Part shown: positions 1 through 64,000 of the stretch, in pieces
Layout of the letters: the number at the start of each line of letters is the position of its first letter
Position numbering within the stretch: the first letter of the stretch is position 1
Assembly: GCF_965251085.1 (NCBI RefSeq)
Contig: NZ_OZ252594.1
Location: 1,545,859 to 1,609,858, forward strand
Source: Methyloprofundus sp.
GTDB taxonomy: Bacteria; Pseudomonadota; Gammaproteobacteria; Methylococcales; Methylomonadaceae
Reading direction: 5' to 3'
Length of the DNA: 64,000 bases
The notes under the pieces: model-generated
The model's database searches: none
What the model was told of the DNA's origin: nothing
Seen by the model: only the letters and a program-made list of their open reading frames with translations
Translations under genes and position numbers: made by a program

Positions 1-284
1 CCGAGATTAACTCCAACCAGTGGAATATGGCAATCTGCGGCTGCACGTGCAGCCGCTAAAAATGTTCCATCGCCACCGACTGCAATAAGAATGTCACAAT
101 GTTCAACTAGACTCGTCAGAGGATGAATTGCACCAGAATATTCCGGGATTAATGCCGCGCTACCTGGGTCAATAGAAATTTGATAATGAGGTTTAAGAAA
201 TTGATAAAGCGCTTTTAAAGTATCAGCTATTTCAGGGTCTTGGATTTTTCCTAAAATACCAATAGTTTTGAATTCTTTAAGCAT
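1..284 (-). CDS. nadK: NAD kinase, N-terminal part (runs off window start)
   Basis: Hand translation from ATG at 284: MLKEFKTIGILGK...CDILIAVGGDGTFLAAARAA...PLVGVNLG, with the GGDGT NAD-kinase motif; not in the ORF track. Confidence 0.9.
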   Translation of the reverse strand, partial: MLKEFKTIGILGKIQDPEIADTLKALYQFLKPHYQISIDPGSAALIPEYSGAIHPLTSLVEHCDILIAVGGDGTFLAAARAAADCHIPLVGVNL

Positions 285-370
285 AAATGTTTATACACAT
301 CATAATGATAGAAGATTATCTGCAATAAATTACTGATTAGGTCAGAGCCAGAAATATGCTAGCGATACAT

Positions 371-552
371 GATACTTCGCACAGACACGGTTCTCTAACG
401 GGCGTTTTTTGCCGCTAGCTGCGTTACTGAAACAGTTGCGTAGCTAGGCTATGCGCCTGTTTCAGCGCCCCCGTATCAAGTACGGGGCAGGCTTTGCTCT
501 CAACAAAATTCGACTCGTTATAAAATTCGCAACCGTGGCCGTGCGAAGTATA
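371..552. mobile_element. MITE family A copy (TATACTTCGC...GCGAAGTATA termini)
   Basis: Termini gatacttcgc / gcgaagtata; palindromic core gcgtagctaggctatgcgc; internal hairpin cccgtatcaagtacgggg; similar copies at 8871, 17908 and 53150. Confidence 0.8.
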
Positions 553-650
553 GTCGCTTTATTCAATTATTCTATAAGGCGTAATATACAAGCAACAGAG
601 GTTTTAGCCTATACTTAAATTACAAGTAGAGCAGAATAAAAATACCCGTC

Positions 651-1637
651 ATGCTAAGTAAAATTATTTTACCCCTTTTATTAATGATTTTGGCTTATAG
701 CTTATGGATCAGCCCTGATTTTACTCAGGTTGCTGCGGGCGTTGCTATATTTTTATTCGGTGTTCTATCGTTAAAACAGGGCTTTCAGGGTTTTTCAGGC
801 GGGGCACTGCAAAGAATACTCAGGGCATGTACTAACAGGCTGTGGAAAAGTTTAAGTTTTGGCCTGGTCGCTACGACTTTGATGCAGTCTAGTTCACTGG
901 TTTCGGTACTGACCATTTCGTTTTTAAGTGTAGGTTTAATAGATTTAGCCTCGGGTATCGGGGTCGTCTTTGGGGCAAACCTGGGCACCACAGCAAGTGC
1001 CTGGCTCATTGCTGGTTTTGGACTGAAGGTAAAAATAGCCAATTTCGCCATGCCGATGCTGGTGTTTGGCGTTTTCCTGATTTTTCAAAAAAGCAAATTA
1101 TTAAGTGCCATGGGTTCCATATTAGTCGGTATGGGCTTTTTATTTCTGGGCATCCATTATATGAAAGAGGGCTTTGCCGTTTTTCGTGGCAGCATCGATT
1201 TGGCTCAATATGCTATACCGGGTACTAAAGGGTTATTGATTTTTATGTTAATAGGACTGGTCACTACGGTGATTATCCAGTCTAGTGATGCGACCATGGC
1301 CATTATCATTACCGCTTTATCAGTGCAGCAAATTAGCTATGAAAATTCCCTGGCTTTAGCCATAGGCGCGAATATCGGAACCACGATTACCGCAATCATT
1401 AGCTCACTTGGGGTCAATGTTGAAGGTAAGCGATTAGCAGCAGCGCATTTAATCTTTAATGTGATAACGGCATGTATTGCCTTATTGATGCTGAATCAGT
1501 TTGTGCTCGCAGTGGATTATCTAGCGACACTTGTGCATATTGCTGCGGATGATTACACGCTTAAGCTGGCAATGTTTCATACTTTGTTTAATGTCACGGG
1601 TATTCTGATATTACTGCCTTTTATCGATAGATTAGTA
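651..1637 (+). pseudogene. Na/Pi-cotransporter family protein, 5' part (split by IS1380)
   Basis: QSSS and GANLGTT/GANIGTT repeats; frame LPFIDRLV is cut at the IS end and resumes in frame at 3337. Confidence 0.9.
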
Positions 1638-3331
1638 CCTAAATCCTGCAAGCATTATACATAATAATCCACAAAACTCCTTATTAAACAATGATATAAT
1701 ATCATTTTCCTGATTTCACTATCTCATTGTTTTAATGAAGCCCTCTAAAGTATCAAAATCCTCATCTCACGTAAGAAACCGTACCCGAACGGTAAAAATG
1801 ACATCTACAGCACATGGATTGACAAGCCAGGCGGGACTGATTCCCGTCGTGAAATATTTAGACAGGATAGGTTTTGAAAAAACCGTAAAACAAAGCGTTC
1901 CACATCGGCGGGGTGAAAATGCAGACCATCACTTATCTGATGTGGTTCTATTGACGTTGGTTGGCATGATGGGGGGAGCAACATCAATGGCAAAGGTGAC
2001 GACCGTATGGGCAGATAGCGTACTGCGCAAAGTAGCTGGCTGGATAAAGATTCCTGTTGAAACCACAATTTTACGGATCTTTAAAGAAGTAAGTGATAGG
2101 CAGATAAGCCAGTTTGAAACGCTCACGCATACTTTGCGTGGTCAACACTGGCGGCGATTGCTTCGTTCCGGAAAATCGAAAACTGGCATACAATCCGTCC
2201 AGTGGGTCGATGTCGATTCAACTGTGGACACCGTTTGTGGTCGACAAGAAGGAAGTGCCAAAGGCTTCAACCCCAAAAAGAAAGGTGCCCGTTCATACCA
2301 TCCACAACTCGCTTTTCTAGCGGAAACAAAAGAAATTTTACAAGCCTGGTTCCGGACAGGCAATGCCTTTACAAGCAATGGTGTTGTAGAATTTACCAAA
2401 CAGTTACTTGCACACTTGCCCAATCGGATGCGCATTATTTTTCGCGGTGACAGTGGTTATTTTGTCGGTGATTTGCTTGAATTTCTCGATACCAGAGGGC
2501 ATGGGTATCTAATAAAGGTTAAACTTAAGAATTTGAACGCATTGCTGGCCAAACAGGCCTGGACAGCCATACAAGGCCGACCCGGTTGGGAGCAGAGCGA
2601 GTTTCAATATCGTTGTGGTGGCTGGTCTCGCTCTCGTCAGTTTGTCGCGGTCAGGATAAAGCAACCTAAACAAGTGACAGGACCTCAGTCCGAGCTTTGG
2701 GATACGGCAGAATATGACTATTTTTGTTATGTAACAACTGAACCTCTATCGCCTTGGCAAACACATAAGAAGTATGGTGAACGAGCGACGTGCGAAACAT
2801 GGATTGAAGAAGCAAAATCACAAATGGGTTTAGGTAAAATCAGAACGAATCAATTTCTGGCTAATGCCGCATTATTTCATTGCGCCGTTCTTGCCTACAA
2901 TACCGTGCGCTGGATGGCTCAATTGAGTGGCAACAAAACGTTGTGCCAATGGGAGCCGGATACACTTCGTACTTATCTGATTCGGGTGGCTGGAAAATTA
3001 CTCACAGGCAATAATCAGCTGAGAGTCAGAACACCTGCAGGTCCGCTCTATCAACAGGAATGGGATGATTGGGTTAAGGTGGGGTTACTCGCTTAACATT
3101 AACCGAAGTTAAGTCACTTTGATTAAAAGGTCATGGCACGTTGGCAGGGTGTTTATTGCCTTGGGCTCGGGGGATATCCATACGATACAAAAAATTTCCT
3201 CTATTTATGATTTAAATCTGGATATTTTGATCGGTTGGACAAAGAGGGCTGGCAAAGCGGCAGTAAAAACCTAATAACCACTTAGCTAGACAGGTTAATG
3301 AGAGTCAAAATATGGGCTTGCAGGATTTAGG
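1638..3331 (+). mobile_element. IS1380-family element, copy 1 (1694 bp)
   Basis: 16-bp TIRs cctaaatcctgcaagc / gcttgcaggatttagg; TSD tagta at 1633-1637 and 3332-3336. Confidence 0.95.
1735..3096 (+). CDS. IS1380-family DDE transposase
   Basis: 453 aa; DVDST, RGDSGY and ETWIEEAK motifs; four near-identical copies. Confidence 0.92.
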   Translation: MKPSKVSKSSSHVRNRTRTVKMTSTAHGLTSQAGLIPVVKYLDRIGFEKTVKQSVPHRRGENADHHLSDVVLLTLVGMMGGATSMAKVTTVWADSVLRKVAGWIKIPVETTILRIFKEVSDRQISQFETLTHTLRGQHWRRLLRSGKSKTGIQSVQWVDVDSTVDTVCGRQEGSAKGFNPKKKGARSYHPQLAFLAETKEILQAWFRTGNAFTSNGVVEFTKQLLAHLPNRMRIIFRGDSGYFVGDLLEFLDTRGHGYLIKVKLKNLNALLAKQAWTAIQGRPGWEQSEFQYRCGGWSRSRQFVAVRIKQPKQVTGPQSELWDTAEYDYFCYVTTEPLSPWQTHKKYGERATCETWIEEAKSQMGLGKIRTNQFLANAALFHCAVLAYNTVRWMAQLSGNKTLCQWEPDTLRTYLIRVAGKLLTGNNQLRVRTPAGPLYQQEWDDWVKVGLLA

Positions 3332-3336
3332 TAGTA

Positions 3337-4185
3337 AAATTTATACAGCATATTTTAAAGGGCGAATTAGTCAGTGTTGATAAACCAGAGTTTTTGAATG
3401 CTGCAGCCATGGCATTTCCTGATACTGTGGTATTAGCGGTACATCAGGAAACCTTGAGATTATATAGACATGGCCGGCATATTATTCTAACCACGCTAGG
3501 GTTTGTTGAAGAAGATGCTTTATCTGCGCAGGATTTAAAACAATTGTTACTAAGGTCCAGAGTCAACGCTAGTTATGATGTTCAGGCAGCTTATGATCGA
3601 AATATAAAAGGAATTTATAGTGCAATTATTGAGTTTATTAGCCAGGCGACTCTAAGCAAGGGCATGCCGCAGTCCGGTCGCCTATACTGGTTGCGTGAAG
3701 CAAACAGGCATATAGTCGAAGCTATCAAGGATAGTAAACACTTACAAAAGAACCTGATTTTGATGGATACATCTCAAAACCATTTTGTAAAACAGGAATA
3801 TGACAAAATTCGCTTGCAGATAACGGAGTTAATCAGGCAATTAGACAAGTTACGCATTCAGGTAAAGCAAAGCGGCAGTAATGAAATTAACCTACTGTCA
3901 TTTGATATTTTTAAAGTCAAAATCAAAGATCAGGATCAGCAGATGAACGAGAGAATCGATGGTTTGATTCGTGAACACAAAGTGACGCCTGATGCGGGCA
4001 CTTCCCTGATTAATGATAGTGCTTATATGTACGCAATAAAAAAGCATTTAGTGGCGATGGCAGAAACCATTTTTATTGTACAACAAGACAAAATAACGGA
4101 TGCGCAACGTGAAATGGTGCTGGACGAGAATGAATTAATAAATACAATGCAATCTAATAATCCAGGTTTGCAGAGGAAAAAATAA
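3337..4185 (+). pseudogene. Na/Pi-cotransporter 3' part (PhoU-like cytoplasmic domain)
   Basis: After the TSD reads KFIQHILKGELVSVDKPEFL, in frame with ORF 3394..4185; rejoined gene is 611 aa. Confidence 0.85.
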
Positions 4186-4433
4186 TGGGCAAAAAAAAGT
4201 TATTAATTAAACTACAAGAATTTTTCGATGCCGATCAACGTGAAAAAGAAAGGCGAGTCAAAGACTTCAAGCGCATATTAAAAAAATTAAAAGAAAAAGA
4301 AAGGGGCTTAGAAGAAAAACTGAAAAAATGTACTAATGCTGAAAAAGCTGTCGAATTACAGCAGGAGTTAGATATAATTTACGCGCAAAGAAAGAAAGGC
4401 GTGAAGATCATTAAACCTAAAAACCGCAGTTGA
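4185..4433 (+). CDS. Small basic coiled-coil hypothetical protein
   Basis: 82 aa, K/E-rich; start overlaps the upstream stop (taATG). Confidence 0.7.
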   Translation: MGKKKLLIKLQEFFDADQREKERRVKDFKRILKKLKEKERGLEEKLKKCTNAEKAVELQQELDIIYAQRKKGVKIIKPKNRS

Positions 4434-4506
4434 ACGCTAAAAAACACTCTAAGCATTTGAATATAAAATATAATGACCGTAACAACTTATCACCTGCAGG
4501 GTGAAC

Positions 4507-4654
4507 AGACTCCGCTTCACGGTTTTGTGAATAAATCTGAGCGCGAAATACTGCGTTACAGCTATTGCCAAGGGCTACGGCCATTGCCTGCTAGCTGTGC
4601 CTTGTCTTTCGCACTCAGATTTTCCACAAAATCCCTGCTCAACTGCGGTTTCTA
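4507..4654. repeat. Palindromic MITE-like element (single copy in window)
   Basis: Imperfect inverted arms ttttgtgaataaatctgagcgcgaaa / tttcgcactcagattttccacaaaa in an intergenic gap. Confidence 0.5.
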
Positions 4655-4733
4655 GGTTAAAGAAATGTAATATAAACTGCTTATAGTTTAAGTTCAGAGT
4701 GAGCAATTTTATGCTCACCCAGATTTTAATATA

Positions 4734-5144
4734 TTATTTCACAAAGCAATTTTCTTCAGCATAGGCTTCAGCTTCTTTTAAACGCGTACGCAAGTCTTTA
4801 GAATGTTTTGGATCCCGGAAAACAGCACCATTTTCGCCGGGTGTACTGCGTAGCATTGTAAAGGTTGCTGCTGCTTCATACTCTGCAAAGGTCAATTTCT
4901 CAGCGATCTTATCGATTTTGCAACCACAGGCGTACTGGGTGACATAATCCAGTTTGCCGCCGTGCTTGGCTATGCAATTAAACACATATTCAACACGATC
5001 ACGGGTCGGGTAATTGCTCATCATGACAGTTTCTGTGTCTGTAGTTTGAATGACTGTAGATGGTTTGTCAGAAAAAGTTGTACAGCCTGAAGCAAGAACA
5101 ATGCTAAGGGTTAATGCGCTTAATGGAATGATTTTTTTTTGCAT
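4734..5144 (-). CDS. Lipoprotein of unknown function (NYPT...CxC type)
   Basis: Lipobox LASGC; motifs NYPTRDRVEYVFNC and YACGCKIDKIA. Confidence 0.75.
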   Translation of the reverse strand: MQKKIIPLSALTLSIVLASGCTTFSDKPSTVIQTTDTETVMMSNYPTRDRVEYVFNCIAKHGGKLDYVTQYACGCKIDKIAEKLTFAEYEAAATFTMLRSTPGENGAVFRDPKHSKDLRTRLKEAEAYAEENCFVK

Positions 5145-5219
5145 AATATTAATAGCTGAGAGTTAATCAAGGTAGAATATTTCGCTATTTTATCACTGTT
5201 TTTTATAATTGGATTTTTA

Positions 5220-6020
5220 ATGGATATTTTTCAAGCAATAGCTTTAGCTGTATTACAGGGACTGACTGAATTTTTACCGATTTCAAGTTCAGCACATTTA
5301 ATATTATTGCCAGTGATAGCGGGCTGGGAAGATCAAGGTCTGGCATTTGATGTGGCTGTGCATGTGGGTACCTTAACAGCAGTAGTGGTTTATTATCGTA
5401 AAGATCTGGCACAAATTATCTGTGCATGGCTAGGTTCTCTAGTAGGTAAAGGCTTTAATGATGAAGCCAAGCTGGCATGGTATGTTGGCTTGGGAACCAT
5501 TCCAGTGGGTTTGGTTGGTATTAGTCTGTCGGATGCTATGCAAGAGGCATTGCGCTCGCCCTTGATTATTGCTGCGGCAACCATCGTATTTGCTTTATTG
5601 CTATGGTGGGCTGAAAAGCGCGCTAAAGAACAACGCGATAAGATTACTTTACTGGATGCAGTGATGGTGGGTTTATTTCAGGCAATCGCTCTAATTCCCG
5701 GTACATCACGTTCCGGAATTACTATTACTGCGGGTTTGTTATTGGGTTTAAAACGTGAGTTTGCCGCAAAGTTTTCCTTTTTATTATCGATACCGGTCAT
5801 CGCATTAGCGGGGTCTTTAAAAGCACTGGAGTTATATCAATCAGACATAGTCGTTAGCTGGAATTTTATGTTTATCGGTGCGGCAGTATCTGCTATTGTT
5901 GCCTATCTAAGTATCGCCTGGTTTTTACGCTTGCTAAATAAAATCGGCATGATGCCTTTTGTCTGGTATCGTTTAATATTGGGAGTCATCTTGATCGGCG
6001 TATTTGCTGGACAGGCTTAG
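5220..6020 (+). CDS. uppP: Undecaprenyl-diphosphate phosphatase
   Basis: QGLTEFLPISSSAH and PGTSRSG motifs. Confidence 0.95.
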   Translation: MDIFQAIALAVLQGLTEFLPISSSAHLILLPVIAGWEDQGLAFDVAVHVGTLTAVVVYYRKDLAQIICAWLGSLVGKGFNDEAKLAWYVGLGTIPVGLVGISLSDAMQEALRSPLIIAAATIVFALLLWWAEKRAKEQRDKITLLDAVMVGLFQAIALIPGTSRSGITITAGLLLGLKREFAAKFSFLLSIPVIALAGSLKALELYQSDIVVSWNFMFIGAAVSAIVAYLSIAWFLRLLNKIGMMPFVWYRLILGVILIGVFAGQA

Positions 6021-6548
6021 CAAAACAACAACAGCACCGGCACCGCCATCTTTTTGGGCGGCGGAACAAAATGCCTGAACTTCCTGATGTTGTCTTAACC
6101 AGATATTCAAGTCATTTTTCAATACCGGTAAATTATTTTCTGAGCGATAGCCTTTGCCGTGAATAATACGTATACAGCGACAGCCATCCTGTTCGCAAAA
6201 ATGTAAAAATTTTACCAGCTCGCGTTTAGCTTGCGCACTGGTTAAACCATGAAGGTCCAGCTCTGCATCCATTCCATAATGACCACGGCGCATTTTTTTC
6301 AAAACGTTTTTTTGTAGGCCGGGTGCGCTATAACTGAAGGTATCTTCAGCTTGCAGAGCATTAATGGGCTCTATGGGAGTGAGGGTTAACTTATCAGCAA
6401 TAAGTGAGGTTTTTTTCTTGGGGTAGGGTGGGGGCTTTTTGGTAAGCACAACACTATGTTTATCCGATTTGATCGGCATTACTTTCCCTACAGTTTTAAG
6501 AAATAAGTCACTATCTTGTTTTTTTTCTGGTTTATCGCTCACGATCAC
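5973..6548 (-). CDS. Smr/MutS2 domain endonuclease
   Basis: LDLHGLT, IIHGKG and DGGAGAVVV motifs. Confidence 0.9.
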   Translation of the reverse strand: MIVSDKPEKKQDSDLFLKTVGKVMPIKSDKHSVVLTKKPPPYPKKKTSLIADKLTLTPIEPINALQAEDTFSYSAPGLQKNVLKKMRRGHYGMDAELDLHGLTSAQAKRELVKFLHFCEQDGCRCIRIIHGKGYRSENNLPVLKNDLNIWLRQHQEVQAFCSAAQKDGGAGAVVVLLSLSSKYADQDDSQY

Positions 6549-6605
6549 TGTATTTTATTGGCATGAAACTCTAATATAAGCAATTCTATAGAATTTATTG
6601 AAAAA

Positions 6606-7346
6606 ATGCATATTCTGTTAAGTAATGATGATGGATATTTAGCGCAAGGACTTATCGCGCTGGCTGATGGACTGCAAGCATTTGCAGAAATTTCAGTCGT
6701 AGCGCCCGATAGGAATCGCAGTGCTGCAAGTAATTCGCTAACCTTGGAAATGCCATTACGCGCCCAGCATACAGCTAATGGCTTTATTAAAGTCGATGGC
6801 ACACCTACCGATTGTGTGCATCTGGCTATTACTGGCTTACTCGATAAAGAACCAGATATGGTGTTTGCGGGTATAAATCATGGCGCGAACCTGGGTGATG
6901 ATGTGCTTTATTCAGGGACTGTCGCTGCAGCAACAGAAGGGCGGTTTCTAGGCTTGCCGGCGGTCGCAATTTCGCTGGTGAGTAGCGATCCCCAATATCT
7001 GGATACAGCCGTTAAAGTTGCAAATGAGATATTGCAGCGTTTACTAGCAAAACCGTTGGCAAAAGATATTATATTGAACGTTAATGTGCCTGACTTGCCC
7101 TGGACTGAAATTAAAGGTTTTCAATCCACCCGCTTGGGACAAAGGCATAAAGCAGAGCCGGTTATTCAGGATAAGGATCCCAGAGGAAATACTATTTACT
7201 GGGTAGGCCCACCAGGAGCAGAGCAAGATGCGGGGCCAGGAACCGATTTTTACGCGGTAAGTCAGGGCTATGTTTCGATAACTCCCTTGCAATTAGATTT
7301 AACCCGATATGATGCGCTGGACACACTAAAGGAATGGCTATCTTGA
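6606..7346 (+). CDS. surE: 5'/3'-nucleotidase SurE
   Basis: [21 protein letters not shown] and YSGTV motifs. Confidence 0.95.
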
Positions 7347-8005
7347 TGAACACGATACAAGGCATAGGCATGACATCAAGGCGCACTCGTGAGCGCATGA
7401 TTAATCGCCTGATTGACCAGGGAATTACTAATCATAAAATTCTTGATTCCATGCGTAATGTGCCTAGGCATCTATTTATGGATGATGCCCTAGCCAGTCG
7501 ATCCTACGAAGATACCGCGCTTCCAATAGGTCATGGACAAACGATTTCTCAGCCTTATATCGTAGCCAAGATGACTGAATTATTAGTCGATCAACGGCAT
7601 TTAAAGAATGTGCTGGAAATTGGTACGGGCTGTGGTTATCAGACAGCTGTATTAGCACAGCTAGTAGAGCATGTGAATACAGTCGAACGCATCTACCCCT
7701 TATACAAAAAGGCAAGAGACAGGTTATGGGACTTAGCTATACGCAATGTCAGTTATTTACATAGTGATGGCGGTTGGGGATGGGAAGCAAAGGCTCCCTT
7801 CGATGGTATTCTGGTTGCGGCGGCTCCCCCTGAAATTCCACAGAAATTATTAGAGCAATTGGCCATCGGTGGAATTATGTTGATTCCTATAGGTCGTGAA
7901 CGGGGTATACAAGAATTACAAAGAGTCATACGTACTGAATCAGGGTATGAAATAGATAGCCTGGAGCCGGTGAACTTTGTGCCTTTCTTATCGGGGAGAA
8001 GCTAA
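7346..8005 (+). CDS. pcm: Protein-L-isoaspartate O-methyltransferase
   Basis: QTISQPY and LEIGTGCGYQ motifs; follows surE; start taken at the ATG overlapping the surE stop. Confidence 0.95.
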   Translation: MNTIQGIGMTSRRTRERMINRLIDQGITNHKILDSMRNVPRHLFMDDALASRSYEDTALPIGHGQTISQPYIVAKMTELLVDQRHLKNVLEIGTGCGYQTAVLAQLVEHVNTVERIYPLYKKARDRLWDLAIRNVSYLHSDGGWGWEAKAPFDGILVAAAPPEIPQKLLEQLAIGGIMLIPIGRERGIQELQRVIRTESGYEIDSLEPVNFVPFLSGRS

Positions 8006-8184
8006 GGAACGCGCACGACACACTTAAGCAACTGGCGGGTCTTTTTATCCGTCTTCTGCGTTGTAGAAACTGTTACGTAGCTGGCTATGCGCCTGTTTCT
8101 CCGTCCCCGTATCAAGCACGGGGCAGGCTTTGAATACGAATAAAAATCCTGCACCAGATGCTCAACTTATTCCGTGCGCGTTCC
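8006..8184. mobile_element. MITE family B copy (GG...CC termini, TAA duplication)
   Basis: TIR ggaacgcgcacg / cgtgcgcgttcc; TAA on both sides, the left one being the pcm stop; shared core and hairpin module. Confidence 0.8.
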
Positions 8185-8351
8185 TAAGTAATATTGGGTT
8201 TATGTGGATAGATGTTCAATGATACCCGAAACTTTGTGTAGCCCGTATGGAGCATGCGCAATACAGACTACATTCTGATAATTTTAAAACAGAATAGGGT
8301 GAGCCTAAATAACAGGGCTATTCGCCCTGTATCCCGACTTTCCAGTCACCA

Positions 8352-8507
8352 AGATTGTATATTTCCAGCCAGGCACCAGAGAAGCAGGTCTTTGATAAAA
8401 AATACCCTGATGGAACAAGCGTTTTGTGGATGGGCAAAGGAGGTACGACGTGCCCATCATGTTTTCGTTGACGGGCACGGATGAAGCCCTTTGCCCATCC
8501 TACAGTG
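8352..8507. repeat. GTAG-type REP doublet with ~75-bp tail, inverted copy of 37982..38136
   Basis: ggatgggcaaagg...tttgcccatcctaca; reverse complement matches 37982-38136 closely, tail included. Confidence 0.8.
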
Positions 8508-8563
8508 ATTATTTTGCTGTAACTTCTCTCAGCTTGTCTGAATAGTTACGCTGTGTTTTAATA

Positions 8564-8818
8564 TCACAATTGTTGCCGCCATCTGTAATAGGTTTCCCCG
8601 TCATTACAGATCCAGCCTGTGCGATGATTATTACTACTTTCTTTTGGGATAATCCTGCAATGATGATCGATGATAAATTGATCCCAGTTATCATCTATCT
8701 GGGTTTGCCCATATAAGTGAAACAAGATCACCAAAGCAATAGTGAAAAACAACAGAAGCAGACTCTCTCTGAGTCTGGTTTGAATTAAGTGCGCTATGAA
8801 TTTTAACGGGTGTTGCAT
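8564..8818 (-). CDS. Small membrane-anchored hypothetical protein
   Basis: 84 aa, one hydrophobic segment, C-terminal Cys-containing domain. Confidence 0.55.
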   Translation of the reverse strand: MQHPLKFIAHLIQTRLRESLLLLFFTIALVILFHLYGQTQIDDNWDQFIIDHHCRIIPKESSNNHRTGWICNDGETYYRWRQQL

Positions 8819-8957
8819 ATTAATTACTCAGTTATACATCACACACTCACGGTTATAGGTCCTGAGGACTTATACTTCGCGCGGTCACGGATGCGGATTT
8901 CTAGCGGCTGAGTTTTTGCCGATAGCTACATTGCTGAAACCTTTGCGTAGCTAGCTA

Positions 8958-10057
8958 AGTACTTACGCAAAATTAATTTAACGAAAAAAGGTGTCATAAT
9001 AAACAATTATTTTGCTGACTCTAAATGTTTGTGCTCTATATAAAACACCTACTCCCAGAAGAAATTACTGCTTTAAATGTGATGCATAAAAACCATCCAC
9101 TTCATTTAAGTAGAAGTCGAGCTCATGCTATTTTATTAAGTTTCAAAGAGCATTCTGTTCCCATGATTTGTTCTATTTATAACGTATGCCGCCAAACTGT
9201 TTCCACTTGGTTTTCTAACTGGGAAAAGAATGGAATCGATGGATTGGTTGACTGTCAGGGAAGAGGACGGCGAGGTATTTTAACTGAAAAACAACAAATA
9301 AGCTTAGTCCAGAGAGTTGAAAAATCTCCTAGATCATTAAAATCAGTACTAGCAAAATTTGAAGAAGATCTAGGCATTTCAGTTAGCATTGATACTATAA
9401 AACGTATTTGTAAACAAGCTGATCTTGTTTGGAAACGAGTTAGAAAATCCTTAAGGATAAAGCGTAATCAAGATAAATTTGATTTGGCAACCGATGAAAT
9501 AAAAGAATTAATACAACAACATAAAGAGAATGAACTTGATTTGTGCTACTTTGATGAGTCGGGGTTTACACTAGAACCCTGTGTTCCTTATGCTTGGCAA
9601 CAGTCAGGTGAGACGATTGAAATACCAAGCTCAAACAGCAAGCGTCTTAATGTATTAGGTTTTGTTAACAGAGATTGCAGGTTTGATTCTTTTGTTTTTG
9701 AAGGGAGTGTAAACACTTCGGTTGTTGTGGCTTGTATTGATGAATTTGCTAAACAGATTAAAAAACCAACAACTCTTATTATTGATAATGCATCGACTCA
9801 TACGAGTAATGAATTTAATGAAAACCTTGAAAGGTGGAAAGAAAAAAACCTATCCATTTACCGTATACCGCCATACTCACCCGAGTTAAATATTATCGAG
9901 ATTATATGGCGTAAAATAAAATACGAATGGCTTCCTTTTTCAGCTTATGAATCCTATGCCTCTCTTCAGGAAGAATTATTTAAGGTGCTGTCTAATATTG
10001 GAAAGAATTACAAAGTAGAGTTTGCATAAAAGGTTAAATTAATTTTGCATGGGTACT
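8958..10057 (+). mobile_element. IS630-family element (1100 bp)
   Basis: 25-bp imperfect TIRs agtacttacgcaaaattaatttaac / gttaaattaattttgcatgggtact; TA duplication at 8956-8957 and 10058-10059. Confidence 0.92.
9025..10029 (+). CDS. IS630-family transposase
   Basis: HTH N-terminus; YFDESGF, IIDNASTH and YSPELNIIE DDE motifs. Confidence 0.92.
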   Translation: MFVLYIKHLLPEEITALNVMHKNHPLHLSRSRAHAILLSFKEHSVPMICSIYNVCRQTVSTWFSNWEKNGIDGLVDCQGRGRRGILTEKQQISLVQRVEKSPRSLKSVLAKFEEDLGISVSIDTIKRICKQADLVWKRVRKSLRIKRNQDKFDLATDEIKELIQQHKENELDLCYFDESGFTLEPCVPYAWQQSGETIEIPSSNSKRLNVLGFVNRDCRFDSFVFEGSVNTSVVVACIDEFAKQIKKPTTLIIDNASTHTSNEFNENLERWKEKNLSIYRIPPYSPELNIIEIIWRKIKYEWLPFSAYESYASLQEELFKVLSNIGKNYKVEFA

Positions 10058-10222
10058 TATACGCTAGTTTCAGCGTCCCCGTATCAAGTACGGGACAGGC
10101 TTTGCAATCGACAAAAATCTGCTTACTATACAACCGCATTCGTCATCACGCGAAGTATAATTACATAAATATTCATTACAGCTTAAGAATACAACCGTGA
10201 CCACGCGAGGTCTATATTATAT

Positions 10223-10675
10223 TTATTTAACACAGGTAATTTTCAACGACCTAACTTTATGGTAAAAATCAAACTCTCCAAAACCATGTATTTTAGAGTC
10301 TGGATGAAAGATCAGTTCTGAATCCTCTAGGATATCTTGTCGCGTAATACCAAGAGATTTCATTAAGACTGGGTGGTTTGCCATTTCAGCCAGTGTCAAT
10401 TTAAAATTCTGATTTTCAAATACTGTCAGTGTAGCTTTAGGGCTAACAACAATACTTTCGATTTTTTTATCCCAATTTGTTCCTTGAACATCAAATAAAT
10501 TGACTAATTGAATAGGCCCTTTTAACCTAATTGACTTGCCTTTATATTGAGTATCATCATATATATCAACCCAGCAATCGTTTTTTTTTGCATAAACGTT
10601 TGTACTTAGGCTGAATATTACAATGAGTAGCATGAGTACTTTACTATTTTTTGGTACTAAATTAATATGTTTCAT
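10223..10675 (-). CDS. Secreted beta/gamma-crystallin-like protein
   Basis: Signal peptide (VYA|KK); motifs IYDDTQYKG and VFENQNFK; WDKKIESIVV resembles the crystallin WND..SS.v pattern. Confidence 0.65.
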   Translation of the reverse strand: MKHINLVPKNSKVLMLLIVIFSLSTNVYAKKNDCWVDIYDDTQYKGKSIRLKGPIQLVNLFDVQGTNWDKKIESIVVSPKATLTVFENQNFKLTLAEMANHPVLMKSLGITRQDILEDSELIFHPDSKIHGFGEFDFYHKVRSLKITCVK

Positions 10676-10734
10676 CTCTCTTCCCCTTAGTTAAAGTTCA
10701 GTGAGTTATAAATTTAATTAGAGTTTCATAGAAT

Positions 10735-10908
10735 TACCTGATTACGTACAACTCTCAGCTACAGTAGAATAAACCTAGAAAATCAGTATGTTAAAAACCT
10801 CGTCATTCCCGAAGTCTTTTATCGGGAATCTGCACTAAACCCATGAGATTCCTGCTAAAAGCTTGCAGGAATGACGCAGAATAGCTGAAAGTTATGGGTA
10901 ATCAGGTA
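10735..10908. repeat. Nested palindrome with an inner ATTCCC-N-GGGAAT hairpin pair (10801..10876)
   Basis: Outer arms tacctgattac / gtaatcaggta; inner cgtcattcccg...cgggaatc and gattcctg...caggaatgacg. Confidence 0.7.
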
Positions 10909-11209
10909 GAATTACGGGAAATGCAGCTATGAATTAACACAAACCCACCAGTTTCTTTATCTCACTATTATAAGGTTTTAGCAAAGGTTTATTTTTCCAG
11001 TGTAGAAAATCTTATTACATAAAGTTTGATAAATAACATATGCAGCTGATTCAATATAGGAAAAGTAAGGATGGAAACTTACGAATAAAATACGCTTATT
11101 GTTTACTTAGTCTGTTCTTAGGAGCTTAAACACACTTCTGATGCCTGGTTAATTTTTGTTAATTAAATGACATAAAACATGAGATACTTATGTTACTTTT
11201 CTTCACTAA

Positions 11210-11368
11210 GGAGCGAGAATTCAATAATACCCGAGTCTGACTTGTTTGTTGACTCCACAGTCGCACTAGAAAAACAGTTGCGTAGCCTGCTATGCGCCTG
11301 TTTTCCTAGCACGCCTGTGATGCCAAAATCCTGCGTCATACTTGCGGATATTATTAAATCCTCGCTCC
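11210..11368. mobile_element. MITE family B copy (no hairpin module)
   Basis: TIR ggagcgag / ctcgctcc flanked by TAA; core gcgtagcctgctatgcgcc. Confidence 0.75.
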
Positions 11369-11395
11369 TAAGCAGATTCATTTTTTATTTATTCC

Positions 11396-11843
11396 ATGTT
11401 TAAAAAACTCTATGATCAGGCCATTCAATGGTCTAAGCACCGCCATGCCACTAAATATTTAGCGTGCCTAAGCTTTGCTGAATCTTCTTTTTTCCCTGTG
11501 CCACCCGATGTTATGCTTGCTCCAATGGTGCTGGCACAACAGTCTAAAGCTTTACGTCTGGCAATGATTACCACCTTTCTGGGCTATATTTGTCGCTGGT
11601 TTTTCCCCTATACCTTATAAAGTGTTTACCATTGCAGCAGGTGCTTTGTCGATGATGTTTTTGCCTTTCGTACTCGCTTCCTTTGTCGGGCGTGGAGCGC
11701 GTTTCTTTTTGGTGGCAGGCTTGCTGGCCTGGGGCGGAGAGCGCTTTGAAAGCAAACTGCGTCAATATATGGATATTATTGGCTGGGCAGTGGTTGCTTT
11801 AATCGTCATAGGAGTGGCAGTTTACAAATTTATGAATCCATAA
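11396..11843 (+). pseudogene. yqaA: YqaA/DedA-family membrane protein with internal deletion and frameshift
   Basis: N-part LSFAESSFFPVPPD; the frame-shifted part reads VAGFSPIPYKVFTIAAG; central region missing. Confidence 0.8.
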
Positions 11844-11874
11844 AAGTGTATGTGATTATTCGGGCGTACAATAA

Positions 11875-14800
11875 TTAATAATGCCGTCTTTCCTGAACTT
11901 GCAATGCGAGGCTATATATCACTGGAAACACCAGTAGACTTACTATCAATACCGTTACCATACCGCCTAAAACCGGGGCAGCGATACGCTGAGTAACATC
12001 TGCACCGGTGCCTGTCGCCCACATAATAGGAATCAAGCCTAGCATGGTGGTAAAGGCGGTAATGGCAACAGGGCGGACACGTAGAGCCGTGGCGTATTCG
12101 ACGGATTGTTGAATTTCCTCTGCGCTGAGTGGCGCTTGTTTCTGTTGCCTGAGTCGGGCAATTTCGATATCAATAAAGTTTAGCACCATAACGCCCGTTT
12201 CAGCAGCAGTGCCGGCCAGGGCTATAAAACCAACATAAACTGCCACCGATAAATTAAAGTCATACCAGAAAATCGTCCAGATGCCTCCAATAAGACCGAA
12301 AGGAATGGTTAGCATTACGATAGTCGGTTCAATAAGGTTGCGAAAGGTGAAGTATAACAATACAAAGATTAGTAGCAACGTTAGCGGGACCACAGTCCGC
12401 AGACGCTCAGTAGCACGTTGCATATATTCAAACTGCCCTGACCAGTTGAGCGTATATCCATCGGGAATTTCTACTTGTTCAGCCAGAGTCTTTTTGGCCT
12501 GGCTGACAAACCCCCCTATATCGGAAGTTTTAATATCCACATAAATCCAGGCGTTAGGACGCGAATTTTCGCTTTTAATAACCGGAGGGCCACGCCTTAA
12601 TTCTAGTTCTGCCACTAAGGTGAGTGGTATTTGTACTCCCGTTGGTGTGGGTATCAAAACCCGTTTCAAGCTTTCTAGATTATCTCGTAGTTCGCGTGGA
12701 TAACGCAGGTTGACCGGGTAGCGTTCTAAGCCTTCTATAGTTTCAGTAACATTTATCCCGCCGATAGCAATTTGAATTACATCTTGTACAGCGCCAACCG
12801 TTAACCCATAACGAGCGGCTTCCTCCCGGTTAATATCAAAGTCCAGATAATAACCTCCAACTGCACGGTCTCCAAAGGCTGAAAGTGTTTCTGGCAGGGT
12901 TTTCATTACTTGTTCTATTACTATCGATAAATGCTGTAATACGTTTAAGTCCGGCCCAGATACTTTAATGCCTACAGGCGTTTTAATACCGGTAGAGAGC
13001 ATGTCGATACGGGCTTTAATGGGCATAGTCCAGGCGTTGGCCACGCCTGGAAAGTTAATAGCTTTGTCCATTTCAGTCATTAATTGTTGAGTACTTTTTT
13101 CTGGATCAGGCCATTGATTTTTAGTTTAAGGCGTATGGTGGTTTCAGCCATCGAAAGAGGAGCGGGGTCGGTTGCTGTATCGGCACGACCGACTTTACCA
13201 AAAACAGATTGAACTTCAGCAAAGGTCTTCAAGATCTTGTCAGTCTGCTGTAACAGTTCCTTAGCTTTTGTTATAGAAATTCCCGGAAAGGTGCTAGGCA
13301 TATAAAGTATATCTCCTTCATCTAATGGAGGCATAAATTCGCTACCGATTTTACTTAATGGGTAGGCCGTTGAGGCCAATAATATGATTGCTATGATTAA
13401 GGTCGCCGGACGCCAGCGCATAGCTATTTTTAGCAAAGGGGTGTGAATTAAATGCAGTAAACGATTAGCCGGATTTTTTGTTTTCGGGAATCAGCCTGCC
13501 ACGAATAAAATACCCCATTAATACGGGTACGAGGGTAATTGTTAATATTGCAGCGGCAGCCATCGCGTAGGATTTTGTATAGGCAAGCGGGCCAAACAAC
13601 CGGCCTTCCTGAGCCTGCATTGCAAAAATGGGTATAAATGAGACAGTAATTATCAGCAAGGAAAAGAACAGCGCGGGCCCTACTTCTTTAGATGCGTTAG
13701 TGATAGCTTGCCAGCGTTCTTTCTGTGTCAAATCAGTTTGTTTCTGTGCGCGTGCTTCGGTTAAGTGTTTATGTGCATTTTCCACCATAACAATAGCACC
13801 ATCAACCATATCGCCTATGGCAATTGCAATGCCACCCAGAGACATAATATTAGCATTTATCCCCTGCAGTTTCATAACGATAAAGGCCATCAGTACAGCC
13901 AATGGCAGGGTAATAACGATAACCAGTGATGAGCGTAGGTGCAGTAGAAATAAACCTACCATAAGGCAAACAATGATCAATTCCTGGCTTAGGCTTTAGT
14001 TAAAGTTTGCACAGCACGTTGAATCAAATCACTGCGATCATAAACGGGAATTATTTCTACGCCATTAGGAAGGCCTGCACTCAGTTCATGCAATTTTTTT
14101 TTAACCCCAGCTATGGTCGCTTTGGCGTTTTCACCAAAGCGCATAATAACCACGCCCCCGACAGCTTCCCCTTCGCCATTTAATTCCACTAAGCCCCTGC
14201 GTAATTCAGGACCAATTTGTACATGTGCCACGTCTTGCAATCGAATCGGGGTGCCATTGCTATCTACCCCCAGTGGAATGCTATTAATATCAGCTATGCC
14301 TTTTATATATCCAAGGCCACGTACCATATATTCTGTTTCTGCCATTTCGACCAGGCGTCCACCGACATCATTATTAGATCGTTGAATAGCTGTTTTAACT
14401 TTAGCTAAAGGAATGCCATAAGCGAGTAGTGCATTAGGGTCCACTTCAACCTGATACTGTTTTACAAAACCGCCAACCGAGGCAACTTCTGCAACGCCGG
14501 GCACTGTTTGCAGAGGGTAACGCAGGTACCAATCTTGTATAGAACGTAATTGTGCCAGGTCATGTTGGCCGGTTTTATCAATCAGCGCATATTCAAAAAA
14601 CCCAACCGACGCCGGTAGCATCTGGCCCCAGGGATGGATTAACTCCCTGGGGTAAACGGTTACTGGCATAATTCAAGTACTCTAGTACCCGTGAACGTGC
14701 CCAGTACATATCGGTACCATCAGCAAATATAATATAGACAAATGACAAGCCAAAAAACGAATAACCTCGTACCACCTTGGCTTTAGGCACGGCTAACATT

Positions 14801-15015
14801 GCAGTTGTTAATGGATAAGTGATCTGGTCTTCAACGACTTGCGGAGCTTGCCCCGGGTATTTGGTAAATACGATGACTTGTACATCTGATAAGTCAGGTA
14901 TGGCATCCAATGGCATGTTTTGAAACGACCATAATCCGGCTACTGCCAGAACCATGGCGGCTAATAGGACAATAAAGCGATCTTTGATAGCACTGTCAAT
15001 TAAAGCCTTAATCAT
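11875..15015 (-). pseudogene. cusA: CusA/CzcA heavy-metal RND efflux pump, four frameshifts
   Basis: Five consecutive fragments ([32 protein letters not shown]) span 3141 bp; single-base indels near 14596, 13991, 13476 and 13125. Confidence 0.9.
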
Positions 15016-16372
15016 GTTGATGGCCGGTGTGCAAATTGTTTACAGGCGTGTTTTGTCCTACTTCCTCCGGTGGAGGTAGGGGCTTAGTTGGTTCGAGCAT
15101 TTTTGCTGTTGCTTCGCGTAATTTTGATTCTGAATCCAGTAGGAACTGTGCAGAAATAACGACTTCATCACCTGTTTGAATACCCTTTAAAATTTGTACT
15201 TTTCCATTGGATGCCAGCCCTAGCGTTACCAGTCGTGGTTCGAATTTGCCAGGCGCGCGGACTACAAAAACCTGGTTGCGTACACCCGAACGAATGACTG
15301 CTTCAGCTGGAATTACGATGATATTTGATTGTATGCCTGCCTGAATTGTTACTTCGGCAAACATCTCTGGCTTTAGTAGTAAATCAGGGTTATCAAAAAC
15401 CAGGCGTACTTTTATAGTACGTGTTTTGGCTTCGGCATAAGGGTATATATAGGCAAGATGGCCCGTGAAAGTTTTGCCGGGGATACCCGCCAGTTGCATT
15501 TCTACTGGATCGCCTTGTTTTACCCAGGGTAATTCGTATTCATAGATATCAACTAGAACCCAGACCTTGCTTAAGTCGGCTATCATGTAGATTTCGGTGG
15601 CGGGGGTGATAAATTGACCTTCTCGTGCGCCTATTTTCATCACAATACCGCTACTAGGTGCATGAATATGTAGGCTTTTTTTTATTTTTTGAGTGTGTTC
15701 TAATTCAAGGATTTGGTGTTGAGGGACATCCAGTAATTTTAAACGTTCACGTGAACTTTGTACCAGATCTTCGGCTCCCTTGCGAATATCCTCTATTGGG
15801 CTATTTTCTAGAGCTTTCAAATTATTGATTGCAAGAATATACTCCTGCTGGCTAGCAACTAACTGCGGTGAGTATATACTCAATAGATCAGTATTTTTTT
15901 TCACCCATTGGCCGGTCTTATCCACATTTTGGTGTTCTATCCAGCCTTCGGTTTTAGGGTGTAAATGTACCATGCGCTCTTCATTATAGGTGACTCGACC
16001 TACTGCTCGCACCGTATGTGAAAGTGAGGTTTTTTGTGCAATTGCGGTACGTACACCAATATTTTGCACCGTGACGCCATCAATTGCTAGCGTATTTGTA
16101 GCAACATTTTCATCCTTTGCATATACTGGAATGTAGGCCATTCCCATAGCATCTTGAGTCGGTGTAGGGGAAGTGACTTCCGGATTCATGGGGTTGCGGT
16201 AATAAAGTATTGTAGGGGACTGATTTTTTGTAGTGACTAGTTTATCGAATGGTTCTTCATTATTTTTAATATTGGCCAATCCATAGCCAATAACAAAACC
16301 AATAGTTAGCATCAATGGAGCAATAAAGAGTGCAGGTTTATTCATAAATTTCCTCATTGCCGACAACTGCAA
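15008..16372 (-). CDS. cusB: CusB-type RND periplasmic adaptor
   Basis: [19 protein letters not shown] heavy-metal-binding segment, LKPEMFA. Confidence 0.88.
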
Positions 16373-17618
16373 TCAGTTGTGCTAGAGCTTGATTAGCCTG
16401 AGTTAAGGCTTTCCAGTATTGCGTTTCGTAATTGTACAAAGTGATTTGGCTACGCACTAGGTTTAAAAAATCGACCTTGTTTACCTGATAACCTGCCAGC
16501 ATAGACGCGACGGTTTGTCTTGCCTGTGGAATAATGCCGCTGTTAAATAATACGACTTGTTTTTTAGTTTGCTGAAATTCACTATAGGCCGTTGAAATTT
16601 CAGTGCGTACCTGGTTCCACTGATCTCGGAGAATATAGCGTTGCTGCATTAACTCACTACTGCGTTGATCGACAGCATGACGTTGTTTGCTTGCAGCAAA
16701 AATCGGCACGCTCATACTGAGTTTTAGGGTCAATAAATCAGCGCGCTCTTGACCGGAAAGCGTATCGCTACGCCCGCCATAAAATGCACCGACTTTAAAA
16801 TCTGGATAATAATTTTTTTTTGCAAGATCGAGGCGTAATTGTGCTGCATTGATGGTTTTACGTTGTGCGGATAGCATAGCCCGGGAATCTTCCGCCTGTT
16901 GAAACAAAGATGATTGGTTAAGCAAGGCTGGCAAGGCGCCGAAAAATTCATTATCTAATTCAATAGCTTGATCAGCCGACCTATCCAGTAGCGCGTTCAA
17001 TTGTGCGCAACTTATATCTCTGGCACCCTTTAATCTGATATCAGTATCAAGTAGCTTAGATAATTCTAACTGAGCCAATAATACATCCTGTTGCAAACCT
17101 TCGCCGACTTCGTATTTAGTGCGGGCTATATTAACGAACTGGCGTAAAAGTTCCTGATTGGCCAGAATAATCTCCAGCGATCGATCTATGTAAAACAGCG
17201 TCCACCAGAGTTTTTTTACATCTCGCAGTAAATGCCAGCGTACTTCTGTAACATCTAGCACGGCCGCTTCAGCTTGGTAGACAGCAGTTTGTTCTCGCAA
17301 AGCAAGTTTGCCCGGAAAAGGAATGTCCTGAGAGATGCCGCCTTGTAACTGCGTCATATTATCCTGTGCGAGATCGAAGGTATTAACGGGTAGGTTTAAA
17401 GCATTAAAACTGATAACAGGATCTGGCAAGCTGCCTAATTGTGATGGAATAGCTGCCATAGCTTGGGAGCGCATTTGCATTTGAGCCAGATTAGGGTTGT
17501 CTAGCACAGCGATTTTTAGTGCGGTCTGTAATGTTAATAATTCTGTCTGTTCTGCAATGCTAGTGTTAGATAAACTCAGTAACACTATACAATGTGCTAT
17601 TTTAATCGCTAATTTCAT
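16338..17618 (-). CDS. TolC/CusC-family outer-membrane factor
   Basis: Signal peptide, OEP-like helices, GYQVNKVDFLNL; first gene of the cus operon. Confidence 0.85.
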   Translation of the reverse strand: MKLAIKIAHCIVLLSLSNTSIAEQTELLTLQTALKIAVLDNPNLAQMQMRSQAMAAIPSQLGSLPDPVISFNALNLPVNTFDLAQDNMTQLQGGISQDIPFPGKLALREQTAVYQAEAAVLDVTEVRWHLLRDVKKLWWTLFYIDRSLEIILANQELLRQFVNIARTKYEVGEGLQQDVLLAQLELSKLLDTDIRLKGARDISCAQLNALLDRSADQAIELDNEFFGALPALLNQSSLFQQAEDSRAMLSAQRKTINAAQLRLDLAKKNYYPDFKVGAFYGGRSDTLSGQERADLLTLKLSMSVPIFAASKQRHAVDQRSSELMQQRYILRDQWNQVRTEISTAYSEFQQTKKQVVLFNSGIIPQARQTVASMLAGYQVNKVDFLNLVRSQITLYNYETQYWKALTQANQALAQLIAVVGNEEIYE

Positions 17619-17733
17619 AGATCCTCTTATTTGAAATTACTGATTCACTAGGGTAGCCATGAAATACAGTATAAGTCAGGTTTAATATCAATCAGGAATT
17701 AAATCATCCCCTGATTGTACTAAATGACGATCA

Positions 17734-17892
17734 GGGAGTTGGTAATAAATAATCGTCCAAAAATCACCCAGGATTTTTGTTTCTGTTTAAATCTTCTCAA
17801 GAGGAGCATCGTTATTCTACGCGACGATTGAGAAGATTTAAACAGGAAAAAAAAGACCAGAGAGATTGGATGATTATTTGTTTCCACCTCCC
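17734..17892. mobile_element. Divergent MITE family B copy
   Basis: TIR gggagttggtaataaataatcgtcc / ggatgattatttgtttccacctccc; internal perfect 17-bp arms ctgtttaaatcttctca / tgagaagatttaaacag. Confidence 0.65.
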
Positions 17893-17907
17893 TAAGCCCA
17901 GTGCAAT

Positions 17908-18094
17908 TATACTTCGCGCGGTCACGAATGCGGAAATATAGTGAGCTTATTTTTATCGATAGCAAAGCCTGCCCCGTATTTGATGCGGGGCGCTGAAACT
18001 GGCGCATAGCTGGCTACGTAAGGGTTTCAGAAACGTAGCTATTGGCAAAAAACTCAGCCGCTAGAAATCCTCAGCCGTGACCGCGTGAAATATA
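17908..18094. mobile_element. MITE family A copy (reverse orientation)
   Basis: tatacttcgcgcggtcacg...cgtgaccgcgtgaaatata; core and hairpin module present. Confidence 0.8.
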
Positions 18095-18108
18095 AGATAA
18101 AATAAAAA

Positions 18109-18137
18109 TTGCATAATAAGACGACCGGTCGCATAAT
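18109..18137 (+). promoter_or_regulatory. Sigma70-like promoter of tetR with a palindromic operator in the spacer
   Basis: TTGCAT-17 bp-CATAAT; spacer contains aagacgaccggtcg. Confidence 0.65.
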
Positions 18138-18143
18138 AAGCCC

Positions 18144-18743
18144 ATGTTAAAAACATCCGCAAAACAAATTAAACGTGACAGGTTGCTGGATCAAGGTGTG
18201 CAAATGCTTATGGATCAAGGCTATCATGGCACAGGTTTAAAAGAAATTCTGGATATTGTAGGCATACCCAAGGGTTCTTTTTATAATTATTTTGCCAGTA
18301 AAGAAGTGTTTGCTGCTGAAGCTATTAGCCATTACATTGAACCTTTTTTAATACGCTTAGAGGGGCATTTGCAAAACCCGGAGCTGGATGGATTGACAGC
18401 ATTAAAGCGATATTATGCAGAATTAATTTGCGAGGTGGAACGTATAGGCTACAAGGGAGGGTGTCTGATGGGAAATTTAATGGGTGAAGTAGGAGACACC
18501 AGTGAAATTTGTAGGCGTTCTTTAAAGTCAGCTATTGAGCGTTATAGAAATCTACAAAAAACCGCTTTATTACGCGCGCAAAATGAAGGTACTGTTACTA
18601 AAAATCTTGATGCAGACATTATGTCTAATTTATTAGTTGATCATTGGCAAGGTGCTTTATTAAGAATGAAAATTGAACAATCAGTACACCCTTTGCAGCA
18701 GTTTGTAGAGACATTTTTGGAGGATTATTTTTTAAAAAAATAA
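18144..18743 (+). CDS. TetR-family regulator (NemR-like)
   Basis: HTH GIPKGSFYNYFASKE; C-terminal GCLMGNL with conserved Cys. Confidence 0.88.
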   Translation: MLKTSAKQIKRDRLLDQGVQMLMDQGYHGTGLKEILDIVGIPKGSFYNYFASKEVFAAEAISHYIEPFLIRLEGHLQNPELDGLTALKRYYAELICEVERIGYKGGCLMGNLMGEVGDTSEICRRSLKSAIERYRNLQKTALLRAQNEGTVTKNLDADIMSNLLVDHWQGALLRMKIEQSVHPLQQFVETFLEDYFLKK

Positions 18744-18824
18744 TCAAATTACTATTTATTAATCAGTCCTGCAGGGTGCTGTACTGGATAAACACAATTA
18801 ACCTGTAGTGCACTGTACATTTTC

Positions 18825-18842
18825 AAGACGACTGGTCATCTA
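18825..18842. promoter_or_regulatory. Second TetR operator-like palindrome, abutting the RBS of the DUF4242 gene
   Basis: aagacgactggtcatcta, near-identical to the 18118 site. Confidence 0.65.
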
Positions 18843-18852
18843 GGGGGCTAAT

Positions 18853-19125
18853 ATGCCAAAATATATCATTGAACGAGAAATTCCGGGGGCAGGGCAATTA
18901 ACCGGGAATGAATTACAGCAAATTTCACAGAAATCTAGCTGTGTTTTGCAGGATATGGGGCCACAAATACAGTGGCTAGAAAGCTTTATTACAGCGGAAA
19001 AGGTGTATTGTATCTACATTGCCCCCAATAAAGCAGCTATCCGTACACATGCTGAACGAGGAGGTTTTCCAGCAAATGCTATTGCTGAAATAACAACTAT
19101 CATAGACCCAACGACAGGAGAATAA
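18853..19125 (+). CDS. DUF4242 family small protein (SCO4226-like)
   Basis: MPKYIIEREIPGAG...KVYCIYIAP...HAERGGFPAN family signature. Confidence 0.85.
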   Translation: MPKYIIEREIPGAGQLTGNELQQISQKSSCVLQDMGPQIQWLESFITAEKVYCIYIAPNKAAIRTHAERGGFPANAIAEITTIIDPTTGE

Positions 19126-19189
19126 TCACTACCACTACACCATCATAATAATAAAAGTCATTATTAAAAACTCTGTCATCAGAAAGAAT

Positions 19190-19247
19190 TGTAGGGCGTG
19201 GCTTTAGCCCGCAAGTTGAATAAGGCGGGCTAAAGCCACGCCCTACA
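19190..19247. repeat. GTAG-type REP doublet
   Basis: tgtagggcgtggctttagcccgc...gcgggctaaagccacgccctaca. Confidence 0.8.
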
Positions 19248-19306
19248 ATGGTTCTTTATAGAGTCACTGAATAATTGCACAAAAATTAAATAATTGAGGA
19301 AGAACG

Positions 19307-20680
19307 ATGAATATTTATTCTAGTAAAGCAAAAAATATAGGGTCTAAATGGTTACAGGCCTGTGTATTTACAATAGCTACACTGTTTATTTCTACACCAG
19401 TCTATGCTGATGAAACCTGCCAGTCTCCGTATATGGCTAAAATTGTCGGCCAGGAGGATTTTGTTTATGTCTGGACCTTAGGTATGGACGGCGTAGGGGA
19501 TGAACAGGATAAATTAGTGACGGTGGATGTTAATCCCAAATCAGCCAAGTATGGCAAAGTTATAAATAGCTTGTCGGTGGGTGGCCGCAATGAAGCGCAT
19601 CATTCTGGATTTACGGATGACCGTAAGTATTTATGGGCTGGTGGATTGGATACTAACAAAATATTTATTTTTGATGTCCACACAGATCCGGCTAAACCAA
19701 CCTTACATAAGGTGATTACTGATTTCGTAGCTAAAAGTGGTGGCGTAGTGGGGCCGCATACGACTTATGCTTTACCGGGTAGAATGTTAATTACCGGACT
19801 TTCAAATAATAAAGATCATGGCGGGCGTACTGCTTTGGTAGAGTACAACAATAGTGGAGAATATATTACTACGCATTGGACGCCGACTGATAGCGACTTG
19901 CGTGGCGCGATAAAAACCGGTAAATATGCTGATGGCTATGGTTATGATGTACGCGTACTGCCTAGACGCAATGTAATGATTAGCTCGTCGTTTACGGGCT
20001 GGAACAATTATATGATGGACTTTGGCAAAATGCTGGGCGATCCTGAAGCCATGAAACACTTTGGTAATACCGTTGTGCAATGGGATTTACATGCGCGTCA
20101 GCCCAAAAAAATATTTGATGTGCCAGGAGCTCCTCTGGAAATCCGTTGTGCATGGGACCCAAACCATAATTATTGCTTTACTACAACGGCGTTGACTTCA
20201 AAAATCTGGTTGATCTATGAAGATAAAAAAGGCGAGTGGCAGGCAAAGGAAGTAGCTGATATTGGTGATCCTAGCAAAATCCCACTGCCTGTGGATATCT
20301 CCATTCAAAGCGACGATAACATGCTTTGGGTTAATACTTTTATGGACGGTAAAACACGTGGCTTTGATATATCTGATCCGTTCAACCCCAAACAGATTTT
20401 AGAGCAAAAAATTGGTTCTCAGGTCAATATGGTGTCATCCAGCTGGGACGGCAAGCGCTTGTATTATACTTCTTCATTATTGGCAAATTGGGATAAAAAA
20501 GGCCAGGATAATGAGCAATATCTGAAGCTATATAGTTGGGATGGAAAAAAATTAACAGAGCAATTTACGATTGATTTTATTAAAGAAAAACTAGGTCGTG
20601 CACATCAGATGCGTTTTGGGGCTTATTCGCTTTATGCCGCTAAAACTGATAACAATCTAGTTGCAGAGTTAAATCAGTAA
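19307..20680 (+). CDS. mtoX: Methanethiol oxidase (SBP56 family), periplasmic
   Basis: Signal peptide ending VYA|DETC; EAHHSGFTDD, VGPHT, SSFTGWNNY, LANWDKKG and GRAHQM match bacterial MtoX; SCO/MauG gene downstream. Confidence 0.88.
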   Translation: MNIYSSKAKNIGSKWLQACVFTIATLFISTPVYADETCQSPYMAKIVGQEDFVYVWTLGMDGVGDEQDKLVTVDVNPKSAKYGKVINSLSVGGRNEAHHSGFTDDRKYLWAGGLDTNKIFIFDVHTDPAKPTLHKVITDFVAKSGGVVGPHTTYALPGRMLITGLSNNKDHGGRTALVEYNNSGEYITTHWTPTDSDLRGAIKTGKYADGYGYDVRVLPRRNVMISSSFTGWNNYMMDFGKMLGDPEAMKHFGNTVVQWDLHARQPKKIFDVPGAPLEIRCAWDPNHNYCFTTTALTSKIWLIYEDKKGEWQAKEVADIGDPSKIPLPVDISIQSDDNMLWVNTFMDGKTRGFDISDPFNPKQILEQKIGSQVNMVSSSWDGKRLYYTSSLLANWDKKGQDNEQYLKLYSWDGKKLTEQFTIDFIKEKLGRAHQMRFGAYSLYAAKTDNNLVAELNQ

Positions 20681-20772
20681 TCAATATATTATGAAGACCT
20701 GCAACCTTTAGTCATATTTAAACATCTCTGTTATTTTTGTTTTTGCAAGACAGAGAAATTTCTTATAACAAG

Positions 20773-20917
20773 GTTCCTGCGCGCTTTTAGCAGGAATCTT
20801 GTTGACGAAACAATACCTGATTTCCCAGAACTCTTAGCTTTACTTCGTCATCCTATGCTTTAGCAGGAATCTCTTAGGTTAAGCACAGATTTCCGACAAA
20901 AGACTTCGGGAATAACG
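20773..20917. repeat. ATTCCC/GGGAAT-type hairpin repeats, reverse of 10801..10876
   Basis: cgtcatcctatgctttagcaggaatc...gatttccgacaaaagacttcgggaataacg plus an extra half copy. Confidence 0.7.
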
Positions 20918-21074
20918 TGACTCTTAACATGCTGTTATTTTAAACGTTTTTTAACCTGTAAAAATCAGTTGCTTACGTTTTATAGGTTTAATATGGCTGT
21001 GACTTGTATGTAATCAGGATGATTTTTATTAGCGAATTTGCACAGTGCTATGTAAATAAAAAGGTGCACGAGTT

Positions 21075-22958
21075 ATGACAATTATTATGAAGATTTTTTA
21101 TGTCTGGTTTTTTCTAGGACTGTTACCTTGCTCCTCACTCTATGCTGATACACCCCCAGCATTGGCACCGGGCTATAGTCCCTTAGCCTTTAAAATCCCA
21201 CAGGCAGGTAGTTACGATCTACCTGTTATTAGTATGGCTACGGATGGAGAAGTGTTAACAACAGCGAGTCAGGTTCGTCACCTATACGAATTAATGGGCG
21301 ATAAAATTACCTTATTAAGCTTTATCTATTCTACCTGTAGTGATGTTAATGGTTGCCCATTAGCGACACAGGTATTTCATAAAATTAACCGGCGTTTACA
21401 AAAAGAGCCTGGTTTAGCCGACAAATTGCGCTTACTGACCTTAAGCTTTAATCCTGAGCACGATACGCCAGCAGCAATGAGCCGGTATGCATCTGGTTTT
21501 ACCAATGCTAAAGTGGATTGGCGGTTTCTTACCACTCAGTCAGAGCGACAACTGCAGCCTATTCTGGATCAATACCAGCAGGCAGTGCTAAAAATATATG
21601 ATAAAAATGGGGCGTTTACTGGAACGTTTTCACATATTCTGCGTGTTTATTTGATAGATACAGATAAACAAATACGCAATATCTATAGCGTTTCTTTTCT
21701 GCATGCGGATACATTGATTAATGATGTAAAAACTTTGCTTAATGAAGCTAGTATTGAAAAAGAAACAGCATCCTCGGTTAATTTTCTGCCATTTCAAGCA
21801 GGTTATAATAAGCAAAACTATGCTCAGAAAAACTATCAAACTCAAACTATTTCACTGCTAGAACGTCAGGGACAAGAGGCTGATTTACTCAGTTATATCA
21901 AGACAGTTCCTTTAGGTTTGCCTGCCGTACCCATTCCCGCCAGTAATCCTGTGAATGCTGAAAAAATAGCATTGGGTAGAAAACTGTTCTTTGATCGGCG
22001 CCTTTCACTAAATAATACTTTTTCCTGTGCTATGTGTCATATCCCGGAGCAAGGTTTTAGCAGTAATGAAATGACAACTGCTGTTGGCATAGAAGGACGT
22101 AGCGTGCGGCGAAATAGTCCGACTATCTATAATGTCGCCTATGCGACCTTGTTGTTTCACGATGGCCGGGAAAATACGCTAGAGCAACAGGTCTGGGGAC
22201 CACTACTGGCACATAATGAAATGGGTAATCCCTCTATAGGCTATGTGGTTGATAAAATTAAAGCCTTAGATGATTATCAAGAGCAATTTGAACAAAGCTT
22301 TAACACCGGCCCGGACATGCGCACGATAGGCGAGGCATTGGCCAGTTATCAACGTAGCCTGGTATCAGCCGATTCAGCATTTGATCGCTGGTATTATGCT
22401 AAACAGGATAGCGCGGTCAGTGAAAAAATTAAACGTGGCTTTGCCCTGTTTAAAGGCAAGGGCACTTGTAGTCTGTGTCATACCGTTGAGAAAAACTTTG
22501 CATTATTTACTGATAATCAAATGCATAATACAGGCATCGGTTATCGAGAATCCATGCAAAAAACACCCGAAAAGCAAAAAATACAAGTAGCACCGGGCGT
22601 ATTTATAGACGTAGAGAGCAAGCAGATTACTGCTGTTGCAGAACCCAAACCGGGTGATTTAGGCCGCTATGAAATTACCCAGGATCCACAAGACAGGTGG
22701 AAATACAAAACCCCGAGCTTGCGTAATATCGCTTTAACAGCACCGTATATGCACAATGGCTCATTATCAACTTTGACTGATGTAGTCATGTTTTATAACA
22801 AGGGTGGGGTGAGTAATGAAACGCTAGATCCTTTAATTAAGCCATTGCATTTAAACGCCAACGAAATTAATGATTTAGTTGCCTTTTTACAAGCGCTAAC
22901 GGGAGGAAATGTACAACAACTGGTAGCCGACGCTTATGCTGCGCCAGTGGGGAATTAG
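21075..22958 (+). CDS. SCO1/SenC domain fused to a MauG/di-heme cytochrome c peroxidase domain
   Basis: TCSDVNGCP and FSHILRVYLID (SCO); two heme motifs CAMCH and CSLCH; KTPSLRN and PYMHNG. Confidence 0.88.
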   Translation: MTIIMKIFYVWFFLGLLPCSSLYADTPPALAPGYSPLAFKIPQAGSYDLPVISMATDGEVLTTASQVRHLYELMGDKITLLSFIYSTCSDVNGCPLATQVFHKINRRLQKEPGLADKLRLLTLSFNPEHDTPAAMSRYASGFTNAKVDWRFLTTQSERQLQPILDQYQQAVLKIYDKNGAFTGTFSHILRVYLIDTDKQIRNIYSVSFLHADTLINDVKTLLNEASIEKETASSVNFLPFQAGYNKQNYAQKNYQTQTISLLERQGQEADLLSYIKTVPLGLPAVPIPASNPVNAEKIALGRKLFFDRRLSLNNTFSCAMCHIPEQGFSSNEMTTAVGIEGRSVRRNSPTIYNVAYATLLFHDGRENTLEQQVWGPLLAHNEMGNPSIGYVVDKIKALDDYQEQFEQSFNTGPDMRTIGEALASYQRSLVSADSAFDRWYYAKQDSAVSEKIKRGFALFKGKGTCSLCHTVEKNFALFTDNQMHNTGIGYRESMQKTPEKQKIQVAPGVFIDVESKQITAVAEPKPGDLGRYEITQDPQDRWKYKTPSLRNIALTAPYMHNGSLSTLTDVVMFYNKGGVSNETLDPLIKPLHLNANEINDLVAFLQALTGGNVQQLVADAYAAPVGN

Positions 22959-23022
22959 GCATCCTTCATAGAAAGCCAAAAGTAGTTTACATATACAACG
23001 ATAAGCCCATCTTAAAAAACTG

Positions 23023-23139
23023 TCCACGAAAGACACGAAAAGCACGAAAATATTTTTAACGGGTGACCATGCTATACGCTACCTTCAAAAGAATATGGAG
23101 GATGCCGTCAATTTTCGTGTCTTTCGTAATTTTCGTGGA
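23023..23139. repeat. Inverted pair of 9-bp-period triplets (cacgaaa)3
   Basis: tccacgaaagacacgaaaagcacgaaaa ... ttttcgtgtctttcgtaattttcgtgga around a ~60-bp spacer. Confidence 0.7.
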
Positions 23140-23382
23140 TAAAAGTGTAAACAGAAAAATGAAAGGTGCCGGAAATTAGTCTACCTTGAGCGCAAAGTAG
23201 TGTTTATAGCCTGTAGATAATTCAATCCATCATGAAATTTTTTATTGGCAATTGTTGGCTTGATTGATAATATATTGATACAAGCACGACTAGCGTAGAA
23301 CTGATTGATATTCGCTTTGTCCACTTTTTGAACTCAGATATTTGGCGTAATTGCCAATATCCATTATAGAGAGAATAAGTAT

Positions 23383-24882
23383 ATGCCAACTAATATGTCT
23401 GAAATTAAACAATTTATTGCTGACGGGTCTTTGCTTGCCATGGATAATCCTTTATTTGTTGGCGCCTTGGTACTCGTTGTATGGTTTTTAGCCGCAGTAT
23501 TGTATAACTTAAAAATGCTGGGCATAAAAAAGCAGTTAAAAACAGCTGAACAAGGACATCTTGAAGTAAAAGAAAAACTATCAGCTGCTGAGAAACTAGC
23601 TAAACAACAGGAAGATAAACTGACTAGCGATACAGAACAAATGCTTAAAGATAAGCAATTTATGACAGATACCGAAGATAAAATATCAGCACGTAATCAG
23701 GCGGTCGTTGCTAATATTCGAGCTATTGCAACCCGGTTTGATTTAAGTGAGCAGCTTGTTGATTCCGAAAAAACCATGAAAGACGAATTTATCTGGCAAC
23801 AACAAGATAATATTATTCAACAACTAGGTGACCGTCTGAATGCTGCGCAACAGGAAATTGCACAAACGGGTGAAAAAGATTCTTTGATTACTAACTTGCA
23901 AAATTCTTTGGATATGCAAACTAAGCAATTTGCCCAGTTAGAGCAGGCCATTGAAGTGCAAAAACAAGAGCAGCAAGAACACCAAAAAGAAGTTCAACAA
24001 CAATTAAGCAATACTTTGGAAAAACATCAGCTGGATTTCACTCAGCTGATTGAAACCGTGCAAAATAAATTACCAGCTATTGATAACTCACAACAGGATA
24101 AACAAGCATCAGAACAAACAAGTCAGTCACAAGTAAGCCAGTCACAAGTAACTAAGCAAGAACATATTGCTGAGCAACAAATCGTTGAGTTTAGTGCAAT
24201 TGAACCAGTGAATGATATTAATGCGGAAAATGAAACGACAGCGATTCCTGAGATTCTGGAGAGTGTAGCTAAATTAGAAAACATCCTGGAACAAAGGGAA
24301 CAGAATGAAGATCAAGATGGAACAAGTTCAACTGAGCTTCCGCTTGATCCTGAAATTGATGTTGATAGTGAACCTAACAATTTAGTTCAAGACCTGTTGA
24401 ATATCGCAGAACCTACTTTCAGCACAGCGATAGAAAATGAGCCTAGGGATACTGGTAATAAGGTATCGGAGGAGACTAAATCCAGCTCGAATATCGCCAG
24501 TAAATTCAAAAATTTATTGGGAAAGGTTAAAAAGTCCGATGCAACAAATAAAACCGAATCTAGCCCTCAAACCCTTACGGCTGATGAATTAATTGTTAGC
24601 AATGAAATTAAAAGCGAATCTACAAAGGTATCTGGGAAATTTAAGAGCTTGTTAAGTAAAGCCAAAAAAACCAATACCAAAACCGAGCCGGAGCAACAGG
24701 TTGATTCATTTACGGTCGAAGACACCAATGTTCCTGAAGTAGAACAGCAAATTGAGACCTTTACTAGCGAACATTTTAAAGAGCCTGAAGTAGAAGAGGT
24801 TCCTGTAGAAACCGACTACGGTACATCTAATTTTAAGATGCCTGGAGCTCTTAAAAAAATGTTTGGCAAAGCAAAGAAATAA
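23383..24882 (+). CDS. Membrane-anchored coiled-coil protein with an acidic disordered tail
   Basis: One N-terminal TM helix, Q/E-rich coiled coil, three KFKxLLxKxKK-like repeats. Confidence 0.8.
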   Translation: MPTNMSEIKQFIADGSLLAMDNPLFVGALVLVVWFLAAVLYNLKMLGIKKQLKTAEQGHLEVKEKLSAAEKLAKQQEDKLTSDTEQMLKDKQFMTDTEDKISARNQAVVANIRAIATRFDLSEQLVDSEKTMKDEFIWQQQDNIIQQLGDRLNAAQQEIAQTGEKDSLITNLQNSLDMQTKQFAQLEQAIEVQKQEQQEHQKEVQQQLSNTLEKHQLDFTQLIETVQNKLPAIDNSQQDKQASEQTSQSQVSQSQVTKQEHIAEQQIVEFSAIEPVNDINAENETTAIPEILESVAKLENILEQREQNEDQDGTSSTELPLDPEIDVDSEPNNLVQDLLNIAEPTFSTAIENEPRDTGNKVSEETKSSSNIASKFKNLLGKVKKSDATNKTESSPQTLTADELIVSNEIKSESTKVSGKFKSLLSKAKKTNTKTEPEQQVDSFTVEDTNVPEVEQQIETFTSEHFKEPEVEEVPVETDYGTSNFKMPGALKKMFGKAKK

Positions 24883-24925
24883 GCTTGTAGGTTCACGCTA
24901 TGCTATAGACATTCTATAGGGGGTC

Positions 24926-25047
24926 GGATGGGTAGAACGTCTTTTTTGCGACTCGTAAGAGCTCGAAGAGAAACCCATCATTTTACGTGGGATCGATGGG
25001 TTTCGCTACGCACCAAAAAAACCGATGCTACGCTCTACCCATCCTAC
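24926..25047. repeat. REP doublet (ggatgggtag...ctacccatcctac)
   Basis: Similar to 37185..37311, including the internal gactcg-aagagc hairpin. Confidence 0.75.
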
Positions 25048-25096
25048 GGAAATGTTAAACAATGAACTGTTCAAATATCTTCTATTAAATATTCAT

Positions 25097-25609
25097 ATGT
25101 CACGCTGGAAAGCCCCTAGACCTATATCATCGCCATACATCACTCCCGCTGGCTACCAACGCTTAGAGCAGGAATTAAAAAACTTATGGCTGAAACGTAA
25201 AAATGTAGTTGTAGCTTTATCTGCAGCCGCCGCTGAAGGTGATCGATCTGAAAATGCTGAATACATTTATCGCAAAAAGGAGTTGCGAGGGATAGACGGG
25301 CGCATTCATTTTTTACAAAAACGCATGCCAACGCTGAATATAATTTCAGCTATGCCCGCTGATCAAGAAAAAATCTTTTTTTCTGCCTGGATATTACTAG
25401 AGACTGATAAAAACGAGGAAGTGTTATATCGTATTGTAGGTGCCGATGAGTTTGAAATGGATAAACGCTATATTAGCCTTGATTCGCCGCTAGCTCAGGC
25501 CTTACTAAAAAAGACCTTTGATGATCAGATACTCATTAGAAACGAGTTTCAAGAGACTCAATATACGGTAATAGATATTCAATATGGGCTTGAATTTGAG
25601 AATGAGTAA
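25097..25609 (+). CDS. greB: Transcription elongation factor GreB
   Basis: YITPAGY, AAAEGDRSENAEY and ISLDSPLAQAL; start moved to 25097 because the track's extension is REP sequence. Confidence 0.92.
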   Translation: MSRWKAPRPISSPYITPAGYQRLEQELKNLWLKRKNVVVALSAAAAEGDRSENAEYIYRKKELRGIDGRIHFLQKRMPTLNIISAMPADQEKIFFSAWILLETDKNEEVLYRIVGADEFEMDKRYISLDSPLAQALLKKTFDDQILIRNEFQETQYTVIDIQYGLEFENE

Positions 25610-25792
25610 ATATGCTGACAATGGGAATGATTTATAAGCTTACAAAACAGAGGTCACATTCAGTCTTATAATGAATAAATCAGTAAAATTAGATTAAAAA
25701 ATTCTAGTTAGGGTGGATTACAATGGGAATTGAAGAAATTAAAGAAATTAAAGAAATTTTGTCACGAACCTATGTTTTTAATGGTGACTTAT

Positions 25793-27070
25793 TCACCTTC
25801 CTTGTTCTTTATTTGCAAATTTTAATTTTTGTATGATTGCAACCAAAGCCGTCAACATTACGGCCCCTGTAATCACCCCCACAGACACCAGCATATTACT
25901 AAGCCATTCTGGTTTTAGCAGTAATATAATTCCTAGTCCGAACATCATGCTACCCGAGAGTAGTTTTAATAAGCGTCCACCTTCAGCAGATAATTTTCTC
26001 TGCCCCATCGTTAGCGTAAAAATTATGACTATCGCTAATAAAGGAATAATATAGACAATATTGTATAAGGCTAGATATAGGTAATACTGCGTTGAGTTAA
26101 GTTCATTCAGGGTTAATACGCGGGTATATACCATGGGTAGGCCGGCGGTGCAGATTAATTCATAACTATTGGCAGCAATCGCGAGAATTATGGTTGCAGA
26201 AATCATTGTCACCCAGTTACCGCTTTGGGTGAGAGCGCGTATTCGGGTAAACAGTCTGGATCGATTAGTATCAGACAATGATAGGGAAATACCGCGTTTA
26301 AAAAAGAAATAATCCTTGATATTGATCAAGCCAAAGCTGATGGCAATCAGTCCTGCTGCAGAAGTAATAATGATCAGCTCTTCAGTAATAAGAAACAGGT
26401 TCAGCCAGGCGCTCATAAACAGGAAGTACATGACTCCAGAGCACACTACAAAAGTGCAGCCTATGACTAGCATTCTAGCGCGACTCCGATGATGCACCAT
26501 TAAACTGAGTAAAAAAAGCAGAATAAAAAAAGCACAGGGGTTAAACGCATCCAGAGCAGCTATAATCAAGGTAAATACAGGTAGAGAAAAGTCCTGATAA
26601 TGAATATTTCCCAATCCAGGTATATTAAAATTTTCTTGTACTTCCGGAGTGCTTTGTTGTTGATGGCAGGCGAGGAGTTTTTCTTTGAGTTCCTGGCCCG
26701 TGGTTTCTGCGTGGTCATAACCGACTATCATTTGACCACAGAAGATAAAGGCAGGTACTGAATTTGCGGGTTGTTGTAATTGCTGCGCCATGAGTAAATA
26801 ATGCTTCTGATTAATGCGGCTATCCACAAGATCATAACTATGCACTGTTAACCAGGGGTATAACTTAGGAAGGTTATTAATTAACGGCTTGGCATCTTCA
26901 CAATGGGGGCAATACCGCGACCAGAAATAAGACAGAGTAACCTGATTGGAAACTTGTGATTTTGCACTGCTAGCGGCTTTTAGATTTGTCGATGTCAGCA
27001 AACTAGTCAATATTATTAGAGTGATAATAGGAATGATAGTTTGTAGATATTGATTAGGTCTGTATGACAT
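25793..27070 (-). CDS. Periplasmic thioredoxin/glutaredoxin domain fused to a CcdA/DsbD-like membrane domain
   Basis: CPHC; DAFNPCAF and YELICTAGLP membrane cysteines; start taken at MSYRPNQ. Confidence 0.75.
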   Translation of the reverse strand: MSYRPNQYLQTIIPIITLIILTSLLTSTNLKAASSAKSQVSNQVTLSYFWSRYCPHCEDAKPLINNLPKLYPWLTVHSYDLVDSRINQKHYLLMAQQLQQPANSVPAFIFCGQMIVGYDHAETTGQELKEKLLACHQQQSTPEVQENFNIPGLGNIHYQDFSLPVFTLIIAALDAFNPCAFFILLFLLSLMVHHRSRARMLVIGCTFVVCSGVMYFLFMSAWLNLFLITEELIIITSAAGLIAISFGLINIKDYFFFKRGISLSLSDTNRSRLFTRIRALTQSGNWVTMISATIILAIAANSYELICTAGLPMVYTRVLTLNELNSTQYYLYLALYNIVYIIPLLAIVIIFTLTMGQRKLSAEGGRLLKLLSGSMMFGLGIILLLKPEWLSNMLVSVGVITGAVMLTALVAIIQKLKFANKEQGR

Positions 27071-27170
27071 AACTTTGTAAGCAAAACTGATTAGGAAGCC
27101 TCGGTTGAAAGCTGAGAGTTGACAAGATAACATCTTTTAAGCATCATCAATAATAAAACCTAAAAAAAAT

Positions 27171-28706
27171 ATGAGTATTGATACCTTAACTGTCCGCCGG
27201 GTTGAAATAGACACCTACCATGAGAATGTTGCTTATTTAAATCGTAATTGCAGCACATATAGAGCAGAGGGCTTTCAGGCCTTGTCTAAAATTGAAGTCA
27301 GTGTGAATGGCACACGGTTACTGGCTGTGCTCAATGTGGTTGATGATAATTCTATTGTTCTGCCTGGTGAGCTGGGTTTATCGCAACAAGCATTTAAACA
27401 TTTATGCGTCGATGAAGGAACGCTGATTACTGTTAACCATGCTGAACCTCCCAAGTCGATGGACGCTGTACGACGCAAAATTAACGGTGAACGACTTAGC
27501 CAGGAAGACTTTGATGATATTAGCAATGATATAGTCGAAACCCGCTATTCGAAAATGGAAATGGCTGCTTTTCTGGTGGCTACTGGGCAAAATAACCTAG
27601 ATCGGGATGAGCTGCTTTATCTAACACGGTCAATGTTGCAATCTGGCGAGAGCATAGATTGGCAGGAATCATTAGTTGCTGATAAGCATTGTATTGGCGG
27701 AATTCCTGGAAATCGTACTTCGATGTTAGTCGTGCCCATTGTTGCCGCGCATGGCATGTTAATCCCCAAAACATCCAGTCGTGCGATTACCTCACCCGCT
27801 GGTACAGCAGATACTATGGAAGTCCTTGCTAATATTAATCTTGCACCGCAACAACTACTCGATATTGTGCATATGCAGCGAGGTTGTCTGGTTTGGGGAG
27901 GGACTGCAAAATTAGCGCCGGTTGACGATATGTTAATTTCTGTGGAACGACCCTTAGGGATAGATTCGCAAGGACAAATGGTCGCTTCTATTTTATCCAA
28001 AAAACTCGCAGCGGGATCAACGCACTTGATCATCGATATTCCAGTCGGACCCACCGCGAAAGTTAGACATATGCGCCAGGCACTGGCCTTGCGTAAGTTA
28101 TTTGAATTTGTTGGTGACCAACTAAATATTCATCTGGAAGTTATGATTACCGATGGCCGTCAACCAATAGGTCTGGGCATTGGTCCAGTGCTGGAAGCTA
28201 GAGATATAATGCAGGTTTTAAATAACGATCCGAAAGCACCCACAGATTTACGTCAAAAGTCTCTACAATTGGCAGGCAGAATTATCGAGTTCGATCCCGA
28301 TGTTCGTGGTGGGCAGGGTTATGCTATTGCCCGGGACATTCTTGAGTCGGGGAGGGCTTGCGCAAAGATGAACGATATCATAAAGGCGCAAGGTGAGAAG
28401 GAAATAGATTTACAGCCGGGGAAATTATGTTATCAAGTCTGTGCCGAGCGTGACGGCATTGTTACCCATATCGATAATTTCCAGACAGCAAAAATTGCAC
28501 GGATTGCCGGTGCGCCCATGGAAAAAAAAGCGGGTGTCGATCTTTTTAAAAAATTAGGCGATCAAGTAGAAAAAGGAGAGCCTTTATATCAAATTCATGC
28601 TGAATTTGAGGCTGATTTTAATTTCGCAAAAAATCTGGCCCTGCAAAACAACGCATACAGTATAGGCGAGCATGAGCAGGTTTTAAAACCCTTGATTGCA
28701 TTTTAG
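27171..28706 (+). CDS. Thymidine phosphorylase family, AMP-phosphorylase-like long form
   Basis: N-terminal extension domain; [32 protein letters not shown] and SKKLAAG motifs. Confidence 0.88.
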
Positions 28707-28717
28707 AGGTGTAATAA

Positions 28718-28891
28718 ATGCTGGTACTAGGCTTTCCGGAATATTTACCCCAGGCGCAACGTCTGGCTTCTGAGTTGAATGTTGAATTGCAACAAGTATA
28801 TCTGCATCAATTTCCCGATGGTGAAAGCTTGTTGCGTTTACCGGTTGAATTACCGGAACATATAGTTATTTGCCGTAGCCTTAATCAACCT
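28718..28891 (+). pseudogene. PRPP-synthase-like protein, 5' part (split by IS)
   Basis: HQFPDGES; frame RSLNQP resumes after the IS as NDKLIELLL. Confidence 0.88.
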
Positions 28892-31361
28892 CAGACATCT
28901 TGATTCAGACGAAACTAATTTGAGACCATTTCCTAATTTTTTGCGGATGAAGTCAGCTCATAAATTAAGCGCAGATCGGTTCCTGGATAGTTGAGTTCCG
29001 TTTGATTGAGTTGTTCAAATAACTTTTCTATTGCTTTATTACTTGCAGGTCGGGAAGTACTATGCACACGTATCCGAAGTTGTTTTTTTACTTTATCGGG
29101 TAATATATCTGCTTCTGTCACAAACAGCGTTTGTAATAGTTGCCTTGCCATCGGAAAGTCGATTGTCGGTGAGGTTAGCAGAGCGGCCATTGCTGTTTCT
29201 GCCCGATAAGCGATCATGTTGACAGTATCTATCAGCCGCTTTTTCCCTGGCAGAAGCTGTTCGAACTTATCTTCGTCTCTCAACTCTTGCCAGGTAATGT
29301 GTTTGGGCGTTTGGCTTAGTTTTTCCTTGATGGTTTTTAGTTCATTTTCATAATGCTCTATTTCTTCGAGTAATTCTGCTCGTTTTCTTTCCCATTTCTT
29401 GTATTTCACATCTTCCGTTTCATCTTTTTTAATCACCGGATGAAGTTCCATCGCTGCAAATCGAGATAGACGGTAATTGAGTTTGGATTGTATCGAATTA
29501 CGCTGTCCTTCCTGTTGGCGCCTATCAGGGTTGACCACCTTTTGGGTATCGGATAGTGGCTCTATTCCATACTCCTGTAGCATGTCTAGCCCATAGTGGT
29601 GCTTCATATATCTAAAAAAGTTCTCTTGGCACCACCGGCTAAACATTCGCCCAGAAACAGCCGTCAATTCTAGTTCATAGGCTGTGGTAATAATACTGGT
29701 TTGGTGACCAGAATCAGTCAACTTGCGCACTTCTCTCATCCACATCGCCTGTTTTCCAGTTCCAACCAGACTGCCTCGTTCGGCGAGTTTCATGATGACT
29801 TTTTCACCACTCGGTAGGGTGATCTCCTGACTGGAAAAATTGTCCAGTGGCCAATTTTCGGTGGGAAATTTATGATAGGTCATGCAAGCGACACGATGCT
29901 TGTCCCACATCTTTCTAAAGAATGCGGGGCTATAGCCTTCTCTATCAAACACCAGGATAAAACGACAGGCTTGTTTGTTTTGCTGTAATGCTTGTGCACT
30001 CGGTTGATTCGGAATGTCTTTGAGTAATCGGGGGACGATATCTTCTTCCAGCGTTTTTAGTAAGCCCGGATCCACCGTTTTTTCAACGACAAAGAAGGGA
30101 CGCCCCGTACCATCATTAACCCAGTAGTCGGTGATACCCCGTAAGCAGAGTTTTTCGCGTGAAACATGCCGTTTGGGAAGTTTAGTCAAGTGTCCATGAT
30201 AGACACGGACATGACCATCTATGTAGAGTGTTCCTGCTGCCTCTGGTTCATTTTCCATCCATTGTCGACTGAGGTCGGCCGCCCAGCTTTCAACTGATTC
30301 TGGATCAGACAGTCCTTTTACTTTGGTTCTTAAACAGCGCACTTCGGGAACCCGATCCAGGCCAAGTAGTTTGCCGAATTCACCCGGTGCATGCTCGCGA
30401 AGTTGTTCGGCATTTTTGATGCGACATAGTCCCATAAAGGCGAGTAGCAATAGGATATGAAAGGTTTGATAATAACCTGTCAGTTTGCCAAGGTGGTGCT
30501 CAATGTCATTTAATAAGCCATTGCTAAGTAACGCGGGCAATGCACATAACACACCGCCTTTAGGAACATCTAAACAGGATTCGAATTCGATTGAGGCTCC
30601 CTTTTCCTGCTCACCCAAAGCCGCCTGGATTCGCTCTTCTACTCGAGTGCAGGCCGTACCGAGTGACTCGGCTGCACTGGCATCAATAATATCACGGGCT
30701 GATTTGGTACTGCCATCATTGGGGTCTATTGATACGGCAGACTTTTTTTTAAACGTCCATCACTGATCGCCTTGCGAAAGGTATCTGCCCGGATGCCTAA
30801 TTCTTTAGCGGCTTCGTTAGGCGTCATACCTTGATCCAGATATTCCTGAGCTTGCTGCAAAACCTCAAGCGTAAAGAGTGGTCCTCCCTTGCGAGTCGGG
30901 CGAGGTTCAAAAAACGAATCAGCCCCTTTTTCTCGTAGTTGCCTTAATGAGCGCATAACACTACTTTTAGAGACACCAAAGGTTGTAATAATATCGATTG
31001 AACGACAGGAGCCGGTATTGATGAGTTGAGAGGTGTGAAGTCTAAATAATCTCTTATTGTCAGCCTGGTGAGAATAGATCGGGATACCGCCGAGGAAATA
31101 AAACCACTCATCATTTCGGTTATCAACACTGACCTGACCATTTATAATAGTCGTACCCTGAGGAATTATTGGGAGCATGAGTTGCTGCATTAATTGAATA
31201 CCTCGTATGATATGAGGGCTTAGTTTAACCTAAATGAGTACCGTTTTCATTTCTTTAGCTGAAAATATCAATCATTTGACAATAATTCCCTAACCCTTTA
31301 ATTATATTGCCTAGTTTAAGTTTTAATGGATTTCTTTCAGGATAGCGAATCAAGATGTCTG
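28892..31361 (-). mobile_element. Unclassified IS (2470 bp) with a frameshifted transposase
   Basis: Perfect 15-bp TIRs cagacatcttgattc / gaatcaagatgtctg; TSD aacct at 28887-28891 and 31362-31366. Confidence 0.92.
28933..31190 (-). CDS. Transposase in two frames (HTH ORF 30726..31190 plus DDE ORF 28933..30618), joined by a -1 shift at A8-G
   Basis: YIDGH, FDREGY and RWCQENFF motifs; TTA AAA AAA AGT near 30742-30752, with the -1 frame open (KSAVSIDPNDGSTKS...). Confidence 0.75.
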
Positions 31362-31366
31362 AACCT

Positions 31367-32068
31367 AATGATAAGCTCATTGAACTACTTCTGTGTGTCA
31401 GAACAGCACGTCAGCAGGGCGTTAAACGAATTACCTTGGTTGCACCCTATTTGTGTTATATGCGTCAGGATATTGCAAATAAACCTGGAGAAGCAGTTAG
31501 TCAGCGTATAATCGGGCAAATGCTGGCAGAGTTATTTGATGATGTGATTACCGTCGATCCGCACCTGCATCGTATTTCCAGATTAAACCAGGCAATCCCG
31601 ATAGCTAATGCGATTAGCCTGACTGCGACCGAGGAAATTACTCAATTTCTGCAACAAAAATTTAATCATGCCGTGTTACTCGGACCCGATAGTGAATCCG
31701 AGCAATGGGTTGCCGCTATTGCCAAAAAATTAGGCTTTGAATATTCGGTTGCTGAAAAAGTACGTCTAGGTGATACGCAAGTAAAAATGGCCCTGGCAGA
31801 GCATGATTTTCTGAACAAAACCGTGGTGATTATTGATGATATGGCTAGCACTGGTCGAACTTTGGCAAGGGCGAGCACTTTAGTTCGGGCTTCAGGTGCA
31901 AGTGAGGTTTACGCAGTGATTACCCACCCCTTATTTTGTGATGATGCAGAGGCGCATATTATGCAGTCAGGAATACAGGCGTTCTGGAGTACCGATAGCA
32001 TAAATCACTCTAGCTCTTGCATTCACCTGGAGCGTTTGTTGGCGCAGGCAATACGAGAAATTGTATAA
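31367..32068 (+). pseudogene. PRPP-synthase-like protein, 3' part
   Basis: PYLCYMRQD, VDPHLHR and IIDDMASTGRTL motifs. Confidence 0.88.
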
Positions 32069-32226
32069 GGCACCTGGAAACACACATCATCCAACTTTGC
32101 TGGTCTTTTTGTCCGTTATTAGCTCTGTAACAATAGTTACGTAAACAGCTATGCGCTAACTGTACAGCACTAATAATAAACAAAAATCCTGCCCAAATAT
32201 TGGACGCTTATTTATATCCAGGTGCT
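32069..32226. mobile_element. MITE family B copy (no hairpin module)
   Basis: TIR ggcacctgga / tccaggtgct flanked by TAA, the left one being the prs-like stop. Confidence 0.7.
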
Positions 32227-32347
32227 TAAGTGAAAAAACTTAAAGAGCCATTGTGCTGGTTACTTTGTGATGCAAACTAATATTTAAAATGACAGATGAT
32301 TTAGTAAATCTAATTGCCGTTTGTTGGTAAGTCTTGTAAGTGTAACA

Positions 32348-34041
32348 CCTAAATCCTGCAAGCATTATACATAATAATCCACAAAACTCCTTATTAAACA
32401 ATGATATAATATCATTTTCCTGATTTCACTATCTCATTGTTTTAATGAAGCCCTCTAAAGTATCAAAATCCTCATCTCACGTAAGAAACCGTACCCGAAC
32501 GGTAAAAATGACATCTACAGCACATGGATTGACAAGCCAGGCGGGACTGATTCCCGTCGTGAAATATTTAGACAGGATAGGTTTTGAAAAAACCGTAAAA
32601 CAAAGCGTTCCACATCGGCGGGGTGAAAATGCAGACCATCACTTATCTGATGTGGTTCTATTGACGTTGGTTGGCATGATGGGGGGAGCAACATCAATGG
32701 CAAAGGTGACGACCGTATGGGCAGATAGCGTACTGCGCAAAGTAGCTGGCTGGATAAAGATTCCTGTTGAAACCACAATTTTACGGATCTTTAAAGAAGT
32801 AAGTGATAGGCAGATAAGCCAGTTTGAAACGCTCACGCATACTTTGCGTGGTCAACACTGGCGGCGATTGCTTCGTTCCGGAAAATCGAAAACTGGCATA
32901 CAATCCGTCCAGTGGGTCGATGTCGATTCAACTGTGGACACCGTTTGTGGTCGACAAGAAGGAAGTGCCAAAGGCTTCAACCCCAAAAAGAAAGGTGCCC
33001 GTTCATACCATCCACAACTCGCTTTTCTAGCGGAAACAAAAGAAATTTTACAAGCCTGGTTCCGGACAGGCAATGCCTTTACAAGCAATGGTGTTGTAGA
33101 ATTTACCAAACAGTTACTTGCACACTTGCCCAATCGGATGCGCATTATTTTTCGCGGTGACAGTGGTTATTTTGTCGGTGATTTGCTTGAATTTCTCGAT
33201 ACCAGAGGGCATGGGTATCTAATAAAGGTTAAACTTAAGAATTTGAACGCATTGCTGGCCAAACAGGCCTGGACAGCCATACAAGGCCGACCCGGTTGGG
33301 AGCAGAGCGAGTTTCAATATCGTTGTGGTGGCTGGTCTCGCTCTCGTCAGTTTGTCGCGGTCAGGATAAAGCAACCTAAACAAGTGACAGGACCTCAGTC
33401 CGAGCTTTGGGATACGGCAGAATATGACTATTTTTGTTATGTAACAACTGAACCTCTATCGCCTTGGCAAACACATAAGAAGTATGGTGAACGAGCGACG
33501 TGCGAAACATGGATTGAAGAAGCAAAATCACAAATGGGTTTAGGTAAAATCAGAACGAATCAATTTCTGGCTAATGCCGCATTATTTCATTGCGCCGTTC
33601 TTGCCTACAATACCGTGCGCTGGATGGCTCAATTGAGTGGCAACAAAACGTTGTGCCAATGGGAGCCGGATACACTTCGTACTTATCTGATTCGGGTGGC
33701 TGGAAAATTACTCACAGGCAATAATCAGCTGAGAGTCAGAACACCTGCAGATCCGCTCTATCCACAGGAATGGGATGATTGGGTTAAGGTGGGGTTACTC
33801 GCTTAACATTAACCGAAGTTAAGTCACTTTGATTAAAAGGTCATGGCACGTTGGCAGGGTGTTTATTGCCTTGGGCTCGGGGGATATCCATACGATACAA
33901 AAAATTTCCTCTATTTATGATTTAAATCTGGATATTTTGATCGGTTGGACAAAGAGGGCTGGCAAAGCGGCAGTAAAAACCTAATAACCACTTAGCTAGA
34001 CAGGTTAATGAGAGTCAAAATATGGGCTTGCAGGATTTAGG
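32348..34041 (+). mobile_element. IS1380-family element, copy 2
   Basis: Same TIRs, 1694 bp, TSD taaca. Confidence 0.95.
32445..33806 (+). CDS. IS1380-family transposase
   Basis: 453 aa; differs from copy 1 at two residues. Confidence 0.92.
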   Translation: MKPSKVSKSSSHVRNRTRTVKMTSTAHGLTSQAGLIPVVKYLDRIGFEKTVKQSVPHRRGENADHHLSDVVLLTLVGMMGGATSMAKVTTVWADSVLRKVAGWIKIPVETTILRIFKEVSDRQISQFETLTHTLRGQHWRRLLRSGKSKTGIQSVQWVDVDSTVDTVCGRQEGSAKGFNPKKKGARSYHPQLAFLAETKEILQAWFRTGNAFTSNGVVEFTKQLLAHLPNRMRIIFRGDSGYFVGDLLEFLDTRGHGYLIKVKLKNLNALLAKQAWTAIQGRPGWEQSEFQYRCGGWSRSRQFVAVRIKQPKQVTGPQSELWDTAEYDYFCYVTTEPLSPWQTHKKYGERATCETWIEEAKSQMGLGKIRTNQFLANAALFHCAVLAYNTVRWMAQLSGNKTLCQWEPDTLRTYLIRVAGKLLTGNNQLRVRTPADPLYPQEWDDWVKVGLLA

Positions 34042-34075
34042 TAACAGCTAAAGCATGTTAAAATGAATCAATTCT

Positions 34076-34104
34076 AAAGCCGACTATATTTGTCGGTTTT
34101 TTTT
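34076..34104 (+). terminator. Intrinsic terminator-like hairpin upstream of queD
   Basis: gccgac-tatattt-gtcggt followed by a T run. Confidence 0.55.
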
Positions 34105-34137
34105 ATTTATTACACAAATATAAGGTATTAAAGTAGC

Positions 34138-34491
34138 GTGTACACAATTTCTAAACATTTTGATTTTAGTGCAAGCCATATCATCGAAGGATTACCAGAT
34201 CTGCACCCTTGCAGCCGCTTGCACGGCCATAATTATGTTGTAGAACTGGTGTTAGCAGCAGAAGAACTTAACGCTACAGGGTTTGTGGTCGATTATAATG
34301 AACTTATTGTTTTCAAGAAAATGATTGATGAGACTCTGGATCATCGTCATCTAAATGATGTATTGGATGGGCCAACCACGGCTGAAAGCATCGCTAAATA
34401 TCTTTATGAACATGCTAAGCAGATATGGAAGGAAGTTATCTCTGTCAGCGTAAGTGAAACACCGAAAACGAATGCTACCTATCGCCCCTGA
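34138..34491 (+). CDS. queD: 6-carboxy-5,6,7,8-tetrahydropterin synthase
   Basis: FSASH, CSRLHGHNY, LDHRHLN, TAESIA and ETP motifs; GTG start. Confidence 0.9.
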   Translation: MYTISKHFDFSASHIIEGLPDLHPCSRLHGHNYVVELVLAAEELNATGFVVDYNELIVFKKMIDETLDHRHLNDVLDGPTTAESIAKYLYEHAKQIWKEVISVSVSETPKTNATYRP

Positions 34492-34519
34492 CATTTAAAA
34501 ATAATAATAATAAGTCATC

Positions 34520-35614
34520 ATGCCGCGTAATGAAACGTCTAACCTGCAGTTTATAAAAGATAGCATAAAACGAATTTTTCCAAATGCTCAGGCTATCGCT
34601 CTAGCAATCATTTTAATTGTAGGTTTTCTATTAATTACATCCTTATCAGATGTTTTAATGCCTGTTTTTATTGCCATAGTGTTAGCCTATTTATTAGAAG
34701 GTATGGTAAGAAAGTTAGAGCATAAGATTAAACGTCTGCCCGCTGTATTTATTGTGTTTTCTGGGTTTATGGGAGCTTTTAGTTACTTATTATTCGGCTT
34801 GATGCCTATGTTGTATAAGCAATTAAAGCAACTCTTGCAACATACACCAGATATTATTAAGAGCTCTCAGGCCGAGATTTTAAAACTACCCGAAGCTTAC
34901 CCGCAATTTATCTCTGCTGATAAACTGAGTGAATTTATGTTTGCCATACAACAGGAAGCCTTGAATTACGGACAGGATCTACTAGGTTTTTCTGCTTCAT
35001 CGGTCGTAGGTATTATCAGTGCGTTGGTATACCTTATTCTGGTTCCGGTGTTAATCCTTTTTTGTTTGAAAGATAAAAGGCTTTTATTGGACTGGTTTGC
35101 GAAATTTATGCCCAGAGACAGGTTATTATCTATCAACGTCTGGGCAGAAGTGGATATGCAGCTGGGCAATTATGTACGCGGTAAATTTGTTGAAGTTATG
35201 ATTCTAGGATTAGCCAGTTTTATGACTTTTTCTGTCTTAGGGCTAAATTATGCGGTATTGCTCTCAGTATTTATGGGCTTGTCTGTCATTATCCCCTATG
35301 TTGGAGCAACTCTGGTTACTTTTCCGGTGTTAGGTGTTGCTTTTTTTCAATGGGGATTTAGCAACGATGAATTTATGTACATAGTCATCGCCTATTCAAT
35401 TATTCAAGCCATCGATGGCGTGGTTCTGGTCCCTTTACTTTTCTCGGAAGCGGTTAATCTGCACCCTGTCGCTATTATTGTTGCCATCTTATTTTTTGGT
35501 GGGCTTTGGGGGTTCTGGGGCGTGTTTTTTGCTATTCCTTTAGCAACCTTAGTAAAAGCGGTAACTTCAGCCTGGCCACGCCTGGATGATAAAATGGACA
35601 CTTTTGAAATGTAA
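34520..35614 (+). CDS. AI-2E/PerM family transporter
   Basis: Multi-TM; IPYVGA, LHPVAIIVAILFFGGLWG. Confidence 0.88.
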   Translation: MPRNETSNLQFIKDSIKRIFPNAQAIALAIILIVGFLLITSLSDVLMPVFIAIVLAYLLEGMVRKLEHKIKRLPAVFIVFSGFMGAFSYLLFGLMPMLYKQLKQLLQHTPDIIKSSQAEILKLPEAYPQFISADKLSEFMFAIQQEALNYGQDLLGFSASSVVGIISALVYLILVPVLILFCLKDKRLLLDWFAKFMPRDRLLSINVWAEVDMQLGNYVRGKFVEVMILGLASFMTFSVLGLNYAVLLSVFMGLSVIIPYVGATLVTFPVLGVAFFQWGFSNDEFMYIVIAYSIIQAIDGVVLVPLLFSEAVNLHPVAIIVAILFFGGLWGFWGVFFAIPLATLVKAVTSAWPRLDDKMDTFEM

Positions 35615-36399
35615 TGACGATGAAAAATACGCAGCGGTTATTACAGATTATGCAGCGGTTAAGAGACCCAGAAACTGGCTGCTCATGGGATAAAAAGCAA
35701 AACTTTAGCACACTGATTCCGTACACGCTGGAAGAAGCATACGAAGTCGTCGATGCGATCGAACGCAATGATATGCAGGATTTAAAGTCTGAATTAGGGG
35801 ACTTATTGTTTCAAGTGGTATTTCATTCTCAGCTCGCAGAAGAGCAGGACTTATTTGATTTTGAACAGGTAGCAGCCGGCGTTGCAGATAAATTAGTGCG
35901 TAGGCATCCCCACGTTTTTTCTGATGTTCAGTATACTGATGAAACAGAGCAACATCAGGCCTGGGAAACTTTAAAAGCCGCAGAGCGAGCAGAAAAAGAA
36001 GCTGAAAACCATACTATTTTATCCGGTGTGGCAAAAAATCTACCGGCTTTGGTACAGTGTAAAAAGATTCAGGATCGGGCTGCCAATCATGGTTTTGACT
36101 GGACTGAAATTGAGCCGGTATATGCAAAAGTGATAGAAGAATTAGACGAAGTTAAAGAAGCCTGGGAATCTGGTGATAAGCAACATATAGAAGAAGAGAT
36201 AGGTGACTTATTACTGGTTGCCGTAAATCTCGCCCGACACATGCAGGTTGAGCCAGAACAGGCTTTAAAAAAGAGTACCCGGCGCTTTGAATATATAGAG
36301 CATAAAGTATTGCAATCTGGACGCGAAGTAAAGCAGTGCACACTCGATGAATTAGATGGTTTATGGGATGAAGCTAAAATCGCACTGAAGAATAAATAG
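35614..36399 (+). CDS. mazG: Nucleoside triphosphate pyrophosphohydrolase
   Basis: LRDPETGCSWD, EEAYEV, ELGDLLFQ and EEIGDLL motifs. Confidence 0.93.
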   Translation: MTMKNTQRLLQIMQRLRDPETGCSWDKKQNFSTLIPYTLEEAYEVVDAIERNDMQDLKSELGDLLFQVVFHSQLAEEQDLFDFEQVAAGVADKLVRRHPHVFSDVQYTDETEQHQAWETLKAAERAEKEAENHTILSGVAKNLPALVQCKKIQDRAANHGFDWTEIEPVYAKVIEELDEVKEAWESGDKQHIEEEIGDLLLVAVNLARHMQVEPEQALKKSTRRFEYIEHKVLQSGREVKQCTLDELDGLWDEAKIALKNK

Positions 36400-36401
36400 T
36401 C

Positions 36402-36462
36402 TGTAGAGCGGACTTCAGTCCGCTATTTTTGATTGAAAGTAGCGGACTAAAGTCCGCCCTAC
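36402..36462. repeat. GTAG-type REP doublet
   Basis: tgtagagcggacttcagtccgc...gcggactaaagtccgccctac. Confidence 0.8.
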
Positions 36463-36520
36463 CTAAGGTATCAGTCTTTATAGTTCCCAACAAAAGTAAC
36501 AAGAGAGATAAAAACATAAA

Positions 36521-36835
36521 ATGACAAGCTTTGAAAATGTAACCGTCGTAAAAAAAGCAAATATTTATTTTGCTGGACAAGTTAGCAGTCGCACGATTCA
36601 GTTTGCTGATGGCACAGAAAAAACTCTGGGCTTTATGTTACCAGGCGAATACACATTTGCAACCGGCGCAAAAGAAACGATGGAAATCATGGCGGGTGAG
36701 CTAGAAGTATTACTACCTGGAACAGAGCAGTGGCAAAGTATTAGTGCTGGCGAATCTTTTGAAGTTTCGGGAGATTCGAAATTTCAAGTCAAGATAAACA
36801 CCCCGACAGATTATTGTTGTTCATACATAAAGTAA
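36521..36835 (+). CDS. ppnP: Pyrimidine/purine nucleoside phosphorylase (DUF1255)
   Basis: KANIYFAGQVSSR, KTLGFMLPGEYTF and DYCCSY motifs. Confidence 0.9.
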   Translation: MTSFENVTVVKKANIYFAGQVSSRTIQFADGTEKTLGFMLPGEYTFATGAKETMEIMAGELEVLLPGTEQWQSISAGESFEVSGDSKFQVKINTPTDYCCSYIK

Positions 36836-36839
36836 TATC

Positions 36840-37058
36840 ATGACCGAGCAACGCTTAATCTCTATAGAAACAAAAATTGCCTATCAGGAAGATACCATTG
36901 CACAACTCAATGATGTTATATGCACGCAACAAACTCAAATTGATGCATTAGAACGTCTTACGCAGCAACTAATCGGCCGAGTTCGCGATTTATCAGCAGC
37001 AACAGCACAGTCAGCGAGTGCATTTTCAGCGGCAGATGAAAGGCCACCGCATTATTAA
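36840..37058 (+). CDS. slyX: SlyX family protein
   Basis: LETK/IAYQE..I..LN coiled coil; C-terminal ERPPHY. Confidence 0.9.
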   Translation: MTEQRLISIETKIAYQEDTIAQLNDVICTQQTQIDALERLTQQLIGRVRDLSAATAQSASAFSAADERPPHY

Positions 37059-37104
37059 AGTTTTCGAAATAAAGATCCAGCTTCCAGGTTGACTCAGTTA
37101 TTTC

Positions 37105-37160
37105 GTGCAGATTTTTAGCGGCTGAGTTTTTGCCGATAGCTACGTAGCCAGTTAAGTATA
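37105..37160. mobile_element. Truncated MITE family A fragment
   Basis: gcagatttttagcggctgagtttttgccgatagctacgtagc matches the family A left arm. Confidence 0.6.
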
Positions 37161-37184
37161 TGTGGTGAATTAATTTAATATTTC

Positions 37185-37311
37185 TGTAGGATGGGTAGAA
37201 CGTAGCACCTGTTTTTTTAGGTGCGCAGTGACTCGCAAGAGCGCGCAGTGAAACCCATCAATCCCACGTAAAATGATGGGTTTCGCAAAAACATGCTCTA
37301 CCCATCCTACG
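37185..37311. repeat. REP doublet related to 24926..25047
   Basis: tgtaggatgggtagaacg...ctctacccatcctacg. Confidence 0.75.
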
Positions 37312-37441
37312 CAAATCTTAACATAATTATGTATCAGTACTATACAACCGCATCCATGGCCACGCGAAGCAAAGCATAGATATTTGCGCGGTTTAGTCAA
37401 AGGGCAATCAACTGCTAATTTTTTCACAGGATAAAAAAAGT

Positions 37442-37906
37442 ATGACCAATAATGATGTTTTGCGTCGCATTCGCTACACTTTCGACTTCGATGACAACAA
37501 GATGATCGCAGTCTTTGCACAGGTCGACTCTCAGGTTTCGCGGGAGCAGATTAGCAACTGGCTTAAAAAAGATGATGACACTGATTATCAGGAATGCAAG
37601 GATGCTGATATGGCTATTTTTCTGAATGGATTCATTAACGAGAAGCGTGGGAAAAAAGAGGGTTCACAAGTCGAACCCGAGCAGTCTTTGACTAACAATC
37701 TTATCTTTAGAAAATTAAAAATTGCCTTGGATCTAAAAGACGATGACATTTTAGTGATAATGGAATCAGTTGACTTTCGACTAAGTAAGCACGAACTCAG
37801 TGCATTTTTCCGTAAGCCAGGTCATAAGAATTACCGCGAGTGTAAAAATCAGATTTTGCGAAATTTCTTAACAGGCGTGCAAAATAAATACAGAAAAAAT
37901 GACTGA
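37442..37906 (+). CDS. DUF1456 (YehS) family protein
   Basis: MTNNDVLRRIRY, FLNGFINEKRG and HELSAFFRK motifs. Confidence 0.88.
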   Translation: MTNNDVLRRIRYTFDFDDNKMIAVFAQVDSQVSREQISNWLKKDDDTDYQECKDADMAIFLNGFINEKRGKKEGSQVEPEQSLTNNLIFRKLKIALDLKDDDILVIMESVDFRLSKHELSAFFRKPGHKNYRECKNQILRNFLTGVQNKYRKND

Positions 37907-37939
37907 GGGTGCCTTGCTTGCCTTTTAGTAAGGAAAGCT

Positions 37940-38170
37940 GTAACTACTCTCAGACAAGCTGAGTAGTTACAGCAAAATAAACACTGTAGGATGGGCAAAG
38001 GGCTTCATCCGTGCCCATCAACGAAACATGATGGGCACGTCGCACCTCCTTGCCCATCCTACAAAACGCTTGTGCCATCAGGGTATTTTTTATCAAATAC
38101 CTGCTTTTCTAGTGCCTGGCTGGAAATATACAATCTAATTTCGTAACTATCAGATACGCTGAGTCGTTAC
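37940..38170. repeat. REP doublet with tail (37982..38136) bracketed by two gtaactactcag/ctgagtagttac hairpins
   Basis: Hairpins at 37940-37970 and 38143-38170; a third such hairpin at 62536-62564. Confidence 0.75.
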
Positions 38171-38216
38171 GGAAATCTTAGGTTTTTATGATAATTCTCG
38201 CTCCAAACTTAATATT

Positions 38217-39656
38217 CTAAACAGATATATGCAAAGAGCGTCCGCTTAAAGCCAGCGCACTTTCATGAATTGCTTCAGAAATCGTCGGGTGAGCATGAAT
38301 GGTTCGTGCGATATCTTCAGCGGTCGCAGAGAACTCCATCGCCAGGACCACTTCGGCAATTAATTCGGACGCGAGTTCGCCAATAATATGTACCCCTAAA
38401 ATGATTTCTGTGTCCGCTTGCATAATCATTTTAACCATTCCCGAGGTCGTGCCTTTAATTAGCGAACGACTGGTTGAGCTAAATGGGAATATACTGGTTT
38501 TGATATTTTCACCTATCGCAAGCAGGTCTTGCTCTGTTTGCCCTACCCAGGCTATTTCAGGATCAGTATAAATAACATTTGGAATAGTATGATAGTTAAT
38601 CGGGGATTGCTGCTGCGCAATGAGTTCAGCGACAAAAAACCCTTCTTCTATGCCTTTATGCGCAAGCATGGGCCCTGATAATGTCAGGTCACCAATAGCA
38701 TAAACCCCTGGTAGTGTAGAGCAACAGTTTTCATCGACATGCACAAAACCATCTTCATCTAATAATAGATCGGCAGAGGCCGCTATCAGTGTCTCCGTGT
38801 TAGGTTTCCTACCTGAGGCGACGACTAGTTTTTCAAATAAGCATTGGTGTCGTCCCTGGCTATCTTCGTATTCTACATTGACCTGGTCTTGTTCAATCTG
38901 TGTAGAAATAACGCGTGCGCAGAGCCGAATATCCATCCCCTGTTGACTATAAAGTTTAAAAGCTTCATCAGATATTTCCTGGTCAGCCATGGTCATAAAT
39001 GAGCCTTGTGCTTCGAGTATGACGACTTTTGTGCCTAACTTGTTCCAGATACCTGCAAGTTCGATGCCTATCGCCCCAGCACCAATTATCCCCAGCGTTT
39101 TAGGTGCACTTTGCAAATTCAGAGCGGTCTGCACATCAATAATAAATTCATTATCGATCGGTGCAAATTTCAACTCGACCGGGCTGGAGCCTGCAGCAAG
39201 GATTATCTTATCTGCGGTTATCACCTTGGGCAGGTTATCACTGAAAGGAATGATTTCTACCCGATTAGGGTTGATAAGTTGAGCATCGGCCTTAATAATC
39301 TCAACTTTATTATCGATAAATATTTTCTCGACCTGCTGGTTTAATAAAGCAACGATAGATTCCTTACGTTTTTGCATTTGTGGAATATCTGCCTGGATAT
39401 TGTCTGCACTAATACCATGGTCGGAGATACCGTGATTAACTAAATTAAATAATTTTGCCGACTCTAATAGCGCGACAGCAGAGATACAGCCACCATTAAC
39501 ATAATTGCCGCCTAGGCAAGGAGTCGAGTTTTTTGAGACCCAATTATCAATACAAGCCGTTTTCAGGCCTAATTGAGTAGCACGAGTCGCCGCAACATAG
39601 CCTGCAGGGCCGGCACCTATGACAATTACATCGAAATCATTTTTTTGTTGAGACAT
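38217..39656 (-). CDS. lpdA: Dihydrolipoyl dehydrogenase-like protein (E3) with an atypical active site
   Basis: GAGPAGY FAD motif, GAGAIGIE, HPTISE; the disulfide motif reads GGNYVNGGCIS instead of GGTCLNVGCIP. Confidence 0.85.
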   Translation of the reverse strand: MSQQKNDFDVIVIGAGPAGYVAATRATQLGLKTACIDNWVSKNSTPCLGGNYVNGGCISAVALLESAKLFNLVNHGISDHGISADNIQADIPQMQKRKESIVALLNQQVEKIFIDNKVEIIKADAQLINPNRVEIIPFSDNLPKVITADKIILAAGSSPVELKFAPIDNEFIIDVQTALNLQSAPKTLGIIGAGAIGIELAGIWNKLGTKVVILEAQGSFMTMADQEISDEAFKLYSQQGMDIRLCARVISTQIEQDQVNVEYEDSQGRHQCLFEKLVVASGRKPNTETLIAASADLLLDEDGFVHVDENCCSTLPGVYAIGDLTLSGPMLAHKGIEEGFFVAELIAQQQSPINYHTIPNVIYTDPEIAWVGQTEQDLLAIGENIKTSIFPFSSTSRSLIKGTTSGMVKMIMQADTEIILGVHIIGELASELIAEVVLAMEFSATAEDIARTIHAHPTISEAIHESALALSGRSLHISV

Positions 39657-39670
39657 GAGCTGATCCTGAC

Positions 39671-40885
39671 TTAAATATTAAGTAATAAATGTGCAGGCGA
39701 TTCCAAACCTTCTTTAATCGCGACTAAAAACTGCACTGCGTCTCGTCCGTCTACTAGACGGTGATCATAAGATAAAGCAAGATACATAATAGGGCGTATA
39801 ACAATTTCACCCTTTTCAACAACGGCACGTTCGGTAATCGCATGCATACCTAAAATGGCACATTGTGGTGGATTCAGAATTGGTGTTGACAGCATAGAGC
39901 CAAAAATTCCACCATTGGTAATGGTGAAAGTGCCGCCATTAAGCTCATCGTAAGTAAGCTTACCTGATATTGCTTTCTGGCCAAAATCGACAATATTCTT
40001 TTCTATCCCTGAAAAATCCAGCTGGTCGGCATCGCGTAACACAGGAACAATCAGGCCACGGGGTGAAGAAACCGCGATACCTATATCATAATAACCATGA
40101 TAGATAATATCTTCACCGTCAATCGATGCATTGATAGCAGGAAAACGTTTAAGCGCTTCAATCGAGGCTTTAATAAAAAAAGACATAAAGCCTAATTTAA
40201 CCTCATGTTTCGCAATAAAGCGCTCTTGATACTGCTTGCGTAAATCAATAACACTTTGCATGTTGACCTCATTGAAGGTGGTTAACATGGCAGCGTTTTG
40301 CTGAGCTTGTAATAAACGCTCTGCTACTTTCGCGCGTAAACGCGTCATTGGGACACGTTGTTCTGACCTGCCATTGCTAAGTGTAGAGCTGACATTAGAG
40401 CTAGACTCTATTGTGGGTGGAGGCTCTGATTTTTCTTCAGTTTGCGGTGCAGGAGTCGCATGTTGAGTTAAATAATTTTGCACATCACTTTTAGTGATGC
40501 GGCCCCCTTTACCGGTACCTGTTACCAGCGCGGGATCAAGGTCATTCTCAAATATAATTCGGCGTACTGCAGGGCTTAACGGGATTTCAGTACTGGCTGG
40601 TTCGGTGTTTGCAACTTCAGGGGCGGGCGCTTGAGTTATTTCTTCATTTTCGGTGCTAATTCTAGCCAGCAAATCACCACCGACGACAGTGCTGCCATCT
40701 TGCACAATAATTTCACTCAGTACGCCTGCTTTAGGGGATGGGACTTCAAGTACAACTTTATCAGTTTCCAGGTCGACTAAATTATCATCTTTCTGAATGC
40801 TATCACCGACTTGCTTGTGCCAAGTGATTAAAGTCGCATCTGCAACAGATTCGGGTAAAGTTGGAACGCGGATTTCTATGCTCAT
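39671..40885 (-). CDS. sucB: Dihydrolipoyl succinyltransferase (E2o)
   Basis: Lipoyl ETDKV; catalytic DHRLVDG. Confidence 0.95.
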
Positions 40886-43722
40886 GATGGTTTCCTTGCT
40901 GAAGCAGCTGGGCCGTAAAGTGCTGTTTGTACGACTTCTTTTTGTTGTTCTAAATGTTTGGCTAAATTACCTACTGCTGGAGATGCTGAAGCTTGACGGC
41001 CACAGTAAGTTAATTCCAGATGGTCAGGTTTAAATATAGAAAAATTATGCCGTGATTGATACCAGGCCCCTTGGTTTTGCGGTTCTTCCTGGCACCAGAC
41101 TAAACTTTCAAGGTTGGGGTATTTGGTAAATTCAGTAGAATAGTCTCGAATTGGGAAAGGATATAACTGCTCAATCCTTACAATGGCAACATTAGGCAAA
41201 CTATCACGTGTGCGAGCTTCGAGTAGATCATAATAAACTTTCCCAGAGCACAGTACGAGGCGGGTAACTTTTTCTCTATCTATGGCGGGGTCCGTTTCAG
41301 AAATAACGGTCTGGAAATGCCCATCAACCAGATCCTCTAGCGTCGAAACAGCTGCTTTATGTCTTAACAAGCTTTTCGGTGACATAACGATAAGCGGTTT
41401 ACGATAGTTGCGTACCACCTGCCTGCGCAATAAGTGGAAGATCTGTGCCGGAGTCGAGGGCACACAAACTTGCATATTCTGATCAGCACATAATTGTAAA
41501 TAACGTTCCAGACGCGCAGATGAATGTTCGGGTCCCTGGCCTTCCATGCCATGCGGTAACAACATGACGAGTCCCGATAATCGACCCCATTTGCTTTCAC
41601 CCGAGCTAATAAACTGATCGATTAATACTTGGGCGCCATTGGCAAAATCACCAAACTGGGCTTCCCATATAGTTAAGGTTTCAGGCACGGTAGAGCTATA
41701 CCCGTATTCAAAACCGAGTACGCCGGCCTCAGAAAGAATTGAATCAAAAACTTGTGCACGCCCCTGATCCACATCCAAGTGCTTAACAGGGATATACGAT
41801 TCACCATTAAGCTGGTTATGGAGGATAATGTGGCGATGAAAAAAAGTACCGCGACCGACATCCTGCCCCACCAATCGAACATTAAATTTGTCCATCAGCA
41901 AGGTGGCATAAGCCATATTTTCAGCAAAGCCCCAATCCAGCGGCATCGCTCCGGCAGCCATTTTACGCCGGTTTTCCATAATTTTGGTCACCCGGGCATG
42001 CAATTCAAATCCGGGAGGTAAACGCTGCGACTGATTATTGCAAAAACGTATGCGCTCTAGTGGAACACGCGTATCACAGGATATATCCCACTGCTGGCCT
42101 ACATACTTATCCCATAATTTGGAATAAGAGTAGTGTGAATCGATAATAGGACGTGAAACCGGTTTTTCTGCATCCAGCAAATCCTGATAATTCTGCTCCA
42201 TATCCTGTACCTGCTGTTCGCTTAACACCTCTTGCTCTATAAGGTGATTTGCATAGAGAGTGCAAGTAGTATCCAGGGAATTGATTTTTTTATACATCAT
42301 CGGCTGAGTGGTCGATGGTTCATCTGCCTCATTATGTCCCCGGCGACGATAACAAATAAGGTCAATAACCACATCTTTTTTAAAAGTCGCACGGTAATCA
42401 ATCGCCATTTGCGTAACGAACAGCACGGCCTCTGGGTCATCGCCATTCACATGAAACACCGGTGCCTGAATCATATTTGCAACATCGGTACAGTATAAAG
42501 TAGACCGCGCATCGAATGGATCGCTGGTAGTAAAGCCTATCTGGTTATTGATAACCACATGAATTGTGCCACCCGTTGCAAACGCCCTGGTTTGCGCCAT
42601 ATTCAAGGTTTCCATCACGATTCCCTGTCCGGCAAATGCAGCATCTCCGTGGATAAGAATAGGCACTACGGTATCGGTACTGCCTTTTCCATACCTATCC
42701 TGGCGCGCTTTGACAGAGCCTTCAACCACAGGGTTGATGATTTCTAGGTGAGAAGGATTAAAGGCCATGGTGACATGTGCAAATCCGCCATCGGTTTCCA
42801 TGTTAGATGAAAACCCCATATGGTATTTAACATCTCCGGAAATGACACCTCGATCTGTTGTCGCAGTACCTTTAAACTCACTAAAAAGTTGTGCAGGACT
42901 TTTGCCTAGAATATTAATCAGCACATTTAAGCGTCCTCTATGCGCCATGCCGATAACGAGTTCTTTAGTACCATATTTACCCGAGCGCTGAATAATCTCA
43001 TCCAGAATGGGGATAAGGCATTCCCCGCCTTCTAGCGAAAAACGCTTTTGACCGACGAAGTTTCGATGCAAATATTTTTCTATGCCTTCAGCTGCGGTTA
43101 ATTGCTCTAATAACCAGATTCTTTTTTTATTATCAATATTTTCACCTGGTTTGGAGCCTTCCAGGCGGTTTTTAATCCAGCGTTTAATATCAGCATCGAA
43201 TATATGCATATATTCAGTACCAATATTCCCGCAATAAATTTCTTTTAAGGTAGCAATAATCTCTTTTAATGGTAAGCGATCTACCCCATATAAGGTACCG
43301 GTATCAAATAAAGTTTCCAGATCGGGCTCTGATAATCCGTAATAATTCGGATCTAGATCAGGCACATTTCTATGAATTTTACCCAGCGGATTATTGGTCG
43401 CCATTTCATGTCCATGCGAACGATAATGGGTAATCAAGCGTGCAACAGAAGATTGTTTTTTGACACTTTCTTCGGTAAAGCCCTGTAATTCGGCTATGCG
43501 CGAAGAATTTGATGTGGCAAGTAAAGCAAAGCGTTCTACAACAGGACTATGAGCGATATCGCGTCGATTGGGTACTTGCGGTAATTGGGCAAATTTTTCA
43601 CGCCAGGTATTTTCAACAGAATCAGGGTTTTCCAGAAATTGTTCGTACAAGTCTTCTATATAAGGTGCATTACTTCCATATAGAGCAGAGGTATCTTGAA
43701 AAAATTTAAGCAAGTTACTCAT
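40882..43722 (-). CDS. sucA: 2-oxoglutarate dehydrogenase E1
   Basis: [23 protein letters not shown] and WEAQFGDF motifs. Confidence 0.95.
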
Positions 43723-43768
43723 GAAAAAATCCAGTTAATCGTACAAGTTGCAGTATATTGGGCTGTAA

Positions 43769-43950
43769 GGTAACGCGCAATAAATAACCCACCCATATTG
43801 CGTAGGATTTTTGTTTATCTTCAAAGCCTGCCCCGTACTTGATACGGGGGCGTAGAAATAGGCGCATAGCTAGCTACGTAACTATTTCTACAACGCAGAA
43901 GACGGACAAAAAGACCAGCAAGGTGGGTGGGTTATTTATTGCAAGTTGCC
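43769..43950. mobile_element. MITE family B copy with hairpin module, upstream of sucA
   Basis: TIR ggtaacgcgcaataaataaccc / gggttatttattgcaagttgcc, TAA on both sides. Confidence 0.8.
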
Positions 43951-44041
43951 TAAGCTGTATATTACCAAGAAAGCTTGGCTTGGTGAAAGACTAAGTGAAT
44001 TAAAATTTAGCTCACTAAAACTTTAATAGCAAACAATAGCA

Positions 44042-45735
44042 CCTAAATCCTGCAAGCATTATACATAATAATCCACAAAACTCCTTATTAAACAATGATA
44101 TAATATCATTTTCCTGATTTCACTATCTCATTGTTTTAATGAAGCCCTCTAAAGTATCAAAATCCTCATCTCACGTAAGAAACCGTACCCGAACGGTAAA
44201 AATGACATCTACAGCACATGGATTGACAAGCCAGGCGGGACTGATTCCCGTCGTGAAATATTTAGACAGGATAGGTTTTGAAAAAACCGTAAAACAAAGC
44301 GTTCCACATCGGCGGGGTGAAAATGCAGACCATCACTTATCTGATGTGGTTCTATTGACGTTGGTTGGCATGATGGGGGGAGCAACATCAATGGCAAAGG
44401 TGACGACCGTATGGGCAGATAGCGTACTGCGCAAAGTAGCTGGCTGGATAAAGATTCCTGTTGAAACCACAATTTTACGGATCTTTAAAGAAGTAAGTGA
44501 TAGGCAGATAAGCCAGTTTGAAACGCTCACGCATACTTTGCGTGGTCAACACTGGCGGCGATTGCTTCGTTCCGGAAAATCGAAAACTGGCATACAATCC
44601 GTCCAGTGGGTCGATGTCGATTCAACTGTGGACACCGTTTGTGGTCGACAAGAAGGAAGTGCCAAAGGCTTCAACCCCAAAAAGAAAGGTGCCCGTTCAT
44701 ACCATCCACAACTCGCTTTTCTAGCGGAAACAAAAGAAATTTTACAAGCCTGGTTCCGGACAGGCAATGCCTTTACAAGCAATGGTGTTGTAGAATTTAC
44801 CAAACAGTTACTTGCACACTTGCCCAATCGGATGCGCATTATTTTTCGCGGTGACAGTGGTTATTTTGTCGGTGATTTGCTTGAATTTCTCGATACCAGA
44901 GGGCATGGGTATCTAATAAAGGTTAAACTTAAGAATTTGAACGCATTGCTGGCCAAACAGGCCTGGACAGCCATACAAGGCCGACCCGGTTGGGAGCAGA
45001 GCGAGTTTCAATATCGTTGTGGTGGCTGGTCTCGCTCTCGTCAGTTTGTCGCGGTCAGGATAAAGCAACCTAAACAAGTGACAGGACCTCAGTCCGAGCT
45101 TTGGGATACGGCAGAATATGACTATTTTTGTTATGTAACAACTGAACCTCTATCGCCTTGGCAAACACATAAGAAGTATGGTGAACGAGCGACGTGCGAA
45201 ACATGGATTGAAGAAGCAAAATCACAAATGGGTTTAGGTAAAATCAGAACGAATCAATTTCTGGCTAATGCCGCATTATTTCATTGCGCCGTTCTTGCCT
45301 ACAATACCGTGCGCTGGATGGCTCAATTGAGTGGCAACAAAACGTTGTGCCAATGGGAGCCGGATACACTTCGTACTTATCTGATTCGGGTGGCTGGAAA
45401 ATTACTCACAGGCAATAATCAGCTGAGAGTCAGAACACCTGCAGATCCGCTCTATCCACAGGAATGGGATGATTGGGTTAAGGTGGGGTTACTCGCTTAA
45501 CATTAACCGAAGTTAAGTCACTTTGATTAAAAGGTCATGGCACGTTGGCAGGGTGTTTATTGCCTTGGGCTCGGGGGATATCCATACGATACAAAAAATT
45601 TCCTCTATTTATGATTTAAATCTGGATATTTTGATCGGTTGGACAAAGAGGGCTGGCAAAGCGGCAGTAAAAACCTAATAACCACTTAGCTAGACAGGTT
45701 AATGAGAGTCAAAATATGGGCTTGCAGGATTTAGG
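44042..45735 (+). mobile_element. IS1380-family element, copy 3
   Basis: Same TIRs, 1694 bp, TSD tagca. Confidence 0.95.
44139..45500 (+). CDS. IS1380-family transposase
   Basis: Protein identical to copy 2. Confidence 0.92.
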   Translation: MKPSKVSKSSSHVRNRTRTVKMTSTAHGLTSQAGLIPVVKYLDRIGFEKTVKQSVPHRRGENADHHLSDVVLLTLVGMMGGATSMAKVTTVWADSVLRKVAGWIKIPVETTILRIFKEVSDRQISQFETLTHTLRGQHWRRLLRSGKSKTGIQSVQWVDVDSTVDTVCGRQEGSAKGFNPKKKGARSYHPQLAFLAETKEILQAWFRTGNAFTSNGVVEFTKQLLAHLPNRMRIIFRGDSGYFVGDLLEFLDTRGHGYLIKVKLKNLNALLAKQAWTAIQGRPGWEQSEFQYRCGGWSRSRQFVAVRIKQPKQVTGPQSELWDTAEYDYFCYVTTEPLSPWQTHKKYGERATCETWIEEAKSQMGLGKIRTNQFLANAALFHCAVLAYNTVRWMAQLSGNKTLCQWEPDTLRTYLIRVAGKLLTGNNQLRVRTPADPLYPQEWDDWVKVGLLA

Positions 45736-45858
45736 TAGCATTAATAAGTCGACGGCACATAAGAAAAAGCTTACAGGACGTGGCTTTAGCCTGCTGCTAT
45801 GGCATAATCATCTAGCTAATTTTGCGCCCTAATTATTTTATAAATATAGCTAACTATA

Positions 45859-48800
45859 ATGAAAATTTCTGATCAACAGTGGCAATTCTGGATCGACCGA
45901 GGCGGTACTTTTACTGATATAGTCGCGCGTAGACCAGATGGTCAGTTAATCAGCCATAAGCTACTTTCGGAAAATCCGCAACACTATCAGGATGCAACAC
46001 TGCAGGGTATAAATGAGTTGCTAGCTCAGGATGTTAAGCAGCCGTCTAAAAAAATTTCAACGATAAAAATGGGCACCACGGTGGGCACTAATGCCTTATT
46101 AGAGCGTCAGGGTGAACCCACTGTATTATTGATTACTCAGGGTTTTAAAGATTGCTTGCGCATTGCCTATCAGAATCGCCCTGATATTTTTGCCTTAAAT
46201 ATACAATTACCTGAATTGCTATATCAGGAGGTCATTGAAATTGAAGAACGGCTGAATGCGCAGGGTGAAGTATTAACCCCTTTAAATACACTGCATGCAG
46301 AACAACAACTACAGGCAGTCTATCAACATGGCCTGCGTAGCGTAGCTATCGTCTTAATGCATGCCTGGGCATACCCTGAGCATGAATTGCAATTGGCCGC
46401 ATTAGCTAAGCAAATAGGTTTTACGCAAATCTCGGTTTCACATCAAGTCAGTCCCTTTATAAAAATTGTTAGCCGTGGCGATACGACTGTGGTGGATGCT
46501 TATTTATCACCCTTATTACGACGTTATGTAGAGCAAGTTAGCAATGGTTTACAGCAATATTCAGAGCACTCTAATGATGCAATTCAGCTGTTGTTTATGC
46601 AGTCAAATGGTGGTTTAACAGATGCAAACAGCTTTCAGGGCAAAGATAGTATTTTATCCGGACCTGCAGGTGGCATAGTCGGCGCTATTGCTACAGCAGA
46701 GCAGGCTGGCTTTAGTAAAATTATCGCCTTTGATATGGGTGGAACCTCAACCGATGTCGCGCATTATGCAGGTAAGCTAGAACGCAGTTTTGAAACTGAA
46801 GTTGCCGGGGTAAGAATGCGTGTGCCCATGATGAATATACATACCGTAGCTGCGGGTGGGGGATCTGTGTTATTTTTTGATGGCATGCGTTATCGGGTTG
46901 GGCCTGATTCTGCGGGTGCAAATCCAGGGCCTGCCAGTTATCGCAGGGGCGGGCCTTTAACAGTTACGGACGCCAACTTGTTGTTAGGTAAGTTACCGGT
47001 GTTTCCGGCCGTATTTGGCGAGAATGCAGATTTATCTCTAGATATCGATAGAGTAAAACAGCTGTTTGCTGAATTAGCAGAGCAGATCCAGCTTGCAACT
47101 GATGTGCAGAAGAGCCCACAGCAAGTAGCTGAAGGCTTTATAAGTATTGCCATTGAAAATATGGCTAATGCAATCAAGAAAATCTCGGTACAAAAAGGCT
47201 ATAACGTCGCTGAATATACTTTATGCTGCTATGGCGCTGCAGGTGGGCAACATGCCTGTAAAGTAGCTGATAGACTTGGTATGCAACAGGTTATGTTGCA
47301 TCCTTTTGCTGGTGTGTTATCGGCTTATGGCATGGGGCTAGCTGATTATAGATTATTAAAGGATAAAGCCTTAGAACAAGCCTGGGATGAAGTGAGTTAC
47401 ACTCAACTGGAAGACTTGTTTGCAGCATTGCGAGATCTAGGCAAGCAGGAAATGCTGGAGCAATCTCCTAAACTTCAATCGATAGAGTTTATCGCCTCTT
47501 TACACTTGCGTTACTTAGGAACAGATACAGCCTTAGTTGTAGCCTTTGCAGATAAACAATTGATGCAGTGCGCATTTGAACAGGCTTATCGAAAGCAGTT
47601 CGGTTTTGTGTATCAAGATAAACCACTGATTATTGAGTCGATCAGTCTGGAAGTCATCGCCAAAAACGAATCGCCTATACAAGTATCTTTATTAAATAAT
47701 AGTCAGCAAGAACAAAACGCTAGTGCCTTTATGCACACCCGCATGTTTAGTAATAATGCGTATCATGCAACGCCCGTCTACCAACGCAATGAACTTGCAA
47801 TAGGTCAGATCATTCAGGGTGCAGCTATCATTATCGAAGCGACCGCAACTACAATTATTGAACCAGACTGGCAAGCGCAGGTGAGTGTGCACGGTAACCT
47901 GATTTTAACGCGGTATTGTCCAATACAAGGGCAGGTTGCTATTGGGACTACGGTGGATCCGGTAATGCTGGAGATATTTAATAAATTATTTATGTCGATT
48001 GCCGAACAAATGGGCTTCGTGCTGCAAAATACGGCCTATTCGGTGAACATTAAAGAGCGCCTGGATTTTTCCTGTGCGCTGTTTAATGCGCAGGGCGAGC
48101 TTATTGCCAATGCCCCGCATATACCGGTGCATTTAGGGTCTATGGGAGAAAGCGTGCTGTCCTTATTGAATAACCAGGCAGTCAATATTCAGGCTGATGG
48201 GGTGTATTTAATTAATTCACCTTATCATGGTGGCACGCATTTGCCGGATATTACCGTGGTAACGCCTGTCTTCGAACAGCAGCAACTATTGTTTTTTGTC
48301 GCATCCAGGGGGCATCATGCTGATGTGGGCGGTATTAGCCCGGGCTCTATGCCGGCACATAGCCAAAGTATAGTTGAAGAAGGGGTTATCAGCGCGGGCA
48401 TGCCTATCGTTATCAATGGTGAGTTTCAGGAACAACTGATTCGCGAGTGGTTATCTTCAAGCAGCCACCCAGCACGTAATATAGAGCAAAATATCGCTGA
48501 TTTGCAGGCGCAAATTGCAGCAAATAATAAAGGCCGTCAAGAACTAGAGCAAATGGTTGCACATTACTCACTGGTAACCGTTTTGAGTTATATGCAGCAT
48601 GTGCAAAATAATGCGGCAGAATCGGTACGCCAAATACTGGGAACTTTAAGTAATGGGTGTTTTACAAATGTTATGGACAACGGCGCTAAGATCGTGGTGT
48701 CCATTGCGATTAATCAACAACAAAGAAGCGCAACCATTAACTTTACCGGTACCAGCGCACAATTAAAGAGTAACTTTAATGCACCCGCTGCAGTGTGCAA

Positions 48801-49473
48801 GGCTGCGGTTTTATATGTATTTCGTACCTTAGTTAAAGATGACATCCCACTCAATGCAGGTTGTCTGCAACCTTTGAATATCATAATTCCAGAAAATTCC
48901 ATGTTAAACCCTCAGTATCCGGCAGCCGTTGTCGCAGGTAATGTTGAAACTTCACAATATATTGTTGATTGTCTATATGGCGCTTTAGGTATACTCGCCA
49001 GCTCGCAGGGAACGATGAATAACCTCACCTTTGGCAATCAGGAATATCAATATTATGAAACGATTTGTGGTGGCGCAGGGGCAGGCGAGAATTTTGATGG
49101 TTGTGATGCCGTGCATACACATATGACCAATTCGAGAATTACTGATCCTGAAGTGTTAGAGTGGCGCTTTCCGGTAATCCTGGAAGAATTTTCAATTCGC
49201 GCAAATAGTGGTGGGCCAGGTAGGTATAAAGGAGGGAATGGCGTTGTCCGGAAAATTAAATTTTTAAAGCCAATGACTGTTAGCCTGTTATCCAGTCACC
49301 GATTAAAACCTGGCTTTGGATTACAAGGGGGTATGGGCGGGAGTACAGGGGAAAACACTGTACTTCGATTTGAAGGGGAGGTAGTAGCATTAGCAGGTTG
49401 TGCGGAAGTTAACATGCAGCCAGGCGATAGTTTGATTGTTAAAACACCCGGTGGTGGCGGGTTTGGAAATTAA
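45859..49473 (+). CDS. 5-oxoprolinase (fused hydantoinase A/B)
   Basis: 1204 aa; [37 protein letters not shown] and TPGGGGFG motifs. Confidence 0.93.
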
Positions 49474-49484
49474 ACATAATAATT

Positions 49485-49740
49485 GTGCCTTTGGAATTTA
49501 ATGATGAACGATCCGTGACTCAGTTTTTCCTGGTTCCCTATTTTGACGCCTGTATTCATGTGCTTCCACCGCCGTCCAATCAAATCATTTTTGTCAGTTA
49601 TCCAAATGGACTGAAGCTTGATTCATTGTATGATCCGTTCTGGATTTCAGACATTTTGAAAACCTCTGTTGTCAAGAATGAAACAGCAACAGCCTCCTAC
49701 GCCATGCAGATGCAGTCTTATGAAATTTATACGGAAGAGT
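49485..49740 (+). pseudogene. DUF3299-family 3' remnant
   Basis: PLEFNDERSVTQFFLVPYFDACIHVLPPPSNQIIFV...LYDPFW matches the family's CIHVPPPPPNQ region; 5' half missing. Confidence 0.75.
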
Positions 49741-49744
49741 GTTG

Positions 49745-50752
49745 TCAACTGACGATACAGCCCATTAATTGATCTTCCAATGAGTCATCCAGAGATTCAG
49801 ATATGATTTCAATCCGGCTTTCCATGCACTCGTCCAGCACGAATTCGGTTAAGGCGTCAGCGGTCAGATTGTAGGCAAACACTCCCTTGTCGGTGATAAA
49901 TACCGCTTTCATTCTTTCAGCGTTGATGCCGTTTAACAAATCGAACAGCTTTTTGTGTTCAAACACATGCCTGGGGGAAAAGCGCCAGCCTATGCTTTGA
50001 AAGCCTTCGCCTTGGTTGTGCGCTTTAATATAACCAGAGTCCGGGAAAGGCTGTTCGGATATTAGGGGTTTTTGCTGCGTTGCATGATGGTGATGAGCAT
50101 CTGCAATAGCTGCAACAGCCGCTGTGGCGCCTTCTAATTCTGTAGGTGATATTTGCCCGTTCTGGGTAAAAATCACCCGGCTTTTAGGGGGTGCATATAG
50201 CGCAAAATATTCTTCAAGCATAGGCTTGTCAATATCCCGGTACAAGTCCGTTTTATTACCGATCACAATATCTGCAATGGCAATCTGCTGTTTAAAGGTT
50301 TCATGTGTTGTATAACGTGGGTCGGACAGTTTGCGTGCATCGACCAAAGTCAGAATTTTTTGTAAAGACAATACCTCCCGGTAGTGTTCGGCAGACAGAA
50401 CCTGCAAAACTTCTTCGGGATGACCCAGCCCCGTCGGTTCAATCAGCAAGCGATCCGGTTTTGCCCGGGTCAACAATTCGTTTAAGGCAATTTGCATCGG
50501 TAAACCAGCGGCACAACACATGCAACCGCCCGGTACTTCACGAATAAAGACGCCTTCCTCATTTGCGTGTTGCCCCTCAAACAAACTACCATCCACGCCA
50601 ATCTCGCCAAATTCATTGACCAGCACCGCCCAGCGCTGGTCAGACGGTTTGTTATTAAGTAAATGTAAAATGGCAGTGGTTTTCCCGACACCTAAAAAAC
50701 CGGTGATAATATTGGTGGGAACCGCGTTAATGTTTTTTGATTTAGTCTTCAT
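49745..50752 (-). CDS. COG0523/CobW-family Zn metallochaperone GTPase (YeiR-like)
   Basis: GFLGVGKTT, NEFGE, GCMCC, EPTGLG and NKTD motifs; His cluster AHHHH. Confidence 0.9.
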   Translation of the reverse strand: MKTKSKNINAVPTNIITGFLGVGKTTAILHLLNNKPSDQRWAVLVNEFGEIGVDGSLFEGQHANEEGVFIREVPGGCMCCAAGLPMQIALNELLTRAKPDRLLIEPTGLGHPEEVLQVLSAEHYREVLSLQKILTLVDARKLSDPRYTTHETFKQQIAIADIVIGNKTDLYRDIDKPMLEEYFALYAPPKSRVIFTQNGQISPTELEGATAAVAAIADAHHHHATQQKPLISEQPFPDSGYIKAHNQGEGFQSIGWRFSPRHVFEHKKLFDLLNGINAERMKAVFITDKGVFAYNLTADALTEFVLDECMESRIEIISESLDDSLEDQLMGCIVS

Positions 50753-50764
50753 TGTTGATGTTTA

Positions 50765-51223
50765 TTATTTATGGGTATTTTTTTCATCAGGATAAGGGAC
50801 TTTTTTAGCCTGAGTCTTGATGGAAATTTGTTGTTTTTCGACATCGACCTTGAGATAAAAACAATCCGCACGACCTGTATGACAGGCGGCGCCAGTCTGG
50901 TCGACCTGACAGAGTATCGCGTCACCATCACAATCGAAAGACATCGAGACAAGGGCTTGAACGTGCCCACTTGTTTCACCTTTTTTCCATAATCGCTCTC
51001 GGCTTCGAGACCAATAGGTCATGCGTTGAGTCGATATCGTCAGGAGAAGCGCTTGTTTATTCATCCAGGCTAACATAAGCACTGTTTTGCTAGCGGCATC
51101 CTGGGTGATAACTGGAATCAACCCTGCCTCGTTATAGGCAAGTTTGTCGATGATCTTATTGAGTTCAAGCGGTGGGTCACTAGGTGCCTTTTGCTCAAGA
51201 CTTTTAAAATAATCACGCAGCAT
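50765..51223 (-). CDS. hisI: Phosphoribosyl-AMP cyclohydrolase (likely Zur-regulon paralog)
   Basis: YWSRSR..LWKKGETSGH, DCDGD and ACHTGRADCF motifs; start at MLRDYF. Confidence 0.88.
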   Translation of the reverse strand: MLRDYFKSLEQKAPSDPPLELNKIIDKLAYNEAGLIPVITQDAASKTVLMLAWMNKQALLLTISTQRMTYWSRSRERLWKKGETSGHVQALVSMSFDCDGDAILCQVDQTGAACHTGRADCFYLKVDVEKQQISIKTQAKKVPYPDEKNTHK

Positions 51224-51227
51224 TGGC

Positions 51228-51632
51228 TTAGTGATGATCCGGGCAAGCGCAATCCAGCTGTCGGCAGAGGCGAAAATTCCAAAAATGTCCTGCCGCAACA
51301 AAACTGGCGCCTATTACCGTCAAGATTTTTTCTCCAGATTCCCCGATGATTTCTTCACCTAACATCACAGCCAGAACAAGCAGCGCGAGCCCCGTGCCTC
51401 CCACAATAAGTAAACGGAAGTGTTTATGCCGTTCACATCCCATGCTTAAGGCGTAGATGCTAGTCGGTATGACAGCCAATAGCATCCAGTAATGAAACGC
51501 TTCGTTATCAAGTTGCAAAGCCGCCATGCTTGGCAGTAACGCCAACATGACTGGCACAGCCAGACAATGAACCGCGCATAGCAATGATAAACTGATCGAT
51601 AATTTATCCGTGATTTTCTGTGTTGTTTCCAC
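51228..51632 (-). CDS. MerC-domain membrane protein
   Basis: DKLSISLSLLCAVHCL, four TM segments, C-terminal CACPDHH. Confidence 0.82.
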   Translation of the reverse strand: METTQKITDKLSISLSLLCAVHCLAVPVMLALLPSMAALQLDNEAFHYWMLLAVIPTSIYALSMGCERHKHFRLLIVGGTGLALLVLAVMLGEEIIGESGEKILTVIGASFVAAGHFWNFRLCRQLDCACPDHH

Positions 51633-51644
51633 TTTTGTGACCTC

Positions 51645-51802
51645 TTATCCCCTTAAATTTATTATTCTGTTTTCAGCGTCCAGTGTTTTACCACCTTGTT
51701 GTTTTCAGTGATCCATAGGGCATGAACTTGATGAATGCCTGGAAATACATCAAACTGGGCAACAGTTATTGAAGACAAGGTTGCCAGGCTTTCATAGCGA
51801 TA
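51645..51802 (-). pseudogene. ZrgA/DUF2796-like 3' remnant
   Basis: Hand translation YRYESLATLSSITVAQFDVFPGIHQVHALWITE / KQQGGKTLDAENRIINLRG*, with one frameshift. Confidence 0.6.
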
Positions 51803-51984
51803 GTCTGAGCTAGCCCAGTCAGTTTATTAATGACGACACCATCCTGCACTACCATCTGGCCATTTTTAAACAGCAGGGCGGCATCGGCAATAATAATGCC
51901 GTCCTGAATGAACAGGTTGCCAATGTCGCCATGACAATTCAGGTCTGGATCGTATATCGAACCGTTTTCAAGTTTGATTAGCAT
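51803..51984 (-). pseudogene. FhcA/FwdA-like amidohydrolase remnant (N- and C-terminal ends fused)
   Basis: MLIKLENGSIYDP...LFIQDGIII joined to LLFKNGQMVVQDGVVI; catalytic core deleted. Confidence 0.6.
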
Positions 51985-51997
51985 AGATTGTTAGGCC

Positions 51998-52114
51998 TTA
52001 ATTCATAAAATCCAGAGTTAACAGCAATCGCCTTTCACCTTCGTTTATAGCAGGTGAGCGGTGAACCAGCCCGGCATTTTCATTGCCCTCCCAACGTTCG
52101 CCTTTCAATAGTGC
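51998..52114 (-). pseudogene. DUF1826-family 3' remnant
   Basis: Hand translation ALLKGERWEGNENAGLVHRSPAINEGERRLLLTLDFMN*; cut by an IS66 end. Confidence 0.75.
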
Positions 52115-52315
52115 GTAAGCGCTCAATAGTCAGCGTACTTCACGGCAACTCAGATTAATGCCAAACTATCCCCATTGTTAAATACCACGGGGAATTTTAA
52201 ATGGCAGCGTTAGAAAAAATACAGGCAAAGACTTTCTGGCCTATTCACATAGAGCACTGGCAGGCATCAGGCCAATCACAGGTAGCTTATTGTCGACAGC
52301 ATGATTTATGTCCGC
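52115..52315 (+). mobile_element. IS66 left end plus truncated tnpA (orfA)
   Basis: gtaagcgctcaa terminus; [25 protein letters not shown]. Confidence 0.75.
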
Positions 52316-53008
52316 AATTGAACAGTCCAGTGCCCAGTACCGCATCAATATCCACATGCCCCTGTGTAATCGGCAGGATTTGTGCATCATATTCAGCGTT
52401 TTCAATATAGCGGTCAAGCGTTCGATGTCGGCAGAACTAACCAGATCGGCTTTGCTGATCAGGATGACATCTGCAAATTCCACCTGATCGACCAGTAAAT
52501 CCGAGACACTACGCTCATCGTCTTCACCTAGTGATTCACCGCTTTCCTGTAGGGAGTGTGCGGCTTCGTAATCGTTTAAAAAATTAACAGCATCGACAAC
52601 AGTGACCATGGTGTCCAGCGTTGCAATATCGGATAAAGACACGCCATTTTCATCTGTAAAAGTGAAGGTTTCTGCAACCGGAAGTGGCTCTGATATGCCC
52701 GTTGATTCAATAAGCAAATAATCAAAGCGACCGTCTTTTGTCAGTTTGCTGACTTCGAGTAACAGGTCCTCACGTAAAGTACAGCAAATACAGCCATTGC
52801 TCATTTCTACTAATTTTTCTTCACTGCGATTGAGTGATATTTCACTTTGCACAATCGAGGCATCAATATTGATTTCGCTCATGTCATTGACAATGACTGC
52901 GACTTTTTTGTTTTGTCTGTTATTCAGGATATGACTGAGTACAGTGGTTTTTCCAGCACCCAGAAACCCTGAAAGTACGGTAACGGGTAGTCCTTTTGTT
53001 TTTTCCAT
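52316..53008 (-). pseudogene. ZigA-type COG0523 GTPase, truncated and frameshifted
   Basis: [26 protein letters not shown] and ESTGISEP motifs; frameshift at LKTLN; CobW_C domain missing. Confidence 0.85.
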
Positions 53009-53116
53009 AGAAAATCTCGCAACATAAGTGCATGAGCGTGGCAGGCGCGTCTTCGAGCATAAGTCTAAGAGACTGGCGTGCCACACATCATAATTAAATA
53101 GTTATTGATCAGTGTG

Positions 53117-53141
53117 GCCCTTTTATTCACTATAAAAGGGC
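53117..53141. terminator. Hairpin, possible terminator
   Basis: Perfect 10-bp stem gcccttttat / ataaaagggc with a 5-nt loop. Confidence 0.45.
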
Positions 53142-53149
53142 TTGATACA

Positions 53150-53313
53150 TATACTTCGCGCGGCCACGACTGCGGATTTCTAACAGCTGAGTTTTTGCCG
53201 ATAGCTGTGTTTCTGAAACAGTTGCGTAGCCGGCTATGCGCCTGTTTCAGCGCCTTGCTTTTGACAAAAATCAGCGCGTTATAAATTCCGCATCCGTAAC
53301 CGCGCGAAGTATA
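53150..53313. mobile_element. MITE family A copy (no hairpin module)
   Basis: tatacttcgcgcggccacg...cgtaaccgcgcgaagtata. Confidence 0.82.
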
Positions 53314-53355
53314 GTTTGAGCTCTGTTTTTTTGTGCAAAGTTCAAGAAATAACAG

Positions 53356-54159
53356 TTATTGTTCGTGAGCATGTTCGTCATCATCCTCAACTTCATGAGC
53401 TTCACTTAATTGAAACAGGAAATTGCCCTGATCATTTAATTGGATTGTGTAGTGTTTACCGAATGCTTCAACTTCCGGAATGGATAAAATACCGGTTATA
53501 TCGTCATATTCTGCACCTTCATGTGCGCCTTCATGTGCGTCTTCCAAGGCTTCAACCGCATGTTCAAATTCTGCTTCAGCTAATCCTTGATTAAAAACAA
53601 TCACCACAGGTTTTGCAGCATAAGAAACCGATAGTTCACTGTTGGCTGCAGATTCAAATAGTTTGAGTTCTATCCGGTAAGCACCTTGGCTGCCACTTAG
53701 AGTATTGCTGGCATCTTGTAGAGAAAAATCGATATGGGTATGTAACCCGCCGTCGGCTTCAAATTCACCAATCACGGCTAAATTGTTGGAAATGTCATGT
53801 CCATCAATACGAATAGTTTGATCCAGCGCATCCACTATATTGATGTGTTCACCATTAGGCATTGAAGTCGTCCATTCGTCACCGTCCCAGAATTGTAAGG
53901 GGGCAACAGCCTGGAATTGCAACCAATTATCTGGATTAAAGGCGCCTTTTTCAATGTTGACATCTATTCCGGGGTCATCCGTTGCAAAAGGGCCGCCGCC
54001 CAAATCGCCTAGGTCAACTTCGAATAATTGACTGTTGAGAAAAATTTCGGCACCTTGACGCCAAGGTTGCAAATCGCCTGCATGTAAATGGTCGTCTGCA
54101 GCAAAAGCAGGAAAGCTGAATGCTACCAACAAAGATGGAATGATCGCTTTTTTTAACAT
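53356..54159 (-). CDS. Secreted His-rich putative metal-binding protein
   Basis: Signal peptide (AFA|ADD), DDHLHAGD, TDDPG, GLHTHIDF; His/acidic tail AHEVEDDDEHAHEQ. Confidence 0.8.
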   Translation of the reverse strand: MLKKAIIPSLLVAFSFPAFAADDHLHAGDLQPWRQGAEIFLNSQLFEVDLGDLGGGPFATDDPGIDVNIEKGAFNPDNWLQFQAVAPLQFWDGDEWTTSMPNGEHINIVDALDQTIRIDGHDISNNLAVIGEFEADGGLHTHIDFSLQDASNTLSGSQGAYRIELKLFESAANSELSVSYAAKPVVIVFNQGLAEAEFEHAVEALEDAHEGAHEGAEYDDITGILSIPEVEAFGKHYTIQLNDQGNFLFQLSEAHEVEDDDEHAHEQ

Positions 54160-54708
54160 AGTGTTTTTTCCTTAATAATTAAGTAAATGTTCTATTTTTT
54201 TAATGGCTTCCAAACGGAAGTTAAAATCGCCAATATTTCGCAAAGTGACACGGTGATATTGGTTGTTTACTGATAACACAGGTATTTCAAGTAAACCTTT
54301 ACTGGCTTTATAATGCGTAGGAAAGGTAGGGCAACTCGCAACAAATAACCCGCCCCCATCTTGCTAGTCTTTTTGTCCGTCTTCAGTGTTGTAGAAATAG
54401 CTACGTAGCTGGCTATGTGCCTATTTCTACGCCCCCGTATCCAGTACGGGGCAGGCTTTGAAGACAAACAAAAATCCTGCGCAATATAGGTGGTTTTTTT
54501 ATTGCGTGTTACCTAGGGTAGTTCGATAGTGTTTTCTCCTTATTAATTAAGTAAATGGTCTATTTTTTTAATGGTTTCCAAACGGAAGTTAAAATCGCCA
54601 ATATTTCGCAAAGTGACACGGTAATATTGCTTGTCTACCGATAACACAGGTATTTCAAGTAAGCCGTTACTGGCTTTATAATACGCTGGAAAGGCATAGG
54701 GTAGTTCG
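54158..54708. repeat. Tandem ~183-bp duplication of the upstream gene's 3' end plus intergenic sequence
   Basis: 54158-54525 (with a MITE inside) and 54526-54708 share atagtgtttt...ggtagttcg at roughly 90% by eye. Confidence 0.8.
54330..54513. mobile_element. MITE family B copy with hairpin module, TAG duplication
   Basis: ggcaactcgcaacaaataacc / ggttttttattgcgtgttacc flanked by TAG. Confidence 0.8.
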
Positions 54709-55910
54709 GCCGGAACAGCCGATTGCAGAGTGAAAATATTATCTTCTGATTGCTGTAATATAGTCCGGTATTGCTGGCTATCGATCCGAACGTCATTTAA
54801 TATCAATTGCTTCTCGGTACTCTCAAATACGGCAACTTTTTGGATGAGTTCAGCTTGTACGGCACTGGGTATTTGACACAACCTTAAACTACATAAGCTT
54901 TTTGCTAAATGGGAATCCTGACGCGTAATCAGGCCATCATTGTCGACATCAAACATCACATTTTCGGCTTGCACAGCATCTTGATTTTGTGCAGCCAATA
55001 AAATTAAAGCCACATCGAGTCGGTCCACATCGCCATCCAAATCAACATCCCCTAGAATGGAAAGAGGAAAAACCGGATTTTCTGGCACAGAGCCGGGTTG
55101 ACCATTACCATTTGTCTGATCAATTAAGCTCAATAGCGCGTTTGAAAATTGATTGTCATCCAAACCGGCATTAAACAGTATTAAAAAGGGTTCACTGGAT
55201 ATAGGGCGGGCATTCGAGAATGCTTGAATTTCAATGAGATAAGCACCGGCTGGACCGCCTAAATCGCCCTGCTGATTTTCCAGAAAAAAACTCAAATGGG
55301 TGTGTAAAATACCTGACTCACTGGTGATGTCGATGACCATTTCTTTACTTCCTGAAACACCTTGAGCGGAAAAAAGGGTGTTACTTTCTGTACTAAAATT
55401 ATCCGCATTAAAACAAAGCAATTGTCCTGCGCAGGCATTGTAATCCGTTGATAGCCCTGCGCTGGCCTCTAAGCCACCATAAACAGCAATACGAACATCC
55501 GGCGGAGCCTGAACCCAAGTAGATATAGCGGGATCCCAATAGCGTAAATGGCCTAAAGCACGATAACTGATTAATTCATTGGGCAATAAAGCACTTTGAA
55601 TGGATTGAAAACCTGGGTTTTTGGTTTTAAATTGTCCACCTGACAAATCCTGAAAATCGGTCAGAAAAATAAATTTACCGGTGGCTGCTTCAACCGGTAA
55701 AACATTGGCTGGTAAAGAAAAATGTTCAAGCAAGCCATCTGTGTCGCAACCCACTACGCCAGGGGTTCGGCAATAGCCAGCAAATAAGGTGTCGTCTTCC
55801 CCCCAGATTTCAACATCCAGATGGATGGCTGCAGCAATAGAGGGAAAAATGAACATCACGGTAAAGCAAAAATACCGGGTGATTTTGATAATTAAAGTGT
55901 TTTTTATCAT
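54543..55910 (-). CDS. Secreted protein: paralogous HTH-motif domain, dockerin/EF-hand-like pair and two C-terminal repeats
   Basis: IHLD, TKNPGF, GILHTHLSF; LGDVDLDGDVDRLD and FDVDNDGLITRQD; start taken at MIKNT. Confidence 0.78.
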   Translation of the reverse strand: MIKNTLIIKITRYFCFTVMFIFPSIAAAIHLDVEIWGEDDTLFAGYCRTPGVVGCDTDGLLEHFSLPANVLPVEAATGKFIFLTDFQDLSGGQFKTKNPGFQSIQSALLPNELISYRALGHLRYWDPAISTWVQAPPDVRIAVYGGLEASAGLSTDYNACAGQLLCFNADNFSTESNTLFSAQGVSGSKEMVIDITSESGILHTHLSFFLENQQGDLGGPAGAYLIEIQAFSNARPISSEPFLILFNAGLDDNQFSNALLSLIDQTNGNGQPGSVPENPVFPLSILGDVDLDGDVDRLDVALILLAAQNQDAVQAENVMFDVDNDGLITRQDSHLAKSLCSLRLCQIPSAVQAELIQKVAVFESTEKQLILNDVRIDSQQYRTILQQSEDNIFTLQSAVPAELPYAFPAYYKASNGLLEIPVLSVDKQYYRVTLRNIGDFNFRLETIKKIDHLLN

Positions 55911-55935
55911 GTTTAATTTAAAATAATCATTCAGG

Positions 55936-58128
55936 TTAGTAACTGGCTCGAAAACCAAAGACAAAGCTTTGTCCCGGTTCCGGCGCATAATTTCTTAGAA
56001 AAGACACGGAATTGCGTATTTCTTCGTTCAATAAATTGTTGGCTTTGGCAAACAACCATAATTCAATTTTTTCAGTGATATCCAGGTGGTAATCAACACT
56101 GGCACTTAACAAGTTATAGCCAGACGTTTCTGATTCAAATGCGCCACTATGGTCTTGTGCTTCGCTGCGTGAATAACGTAAGTTTGCATTCCAGATGTGT
56201 TGACCGAGACCTAGTTCTGCGCCATAACGCAGAGGAGGAATGCGCGGCACATCATCCGTTTTGAAACGCGCGCGGACATAATCGGAAAACAGCGTGAGTG
56301 ATAGATTGGCGTAGGATGATTCATAAAGTGGCATACTCACTTCTGCTTCATAACCAAAAAACTCAGCATTTTGTTGATTATAGGCATATATCGGAACACA
56401 TCCTGCTTCACTGACACAGCGTTGACGAATCACTTCATTATCGATTTCGTAGAAAACCCCGGTGTTTTGTTGATAAATATAATCGTCTATCCGGTTATAA
56501 AATCCGTTTAATTTGAAAGACAGCCCATCGGATTGCCAATCCACGCCTAAATCAATGCGTTTCATGGTTTCGTTTTCTAAAGCGACATTGCCAATATCAA
56601 AGGTTCGGGTTGATAAATGGGGACCAAATGATAACAGTTCCTGAATATCCGGTGAGCGCTGTCCATAGTTGAATGACAAGTTGACATTGGCTTCTGGTAT
56701 GAAATTCCAACGTATGGAAAACGCGCCAGATACAGCGTCATAGCTTAGTTTATCGGGCAATGAAACCGGTGGCAATGCGCTGCCTCGTAAACGCAGCGTT
56801 GTGGCATTGGGATCGATGTATGTTTGTTCATAACGGACACCACCGGTGATGACCCAGTCTTTCCAAGAGTAATTTTGAGTGGTGAAGATTCCCCAGGACT
56901 GTTTTTGCGTTTCCGGCACAAAGGTTTCAATACCCAACGCAGAAAAATCCTGGTCGACCCATTGCACGCCAGTACTGCCCGTAAAACCTTCACCAAAATG
57001 ATGATCTATTTCAAATCGACCTTCACCGGTATCATTACTCACTAATGTAAACAGTGATCCACCTTCGTTTTCTGTATGCTGATAATCAACGTAAGCGTAT
57101 TGAAACCGTATGTTATCAATACCTTCCACAGGATCGTACCACTCGCCTTTAAAGTCATAACGTATGTTTTGCATGGCGATACGGATATTCGGAAACAACG
57201 CTTGTGATCCAAGAATATCCTCAAATCCTTTTATGTCATCCAGTTGCGGCAGAATGAACTCCAGTCCATCCAGATGATTAGGATCTAAGCCGTGACTGCC
57301 CTTAGGAATACCGTATTGGTTTTCGGTGTAACTGACCGACATACCGGCCATCGCTTGCTCACCTAACCAGGAAGCACCGCCAAAGCCGCCGTAACTTTTG
57401 CTATCGCTATTAGGGATAGTGCCTTCAGCATTATTGAAATCAGTTAAATCAAATTGTTGGGTAATAAAGTCGGTGTCAATCGCTAGGCCAGGAATTTGTG
57501 TATCGTTGCGATGCCGATGAAAACCACCCATGGTCAATCCTAACCAGTCTTTTTCCAGATTGACTCTAAAGGCAGAATTCGTACCTTCTCCATTGGTATC
57601 ATAGCGGCTTTCAAGCCAACCACTTAGGAGCTGATCCATGCGTTGTTCAGGAATGCGATAGTCTTTGACTTCAACAATTCCGCCAATGGCATTGCCGCCA
57701 TAACGAATGCTTTCTGATCCAAGTGAAATGCGAATGCTTTCCGCAAAAATCGGTTCTATGGCTACCGCATGATCAGGACTCAAGCTGGAAGCATCATGAC
57801 TACCCAAACCGTTTTGTAATATGCGTATACGTGATCCGGTTAAACCACGAATAACAGGAACGCCCACACCTTGGCCAAATGAAGCGTTGCTGACCCCTAA
57901 CTCCGTTTCCAATAATTTACCTAAGGTATCACTTTGTTTTAATCGTAAAGAATCCCCCTGCAATAAGTTTGTCTGAGAAGATTGCGGGTCGCTGATGGGG
58001 GCGCTAAGGATTTCCATTGCTTCCAAATCTATTGGCTGCGCAAAAGACTTTGAGACAATTCCAAACATGCCTAACAAGACCATATACCGAGTTATATTGA
58101 TTAAGTTAATAAAAAATGAAGCTTTCAT
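55936..58128 (-). CDS. TonB-dependent receptor, ZnuD-like
   Basis: Plug PVIRGL...RIRILQNG, SPDHAVAIEP and IRYGGNAIGG; C-terminal aromatic residue (RASY). Confidence 0.88.
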   Translation of the reverse strand: MKASFFINLINITRYMVLLGMFGIVSKSFAQPIDLEAMEILSAPISDPQSSQTNLLQGDSLRLKQSDTLGKLLETELGVSNASFGQGVGVPVIRGLTGSRIRILQNGLGSHDASSLSPDHAVAIEPIFAESIRISLGSESIRYGGNAIGGIVEVKDYRIPEQRMDQLLSGWLESRYDTNGEGTNSAFRVNLEKDWLGLTMGGFHRHRNDTQIPGLAIDTDFITQQFDLTDFNNAEGTIPNSDSKSYGGFGGASWLGEQAMAGMSVSYTENQYGIPKGSHGLDPNHLDGLEFILPQLDDIKGFEDILGSQALFPNIRIAMQNIRYDFKGEWYDPVEGIDNIRFQYAYVDYQHTENEGGSLFTLVSNDTGEGRFEIDHHFGEGFTGSTGVQWVDQDFSALGIETFVPETQKQSWGIFTTQNYSWKDWVITGGVRYEQTYIDPNATTLRLRGSALPPVSLPDKLSYDAVSGAFSIRWNFIPEANVNLSFNYGQRSPDIQELLSFGPHLSTRTFDIGNVALENETMKRIDLGVDWQSDGLSFKLNGFYNRIDDYIYQQNTGVFYEIDNEVIRQRCVSEAGCVPIYAYNQQNAEFFGYEAEVSMPLYESSYANLSLTLFSDYVRARFKTDDVPRIPPLRYGAELGLGQHIWNANLRYSRSEAQDHSGAFESETSGYNLLSASVDYHLDITEKIELWLFAKANNLLNEEIRNSVSFLRNYAPEPGQSFVFGFRASY

Positions 58129-58242
58129 TTTAGGGTCAGTTTGGATTCAAAATATGAACCCTGAGCGGGTAGTGATGAGCAATATTTACTCGTAACCAAG
58201 GCATGTTGTATCCTAACGTCCATTACAAATTTTCTTTCCTTG

Positions 58243-58734
58243 TTACGAAACACAATTGACACAAATCCCCTGAATTTCAATGGTTTTTATATGAGAGATA
58301 AAACTCGATTGTTGTAGTTCAGTGGTAACCGTCTTACTCATATTGCTTCCAGTCTGCTCCTCAACTTCATGACATTGGGTACAAATTAAAAGCACACATT
58401 CATAGTTGCAGTGTCCTTGGTTACAGGCAATGAATGCATTGAGACTTTCTACTTTATGAATAAAACCTTCCTTCAATAGAAAGTCCAATGCACGATAAAC
58501 GGTCGCAGGTTTTGCATTTTTAAAATCGGATTTAATGTCTTCCAACAAATCATAGGCTTTAACTGCATGATGACTTTGACACATTAATTGAAGAATTTGT
58601 TTTCGAATGGCTGTCAATCGAACTCCCTGTTTTTTACAATGATTTTCAGCGGATTGTAAAGCCGATTTGCACGCACAATCATGATCAACTACATGATCGG
58701 AAGGTGGGTTATCTGTCTTATTCATTGGAATCAT
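58243..58734 (-). CDS. zur: Fur-family zinc uptake regulator
   Basis: RLTAIRKQIL, KAYDLL, KPATVYRALDFL, HKVESLNAFIAC and two CxxC motifs. Confidence 0.85.
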   Translation of the reverse strand: MIPMNKTDNPPSDHVVDHDCACKSALQSAENHCKKQGVRLTAIRKQILQLMCQSHHAVKAYDLLEDIKSDFKNAKPATVYRALDFLLKEGFIHKVESLNAFIACNQGHCNYECVLLICTQCHEVEEQTGSNMSKTVTTELQQSSFISHIKTIEIQGICVNCVS

Positions 58735-58752
58735 ATTGTTAAATTAATGTTT

Positions 58753-58772
58753 TGTTATAACATAACATTATA
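58753..58772 (-). promoter_or_regulatory. Zur-box-like palindrome overlapping a TATAAT -10
   Basis: tgttataacataaca (consensus core TGTTATAnTATAACA); minus-strand TATAAT at 58767-58772. Confidence 0.7.
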
Positions 58773-58773
58773 A

Positions 58774-60467
58774 CCTAAATCCTGCAAGCCCATATTTTGA
58801 CTCTCATTAACCTGTCTAGCTAAGTGGTTATTAGGTTTTTACTGCCGCTTTGCCAGCCCTCTTTGTCCAACCGATCAAAATATCCAGATTTAAATCATAA
58901 ATAGAGGAAATTTTTTGTATCGTATGGATATCCCCCGAGCCCAAGGCAATAAACACCCTGCCAACGTGCCATGACCTTTTAATCAAAGTGACTTAACTTC
59001 GGTTAATGTTAAGCGAGTAACCCCACCTTAACCCAATCATCCCATTCCTGTGGATAGAGCGGACCTGCAGGTGTTCTGACTCTCAGCTGATTATTGCCTG
59101 TGAGTAATTTTCCAGCCACCCGAATCAGATAAGTACGAAGTGTATCCGGCTCCCATTGGCACAACGTTTTGTTGCCACTCAATTGAGCCATCCAGCGCAC
59201 GGTATTGTAGGCAAGAACGGCGCAATGAAATAATGCGGCATTAGCCAGAAATTGATTCGTTCTGATTTTACCTAAACCCATTTGTGATTTTGCTTCTTCA
59301 ATCCATGTTTCGCACGTCGCTCGTTCACCATACTTCTTATGTGTTTGCCAAGGCGATAGAGGTTCAGTTGTTACATAACAAAAATAGTCATATTCTGCCG
59401 TATCCCAAAGCTCGGACTGAGGTCCTGTCACTTGTTTAGGTTGCTTTATCCTGACCGCGACAAACTGACGAGAGCGAGACCAGCCACCACAACGATATTG
59501 AAACTCGCTCTGCTCCCAACCGGGTCGGCCTTGTATGGCTGTCCAGGCCTGTTTGGCCAGCAATGCGTTCAAATTCTTAAGTTTAACCTTTATTAGATAC
59601 CCATGCCCTCTGGTATCGAGAAATTCAAGCAAATCACCGACAAAATAACCACTGTCACCGCGAAAAATAATGCGCATCCGATTGGGCAAGTGTGCAAGTA
59701 ACTGTTTGGTAAATTCTACAACACCATTGCTTGTAAAGGCATTGCCTGTCCGGAACCAGGCTTGTAAAATTTCTTTTGTTTCCGCTAGAAAAGCGAGTTG
59801 TGGATGGTATGAACGGGCACCTTTCTTTTTGGGGTTGAAGCCTTTGGCACTTCCTTCTTGTCGACCACAAACGGTGTCCACAGTTGAATCGACATCGACC
59901 CACTGGACGGATTGTATGCCAGTTTTCGATTTTCCGGAACGAAGCAATCGCCGCCAGTGTTGACCACGCAAAGTATGCGTGAGCGTTTCAAACTGGCTTA
60001 TCTGCCTATCACTTACTTCTTTAAAGATCCGTAAAATTGTGGTTTCAACAGGAATCTTTATCCAGCCAGCTACTTTGCGCAGTACGCTATCTGCCCATAC
60101 GGTCGTCACCTTTGCCATTGATGTTGCTCCCCCCATCATGCCAACCAACGTCAATAGAACCACATCAGATAAGTGATGGTCTGCATTTTCACCCCGCCGA
60201 TGTGGAACGCTTTGTTTTACGGTTTTTTCAAAACCTATCCTGTCTAAATATTTCACGACGGGAATCAGTCCCGCCTGGCTTGTCAATCCATGTGCTGTAG
60301 ATGTCATTTTTACCGTTCGGGTACGGTTTCTTACGTGAGATGAGGATTTTGATACTTTAGAGGGCTTCATTAAAACAATGAGATAGTGAAATCAGGAAAA
60401 TGATATTATATCATTGTTTAATAAGGAGTTTTGTGGATTATTATGTATAATGCTTGCAGGATTTAGG
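58774..60467 (-). mobile_element. IS1380-family element, copy 4
   Basis: Same TIRs, 1694 bp, TSD tataa at 58769-58773 and 60468-60472. Confidence 0.95.
59009..60370 (-). CDS. IS1380-family transposase
   Basis: 453 aa; GPLYPQ variant. Confidence 0.92.
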   Translation of the reverse strand: MKPSKVSKSSSHVRNRTRTVKMTSTAHGLTSQAGLIPVVKYLDRIGFEKTVKQSVPHRRGENADHHLSDVVLLTLVGMMGGATSMAKVTTVWADSVLRKVAGWIKIPVETTILRIFKEVSDRQISQFETLTHTLRGQHWRRLLRSGKSKTGIQSVQWVDVDSTVDTVCGRQEGSAKGFNPKKKGARSYHPQLAFLAETKEILQAWFRTGNAFTSNGVVEFTKQLLAHLPNRMRIIFRGDSGYFVGDLLEFLDTRGHGYLIKVKLKNLNALLAKQAWTAIQGRPGWEQSEFQYRCGGWSRSRQFVAVRIKQPKQVTGPQSELWDTAEYDYFCYVTTEPLSPWQTHKKYGERATCETWIEEAKSQMGLGKIRTNQFLANAALFHCAVLAYNTVRWMAQLSGNKTLCQWEPDTLRTYLIRVAGKLLTGNNQLRVRTPAGPLYPQEWDDWVKVGLLA

Positions 60468-60497
60468 TATAATTGAAATTTAACAAATGTTGTAAAT

Positions 60498-60534
60498 GGG
60501 GTTTGAAGTCCAACGTTACGAAAAGTCCCGCTAG
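60498..60534. mobile_element. Tn3-family terminal inverted repeat
   Basis: ggggtttgaagtccaacgttacgaaaagtcccgctag fits the GGGG...ACGAAAA...TAAG 38-bp pattern with one base missing. Confidence 0.7.
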
Positions 60535-60814
60535 CTTCTAGGTCTTTTGTGCATAAATTCGATATTTTTCGCTTAACGCACTGTAAACCTTACAATACGC
60601 ACTCTACAGAGGTACTACGTTTTTACGAAGCTTAGCTCCACTTCTCCTCCGTAATTTACGGCTGCAAAAAATCGCCTTAAATTTTGATATATTATGCTTC
60701 TAAATGAATTTTTCTAGCTAGGCTGAGAAATCATGCTGTTTTCAGAGTCAGCAAAGGAATAAAATGCTGAAAAATTGATATGAAACCAAGCTACAGGCGA
60801 TATTCGCTTTAACC

Positions 60815-61825
60815 CTCTAGATTTGCCGAACGCCCTTCGTGCCATTGAATTCTTTTAGTTCTGAGAGAATTTGAGCGTTATAGTGAATAACACAATTTGC
60901 AATCAAACGCGCGCACTCATTCCAGAGTGTTAACTCTGCATGATGACTACCCCTGAATTTCTTACCGTAAGTTTCAGCTAATACACGCCTTAACTGGTGT
61001 AATGATTAGCCTCGATTGAGAGCGCGTTGAACATGCCAATGAAGTGTTTCACTATCAATATAATCCAGTATGTATAGCGCTTTTATTGCTCTGTCATATT
61101 CCGCCAAAGCCTTAAGGCTAGAGGTATTCATGATGGGTTCTAATATGCACGGTGTTCGATTTATACCGGCACAACTTCTTGATTAATACACTTTGACTGG
61201 TTTTGTGCTGCCCTAGTGAAATCATCAATCGACAAATATCCTCCCATTCCCTTGTAATTAGCTCCCAATCAATCGGAATCCTCAAAGAGATCAGCTACTC
61301 GACATCTTTAGATTTCTCGACCTGAAACATTTTCTCAAAATGATCTTTGAAGGTTTTGTATAGTGGCGCAAATTGATAACTAAAAAGTGGAGTATGGCAA
61401 AATTATATCTATTTGCCCCATGGGTATCTCTCGACAAAATATCAGGTTTAACTTCAGAAGTGTTGTTATAGAGTAAATCAAAAATGTGATGTCTTTCGTG
61501 GCCATCTGCACTAATGGTTTTGCTATTTTCCGGTATGTGGATGAGCACTAATGTCACAGCTGATACTTCTTTTTCTTGGCCGAAGTATTTTGGCTAATAC
61601 CTCGCAATTAATGAACTAAAACGACATTCAAACTTCTGCCCATTAATACTACCGTGCTAACCGCGCTCATCTATTTGGTAGTACTCGAATATTGGTAAAA
61701 AGGCTGTCTTGTTTGAAATTAAGTCGTTTGTAGCTCTCAAAATCTCTAGGCGCAAGTAACTAGCCAGTGTGGCTCGTAAATCATTGAATGAACGATCAGA
61801 AATGTTAGTTATTTGTATAAACCGA
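60815..61825 (-). pseudogene. Tn3-family transposase, degraded 3' part
   Basis: FDLLYNNTSEVKPDILSRDTHG; hand translation VQRALNRG..LHQLRR...WNECARLIANCVIHYN; many stops. Confidence 0.8.
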
Positions 61826-61831
61826 AATTAG

Positions 61832-62339
61832 TGTTGATTGTCTATATGGCGCTTTAGGTATACTCGCCAGCTCGCAGGGAACCATGAATAATCTCACCTT
61901 TGGCAATCAGGAATATCAGTATTGTTAAACGATTTTTGGAGGCACAGGAGCAGGCGAGAATTTTGATGGTTGTGATGCCGTGCATACACATATGATCAAT
62001 TCGATAATCACTGATCCTGAAGTGTTAGAGTGACGTTTTCCGGTAGTCCTGGAAGAATTTTCAATTCGCGCAAATAGTAGTGGGCCAGGTAGATATAAAG
62101 GAGGGAATGGCGTTATCCGAAAAATTAGCTTTTTAAAGCCGATAACTGTTAGCCTGTTATCCAGTCACCGTATAAAACCAGGCTTTGGATTTGCGGGAGT
62201 ACAGGGGAAAACACTGTACTTCGATTCGAGAGGGAGATAGTGGAATTAGCAGGTTGTGCGGAAGTTAACATGCAGCCAGGCGATAGTTTGATTGTTAAAA
62301 CACCCGGTGGTGGAGGGTATGGAAAACAAACATAATAAT
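61832..62339 (+). pseudogene. Degenerate duplicate of the 5-oxoprolinase 3' end (48963..49483)
   Basis: Roughly 90% identical by eye; in-frame stops and a ~12-bp deletion; both copies end at aaacataataat. Confidence 0.9.
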
Positions 62340-62418
62340 GTAGAATTATCTATATTTTAATTATCCTAGAAAATCAGTTGAGCGCGAATTTATAATGCAA
62401 GATATTGAATTAATTAAA

Positions 62419-62463
62419 TATCCACGTTCTAAGAACGTGGTTTTATGGCACCCTAGAAGGGTG
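62419..62463. repeat. Two short hairpins resembling IS200/IS605-type ends
   Basis: ccacgttctaagaacgtgg and caccctagaagggtg. Confidence 0.35.
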
Positions 62464-62706
62464 TTTTTAGCATCGTTGGTGTTCAAAAAATCGGGTGGAG
62501 TGAATAGCTTCAGTGCGGAAAAATCTAAGGCTTTTGTAACTACTCAGCGTATCTGAGTAGTTACAAATTATTATAGAAAGGAATAGAGGGAATTATTAAG
62601 TACTGAAAAAACGGGATACATTATTTGTACAAAAAAATCAGATGTTATTATTAGTGGTTAAAATTTTAGTTTTTATGTCCTAAAGAGTGTCGTCACATTA
62701 ACATTA

Positions 62707-63162
62707 TTATTTTAACAAATCTTTTATTAAAATAACTTCCATATCATCAGTTGAGCGAATACCTTTATCATTGGTAATAAAAAACTGACAACCGGATTTT
62801 ATGGCTGTTGCATAATGTAGAGCATCTGCAAACTTCATTTTATATTTGGCACGAATTTGAGAAGATAGATCAAATGTATCTGCATTATGTGATGCTATTG
62901 AAAGAAAATTATCTGCAAAAAAGAATGCTTTAAAAGTAGATATGAGTGAAAGGTTATTGAGCTGATAAGGTTTAACAAGAGCTTCTGCAACGGTTAAGTC
63001 ACCGGTAAAAGCAAAAAATTTTCCTTGTTCAACGGCTTCTAAAATGTCGGCAGAAATAGGAAAAAATTCTGTATTTTGATCAAGAAAGTAGATAAACAAG
63101 TTTGTATCAATATACACAGATTGCCCTGCAATTTTATCAATGTGTTGCTTTATTTTTCCCAT
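62707..63162 (-). CDS. PIN-domain (VapC-like) toxin
   Basis: YIDTNLFIY, AEALV, DALHYATA and FITNDK motifs. Confidence 0.88.
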   Translation of the reverse strand: MGKIKQHIDKIAGQSVYIDTNLFIYFLDQNTEFFPISADILEAVEQGKFFAFTGDLTVAEALVKPYQLNNLSLISTFKAFFFADNFLSIASHNADTFDLSSQIRAKYKMKFADALHYATAIKSGCQFFITNDKGIRSTDDMEVILIKDLLK

Positions 63163-63419
63163 GACTCTCTTTCATTAGTAATAAAATGATCAATATCTTC
63201 AGCTGTTTTCCCCCACATTCCTTTTGCTATACCAGCATAAGAAAGAATAGATTTTTTATTTTCTAAGCGTTTAACTGGCGTTAAGGTTACGATTCCATTA
63301 ATAAGATTAACATTCACTTTATCTTCAGTGTGTATTTTCCAGGCATGTAAGATTTCAGAGGGTATTGTAATTTGTCCTTTGGGGCGAATTTTTACCATAG
63401 GCATATGAGTTGTCTCCAT
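63150..63419 (-). CDS. AbrB/MazE-type antitoxin
   Basis: KGQITIP motif; overlaps the PIN gene start. Confidence 0.85.
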   Translation of the reverse strand: METTHMPMVKIRPKGQITIPSEILHAWKIHTEDKVNVNLINGIVTLTPVKRLENKKSILSYAGIAKGMWGKTAEDIDHFITNERESWEK

Positions 63420-63420
63420 A

Positions 63421-63455
63421 AGTAGGAAGTAAGAAAAATAAAACTATTTCCTACT
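63421..63455. promoter_or_regulatory. Inverted repeat upstream of the TA operon (possible autoregulatory operator)
   Basis: agtaggaa...ttcctact. Confidence 0.45.
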
Positions 63456-63489
63456 AAGTATATTATTTTTTACTAATAAGTCAAAAATA

Positions 63490-63622
63490 ATGAAAGAAAA
63501 ATCCCAAAATTTGGGAATAAATAATATTTATTCTACTGAAAAATTAGAACTTTTTAGAAAACTGGAAGATGATGTTGAAAATGGAATTTATACTCCTATT
63601 TCAAAAGAAAGGTTAGATGAAC
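63490..63622 (+). pseudogene. Small ORF truncated by IS66
   Basis: MKEKSQNLGINNIYSTEKLELFRKLEDDVENGIYTPISKERLDE runs into the IS66 terminus. Confidence 0.45.
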
Positions 63623-64000
63623 GTAAGCGCTCAACGAAGCACGTACTTGCCCTATTCAGGCGTATCTGATTTTTTAATATTCCAGGGCAACAAAGCCTCC
63701 ACTTTATCAACCGTATCAGCATAAGGTAAAGCAGTGAGAACCTGCTTAAGATATGCATAAGGCTCCAGCCCATTTGCTTTAGCTGTTTCTATCAGGCTGT
63801 AATGTATTGCACTGGCACGAGCACCCGCAGGGGTATCAGAAAATAACCAGGCTTTGCGCCCTATCACAAACGGGCGAATCGCATTTTCTGCCAGGATGTT
63901 GCTAATATTGAGTTCACCATGGGTGCAATACACATTGAGTTTTTCCCACTGGTTACTCAGGTAAGTCATTGCCTTTCCTGTCAGGCTATCTTTAGGTACT
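63623..64000 (-). mobile_element. IS66 right end with tnpC C-terminus (runs off window)
   Basis: gtaagcgctcaa terminus at 63623; SNILAENAIRPFVIGRKAWLF, YSLIETAKANG and LLPWN motifs. Confidence 0.88.

Follow-up and report, generated by a model that had tools for sequence, protein, structure and literature searches.

A TetR-family repressor with two palindromic operators as a candidate local regulator of methanethiol oxidase in Methylococcales

Methanethiol, an intermediate of the sulfur cycle, is toxic and, to our knowledge, how methanotrophs switch on mtoX, the methanethiol oxidase gene, has not been described. For methanotrophs, MtoX has been put forward as the enzyme of methanethiol detoxification (PMC9003020), and the sole regulator reported beside mtoX is an IclR-type protein of Roseobacters (PMC5739008). 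In the window analysed here, a stretch of 64,000 nucleotides from Methyloprofundus sp., mtoX lies downstream of a gene for a TetR-family protein, which raises the question of whether this protein governs mtoX and to which signal it would respond. Our main reading, to which we assign a probability of about 0.72, is that a local, self-regulated TetR repressor controls tetR-DUF4242-mtoX-(sco/mauG) through two copies of one palindrome. Such local autorepression by a TetR protein is a conventional mechanism.

The co-oriented tetR-DUF4242-mtoX-sco/mauG run recognized in the first-pass annotation of this DNA consists of the genes described, four out of four on the plus strand (Table 1). MtoX passes the NCBIfam equivalog cut-off (650 bits for NF052453), matches Pfam PF05694 (SBP56) at 177.8 bits and has the SBP56 fold, with the SCO1-MauG fusion encoded downstream; its enzymatic activity is predicted. 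The mtoX-SCO1-mauG arrangement has been described previously (PMC5739008). In this genome, DUF4242 and mtoX are separated by 181 bp, and mtoX and sco/mauG by 394 bp. Control of the divergent cusCBA-like efflux genes (14593-17618, minus strand) was considered and rejected: these upstream neighbours are conserved in no relative and the pump gene is fragmented.

Table 1. Coordinates of the features of the tetR-mtoX locus within the window.
Feature	Position	Strand	Remarks
-35 hexamer TTGCAT, tetR promoter	18109..18114	+	read in sequence
Operator O1, AAGACGACC·GGTCGCATA	18118..18135	.	in 17-nt tetR promoter spacer, overlaps -10 box; predicted
-10 hexamer CATAAT, tetR promoter	18132..18137	+	read in sequence
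tetR, TetR-family repressor (199 aa)	18144..18743	+	TetR_N plus TetR_C_13
Operator O2, AAGACGACT·GGTCATCTA	18825..18842	.	abuts DUF4242 Shine-Dalgarno sequence; predicted
DUF4242 / SCO4226-like protein (90 aa)	18853..19125	+	Pfam PF14026, 91.6 bits
REP-like perfect 25-bp hairpin, between DUF4242 and mtoX	19188..19249	.	fold z-score -8.95 (for 19120-19310)
mtoX, periplasmic methanethiol oxidase MtoX (457 aa)	19307..20680	+	NF052453 789.9 bits; Pfam SBP56
SCO1/SenC-MauG fusion (627 aa), presumed MtoX maturation factor	21075..22958	+	Pfam SCO1-SenC plus CCP_MauG

Matching palindromes had been noted in the tetR promoter spacer and at the DUF4242 ribosome-binding site, and they indeed share an exact 13-mer, AAGACGACYGGTC (18118-18130 and 18825-18837, 707 bp apart), one copy lying in the promoter spacer and the other 20 bp 5' of the DUF4242 start codon. 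Neither the rest of the window nor the rest of the 4.94-Mb genome holds a further exact copy, and 0.18 copies genome-wide are expected from base composition; the probability of a second copy falling within 1 kb by chance is ~2e-5. When the genome was scanned with a matrix built from orthologous sites, O1 ranked first (25.6 bits) and O2 second (22.6 bits), and no credible third operator was found; the third-ranked match, at 18.6 bits, coincides with an argD-like start codon and was dismissed as chance. Three 18.5-bit matches, identical including their flanks, were taken as copies of a repeat. The predicted operator is one 18-bp palindrome with the consensus TAAGACGACC·GGTCGTCTTA. The Shine-Dalgarno sequence of DUF4242, GGGGG (18843-18847), starts directly after the end of O2 (18842).

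To judge from its sequence, O1 would be the palindromic operator expected at the regulator's own promoter, placed in the -35/-10 spacer and kept at -17. The spacer of this sigma-70 promoter is filled by O1, and its -10 box ends 6 nt short of the tetR start codon; a dimer bound there would therefore occlude RNA polymerase. In orthologous loci, the -35 box is TTGACA or TTGCAT. Upstream of tetR there is no Shine-Dalgarno sequence, and the same -10-to-ATG geometry without a Shine-Dalgarno sequence was seen in 13 of 13 orthologous loci inspected. Given the proximity of the -10 box to the ATG and the lack of a ribosome-binding site, the tetR mRNA is predicted to be leaderless and, consequently, translation of the repressor should stay low. 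In a relative, RNA contig depth rises just after the tetR start.

No terminator was found after tetR, and the consensus scan detected no canonical promoter at O2. In most species, the tetR stop codon and O2 are only ~20-30 nt apart, too short a stretch for a terminator or a -35 box; the 49 aligned O2 regions show an A/T-rich, -10-like stretch after the operator and no -35 box. RNA-seq contigs from a relative, whose sequence diverges by ~6-9% from that of Methylotuvimicrobium sp. KM1 (locus L039), bridge tetR, O2 and DUF4242, and others join DUF4242 and mtoX, with DNA carry-over being possible; their depth falls ~7-fold after mtoX, assembler depth being a poor gauge of expression. These contigs come from a genus other than that of the organism in the window. 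In one public RNA-seq run (X37), the operon has a depth tens of times that of the flank upstream of tetR. Four runs that hold the window itself were rejected as RNA evidence, their flat depth and contigs broken at repeats only being indicative of DNA.

These features suggest the following switch. When no signal is present, repressor dimers would sit on both O1 and O2, the former blocking initiation and the latter either acting as a roadblock to read-through or covering a weak internal promoter; with both sites occupied, the cargo would be held more tightly than tetR itself. An inducer, acting in the ligand pocket that holds Cys107, with Lys176 and Cys123 nearby in the sequence, would free the repressor, whereupon DUF4242, MtoX and its maturase would be made. 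Methanotrophy is inhibited by methanethiol (PMC9003020), and an inducible periplasmic oxidase would thus be a detoxification device.

Orthologues of the regulator were found in ~90 further loci from Methylococcales and Nitrosomonadaceae, and the arrangement together with both operators is conserved in ~80 species, so that the conserved tetR-mtoX linkage and the motif search in relatives, proposed in the first-pass annotation as tests, both held. A tetR gene lies upstream in 14 of 20 mtoX loci from the same genus or order. A search starting from TetR itself gave 80 loci; in 60 of them DUF4242 is encoded immediately after tetR, and the DUF4242 cluster has 65 members in the window and these loci combined. 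The third gene varies: tetR-DUF4242 is followed by mtoX in 26 of the 80 loci, by a gene for an SBP56-like propeller in 17, for a TPR protein in eight and by metY in three, and in four further loci tetR is followed directly by mtoX. The constant partner of TetR is DUF4242, and mtoX is the commonest cargo, one of several. Accordingly, the proposal of TetR control over mtoX has to be adjusted: the regulator, both of its operators and its connection with mtoX are real, but it is DUF4242 that is the conserved partner and mtoX is one cargo. In nearly all loci with a scored first site, and in most of the 80 loci, O1 is centred 17 nt ahead of the tetR start codon, and in most loci an O2-type site precedes whichever gene follows tetR. 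Where DUF4242 is missing, O2 stands directly before mtoX (L004, L018, L019, L041 and L048). Twelve tetR-DUF4242-SBP56-like loci have no O2 scoring at least 14 bits, indicating that O2 is not obligatory. The mtoX loci with neither tetR nor DUF4242 (L011 and L014) contain no motif of at least 12 bits, and L001, in which the flank ends before a tetR would lie, holds only a decayed copy.

The regulator matches PF00440 (TetR_N; 39.6 bits against a cut-off of 24) and PF16925 (TetR_C_13; 60.9 against 27) in Pfam, and its best NCBIfam match is AcuR (NF051457), at 149.1 bits, under the equivalog cut-off of 247. The AlphaFold2 model (pLDDT 92) has nine helices, and its best Foldseek matches are 3bru, 4l62 and 4yze (TM 0.85-0.90). 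The protein belongs to the AcuR/NemR/PA2196 clade and is the orthologue of none of the three. The earlier label 'NemR-like' is therefore not retained: the regulator is no closer to NemR (31% identity) than to AcuR or PA2196, and AcuR provides the best NCBIfam model. The GCL cysteine that the regulator was said to keep is Cys107. All of the 69 orthologues compared carry it, and its counterpart in NemR is Cys106; the same cysteine occurs in AcuR, PA2196 and 3knw and, hence, is not specific to NemR. Cys123, which is clade-specific, and Lys176, which aligns with NemR Lys175, are each at least 90% conserved in the 69 orthologues, and Tyr64, Lys104 and Trp168 are conserved as well. By contrast, NemR Cys21 and Cys116 correspond to Met/Leu and Gly117, so that both of these cysteines are absent.

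Three members of the clade and one unrelated regulator offer points of comparison. AcuR of Rhodobacter sphaeroides (acuR-acuI-dddL; PDB 3bru), the best Foldseek match, has the same TetR_C_13 fold; its gene heads the operon and its operator is an inverted repeat that overlaps the promoter, as predicted for tetR and O1, and both systems belong to organosulfur catabolism, downstream of DMSP (dimethylsulfoniopropionate) or methanethiol. For acuR, a leaderless autorepressor gene with the operator overlapping the promoter has been shown experimentally (PMC3017554), whereas the leaderless mRNA is predicted here from geometry. The two proteins are only ~30% identical in the structural alignment, and AcuR, induced by acrylate, has one operator (TAATAGAC-n6-GTCTATTA, versus AAGACGACC·GGTCGTCTT here) rather than two and controls acuI/dddL rather than DUF4242/mtoX; no acuI-like gene follows tetR here or appears in the recurrent clusters after tetR in the 80 loci. 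NemR of E. coli (nemRA-gloA; PDB 4yze), 31% identical and non-orthologous, is likewise encoded by the first gene of its operon, and its Cys106 and Lys175 correspond to Cys107 and Lys176. The NemR box cited in the first-pass annotation, TAGACCGACTGGTCTA, is present upstream of E. coli nemR, between a -35-like box and the ATG, and has the 9-mer CGACTGGTC in common with O2. However, the half-sites are spaced in NemR (GACC-N4-GGTC) and abut here (GACC·GGTC), with a different palindrome centre, so the box TAGACC-N4-GGTCTA is not matched by the operator; the NemR cargo, nemA/gloA, also differs from DUF4242/mtoX, and the electrophile sensors Cys21 and Cys116 (PMC7464077) are missing from TetR. PA2196 of Pseudomonas aeruginosa (PDB 4l62), the second-best structural match (TM 0.86-0.90, 30% identity), has a different genomic context; as a member of the same clade solved with operator DNA bound, it could serve as a template for modelling. 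Finally, the first-pass annotation knew of no described regulator of mtoX, but SPOA0268, an IclR-family gene upstream of mtoX in Ruegeria pomeroyi, is already in print (Eyice et al. 2018, PMC5739008). Like tetR, it lies upstream of mtoX and its SCO1-mauG genes; it immediately precedes mtoX-SCO1-mauG, with which it is apparently co-transcribed and methanethiol-induced (PMC5739008); unlike tetR, it belongs to the IclR family and the Roseobacter clade, has no DUF4242 partner and its operator is undefined. In the collection of papers searched, none names methanethiol oxidase along with the TetR family, or DUF4242 along with methanethiol.

Alternative accounts of the architecture fare unequally. 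The region is rich in dispersed repeats, and the two palindromes might accordingly have arisen by chance or belong to a family of mobile repeats rather than be operators; yet just two exact copies exist genome-wide, their position relative to the start codons is kept in ~80 species from two proteobacterial classes and the motif is missing where tetR is missing, so that this reading is effectively refuted. It is distinctly unlikely, although more credible, that the repressor controls itself and DUF4242 only, with mtoX-sco/mauG forming an independent unit driven by a promoter of its own beyond the hairpin and the adjacency reflecting shared function. Such a unit would fit the 181-bp DUF4242-mtoX gap with its perfect 25-bp hairpin (z-score of -8.95 for the fold of 19120-19310), the constancy of DUF4242 rather than mtoX as the partner of tetR, and the lack of a third operator before mtoX in the window and genome scans; the hairpin could attenuate read-through, in which case mtoX might need a promoter of its own. 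Against this, the hairpin is REP-like and dispersed, with ~175 arms genome-wide, has no T-tract and was not called by the terminator scan; relatives often have no more than 8-100 bp between DUF4242 and mtoX, O2 directly precedes mtoX where DUF4242 is missing and RNA contigs of one relative span DUF4242 and mtoX. DNA assemblies break at this hairpin. Control of mtoX by the repressor remains our preferred reading.

As to the signal, MetY, encoded by one of the alternative cargo genes, is an enzyme that uses sulfide or methanethiol. Transcription of mtoX is methanethiol-inducible in Ruegeria (PMC5739008), and methanethiol or one of its direct derivatives (a mixed disulfide, sulfide or persulfide, H2O2 or formaldehyde) is the most probable inducer of the TetR switch. 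That Cys107 senses thiols or the redox state is plausible on the grounds of residue conservation, and a covalent thiol-switch version of the mechanism is put forward tentatively, at somewhat less than even odds, the cysteine being common to the whole clade, AcuR included, and hence no specific evidence for it. The precedent was also overstated at first: NemR Cys106 (with Lys175) does sense chlorine species, but the sensing of electrophiles, attributed to the same residue together with that of HOCl, belongs to Cys21 and Cys116 (PMC7464077, review). A classical, AcuR-like reversible binder of methanethiol or another small organosulfur compound or acid, involving no cysteine chemistry, is somewhat unlikely. 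For the Halomonas AcuR orthologue, binding of acrylate and DMSP has been reported from affinity measurements, the pocket being described as lined by the equivalent Cys along with Tyr, Lys/Arg and Trp residues (PMC13104084), and the conserved Tyr64, Lys104 and Trp168 are compatible with such a pocket; a reversible binder would, however, leave aside the conservation beside invariant Cys107 of Lys176, the counterpart of Lys175, which is the partner of Cys106 in the NemR sulfenamide switch (PMC7464077), and that of the clade-specific second cysteine, Cys123. Sensing of copper or nickel, by which TetR and/or DUF4242 would match production of MtoX, a copper enzyme, and of its SCO1 chaperone to the available metal, is very unlikely. 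It draws on the copper dependence of MtoX and its SCO1 partner (PMC5739008), on the two conserved cysteines of TetR, on the distant relationship of DUF4242, with its invariant Cys53 and His66, to nickel-binding SCO4226, and on the top 80 TetR orthologues, which come almost only from methane and ammonia oxidizers, reliant on copper monooxygenases. Yet the characterized clade members answer small organic or reactive molecules, TetR has no CxxC or similar metal motif, Cys107 and Cys123 are placed by the model at the starts of different helices (108-115 and 121-148, respectively), the metY cargo indicates sulfur and the SCO4226 match among PDB sequences is weak (E 0.14).

The copper monooxygenases of methane and ammonia oxidizers are poisoned by sulfur compounds. 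A broader, unlikely reading would make TetR-DUF4242 a conserved two-protein module of these organisms for volatile-thiol sensing and protection, in which DUF4242 would be a new thiol-, persulfide- or copper-handling factor, the Cys107/Cys123 pair would read a methanethiol-derived thiol modification and varied periplasmic or sulfur-assimilating cargo (MtoX, a divergent SBP56-like propeller, MetY or a TPR protein) would have been recruited repeatedly. Three unstudied proteins, DUF4242, the SBP56-like propeller and the TPR protein, are tied to the same switch. The locus thus presents a concrete candidate regulator of mtoX, with a defined 18-bp operator, across much of Methylococcales and extending to nitrifiers, and the repressor-operator pair could serve as part of a methanethiol biosensor if the inducer is confirmed. 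The Methylococcales genera carrying it include Methylotuvimicrobium, which has tractable strains.

The sequence AAGACGACYGGTC was found by exact search at 18118 and 18825 only, in both the window and the whole genome (one 4.94-Mb contig, 41.8% G+C), although base composition predicts just 0.18 copies per genome; the chance of a second copy within 1 kb is about 2e-5. A matrix of the orthologous sites (consensus TAAGACGACCGGTCGTCTTA), scanned over all genome positions, ranked the same two palindromes first and second (25.6 and 22.6 bits), confirming the near-identical pair reported in the first-pass annotation: O1 in the tetR promoter and O2 before the start codon of a DUF4242 gene. The third-ranked match (18.6 bits) overlaps an argD-like start codon and was rejected as chance, which leaves a local regulon in this genome. 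The four genes of the locus are co-oriented (see table), and the TetR protein and its operators appear, with good support from sequence comparison, to be a real cis/trans regulatory pair.

Features of the tetR-mtoX locus and its upstream region (window positions)
Feature	Position	Strand	Remark
Inverted repeat pair	17733-17760/17866-17893		upstream of tetR promoter
Inverted repeat pair	17774-17800/17828-17854		upstream of tetR promoter
Inverted repeat pair	17907-17941/18061-18095		upstream of tetR promoter
-35 box TTGCAT	18109-18114		tetR promoter
O1	17-nt spacer between TTGCAT and CATAAT		tetR promoter
-10 box CATAAT	18132-18137		tetR promoter
tetR	18144-18743	+	199 aa; Pfam TetR_N and TetR_C_13 domains
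O2	18825-18842		adjoins GGGGG ribosome-binding site of DUF4242
DUF4242/SCO4226-like gene	18853-19125	+	90 aa
mtoX	19307-20680	+	789.9 bits on NCBIfam methanethiol-oxidase equivalog (cut-off 650)
SCO1/SenC-MauG fusion (sco/mauG)	21075-22958	+	

Six bases separate the -10 box from the tetR ATG, which no Shine-Dalgarno sequence precedes; with this arrangement transcription would start at or beside the A of the start codon, and the tetR mRNA should be leaderless. The same promoter layout recurred in 13/13 orthologous loci inspected, with -35 boxes up to perfect TTGACA and CATAAT, TATATT or TAAATT as the -10 box. Around O2, sequence scans revealed neither a consensus promoter nor a terminator, and the tetR stop codon of most relatives is only ~20-30 nt ahead of O2, leaving space for neither a terminator nor a -35 box. 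A search for RNA runs of the window's own organism found none. RNA-seq contigs of two organisms, D and E, were placed on the Methylotuvimicrobium sp. KM1 locus L039, which has these four genes together with the two operators and from which they differ at roughly 6-9% of positions. Contig depth is low upstream and rises soon after tetR begins; run X37 has a summed depth of 313-862 before L039 position 4047, 3,400-33,000 in tetR and 17,000-45,000 across DUF4242 and the 5' end of mtoX. Individual contigs span tetR-O2-DUF4242 (X36 record 11, X25 record 3), and overlapping contigs join DUF4242 to mtoX (X36 records 12-14). Being assembler contigs from another genus, with possible DNA carry-over, these records are consistent with, but not proof of, a single transcription unit beginning at the tetR promoter and continuing across O2. 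Depth drops ~7-fold after mtoX (L039 about 6414), where the D and E contigs contain a terminator-like insert, GCGGCTTCGGCCGCTTTTT, just 3' of the gene; the presumed maturase, sco/mauG, may be less strongly expressed than the oxidase.

The linkage of tetR to mtoX and the presence of the motif upstream of mtoX, both named as points to check in the first-pass annotation, hold among the relatives, gammaproteobacterial methanotrophs of the Methylococcales. Among 20 mtoX loci from the same genus and order, 14 have tetR within the 1.5-kb upstream flank surveyed. Four more retain DUF4242; an operator of at least 15 bits accompanies it in three, and the fourth, L001, has only a decayed copy. The available flank stops at a contig end in two of the four. 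In the other two, L006 (G008:C202) and L016 (G006:C33), from two species of the same genus, no tetR was found in the 1.5-kb flank; each has an operator ahead of DUF4242, at L016 together with -35 and -10 boxes of the tetR type. Their repressor gene may be lost, relocated or situated beyond the flank. L011 and L014 lack tetR, DUF4242 and any motif of at least 12 bits, and thus constitute a natural negative control.

A TetR-based survey retrieved 80 loci (55-77% identity) from methanotrophs (Methylomonas, Methylobacter, Methylomarinum, Methylotuvimicrobium, Methyloglobulus, Methylovulum, Crenothrix, Methylocaldum and related metagenome-assembled genomes, MAGs) and nitrifiers (Nitrosomonas, Nitrosospira, Nitrosovibrio). 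DUF4242 directly follows tetR in 60 of the 80, and the pair is followed by mtoX (26 loci), a periplasmic beta-propeller with faint SBP56 similarity (17), a secreted TPR protein (eight nitrifier loci) or the O-acetylhomoserine sulfhydrylase gene metY (three); the gene directly after tetR is mtoX in four loci and the TPR gene in five. O1 is centred at -17 from the tetR ATG nearly everywhere, and O2 24-39 nt upstream of whichever gene comes next, including mtoX where DUF4242 is missing. Twelve tetR-DUF4242-SBP56-like loci have no scorable O2, and a single promoter operator can evidently be enough.

The 390-aa signal-peptide beta-propeller (L100:5012-6184 and 17 further loci, e.g. L055, L062, L076 and L102), found in many Methylobacter and Methylovulum genomes, scores 27 bits with Pfam SBP56 and 35 bits with the MtoX model, and may be a second, uncharacterized thiol-oxidizing enzyme. 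At L084:4990-6750 and 12 further Nitrosomonas, Nitrosospira and Nitrosovibrio loci, tetR, with or without DUF4242, and both operators precede a ~586-aa secreted TPR-repeat protein, with no adjacent mtoX. In three methanotroph MAGs (L086:5133-6404, L046 and L047), a metY-type gene (778 bits on PRK06084 at L086) stands third; at L086, an mtoX downstream of metY is preceded, at ~220 nt, by an operator-like site (21.8 bits).

The regulator, described earlier as NemR-like, shares a clade and an aligned cysteine with NemR but is no orthologue of it. Its best NCBIfam model is AcuR (149 bits versus a cut-off of 247), among PDB sequences it matches 3knw, 3bru (R. sphaeroides AcuR), 3rd3/4l62 (PA2196) and 4yze (NemR) best, and an AlphaFold2 model (pLDDT 92) superposes best on AcuR, PA2196 and NemR (TM about 0.85-0.90) at about 30% identity; it is therefore an orthologue of none of these but represents a separate subfamily of their clade. 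The closest working analogue is AcuR, whose gene heads a leaderless operon in which the inverted repeat TAATAGAC-n6-GTCTATTA overlaps the promoter (PMC3017554). In E. coli, TAGACCGACTGGTCTA lies between the nemR ATG and a -35-like box and has the word CGACTGGTC in common with O2, but the GACC/GGTC half-sites there are 4 bp apart, whereas those of our locus abut.

A thiol or redox switch working through the cysteine, as initially proposed, is plausible. Cys107 (the cysteine of the GCL motif) and Lys176 align with NemR Cys106 and Lys175, which form a bleach-sensing sulfenamide, while NemR Cys21 and Cys116 sense electrophiles (reviewed in PMC7464077); counterparts of the latter two are missing here. 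Across 69 orthologues, Cys107 is invariant, and Lys176 and the clade-specific Cys123 are at least 90% conserved. However, the equivalent of Cys107 also occurs in AcuR, PA2196 and 3knw, and in a Halomonas AcuR it is part of the lining of a pocket for which binding of acrylate and DMSP has been reported (PMC13104084); Cys107 thus fits a thiol switch without demonstrating it. That the signal is methanethiol or its products is suggested by the sulfur-related cargo (MtoX, MetY), the methanethiol inducibility of mtoX in Ruegeria (PMC5739008) and the toxicity of methanethiol to methane oxidation (PMC9003020).

The mechanism reads as that of a standard local TetR autorepressor. Its novelty lies in what it controls, in a defined operator with a second, internal copy, in DUF4242 as a constant partner and in its extension to nitrifiers; no paper in the literature searched connects methanethiol oxidase with either DUF4242 or a TetR regulator. 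The first-pass annotation was aware of no described regulator of mtoX; an IclR-family gene adjoining mtoX, the sole one reported, is known from Roseobacters (PMC5739008).

In 65 DUF4242 orthologues, Cys53 and His66 are invariant and an ISQKSC motif nearly so, its cysteine being displaced by one residue in the window protein (QKSSC); these positions could form a metal or thiol site. The protein resembles the nickel-binding SCO4226 weakly (E 0.14). The DUF4242-mtoX gap measures 181 bp because of an inserted REP-like element (19188-19249; arm GTAGGGCGTGGCTTTAGCCCGC, perfect 25-bp stem, loop ~12 nt), at which short-read DNA assemblies break. Its arms recur ~175 times genome-wide (84 forward, 91 reverse, at most three mismatches), mostly as inverted pairs at ~90 other places. 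Lacking a T-tract, the hairpin was rejected as a classical terminator; it may attenuate read-through. The 394-bp mtoX-sco/mauG spacer (20681-21074) is unique in the genome and measures ~60-230 bp in relatives. The 525 bp ahead of the tetR promoter contain nested inverted repeats (within 17730-18100); DNA contigs fragment there, and some of the 18-mers have 16-32 genome copies. This stretch looks like decayed MITE-like repeats inserted beside the -35 box. Divergent from tetR, on the minus strand, lies a cusCBA-like heavy-metal efflux operon (about 11875-17618), a neighbourhood not conserved in relatives. Of its components, the outer-membrane factor (426 aa) and the CusB-type adaptor (454 aa) remain intact. 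The gene for the RND pump seems to be broken, with a 140-aa first piece, the sole one shown to match RND (ACR_tran), followed on the same strand by ORFs of 226, 171, 118 and 401 aa that look like further pieces.

Follow-up and report, generated by a model that had tools for sequence, protein, structure and literature searches.

A dihydrolipoyl dehydrogenase paralog without redox disulfide is encoded in the 2-oxoglutarate dehydrogenase operon of Methyloprofundus and related methanotrophs

The gene that follows sucA and sucB in Methyloprofundus sp. encodes an LpdG-type E3 paralog in which tyrosine stands at the position of the interchange cysteine and valine at the position of the flavin lysine, and most methanotrophic Methylococcales show the same fixed change from cysteine to an aromatic residue in the E3 copy that is linked to sucAB. 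Judged by the residues at its active site, the protein very probably lacks normal dihydrolipoamide dehydrogenase activity. The explanation that we favour, at a probability of roughly 55%, is that a lipoamide-inactive, FAD/NAD(H)-binding paralog stays with the E2o component, and that 2-oxoglutarate dehydrogenase (OGDH) relies on the Lpd of the aceEF operon and is thereby capped. An earlier note, written from the letters of the window (the whole stretch of 64,000 nt analysed here), had proposed a pseudo-E3 or repurposed flavoprotein; this proposal gained support from the clade-wide fixation of the change, from a second, canonical lpd in the genome and from the poor conservation of an upstream cysteine that might have served as a substitute.

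Operon context and active site of the E3 paralog

The three genes of the operon were identified in the window as follows.

40882..43722, minus strand: sucA, 2-oxoglutarate dehydrogenase E1o, 946 aa (NF006914, 1316 bits vs a cut-off of 764)
39671..40885, minus strand: sucB, E2o succinyltransferase, 404 aa (NF004309, 579 bits vs a cut-off of 449)
38217..39656, minus strand: gene for the LpdG-type E3 paralog without redox disulfide, 479 aa (TIGR01350, 438.7 bits vs a cut-off of 408.8)

The stop codon of sucA overlaps the start of sucB, and the gene for the E3 paralog starts 14 nt past sucB; 7 nt 5' of its ATG stands a Shine-Dalgarno sequence (AGGA). SucA and SucB exceed their own NCBIfam cut-offs by far, and both are intact. 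The paralog clears TIGR01350, the dihydrolipoyl dehydrogenase equivalog, narrowly, and because this cut-off is passed, annotation pipelines call it dihydrolipoyl dehydrogenase. E2o keeps its lipoyl lysine, its subunit-binding domain and its catalytic His: the motifs of the lipoyl domain (ETDK), of the peripheral subunit-binding domain (LSPAVRR...) and of the catalytic domain (DHRLVDG) are unaltered in the SucB of the window as well as in 52/52 relatives compared. An E3 gene, variant or canonical, was located directly 3' of sucB in all 48 of the 48 sucB-linked loci examined, which come from seven families.

Sites were assigned by residue-by-residue alignment to the solved LpdG-type E3s 5U8U, 1LPF and 3LAD (E 1e-130 to 1e-135). 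The active-site helix of the paralog reads LGGNYVNGGCISAVALL, with the residues numbered C47-LGG-N-Y52-VNGG-C57-I-S59-A-V61-ALL. Y52 aligns with the first Cys of GGTCLNVGCIPSKALL in the solved enzymes, C57 with the second Cys and V61 with the Lys; the canonical Pro after the second Cys is replaced by Ser59. Translation and alignment thus bore out the reading of GGNYVNGGCIS, with a TAT codon at 39503-39501 on the minus strand, in place of the canonical segment. The sites considered below, with their states in the variant clade and in canonical E3 sequences, are these.

39501..39503, minus strand: codon 52, TAT = Tyr, where canonical E3s have the interchange (N-terminal) redox Cys; Y in 97, F in 46 and H in 10 of the clade (n=153), C in 135/135 canonical sequences
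39486..39488, minus strand: codon 57, TGT = Cys, the flavin-proximal (charge-transfer) Cys, retained here as in 147/153 sequences of the clade
39474..39476, minus strand: codon 61, GTC = Val, in place of the flavin Lys that is invariant in ...IPSKALL; M in 53, I in 46, V in 41 and L in 13 of the clade, K in 135/135 canonical sequences
39516..39518, minus strand: codon 47, TGC = Cys, the possible substitute in the upstream motif PCLGG; Cys in 49/153 clade members, Ser in 74
38274..38297, minus strand: H454-A-H456-P-T-I-S-E461, the segment of the His-Glu catalytic dyad, kept here; His in 145/153 and Glu in 138/153 of the clade
39600..39617, minus strand: FAD-binding G14-A-G-P-A-G19; its three Gly are invariant across the clade
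39066..39083, minus strand: NAD-binding G192-A-G-A-I-G197, with E199 and the acidic E215 after it; G192 in 152/153, G194 in 152/153 and G197 in 153/153 clade members, with 139 E and 14 D at position 215
38682..38684, minus strand: codon 325 (Thr), a one-residue insertion past the GD flavin motif (GDL-T-LSGPMLAHKG); in 147/153 variants, missing from 134/135 canonical sequences, among them those closest to the clade

The first Cys, the second Cys and the Lys are each present in 135/135 diverse canonical E3 sequences, which puts the state found in the window beyond ordinary variation. With Tyr at the interchange position, no redox disulfide of the canonical kind can form. Of the sites that are at least 90% invariant among the 135 canonical E3s, the clade departs from the canonical residue at only seven, and the disulfide helix holds four of these (52, 53, 59 and 61); the change is narrowly targeted at the redox centre. 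The loss of the flavin lysine, which the earlier note had not mentioned, constitutes a separate defining change. That note had also described the FAD and NAD motifs and HPTxSE as intact, and G14-G19, G192-G197 with E215, and H454-E461 were indeed all found in place. An AlphaFold2 model of the paralog reached a pLDDT of 90.6 and superimposed on Pseudomonas aeruginosa LpdG (5U8U) with a TM-score of 0.95-0.96 and an rmsd of 1.4 Å; the predicted fold is hence preserved together with the cofactor motifs.

Among the features expected of an EC 1.8.1.4 enzyme, the paralog therefore displays the TIGR01350 score, the His-Glu dyad (HPTxSE), the FAD/NAD motifs and the E3 fold, and lacks both the redox disulfide (CxxxxC on the flavin si-face helix), of which C57 alone is left, and the invariant Lys four residues past the second Cys (CIPSK), where it has V61. 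The nearest known system is the LpdG-type E3 of the Pseudomonas and Azotobacter sucAB-lpd operons (5U8U, 1LPF, 6AWA, 3LAD), to which the paralog is 45% identical over its full length (E 1e-135). Both have in common the fold, the place after sucB, the FAD/NAD motifs and the His-Glu dyad; they differ in the exchanges of Cys for Tyr, of the flavin Lys for Val and of Pro for Ser, and in the insertion past the GD motif. A compensating cysteine elsewhere in the protein was sought and rejected: high conservation of Cys was otherwise seen only in columns 35 and 311, and both are also Cys in the aligned Pseudomonas LpdG. A Tyr-Cys cross-link cofactor was considered but not adopted, since site 52 is Phe in 30% of the clade.

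Distribution, fixation and selection in Methylococcales

A survey of 151 Methylococcales genomes distinguished three states of the sucAB-linked E3. The variant is linked to sucB in most genera of the Methylomonadaceae, the family of the window, and in three further families (f2, f6 and f8). A canonical E3 is linked to sucB in Cycloclasticus (family f9) and in families f10 and f3, and sucAB stands without a linked lpd in a Methylomonas-like genus (g3), in another genus (g4) and in families f5 and f7. One family in this survey (f4) lacks sucA. Family f7 possesses a related E3-like gene with a Cys-to-Ser exchange, apart from sucAB and adjoining a citramalate-synthase-like gene. The variant is accordingly a clade-wide trait and not a feature of one genome, a point absent from the earlier note. 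We rejected it as a strict correlate of methanotrophy, since family f3 combines pmoA with a canonical sucB-linked E3; other pmoA-bearing groups have no linked E3.

Exact-sequence look-ups identified the variant in Methylotuvimicrobium alcaliphilum 20Z (CCE23265.1) and M. buryatense, in Methylobacter tundripaludum, M. luteus, M. marinus and Methylobacter psychrophilus, and in Methylovulum miyakonense, Crenothrix polyspora, Methylomicrobium album and Methyloglobulus. The near relatives of the window's E3 gene belong to Methyloprofundus MAGs and to methanotrophic symbionts of Bathymodiolus. All named carriers are annotated in the databases as plain dihydrolipoyl dehydrogenase.

Within the clade the exchange is fixed. 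The 120 nearest database homologs all have Tyr or Phe at site 52, and each of the 153 distinct clade sequences has Y, F or H at the interchange-Cys site and M, I, V or L at the Lys site. Tyr occurs at the site in 36 independent assemblies, encoded by both TAT and TAC, and other assemblies have Phe (TTT/TTC) or His (CAT/CAC); synonymous codon variation over so many independent assemblies excludes a sequencing error. Values of dN/dS against the window's gene were about 0.03-0.05 in the Methyloprofundus group, and those of sucB 0.04-0.09, figures that are rough because dS is near saturation. The gene is under purifying selection, the strength of which appears, from these codon comparisons, similar to that acting on sucB. 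The ratio of E3 to SucB protein distances was 1.35 in variant-bearing genomes vs 0.91 in the nearest canonical relatives (only 15 pairs), indicating that the variant E3 evolves moderately faster, with no collapse.

The variant is also old. Its clade has a total tree length of 9.8 substitutions per site. In the best tree computed with the trait columns removed, all 33 variant rows fell on one side of one branch; the support was weak, and a single origin is therefore neither shown nor rejected. Later losses within the clade occurred independently at least three times for Cys57, at least four times for His456 and at least twice for Glu461, and in Methylobacter psychrophilus-type sequences both Cys and the His are gone. 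Comparable losses were essentially absent from the 135 canonical sequences, with one or two exceptions. This is the pattern expected if lipoamide chemistry ended at the first step, leaving the remaining residues partly constrained. Cys57, His456 and Glu461 are still conserved in most genera, including that of the window, and change at about 0.2-0.4 of the rate of an average site. The Methyloprofundus protein represents the least decayed state, in which interchange Cys, Lys and Pro are lost and Cys57, His and Glu are kept.

Functional model and alternative explanations

The genome contains a second lpd, a possibility raised at the outset, which encodes its one canonical Lpd (LGGVCLNVGCIPSKALL) and lies directly after aceE-aceF in an aceE-aceF-lpd operon. 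Of its two other E3 homologs, one resembles glutathione reductase and one is a reductase fused to DedA. E2o and E2p were the only E2-type lipoyl-domain proteins found in the genome, and the search for a 2-oxoglutarate:ferredoxin oxidoreductase with TIGR03710 returned nothing above cut-off in the genome, the weak matches all lying within a 1707-aa frame. The binding domain of E2o showed no consistent difference among genomes with variant, canonical or no linked E3, which points to the aceEF-type Lpd as an E3 able to work with E2o; the existence of related genera with sucAB and only an aceEF-type Lpd suggests the same for Methylococcales. Escherichia coli has a single lpd in its aceEF operon, and the Lpd is shared by pyruvate dehydrogenase (PDH) and OGDH. 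The canonical lpd of the window's genome likewise follows aceE-aceF and encodes the sole canonical E3 available to E2o. A second, disabled E3 gene after sucB is, to our knowledge, not present in E. coli.

According to the explanation that we favour, the E3 paralog would be unable to run dihydrolipoamide:NAD+ chemistry, having neither the redox disulfide (Cys to Tyr) nor the flavin lysine (Lys to Val). It would still fold, would very probably dimerise in the manner of an E3 and would still bind FAD and NAD(H), and it would be made from a tightly coupled transcript shared with E1o and E2o. We infer that E2o, whose subunit-binding domain is intact, still binds it there, and every site that the paralog occupied would be a dead end for lipoyl reoxidation. 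For true E3 turnover OGDH would depend on the canonical Lpd encoded with aceE and aceF, so that its flux would be capped by this braking effect. A side activity as an NADH:acceptor flavoprotein, of the diaphorase, quinone reductase or transhydrogenase type, appears likely. Speaking against this explanation, the conservation of Cys57, His456 and Glu461 in most genera means that some thiol chemistry may persist. A purely structural role, moreover, leaves the strict retention of the NAD site unexplained.

An alternative that we consider possible, if somewhat unlikely, is that the paralog is a free-standing NAD(P)H:acceptor flavoprotein without any role in OGDH, which holds its place in the operon by inheritance only. 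The FAD and NAD motifs are near-invariant and the lipoamide-specific residues lost or decaying; only aromatic residues (Y, F or H) occur at site 52 and only hydrophobic ones where the Lys was, a pattern that resembles a remodelled pocket and not random decay. The E3-like gene of family f7, remote from sucAB, fits as well. A precedent is LpdA (Rv3303c) of Mycobacterium tuberculosis, a member of the NF005883 family that works as a quinone reductase with NAD(P)H and as a transhydrogenase. PMC2440308 (citing Argyrou 2004) describes quinone reductase activity and no lipoamide dehydrogenase activity for this protein, in agreement with the earlier note, and, as in the paralog, part of the disulfide centre is lost there and the binding of FAD and pyridine nucleotide is kept. 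However, LpdA belongs to another lineage and is not encoded with E1/E2 genes, and the His-Glu dyad is kept in the window's protein. The paralog belongs to the OGDH-type LpdG lineage and scores far below the cut-offs of the LpdA-type NAD(P)H-quinone dehydrogenase family NF005883 (223.5 bits vs 479) and of the soluble pyridine nucleotide transhydrogenase SthA, NF003585 (280.7 bits vs 465). It reaches only 70.1 bits vs a cut-off of 578.8 for TIGR03385, the CoA-disulfide reductase/NADH peroxidase group, and its likeness to these single-cysteine flavoprotein disulfide reductases is confined to one flavin-proximal Cys. Finally, no sucB-linked locus among those examined has given up the place after sucB, and the spacing in the window is tight, both hard to explain without a shared function.

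A second alternative holds that the paralog is a working E3 of OGDH by a single-thiol, substrate-assisted route, in which Cys57 would form the flavin C4a adduct and then a mixed disulfide with the lipoyl group, to be resolved by the second lipoyl thiol. Such chemistry is formally possible, and it would agree with the retention of Cys57, His456 and Glu461 in the window's genus and most others, with the operon position and strong purifying selection, and with the oxidative TCA cycle reported for M. buryatense (see below). We nevertheless regard it as improbable. The flavin Lys, found in 135/135 canonical sequences, is replaced by a hydrophobic residue, the interchange-Cys position is filled by a bulky aromatic side chain, and several lineages that lost Cys57, His or Glu yet keep the gene in the same operon arrangement. 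In addition, the C44S and C49S mutants of the E. coli enzyme are reportedly without lipoamide activity, which counts against a single-thiol E3, as does the failure to detect OGDH in 20ZR extracts (PMC5802761).

The redox disulfide might also be restored by pairing of Cys47 of the PCLGG motif with Cys57, which we judge to be very improbable. Cys47 is present here and in many, not all, sequences of the Methyloprofundus group, but it occurs in only 32% of the clade, with Ser, Arg, Lys or Ile instead in the others and Tyr, Arg, Ile, Lys or Leu among the closest relatives (70-85% identical), so that it offers no conserved substitute for the lost Cys. The predicted model has residue 47 in the coil before the helix of residues 50-54, ten residues from Cys57, and homology would place it toward the pyrophosphate end of FAD; the lost Lys would, besides, stay missing. 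The idea of a decaying pseudogene or of an error in sequencing, for which nothing but the unusual residue speaks, is refuted by the occurrence of the same state with varying synonymous codons in dozens of independent assemblies, by the open full-length frame with its dN/dS of 0.03-0.05 and by the confidently predicted fold, and its probability is negligible.

OGDH activity in type I methanotrophs

The reports on OGDH activity fit a lipoamide-inactive paralog that stays with E2o, as favoured here, in part. Metabolic models and engineering work on Methylotuvimicrobium take sucAB-lpd for a normal OGDH. The earlier note had stated that little OGDH was found in type I methanotrophs, and this corresponds with PMC6373157 and PMC10602362, which report the activity as absent, and with PMC5802761, in which OGDH is undetected in M. 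alcaliphilum 20ZR and PDH activity is given as 120-290. The E3 of M. alcaliphilum 20Z is the same variant. On the other hand, a hard block of OGDH is hard to reconcile with the oxidative TCA cycle that PMC6456754 and PMC6373157 (citing Fu 2017) report from 13C work on M. buryatense growing on methane; three routes out of 2-oxoglutarate are likewise reported for this organism. Methylococcaceae-like and Methylomonas-like genomes are without the gene and their groups are also reported as OGDH-negative, hence the variant is no sole cause. In the literature on methanotroph E3 and OGDH, searched also by the accessions CCE23265, WP_014148059 and WP_017839334, we found no paper mentioning the loss of the cysteine.

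A more far-reaching version, which we put forward tentatively and think rather doubtful, is that selection maintains the disulfide-less E3 as a dominant-negative or NADH-sensing subunit of OGDH, which would compete with the Lpd of the aceEF operon for E2o and so gate the oxidative TCA cycle in gammaproteobacterial methanotrophs. If true, this would offer a molecular explanation for the long-known lack of OGDH activity despite apparently complete suc genes.

In most type I methanotrophs, including the two main engineering strains (Methylotuvimicrobium), the operon's own E3 is without the residues for lipoamide chemistry, and the automatic label "dihydrolipoyl dehydrogenase" would be wrong or incomplete for the whole clade. 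For these organisms the results bear on the contrast between decades of "no OGDH activity" and genomes that seemingly encode the whole complex, and they suggest a natural example of how a catalytic subunit may turn into a conserved non-canonical partner within a multienzyme complex.

The Cys pair of the lpd-like protein

The lpd-like protein, third in the sucA-sucB-lpd operon, carries two adjacent cysteines.

Window 38721-38726, minus strand: vicinal Cys-Cys pair (VDENCCST), codons 311-312 of the lpd-like gene

Cys311 is conserved in 97% of the variant clade, the methanotroph E3 sequences with Tyr, Phe or His at the interchange-Cys site, vs 12% of the canonical E3s, and Pseudomonas LpdG also has Cys at this position. 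Cys312 occurs in 50% of the variant clade vs 1% of the canonical E3s.

Flanks of the suc operon

Window 37660-37678, minus strand: best terminator-like hairpin past the suc operon (GGGTTC...GAACCC plus T-run)
Window 44139-45500, plus strand: DDE transposase gene, 453 aa, copy 1
Window 32445-33806, plus strand: DDE transposase gene, 453 aa, copy 2, 100% identical to copy 1

About 540 nt separate the stop codon of the lpd-like gene from this downstream hairpin, which falls within a convergent 154-aa ORF (window 37442-37906, plus strand). A distance of 416 bp separates the sucA start from one transposase copy, which is upstream of it and on the opposite strand; this copy may therefore fall within the suc promoter region or close to it.

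E3-like genes apart from sucAB, and sucAB without lpd

L050 1917-3398 and L051, family f7 genomes G027 and G056: second kind of E3-like protein
Own genome C1:2653129-2654490 (L003): 723-aa open frame, DedA/TVP38-like plus oxidoreductase fusion

The f7 protein, on a very long branch, has Ser at the interchange-Cys site (GGTSLLNGCIPAKILL), Tyr or Phe in place of His, and Asp in place of Glu. Its gene is not linked to sucAB at either locus; it is preceded by a gene resembling citramalate synthase and by a small cupredoxin-like ORF. In the Methyloprofundus fusion, the N-terminal part is a DedA/TVP38-like membrane domain; the pyridine nucleotide-disulfide oxidoreductase joined to it has an intact GGDCLNTGCVPSKAL motif. 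At L084 of the Methylomonas-like genus g3 (G077), no lpd follows sucA-sucB; unrelated genes come next, one for a small exported protein and one for an MBL-fold hydrolase. Here, sucAB was retained and its linked E3 gene was apparently deleted.

Follow-up and report, generated by a model that had tools for sequence, protein, structure and literature searches.

An old direct repeat of an oxoprolinase 3' end around a zinc-starvation-type gene cluster in Methyloprofundus sp., a possible scar of illegitimate duplicative insertion

Why the 3' end of an oxoprolinase gene should be present twice, once on each side of a set of zinc-related genes, is the question raised by this locus of the methanotroph Methyloprofundus sp., which we analyzed in a 64,000-nucleotide stretch of DNA (the window; all coordinates are counted from its first letter). 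The gene itself is intact (45859..49473, + strand) and encodes a 1204-amino-acid oxoprolinase/hydantoinase A+B fusion with full-length Pfam Hydant_A_N, Hydantoinase_A, Hydant_A_C, and Hydantoinase_B domains, sharing 85 to 86% amino acid identity with the syntenic orthologues in the relatives G016 and G018. A sequence-only reading of the window had noticed that 48963-49483 is repeated, with unchanged orientation and end motif, at 61832-62339, and pairwise alignment agrees. Copy A (48963..49483, + strand) comprises the last 511 nt of the gene and 10 nt of 3' flank, and copy B (61832..62339, + strand) is a pseudogenized version of the same 3' end; the homology starts at about 48962/61831 and stops at 49483/62339 with the common motif AAACATAATAAT. 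Repeat searches recovered the pair as two gap-separated direct-repeat blocks of 93% identity each (48960-49259/61829-62128 and 49337-49483/62193-62339). Over the 508 bases that align, the copies differ by 37 substitutions. The stops and deletion that had been ascribed to copy B proved to be two in-frame stops and a 13-bp deletion, with a frameshift. A whole-genome search found oxoprolinase sequence in copies A and B only. The nearest sequence to B is A, at ~93% by substitution count and 90% by BLAST including the gap, and nothing among 27 species of the genus exceeded 77% nucleotide identity to B.

The edges of the intervening DNA could be placed almost to the base. Junction J1 (49482..49486) joins the oxoprolinase 3' flank to codon ~144 of a 238-amino-acid DUF3299 gene, as determined by alignment with copy B and with the intact DUF3299 gene of contig L053, to which homology stops at 49482; the joint has 2 to 5 bp of microhomology (AT, or ATTGT/AATGT). 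Junction J2 (61831..61832) joins the interior of a tnpA gene to oxoprolinase codon ~1035 with 1 bp of microhomology, and homology to the Tn3-family element of G010 ends exactly here. Both read as novel, illegitimate joints. J1 is base-identical (100%) in two independent ENA assemblies (L039 and L040), a third assembly has the same gene layout around it, and J2 is identical in L039. Copy B together with J2 and J3 differs by only 1 nt in an assembly at 457x coverage. The possibility had been raised that the second copy might prove to be an assembly artefact, but the same junctions recur in three independent metagenome assemblies, the 457x one among them, and therefore it is not. Together with the 508 bases aligned at 93%, this leaves an artefact or chance similarity with virtually no likelihood, the repetitive nature of the genome being the only point in its favor.

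As the sequence-only reading stated, Pfam scans found only zinc-related genes or mobile DNA between the copies, and the interval starts in the middle of a DUF3299 gene. This 5'-truncated remnant of 95 codons (49485..49772, + strand) matches PF11736 positions 57/59-137 of 139 and is the sole DUF3299 match in the genome; in L053, the intact gene is accompanied by an ABC ATPase and an FtsX permease. The remaining cluster genes lie on the - strand. They begin with a COG0523/CobW-type GTPase gene (cobW#2, 49745..50752; Pfam cobW), whose closest homologues, at 94, 92, and 88% identity, are on contigs with different flanks, and continue with genes for a HisI-like PRA-CH paralogue and a MerC-like membrane protein (50765..51632; PF01502 and PF03203), an order shared with G001, G034, and L054. 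Next is a 72-codon amidohydrolase remnant (51766..51984) of a ~560-amino-acid protein, recognized by a tblastn match and by comparison with the full-length genes of G001 and G034. A second COG0523/CobW gene (cobW#1, 52318..53086; Pfam) has lost its C-terminus and is near full-length in L041 (241 + 158 amino acids). Genes for secreted proteins of 267 and 481 amino acids and a TonB-dependent receptor (53356..58128; Pfam) have orthologues in identical order in G018 and G016, and a Fur-family, Zur-like regulator (58243..58734; Pfam FUR) has an orthologous position in G018:C89. Judged by gene content, the insert appears to carry a Zur-regulon-type zinc-starvation cluster. Known Zur-regulated clusters of this kind contain COG0523 GTPases, a TonB-dependent zinc receptor, HisI-like zinc-independent or back-up paralogues, and DUF3299/ZrgA-type ABC uptake genes; the Fur-family regulator, the two COG0523 genes, the receptor, PRA-CH, MerC, DUF3299, and the amidohydrolase remnant are the counterparts here. 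Zinc clusters in relatives additionally hold ZIP, DUF1826, ZrgA, and an ABC transporter. The present cluster, in contrast, has partly decayed. Its DUF3299 is cut short, its amidohydrolase gene and one of its COG0523 genes are disrupted, it has lost the ABC transporter, ZIP, DUF1826, and ZrgA, and there is an IS on the zur promoter side.

No mobility genes were found within the zinc cluster, no tRNA gene in 40000-64000, and no integrase or recombinase in Pfam scans of the ORFs tested from 49485 to 63999, in keeping with the earlier remark that no integrase is visible. The flanking repeats are 0.5 kb of coding sequence and not att sites. Next to copy B lies a Tn3-family remnant (60499..61831, - strand), the decayed C-terminal ~390 codons of tnpA (Pfam DDE_Tnp_Tn3), which is 92.4% identical to an intact tnpA of at least 901 amino acids in G010:C386; direct inspection of the sequence showed two Tn3-like terminal repeats (60499-60536 and 60541-60578). 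A Tn3-family transposon with passengers has 38-bp terminal inverted repeats around tnpA and its cargo. We rejected such a transposon here, given that there is a single end (60499-60578), which faces away from the zinc cluster, and that tnpA is cut at J2. An old duplication linked to this remnant had been suggested as an alternative origin; that is right only loosely, as the breakpoint next to B lies inside tnpA and not at a Tn3 end.

Two other element families have shaped the locus. A recent 1.7-kb IS with a 453-amino-acid DDE_Tnp_1_4 transposase (Pfam) lies between sucA and the oxoprolinase gene (44034..45736, + strand), and repeat and genome copy searches identified a second recent copy between zur and the Tn3 end (58773..60468, - strand). 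The genome holds 96 full-length copies at 97.9 to 100% identity, nearly all at 99.7% or more; the copy at 44034 is missing from its site in variant strain L039, and the copy at 58773 is missing in L041, in which positions 60468 and 58773 are joined, overlapping by 5 bp. The A/B duplication is far older than this expansion. An IS66-family element is represented by its left 203 bp (52115..52317, + strand), identified from its end sequence, the flank AATAGTGC, and the full IS66 present at this site in L039; the rest was deleted along with 1055 bp of the cluster at a junction with 8 bp of microhomology. Immediately after copy B is a MITE/REP-like repeat (62342..62570; genome search), the ~60-bp core of which has ~158 genome copies and is shared with other species of the genus, followed by a VapC (PIN)/VapB-like toxin-antitoxin pair (62707..63419, - strand; Pfam PIN and MazE_antitoxin). 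A further IS66-family element has an intact 8-bp target duplication, AGATGAAC (63623..64000, - strand, running to 66098 beyond the window end). We rejected a composite IS-flanked transposon, given that the two 1.7-kb IS copies (44034 and 58773) are in inverted orientation, do not mark the limits of the repeat unit, and are missing from variant strain L039/L041, and that every IS66 copy is flanked by a target duplication of its own.

In one variant strain, an IS66-mediated inversion has left A and B inverted. As in known IS-mediated inversions, the segment between two inverted IS66 copies is flipped and the 8-bp target duplications are exchanged between the copies; unlike a rearrangement that might have given rise to the repeat, this was a later, separate event that did not create it. 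The direct A/B orientation is ancestral, since only the window's orientation brings the IS66 target duplications into matching pairs; on the same ground we also rejected a staggered-break inversion in which the inverted form would be primary. Tandem duplication plus deletion was rejected as unparsimonious, since it demands a deletion endpoint at the same base as J1.

The gene order of the zinc cluster is the same elsewhere in G001, G016, G018, G034, and L053-L055. In G016 and G018, a divergent sucA and oxoprolinase pair is followed by a DASS symporter gene, and in G000 the DASS-cytc-thiED-glgAB block lies 260 kb away. Two arrangements that the sequence-only reading had named were not seen in relatives: oxoprolinase is never followed there by sequence like 62340 onward but by the DASS symporter, and the zur clusters of G016 and G018 lie at other loci rather than at the same position without the repeat. 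J1 and J3 fall within a few bases of this ancestral oxoprolinase-DASS synteny break, a coincidence that may point to a more complicated history, with break, insertion, and duplication occurring together or stepwise. No empty site, insert-free strain, or circular form was found in four assemblies or 27 species of the genus, and exact-pattern scans for the oxoprolinase 3' end gave 0 matches in metagenome contigs and 0 in genome contigs. A search for a closer oxoprolinase relative that had either a B-like gene or the empty site was also unsuccessful, with identities of at most 87% in amino acids outside its own cluster and 77% in nucleotides within the genus.

The cluster and the core genes tell different histories. 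cobW#2 is 86% identical to its G034 homologue versus 70% for G001, whereas sucA gives the opposite ranking (81% versus 85%); cobW#1 is 95% identical between G001 and G018 versus 70% between G016 and G018, and sucA of the latter pair is 95% identical. Orthologues of cobW#2 were found in only 2 other species among the 27, and cluster copies with 92 to 95% DNA identity occur in at least four distinct flanking contexts. Given this discordance with housekeeping genes and these nearly identical copies in other contexts, the cluster has been exchanged horizontally within the genus; its patchy distribution and core-gene discordance are as expected of a genomic island. The insert would nonetheless be only mildly atypical in composition (a normal GC content of 43.0%, against a genome value of 41.8%; tetranucleotide distance in the 97th percentile among 9-kb windows), and with its genus-typical gene order the cluster does not look exotic, so that the case for a foreign origin draws on a few single-gene identity comparisons. 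Elsewhere in the genome we found no second copy of the cluster, DUF3299, or the Tn3 element, and a genome-wide search for a donor-site scar found neither the missing DUF3299 5' half nor other Tn3 pieces. Since the genome lacks a source copy and the cluster phylogeny is discordant, the inserted DNA most likely came from another strain. The cluster of G001 sits 3' of tRNA-Phe; the tRNA-Phe/argG locus of the present genome has no zinc remnants and holds transposase, hipBA, and sMMO genes. Genes flanking the cluster in L053-L055 have no DNA match in this genome, and a sucA candidate for placing these contigs was rejected as belonging to a different MAG.

The differences between the copies bear on what copy B has been since the split. 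Of the polarized A/B differences, 21 are derived in B, 9 are derived in A, and 7 are ambiguous. The B-derived changes are distributed over codon positions as 6:4:11 (approximate chi-square P of ~0.16, with low power at 21 changes), and all differences as 10:7:20 at positions 1:2:3 (approximate P of ~0.02). The rate and pattern of decay in B seem consistent with neutrality, and the counts appear to fit a copy that has been nonfunctional since the split and not a displaced, formerly functional allele; B could still have been a functional allele in a close relative for part of its history.

On balance, we slightly favor a single old insertion, illegitimate and duplicative, of which copy B would be the scar. 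In the ancestor, the divergent sucA and oxoprolinase genes would have been followed by the native 3' flank, and ~14 to 15 kb of DNA would have been joined directly behind the oxoprolinase stop codon. The incoming DNA would have consisted of the Zur-regulon cluster, from DUF3299 to zur, with a Tn3-family element on the zur end; its two ends would have lain within DUF3299 and within tnpA, respectively, and the last 521 bp of the target would have been left on both sides of it (D-x-D, with copy A as the upstream D). The upstream copy would have stayed in the working gene, while the downstream copy would have been nonfunctional from the split onward and drifted neutrally. A replicative insertion with two template switches or the single-crossover integration of a circularized fragment may have been the mechanism, and the topology fits either. 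That this was one event we infer by parsimony, since neither a pre-insertion site nor the donor arrangement was found. Later remodeling would have comprised two IS66 insertions, the inversion between them in one strain, the deletion of most of one IS66 and 1 kb of the cluster in this strain, and two very recent 1.7-kb IS insertions. The proposed insertion resembles FoSTeS/MMBIR-type templated insertions and homology-facilitated illegitimate recombination in its two 1- to 5-bp microhomology joints, its gene-cutting insert ends, its duplicated target, and the lack of a transposase or integrase signature; it differs in that the mechanism here is read from the scar alone. Compared with most described bacterial cases, the insert of >10 kb and the 521-bp duplication of the target are both large.

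The sequence-only reading instead had a circular DNA, carrying a 0.5-kb oxoprolinase fragment and the zinc cluster, enter through one homologous crossover that restored the gene and displaced the resident 3' end, with repeats that could still permit excision of an integrase-free island. Part of this stands: the insert is at the locus, the cluster is exchanged within the genus and has no source copy in the genome, and the ancestral direct topology is exactly that of a single-crossover (Campbell) integration. In the laboratory form of such integration, insertion-duplication by means of a suicide plasmid or circular donor DNA, heterologous DNA lies between direct duplications and the upstream copy completes the gene while the downstream one is truncated; here, too, direct repeats flank the insert and one copy is continuous with the intact target gene. 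Identical A/B runs of 69, 51, and 46 bp persist, and runs of this size are long enough for RecA-type recombination. In contrast to the laboratory case, however, we observed neither a circular form nor an empty site nor functions for replication or integration, microhomology joints connect the fragment on both sides to truncated genes, and with copies 7% diverged the event is ancient and apparently fixed in all four assemblies. The 521-bp fragment would have had to be joined illegitimately at J1 and J2 beforehand, which makes two prior illegitimate events plus a crossover, and the decay of B fits a never-functional copy. Divergence of ~7% and the 13-bp gap impair recombination now, and in the strain with inverted repeats a crossover would invert the segment rather than excise it. 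We therefore regard this origin as unlikely, if still a serious contender. An extension of it, in which the zinc cluster travels between strains without a recombinase by carrying a conserved-gene fragment for single-crossover entry after uptake (e.g., transformation) and for exit, strikes us as quite improbable; in such a natural insertion-duplication island, the differing flanks of the 92 to 95% identical copies would be the footprints of its moves.

Less likely than entry of a circle, though ahead of that traveling island, is that B is the remainder of a once-complete second oxoprolinase, produced by segmental duplication or brought in as a xenologue with the Tn3/zinc region, whose 5' 3.1 kb was lost by a deletion from inside tnpA into the gene. 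J2 is indeed a deletion-type joint of two truncated genes, the genome is heavily rearranged (96 copies of one IS, IS66 elements, and MITEs) and holds 22 other diverged two-copy repeats less than 60 kb apart, and the third-position excess in the A/B differences allows some divergence under selection. This history needs more junctions, however, namely the left edge of the duplicate and J3, with J2 following, and leaves unexplained why A/B homology ends at one and the same base, 10 nt past the stop codon. Nor does the genome show any further trace of a second sucA-oxoprolinase segment, and a B-like functional gene is absent from all sampled lineages.

In summary, the locus is an ordinary rearrangement relic, with nothing to show that it is a mobile island today, and it represents neither a new kind of mobile element nor a new mechanism. 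Its value is as a datable, clean case in which an accessory metal-starvation cluster was apparently placed beside a core gene by illegitimate recombination without an integrase or transposase, and in which IS66 and a hugely expanded 1.7-kb IS then reshaped the locus by insertion, inversion polymorphism, and deletion. For annotation, copy B, the DUF3299 remnant, the amidohydrolase remnant, and cobW#1 are pseudogenes. These findings bear on genome plasticity in Methyloprofundus, a genus that includes mussel gill symbionts.

The sequence-only reading had described a 0.5-kb direct repeat of the oxoprolinase 3' end, and this was borne out by both a repeat search and pairwise alignment. The repeat search returned two adjacent pairs of blocks (48960-49259/61829-62128 and 49337-49483/62193-62339), each 93% identical and with offsets 13 bp apart, which alignment of the two copies showed to be a single repeat unit, not two. 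Copy A (48963-49483) consists of the last 511 nt of the oxoprolinase gene (45859-49473, intact, 1204 aa) plus 10 nt. Copy B (61832-62339) has two in-frame stops and a 13-bp deletion that shifts the frame; by our own count, the two copies differ by 37 substitutions, and they share the terminal motif AAACATAATAAT. A six-frame search of the 4.94-Mb single contig, with which BLAST agreed, located oxoprolinase sequence only in the gene containing A and in B. We identified three independent metagenome assemblies of the same species in ENA via exact-protein look-ups. The layout of the window is also present in L040 (ERZ25072740) and L056 (ERZ26859052, 389-kb contig), while L039/L041 (ERZ26273167, 172-kb contig, 457x) represent a variant strain. 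The joint between the oxoprolinase 3' flank and the interior of the DUF3299 gene (J1) matches base for base in L039 and L040, and B with both its junctions differs by 1 nt in L039. Given that the junctions recur in independent assemblies, the possibility that the second copy is an assembly artifact was ruled out. The arrangement of an insert between two copies of the repeat unit D (D-x-D) is a real, well-supported structure.

The gene content between the copies agrees with the earlier description of zinc-related and mobile genes that begin in mid-DUF3299 and include no integrase; no tRNA lies between A and B at this locus either. From A to B, we found a 5'-truncated DUF3299 gene (HMM positions 59 to 137 of 139), genes for a COG0523 GTPase (cobW#2), a HisI-like PRA-CH, and a MerC-like protein, a 72-codon amidohydrolase remnant, a 203-bp IS66 end with a truncated second COG0523 gene (cobW#1), genes for two secreted proteins, a TonB-dependent receptor, and a Fur-family (Zur-like) regulator, a 1.7-kb IS, and a decayed Tn3-family tnpA. 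Close relatives of the cluster (L053, 3725-5243; L063 of G034, 10832-11419) include a gene of the ZrgA family, ZIP, DUF1826, a full-length amidohydrolase, and the uptake genes DUF3299-ABC-FtsX. Each of these is either absent or broken in our genome, indicating that this zinc-starvation cluster is substantially degraded. A 169-nt direct repeat (54158-54326/54526-54694, 92% identical) covers the 3' end of the gene for a 481-aa protein and the 5' side of that for a 267-aa protein, with its copies flanking a REP-type element (54355-54514); a protein module common to both or a duplication at this site may explain it.

The order of genes in the cluster is typical of the genus Methyloprofundus, which, by the names in the source records, includes methanotrophic gill symbionts of Bathymodiolus. 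The order is DUF3299'-cobW#2-hisI-merC-amidohydrolase-DUF1826-(ZIP remnant)-cobW#1 in the relative G001 and zur-receptor-461aa-264aa-cobW#1-ZIP-DUF1826-amidohydrolase in G018, and it is similar in G034 and on the contigs L053 (SRR3130304) and L054 (ERZ511468). GC content of the cluster is normal, and its tetranucleotide distance lies at the 97th percentile. For sucA, identity to this genome is 92% in G018 and G031, 91% in G016, 85% in G001, and 81% in G034. For the cluster, G034 is 85 to 86% identical in cobW#2 (85% by BLASTP, 86% in the genus search), 85% in hisI, and 77% in merC, versus 70%, 69%, and 69% in G001. Likewise, cobW#1 identity is 95% for the pair G001/G018 versus 70% for G016/G018, a pair whose sucA genes are 95% identical. 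Judged from these identities, the phylogeny of the cluster is discordant with that of sucA. Cluster copies with 92 to 95% DNA identity occur on contigs (L053, L054, and L055, the last from GCA_013139355.1) with unrelated flanks that have no match in this genome. In G001 (L037, G001:C20, 1-7330), the cluster sits on the 3' side of tRNA-Phe, adjoining argG; the same locus in our genome (713000-715000) instead holds a transposase, a hipBA-like pair, and the soluble methane monooxygenase operon. The discordant identities and differing flanks indicate that the cluster is an accessory module, itself devoid of mobility genes, that is exchanged horizontally.

Comparison with intact relatives placed the ends of the insert within genes. 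On L053, the contig whose cobW#2 is the nearest match (94% aa), an intact 238-aa DUF3299 gene is followed by divergent genes for an ABC ATPase and an FtsX permease; where this contig is homologous to the window, nucleotide identity is 93.5%, and the homology ends at 49482. At J1, L053 reads ...TTTATTGTACC, the window ...AATAATTGTGCC, and B ...AATAATGTAGAA, giving an overlap of 2 bp (AT) strictly, or ATTGT/AATGT with one indel. An intact tnpA (at least 901 aa) in G010:C386 matches the Tn3 remnant at 92.4% identity, and this homology stops exactly at 61831, so B is fused to the interior of tnpA and not to a transposon end; microhomology at this joint (J2) is a single nucleotide (T). Both new joints are thus illegitimate, run through genes, and show microhomology. 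Tn3 terminal repeats occur only at 60499-60578 and point away from the zinc cluster, which is therefore not Tn3 cargo. These are two 38-bp Tn3-type repeats that point the same way and are separated by 4 bp, a tandem arrangement suggesting that a Tn3-family element landed just within the end of a second one; prior to the IS insertion, the distance from them to the zur start downstream was about 60 bp.

The oxoprolinase locus differs among relatives. In G016 and G018 (oxoprolinase 85 to 86% identical, aa), the arrangement is lpd-sucB-sucA<-|->oxoprolinase->DASS symporter. In G010 (L019, G010:C7), the symporter is lost, and only oxoprolinase fragments are left, with the oxoprolinase end adjoining cytc-thiE-thiD-glgA-glgB. 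The DASS-cytc-thiE-thiD-glgA-glgB block lies 260 kb away in our genome, behind thiL-pgpA (1331540-1339151), which places a synteny break directly after oxoprolinase. The empty site that the sequence-only reading had looked to, with oxoprolinase followed by sequence like that from 62340 onward, was seen in no relative. Across 27 genomes of the genus, oxoprolinase 3' ends reach at most 77% identity to B, and the nearest oxoprolinase protein outside its own cluster is 87% identical.

We polarized the A/B differences against five outgroups, which gave 21 B-derived, 9 A-derived, and 7 ambiguous changes. The B-derived changes, some at sites invariant across all outgroups, are distributed 6:4:11 over codon positions 1:2:3, consistent with neutral drift (chi-square p ~0.16, approximate and of low power with 21 changes); fewer changes are A-derived, as selection would predict. 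The B branch of about 4 to 5.5% is at least 20-fold deeper than most IS-copy divergence (up to 0.3%) and the strain difference (about 0.1%) and is comparable to the 7.6% that separates the Tn3 remnant from the closest intact copy.

The relative age of the repeat was further resolved by an IS66 inversion polymorphism (window 52115-66098, past the window end; L039 16257-18731; L041 8906-11380). The variant strain carries a complete IS66 where the window keeps only its first 203 bp, and its cobW#1-to-vapBC segment, B included, is inverted up to a second, inverted IS66 adjoining parDE-trpS, which makes A and B inverted repeats there. The segment measures about 11.3 kb in the window (52318-63622) and about 10.7 kb in the variant, which lacks the 1.7-kb IS and has an extra 1055 bp. 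In the window, the IS66(-) copy has the 8-bp target duplication AGATGAAC at both flanks, and AATAGTGC precedes the IS66(+) end; in the variant, the partners are exchanged (AATAGTGC...GTTCATCT and GCACTATT...AGATGAAC). This pairing indicates that both IS66 copies entered the window-type arrangement and that the variant arose by recombination between them. It also excludes a staggered-break inversion as the origin of the repeat. The window strain later lost the IS66(+) interior together with a 1055-bp part of the cluster comprising DUF1826 fragments and the C-terminus of cobW#1, with 8 bp of microhomology at the deletion. The direct-repeat orientation is thus ancestral, and D-x-D predates the IS66 insertions, the inversion, and the deletion.

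The 1.7-kb IS (453-aa DDE_Tnp_1_4 transposase) has 96 full-length copies in the genome with 97.9 to 100% identity, nearly all at 99.7% or more, and many partial copies, which indicates a recent, massive expansion. Four copies lie in the window (1636-3337, 32347-34042, 44034-45736, and 58773-60468), the last two of which are lacking in the variant strain and are therefore very recent insertions. The copy at 58773-60468 lies on the promoter side of zur. Directly 3' of B is a MITE/REP-like repeat (62342-62570) whose ~60-bp core occurs about 158 times in the genome and is found across the genus; in some cases a second, hairpin-like module (62532-62567) lengthens it to about 225 bp. Two-copy repeats of 250 to 1250 bp, with 85 to 98% identity and copies less than 60 kb apart, occur at 21 further places in the genome (e.g., 333841/350292, 816964/830866, and 4780122/4782324) and may be paralogues or more rearrangement scars.

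The simplest history is that of two illegitimate joints, with D-x-D produced in one event, by either replicative insertion or single-crossover integration. In a replicative insertion, a 3' end would quit its template just after oxoprolinase, the foreign cluster would be copied from mid-DUF3299 to mid-tnpA, and re-entry 521 bp upstream would yield D-x-D. The same final sequence could be left by a circularized fragment that already held both joints and integrated by a single crossover, but this candidate needs extra prior steps. Alternatively, B could be what erosion of a larger duplication left behind, although this would require more joints and leaves the same-base end of both copies unexplained. 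Tandem duplication followed by deletion was rejected, given that it would need a coincident deletion endpoint. On the reading of two illegitimate joints in one event, the flank after B (J3) would be where the native 3' flank of oxoprolinase continues.

A and B still match without interruption over stretches of 69, 51, and 46 bp, and on the strength of these matches residual recombination is conceivable; in the variant strain, it would invert the segment, not excise it. We read the locus as the scar of an old insertion, enclosing a Zur-type cluster that is ordinary in kind and most likely came in horizontally, in an IS-expanding genome; as such, it represents a new instance of already known processes.

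Follow-up and report, generated by a model that had tools for sequence, protein, structure and literature searches.

Gene content of the locus

We identified a run of genes on the minus strand of a Methyloprofundus sp. contig (NZ_OZ252594.1) which consists, behind a Zur-box-like palindrome, of zur, a gene for a ZnuD-like receptor and the genes for a long (455 amino acids) and a short (267 amino acids) exported protein, in that order (Table 1). The whole stretch of 64,000 nucleotides that was analysed is referred to as the window. An earlier note on this DNA had placed the two exported proteins directly behind zur and the receptor gene, and this layout was confirmed by the open reading frames and by Pfam and NCBIfam matches. 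The best NCBIfam match of the zur product is Zur (116.8 bits, under the equivalog cut-off of 167). A Zur-box search of the window returned the palindrome upstream of zur as the single match, and palindromes nearly identical to it precede the receptor gene in three related loci (L001, L003, and L005). Read from these elements, the receptor gene and the module are probably under the control of Zur. A weak promoter-like match (58758-58730) overlaps the palindrome with a score at chance level; the promoter and terminator scan, being at chance level, is uninformative on operon structure. The window also holds members or remnants of a zinc island, namely ZigA, COG0523, a hisI paralogue, a MerC-like gene and DUF3299.

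Table 1. Features of the zur-receptor locus, in positions of the window.
Feature	Position	Strand	Description and basis
Zur-box-like palindrome	58747..58768	.	Core of TAATGTTATGTTATAACAAAACATTA; just upstream of zur start; sequence reading
zur	58243..58734	-	Fur-family zinc uptake regulator, first gene of the run; Pfam FUR 7e-10
Receptor gene	55936..58128	-	ZnuD-like TonB-dependent outer-membrane receptor, 730 aa; Plug + barrel, NCBIfam ZnuD, PDB 4rdr
Long exported protein (class B; P0070)	54543..55910	-	455 aa; signal peptide, core beta domain, dockerin-like pair, two C-terminal beta modules
Core domain of long protein	55125..55829	-	Residues about 28-262; alignment A2, profile matches
Dockerin-like double calcium-loop module	54873..55061	-	Residues about 284-346, C340/C345; Pfam PF00404, PDB dockerins
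Two tandem four-strand beta modules	54558..54845	-	~45 aa, C-terminus of long protein; BLASTP, AF2, HMM matches
Insert between long and short genes	54327..54525	.	~200 nt, flanked by 169-nt direct repeats
Short exported protein (class A)	53356..54159	-	267 aa; signal peptide, core domain, one beta module, acidic/His tail
Acidic/His C-terminal tail of short protein	53359..53394	-	HEVEDDDEHAHEQ; sequence reading, His-rich tails in homologues

The receptor matches the Pfam domains Plug (1e-11) and TonB_dep_Rec_b-barrel (4e-38) and the ZnuD structure 4rdr (E 8e-64). Its best NCBIfam match is ZnuD (NF038289) with 352 bits, which is below the cut-off of 950 and marks it as a ZnuD-like relative outside the curated Neisseria/Acinetobacter equivalog. 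Residues D119, H120, E353, and H504 align with the zinc ligands D99, H100, E340, and H499 of Neisseria meningitidis ZnuD, and these four buried ligands are kept in all 31 receptors linked to the family of exported proteins described below. The receptor thus resembles N. meningitidis ZnuD (PDB 4RDR; PMC4557270) in Plug and barrel, buried-site ligands and Zur-box context, but the long "fishing net" extracellular loop 3 of the Neisseria protein is far shorter here. The loop 3 segment measures 52 amino acids in the window's receptor and 21-54 in its relatives, with 0-4 His residues; a long loop with two His/Asp/Glu clusters was not found in the window's receptor, which retains just a remnant (SHGLDPNHLD) of His/Asp cluster 1. 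We know of no accessory proteins like the window's two that are encoded alongside Neisseria ZnuD. The family of exported proteins suggests that short-loop receptors outsource the zinc "fishing" which loop 3 performs in Neisseria.

The short and the long exported protein are paralogues (BLASTP E 4e-15, 27% identity over ~200 amino acids), and a second match (E 3e-4) covers a common C-terminal module of ~45 amino acids. The shared domain of ~200 residues which the earlier note had described was recovered in this comparison, and its motifs (F..D..DL.GG.F.T..PG, WD...W, G.LHTH..F.L, GAY.IE, and P..I.FN.GL...F) were reproduced. Both proteins start with a plain Sec signal peptide, carry neither a PEP-CTERM tail nor a lipobox, and have beta modules or an acidic tail at the C-terminus. 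The maximal open reading frame of the long protein spans 54543-55988, and its likely start (MIKN) lies at 55910. Its core contains the invariant residues H30-L-D32 and H203-T-H205 and the Cys pairs C47/C55 and C160/C166 (alignment A2). The predicted dockerin-like calcium-binding pair (GDVDLDGDVD...FDVDNDGLITRQD) was indeed found: Dockerin_1 (PF00404) scores 21.7 bits, slightly under the gathering score of 22.9, PF00404 is present on most homologues of the long protein in precomputed Pfam, and the family profile matches PDB dockerins (E 3e-4). The AF2 model of the long protein is mediocre overall (pLDDT 70.3), with a pLDDT of about 90 in the C-terminal beta modules. In the core of the short protein the corresponding residues are H26, D29, H140, and H142. 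The HLH at its mature N-terminus and the His/acidic tail, both proposed before, are present as ADDHLHAGD and as the acidic/His segments EDAHEGAHEGAE and EDDDEHAHEQ. Its AF2 model is likewise mediocre (pLDDT 65.6), and the N-terminal His region is poorly modelled.

A family of exported proteins beside zinc receptors

The exported proteins belong to a family of 1154 clusters at 50% identity, far wider than the earlier note had supposed and not restricted to the window's lineage. Carriers include Nitrosomonas, Nitrosospira, Nitrosovibrio, Methylococcales, Roseateles, Cellvibrionales, Pseudomonadales, and Planctomycetota; the bias towards methane and ammonia oxidisers arises partly because the search was seeded with the window's protein. 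In a phylum-wide sample the family occurs in 2 of 401 genomes, and that sample therefore gives little context. The family tree is divided with 100/100 support into an A (short) and a B (long) class, both of them old; the window's short protein falls in A and its long protein in B, and both classes are present in nearly every well-sampled locus. No Pfam or NCBIfam match to the core was found in the two proteins and 31 relatives, where only dockerin and PEP-CTERM were recognized, and sequence profiles of the core matched none of the PDB chains.

An HxH motif is invariant in the family, in the variants HTH, HEH, HAH, HSH, and HQH, with L, I, V, M, or F as the next residue. Nearly all members carry an N-terminal H-x(1-2)-D, separated from HxH by ~115-175 residues; in class B proteins of Nitrosospira and Nitrosovibrio it is replaced by S-Y-D. 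The HTH motif after which the earlier note had named the two proteins is thus present in the window pair but is not fixed, the conserved form being HxH plus the N-terminal His/Asp. The typical member has ~240 amino acids and a PEP-CTERM tail, which was found in 17 of 31 diverse members, and PKD and dockerin modules occur as well. Three homologues (P0013, P0014, and P0009) end in His-rich tails and one, in locus L025, in an (HD)9 tail; this (HD)9 tail and the PEP-CTERM surface/exo-sorting tails of relatives fit exported metal binders. Six family-bearing genomes were sampled for exosortase. A full exosortase is encoded in four of the five other than the window's genome, which has a remnant only, and none is present in the fifth (G144), whose family members are without PEP-CTERM tail.

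A ZnuD-like receptor, scoring 330-990 bits against the window's receptor, lies within 9 kb of family members in 33 of 37 related loci (10/10 plus 23/27 genome loci). Three of the four receptor-less loci are on truncated contigs, and the fourth is a Planctomycetota locus with no receptor nearby. Homologues lying mostly outside Zur/TonB contexts had been named beforehand as the outcome that would speak against a zinc role; instead, the gene is encoded beside a TonB receptor across lineages, as in the hemophore-like class. Frequent neighbours are Zur-like regulators (four of five tested Fur-family neighbours score best as Zur) and ZigA/COG0523 genes, and other zinc-starvation markers near the family are ZIP, ZrgA, DUF3299, DUF1826, and the hisI paralogue. 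Receptors of ~40% identity also occur in 11 Methylococcales genomes from which the family is absent, indicating that this receptor class is able to work alone; a strict phyletic coupling between receptor and family was rejected on this ground. As an uncharacterised family that is almost always found beside zinc receptors, these proteins probably act as novel helpers that capture zinc extracellularly when it is scarce, and a role of the two exported proteins as receptor accessories under zinc starvation is well supported.

Many of the carriers are methane or ammonia oxidisers (Nitrosomonas, Nitrosospira, Nitrosovibrio, and Methylococcales) with a high copper need, and one locus (L035) adjoins iron-type genes (Fur/PerR-like, Bfr, Bfd, and FeoAB). 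Together with the ability of His triads to bind Cu, Ni, and Co, as in crystals of the zinc binder Zcp, these observations would agree with a module that serves copper, iron, cobalt, or nickel. We consider this very improbable, since the receptor keeps the exact zinc site of ZnuD, the usual neighbours, including the Zur-like regulators and ZigA-type COG0523 genes, are zinc-starvation markers, and homologues of the exoprotein ZepA were zinc-specific in a published assay (PMC10957091); moreover, the carriers extend to Roseateles, Cellvibrionales, Pseudomonadales, and Planctomycetota. A copper reading modelled on MopE/CorA, which the methanotroph and nitrifier hosts bring to mind, was rejected on the receptor ligands and the zinc-type neighbours.

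Proposed zinc uptake and comparison with known zinc binders

In the proposed mechanism, Zur would occupy the palindrome at the zur promoter and repress zur, the receptor gene and the genes of both exported paralogues, all of which would be expressed when zinc is scarce. Both proteins, members of an unnamed, putatively beta-sandwich family, would leave the cytoplasm through Sec and reach the cell surface or beyond, held by interchangeable C-terminal modules (the dockerin pair and small beta modules here, a PEP-CTERM tail in most relatives). A Zn2+ site would be formed by the invariant HxH strand and the N-terminal His/Asp, aided by the acidic/His-rich tails. The local zinc supply would be raised at the buried Asp-His-Glu-His site of the receptor, and the ion would be imported with TonB energy. 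Zinc binding by the His residues and an extracellular hand-over to the receptor are predicted, and a surface or extracellular location of the two proteins appears probable. For the reading as a whole, a zinc-starvation uptake module in which Zur control, export, zinc binding and feeding of the receptor come together, we estimate a probability of roughly 0.55.

The passage of zinc across the outer membrane is poorly understood in environmental Gram-negative bacteria, and ZepA (All3515) of Anabaena sp. PCC 7120, a zinc-binding exoprotein found outside the cell (PLoS Biol 2024, PMC10957091), is the only proven zinc exoprotein and is without a known partner receptor. The earlier note knew of no description of a protein-based zincophore system in this lineage; ZepA precedes the idea as a concept and co-occurs with the family, true homologues being detected by phmmer in 10 of the family-bearing loci. 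Like the family, ZepA is exported (~27 kDa, with a signal peptide, and with the PEP-CTERM tail seen in the family's relatives), is Zur-linked, adjoins COG0523 genes and TonB-dependent transporters, and combines a beta-sandwich domain with a conserved His triad and a flexible His/acidic end; delivery of zinc to an outer-membrane receptor has been proposed for it as well. It differs in that its H-x2-9-H-[FY]-H motif lies in one short stretch and was not found in the family, in that the window's proteins have the signal peptide without PEP-CTERM, and in that the family occurs as two classes of paralogues in tight linkage with the receptor gene. Homology between ZepA and the family was rejected (hhalign probability 0.2%); phmmer with ZepA did not reach the family proteins, and found no ZepA homologue in the window's genome.

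Since ZepA shares 10 loci with the family and has no known receptor link, the two proteins might be surface adaptors with no binding of free zinc of their own, which instead tether ZepA, a zinc-loaded macromolecule, a mineral surface or exopolysaccharide or present it to the receptor, or which act as a lid or co-receptor. The dockerin module, which suggests protein-protein docking, and the two conserved, non-redundant classes per locus would agree with this, as would fold matches of the AF2 models to pilins, adhesins, and lectin domains only. However, these matches are weak and all non-significant (E > 1e-3, TM < 0.3, normalised by query length), the window's genome and all Nitrosomonas-type loci keep both classes without ZepA, and direct metal binding explains the invariant HxH and the His/Asp-rich tails better. 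We regard an adaptor function as unlikely.

The second comparison concerns Zcp (NGO1049), a Zur-induced beta-sandwich zinc binder of the DUF4198 family which forms a periplasmic homodimer (PNAS 2025, PMC12663993). Its His triad consists of an N-terminal HxH and one distal His, and its crystals show binding of Cu, Ni, and Co too (PMC12663993). Its three His ligands come from an N-terminal and a central strand, as they would in the family, and the gene is often found near TonB-dependent receptors; the order of the ligands is the reverse of the family's H...HxH. No PF10670 match was obtained at E ≤ 1 in the two proteins and 31 relatives, and homology to DUF4198/Zcp was rejected. Comparison by hhalign with four DUF4198 proteins gave probabilities of at most 1.4%, and the 50 listed fold matches of each AF2 model do not include Zcp. 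ZinT, ZrgA (DUF2796), and AztD are likewise Zur-regulon accessory zinc binders with His-rich segments, but they are periplasmic, work with ABC importers, and belong to unrelated families without a Pfam match in the family studied here.

By analogy with Zcp, ZinT, and ZrgA, the two proteins could be periplasmic zinc buffers or chaperones that take Zn2+ from the receptor and buffer it or pass it to inner-membrane importers. The plain Sec signal peptides of the window pair, without PEP-CTERM or lipobox, and the mirrored His triad of Zcp (PMC12663993) speak for this, and the niche is left open in the window's genome, in which no DUF4198 was found. This alternative is also improbable, since most relatives carry PEP-CTERM tails with a full exosortase in most of the other family-bearing genomes sampled, modules of the dockerin and PKD kind typically belong to extracellular proteins, ZepA carries a tail of the same type and occurs outside the cell, and the family is not homologous to DUF4198.

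For the extracellular hand-over to the receptor, a parallel in arrangement is offered by the HasA-HasR hemophores, in which a secreted binder is encoded next to a TonB-dependent receptor and receptors of the same class also occur accessory-free; the place at which the ligand is clamped is the same in ZnuD and HasR. Unlike the family, HasA-HasR handles haem rather than a bare metal ion and uses one hemophore protein instead of two paralogues, and there is no similarity in sequence or fold. Tentatively, and with less confidence than in the uptake module itself, classes A and B may represent a third, unrelated kind of zinc-capture protein, an extracellular His-site carrier which docks on ZnuD-type receptors and feeds them ionic zinc, and which in ZepA bearers would provide the link, so far missing, from ZepA to its outer-membrane transporter. 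If so, bacteria in the environment would widely use protein "zincophores" as a modular strategy, exchanging sorting tails depending on the presence of a host exosortase. With more than 1000 clusters at 50% identity, the unnamed family is almost always encoded next to a receptor with the ZnuD zinc site, is conserved in two classes and often shares its locus with ZepA. Its members are testable candidates for how nitrifiers, methanotrophs, and other environmental bacteria carry out the extracellular part of zinc uptake; should the zinc reading be wrong, the obligate association of the family with a zinc receptor would still call for an explanation.

Condition of the module in the window's genome

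Several features point to disturbance of the locus in this genome. An IS1380-like transposase gene directly precedes the zur promoter, zigA carries a truncation and a frameshift, a DUF3299 remnant is present, and the long and short genes are separated by the insert listed in Table 1, whose flanking direct repeats (54158-54326 and 54526-54694, 92% identical) correspond to a duplication of the long gene's 3' end. The insertion element, the intergenic insert and the broken zigA together suggest that expression may be impaired in this genome. In six other genomes of this genus the family is absent. Irrespective of what the family does in other organisms, the module in the window could be the remnant of a zinc island acquired by horizontal transfer, in decay and poorly expressed. 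We consider this quite unlikely, as zur, the receptor gene and both family genes are intact full-length open reading frames that keep all invariant residues, and the Zur box and start region are intact. In the related locus L005, the gap between the long and the short gene is 24 nt.

Organization of the zur operon and the exported proteins

A run of minus-strand genes was identified in the window in which a palindrome is followed by zur, a gene encoding a ZnuD-like TonB-dependent outer-membrane receptor, and the genes of a long and a short exported protein. The earlier note had described zur, the receptor and the two exported proteins as neighbours and the exported proteins as related. All four genes are present, and the exported proteins are paralogues (BLASTP, E 4e-15 across ~200 residues) in whose alignment every motif listed in that note was recovered. 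The core of the two proteins gave no match in Pfam or NCBIfam, in which the long protein gave a near-threshold dockerin match.

Features of the operon and its surroundings in the window
Feature	Position	Strand	Remarks
Palindrome TAATGTTATGTTATAACAAAACATTA, 26 bp	core 58747-58768		leads minus-strand gene run
zur	58243-58734	-	Pfam and NCBIfam, best match Zur
TonB-dependent receptor	55936-58128	-	plug and barrel; best NCBIfam match ZnuD, 352 bits
Long exported protein	54543-55988 (maximal ORF)	-	likely start MIKN at 55910, giving 455 aa
Short exported protein	53356-54159	-	267 aa
zigA-type COG0523 pseudogene	52241-53086		positions 1-212 of 390-position NCBIfam model, then frameshift; remainder absent
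MerC-like membrane protein gene	51228-51632		
DUF3299 remnant	49485-49772		95-aa ORF; C-terminal 79 residues of domain
IS1380-like DDE transposase gene	59009-60370		PF13701, 158 bits; immediately upstream of zur promoter and Zur box
169-nt direct repeat	54158-54326 and 54526-54694		copies 92% identical
~200-nt element	54327-54525		rich in internal inverted repeats; between 169-nt repeat copies
MITE-like element	53150-53313		30-nt terminal inverted repeats, 83% complementary; just downstream of short gene
Probable toxin-antitoxin pair	62707-63419		PIN-domain and small MazE/AbrB-like protein; 13-nt overlap; IS66 remnants adjoin

Extent, classes and conserved residues of the family

A profile search over 1.84 billion representative proteins recovered 1154 clusters of the family at E <= 1e-3 and 273 at E <= 1e-10. 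Its occurrence is rare and patchy: family members were found in 14 of 201 Methylococcales genomes and in 2 of 401 genomes of a phylum sample, and were absent from all six congeneric genomes examined. Carriers include Nitrosomonas, Nitrosospira, Nitrosovibrio, Methylococcaceae, Roseateles and other Burkholderiales, as well as Cellvibrionales, Pseudomonadales and one planctomycete. Close homologues of the short and long proteins are confined to Methylococcales and Nitrosomonas-like bacteria, among which the triplet receptor-long-short is kept, with ZIP, COG0523, FUR, ZrgA, DUF1826, MerC and hisI as neighbours. The family core matched nothing among Pfam families, PDB sequences and PDB folds, and no published description of the family was found in the literature searched. 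AF2 models (pLDDT 65.6 for the short and 70.3 for the long protein) predict an all-beta sandwich, a single helix and, at the C-terminus, small modules of four strands.

A maximum-likelihood tree of 77 core domains separated clade A, which includes the short protein, from clade B, which includes the long protein, with support of 100/100. At least one member of each class is present in nearly every adequately sampled locus. Together, these observations indicate that the A/B duplication is old and that the roles of the two classes are probably non-redundant.

Family-wide invariant residues are both His of an HxH motif, a Pro-Gly, a Tyr, an Asn and, close to the mature N-terminus, an Asp. The motif had been noted earlier as HTH; the His pair is indeed conserved, in the form HxH rather than a fixed HTH. 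Nearly all members have a His 1-2 residues ahead of the N-terminal Asp, and class B proteins of Nitrosospira and Nitrosovibrio have Ser-Tyr instead. Several members carry acidic/His-rich ends. The family more likely than not binds zinc via HxH and the N-terminal His/Asp site, and the alternative that these proteins are adaptors with no direct zinc binding is unlikely. One of the ends is a (HD)9 tail: a 483-aa class A member of a Methylococcales genome (G010; L025 5949-7400) ends in a perfect C-terminal (HD)9, a strong hint of metal binding.

The C-termini of the family differ and comprise PEP-CTERM, PKD plus dockerin, dockerin plus beta modules, and others. Exosortase was checked in six genomes. 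It is full in four of the five other family-bearing genomes and absent from G144, whose family members lack PEP-CTERM; the sole match in the window's own genome (PF09721, 34.5 bits; G000:C1:3126622-3127044) is a 175-aa fragment. Both exported proteins of the window end in a common ~45-aa module (separate BLASTP match, E 3e-4; pattern Y..xGxLxIPxVxxxGxxYxxxLxxxGxFxFxL). At least eight further ORFs of the genome, predicted exported proteins (for example G000:C1:3292602-3293348, equal to L027 2603-3349), also contain this four-strand beta module, which resembles a mobile unit for sorting or anchoring. The varied C-termini, the exosortase pattern and the recurrent module fit a core domain that acts beyond the inner membrane and whose tail depends on the sorting machinery of the host. 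That the proteins serve as a periplasmic zinc buffer is also unlikely. In another locus (L048) the 45-aa module is part of a large 812-aa protein beside Zur.

Association with ZnuD-like receptors and candidate function

The receptor, Zur and COG0523 proteins of the window served as probes to search up to 9 kb from each family member. A receptor of ZnuD-like type, scoring 330-990 bits, was present in all ten loci from genomes and metagenomes, and in 23 of 27 loci of species-representative genomes. Three of the four receptor-less loci lie on contigs that end too early, and one, from Planctomycetota, is a true absence. The outcome that would have spoken against the earlier note, homologues mostly outside Zur/TonB settings, was thus not seen. 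Zur-like regulators and ZigA-type COG0523 genes are recurrent neighbours; of the five Fur-family neighbours tested, four have Zur as their best match and one is PerR/Fur-like, and three other loci have Zur-box palindromes ahead of the receptor gene. The family's zinc and TonB setting is robust. Receptors that are ~40% identical occur without any family member in 11 Methylococcales genomes. The dependence between receptor and family runs one way, which is the pattern expected of an accessory role for the family. The family very probably represents zinc-starvation accessory proteins functionally tied to the ZnuD-like receptor.

The window's receptor aligns with N. meningitidis ZnuD (4RDR; E 8e-64), in which Asp99, His100, Glu340 and His499 form a buried high-affinity zinc site (PMC4557270). 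The equivalents in the window's receptor are D119, H120, E353 and H504, and all four ligands are kept in 31 of 31 family-linked receptors. The receptor substrate is most likely ionic zinc; that the module serves another metal is very improbable. Loop 3 of Neisseria ZnuD is a His/Asp-rich 'fishing net'. The equivalent loop of the window's receptor is short, with a small His-bearing remnant left, so zinc capture by loop 3 may have been outsourced in these receptors. For the combined reading, in which the family would be a receptor accessory that binds zinc and hands it over extracellularly, we estimate a probability of about 0.55. Binding of zinc outside the cell with transfer of the ion to the receptor, taken on its own, is proposed tentatively. 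The specific hemophore-like mechanism put forward earlier for the two proteins is a plausible hypothesis.

Protein-based zinc capture has a precedent since ZepA (All3515), a Zur-regulated PEP-CTERM exoprotein of Anabaena that binds ~1.5 zinc per monomer and supports zinc uptake (PMC10957091). The unnamed neighbours in that paper (PMC10957091) are plausibly members of this family. Homology of the family to ZepA itself was rejected (hhalign probability 0.2% with the published ZepA sequence). True ZepA homologues (phmmer E 1e-25 to 1e-67) are present together with the ZnuD-like receptor in ten family loci (L024, L034, L035, L050, L053, L055, L056, L060, L061 and L063), and none was found in the window's genome. 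In the zinc-starvation island of Nitrosospira sp. NpAV (L061), the class A gene, a lone amoC copy (9828-10742; PF04896, 418 bits), the ZepA homologue and a COG0523 gene are arranged in that order. The PEP-CTERM-type locus L035 (1-9800) is off the zinc pattern, with an iron-type neighbourhood of FeoAB, ExbBD-TonB, HemP, Bfd, bacterioferritin and a PerR/Fur-like regulator; a ZepA homologue is nevertheless there. Homology was likewise rejected for Zcp/DUF4198, a beta-sandwich that captures zinc in the periplasm and has a His triad (PMC12663993); its logic is analogous to that of the family.

The zinc island and its possible local decay

Zinc-island genes or remnants lie 3' of the operon, namely zigA, a MerC-like gene, a hisI paralogue, a COG0523 GTPase and a DUF3299 fragment. 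That the observations reflect a zinc island decaying locally in the window's genome has a small chance of being correct. Some support for decay comes from the broken zigA, the IS1380-like element, which may affect expression of the whole operon, and the 200-nt insert that, with its flanking 169-nt duplications, parts the long and short genes. Through the repeat, a second copy of the long gene's 3' end and stop region stands directly ahead of the short gene. In Methyloprofundus sedimenti only 24 nt separate the long and short genes.

The 95-aa DUF3299 ORF is what remains of a zinc uptake cluster resembling Vibrio zrg. In Nitrosospira sp. NpAV, an intact DUF3299 and an FtsX/MacB permease adjoin the family. 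The MerC-like membrane protein was also found in the zinc islands of three further loci (L003, L046 and L064). In the receptor-less Planctomycetota locus its gene directly adjoins the family gene, suggesting that the protein imports metal across the inner membrane.
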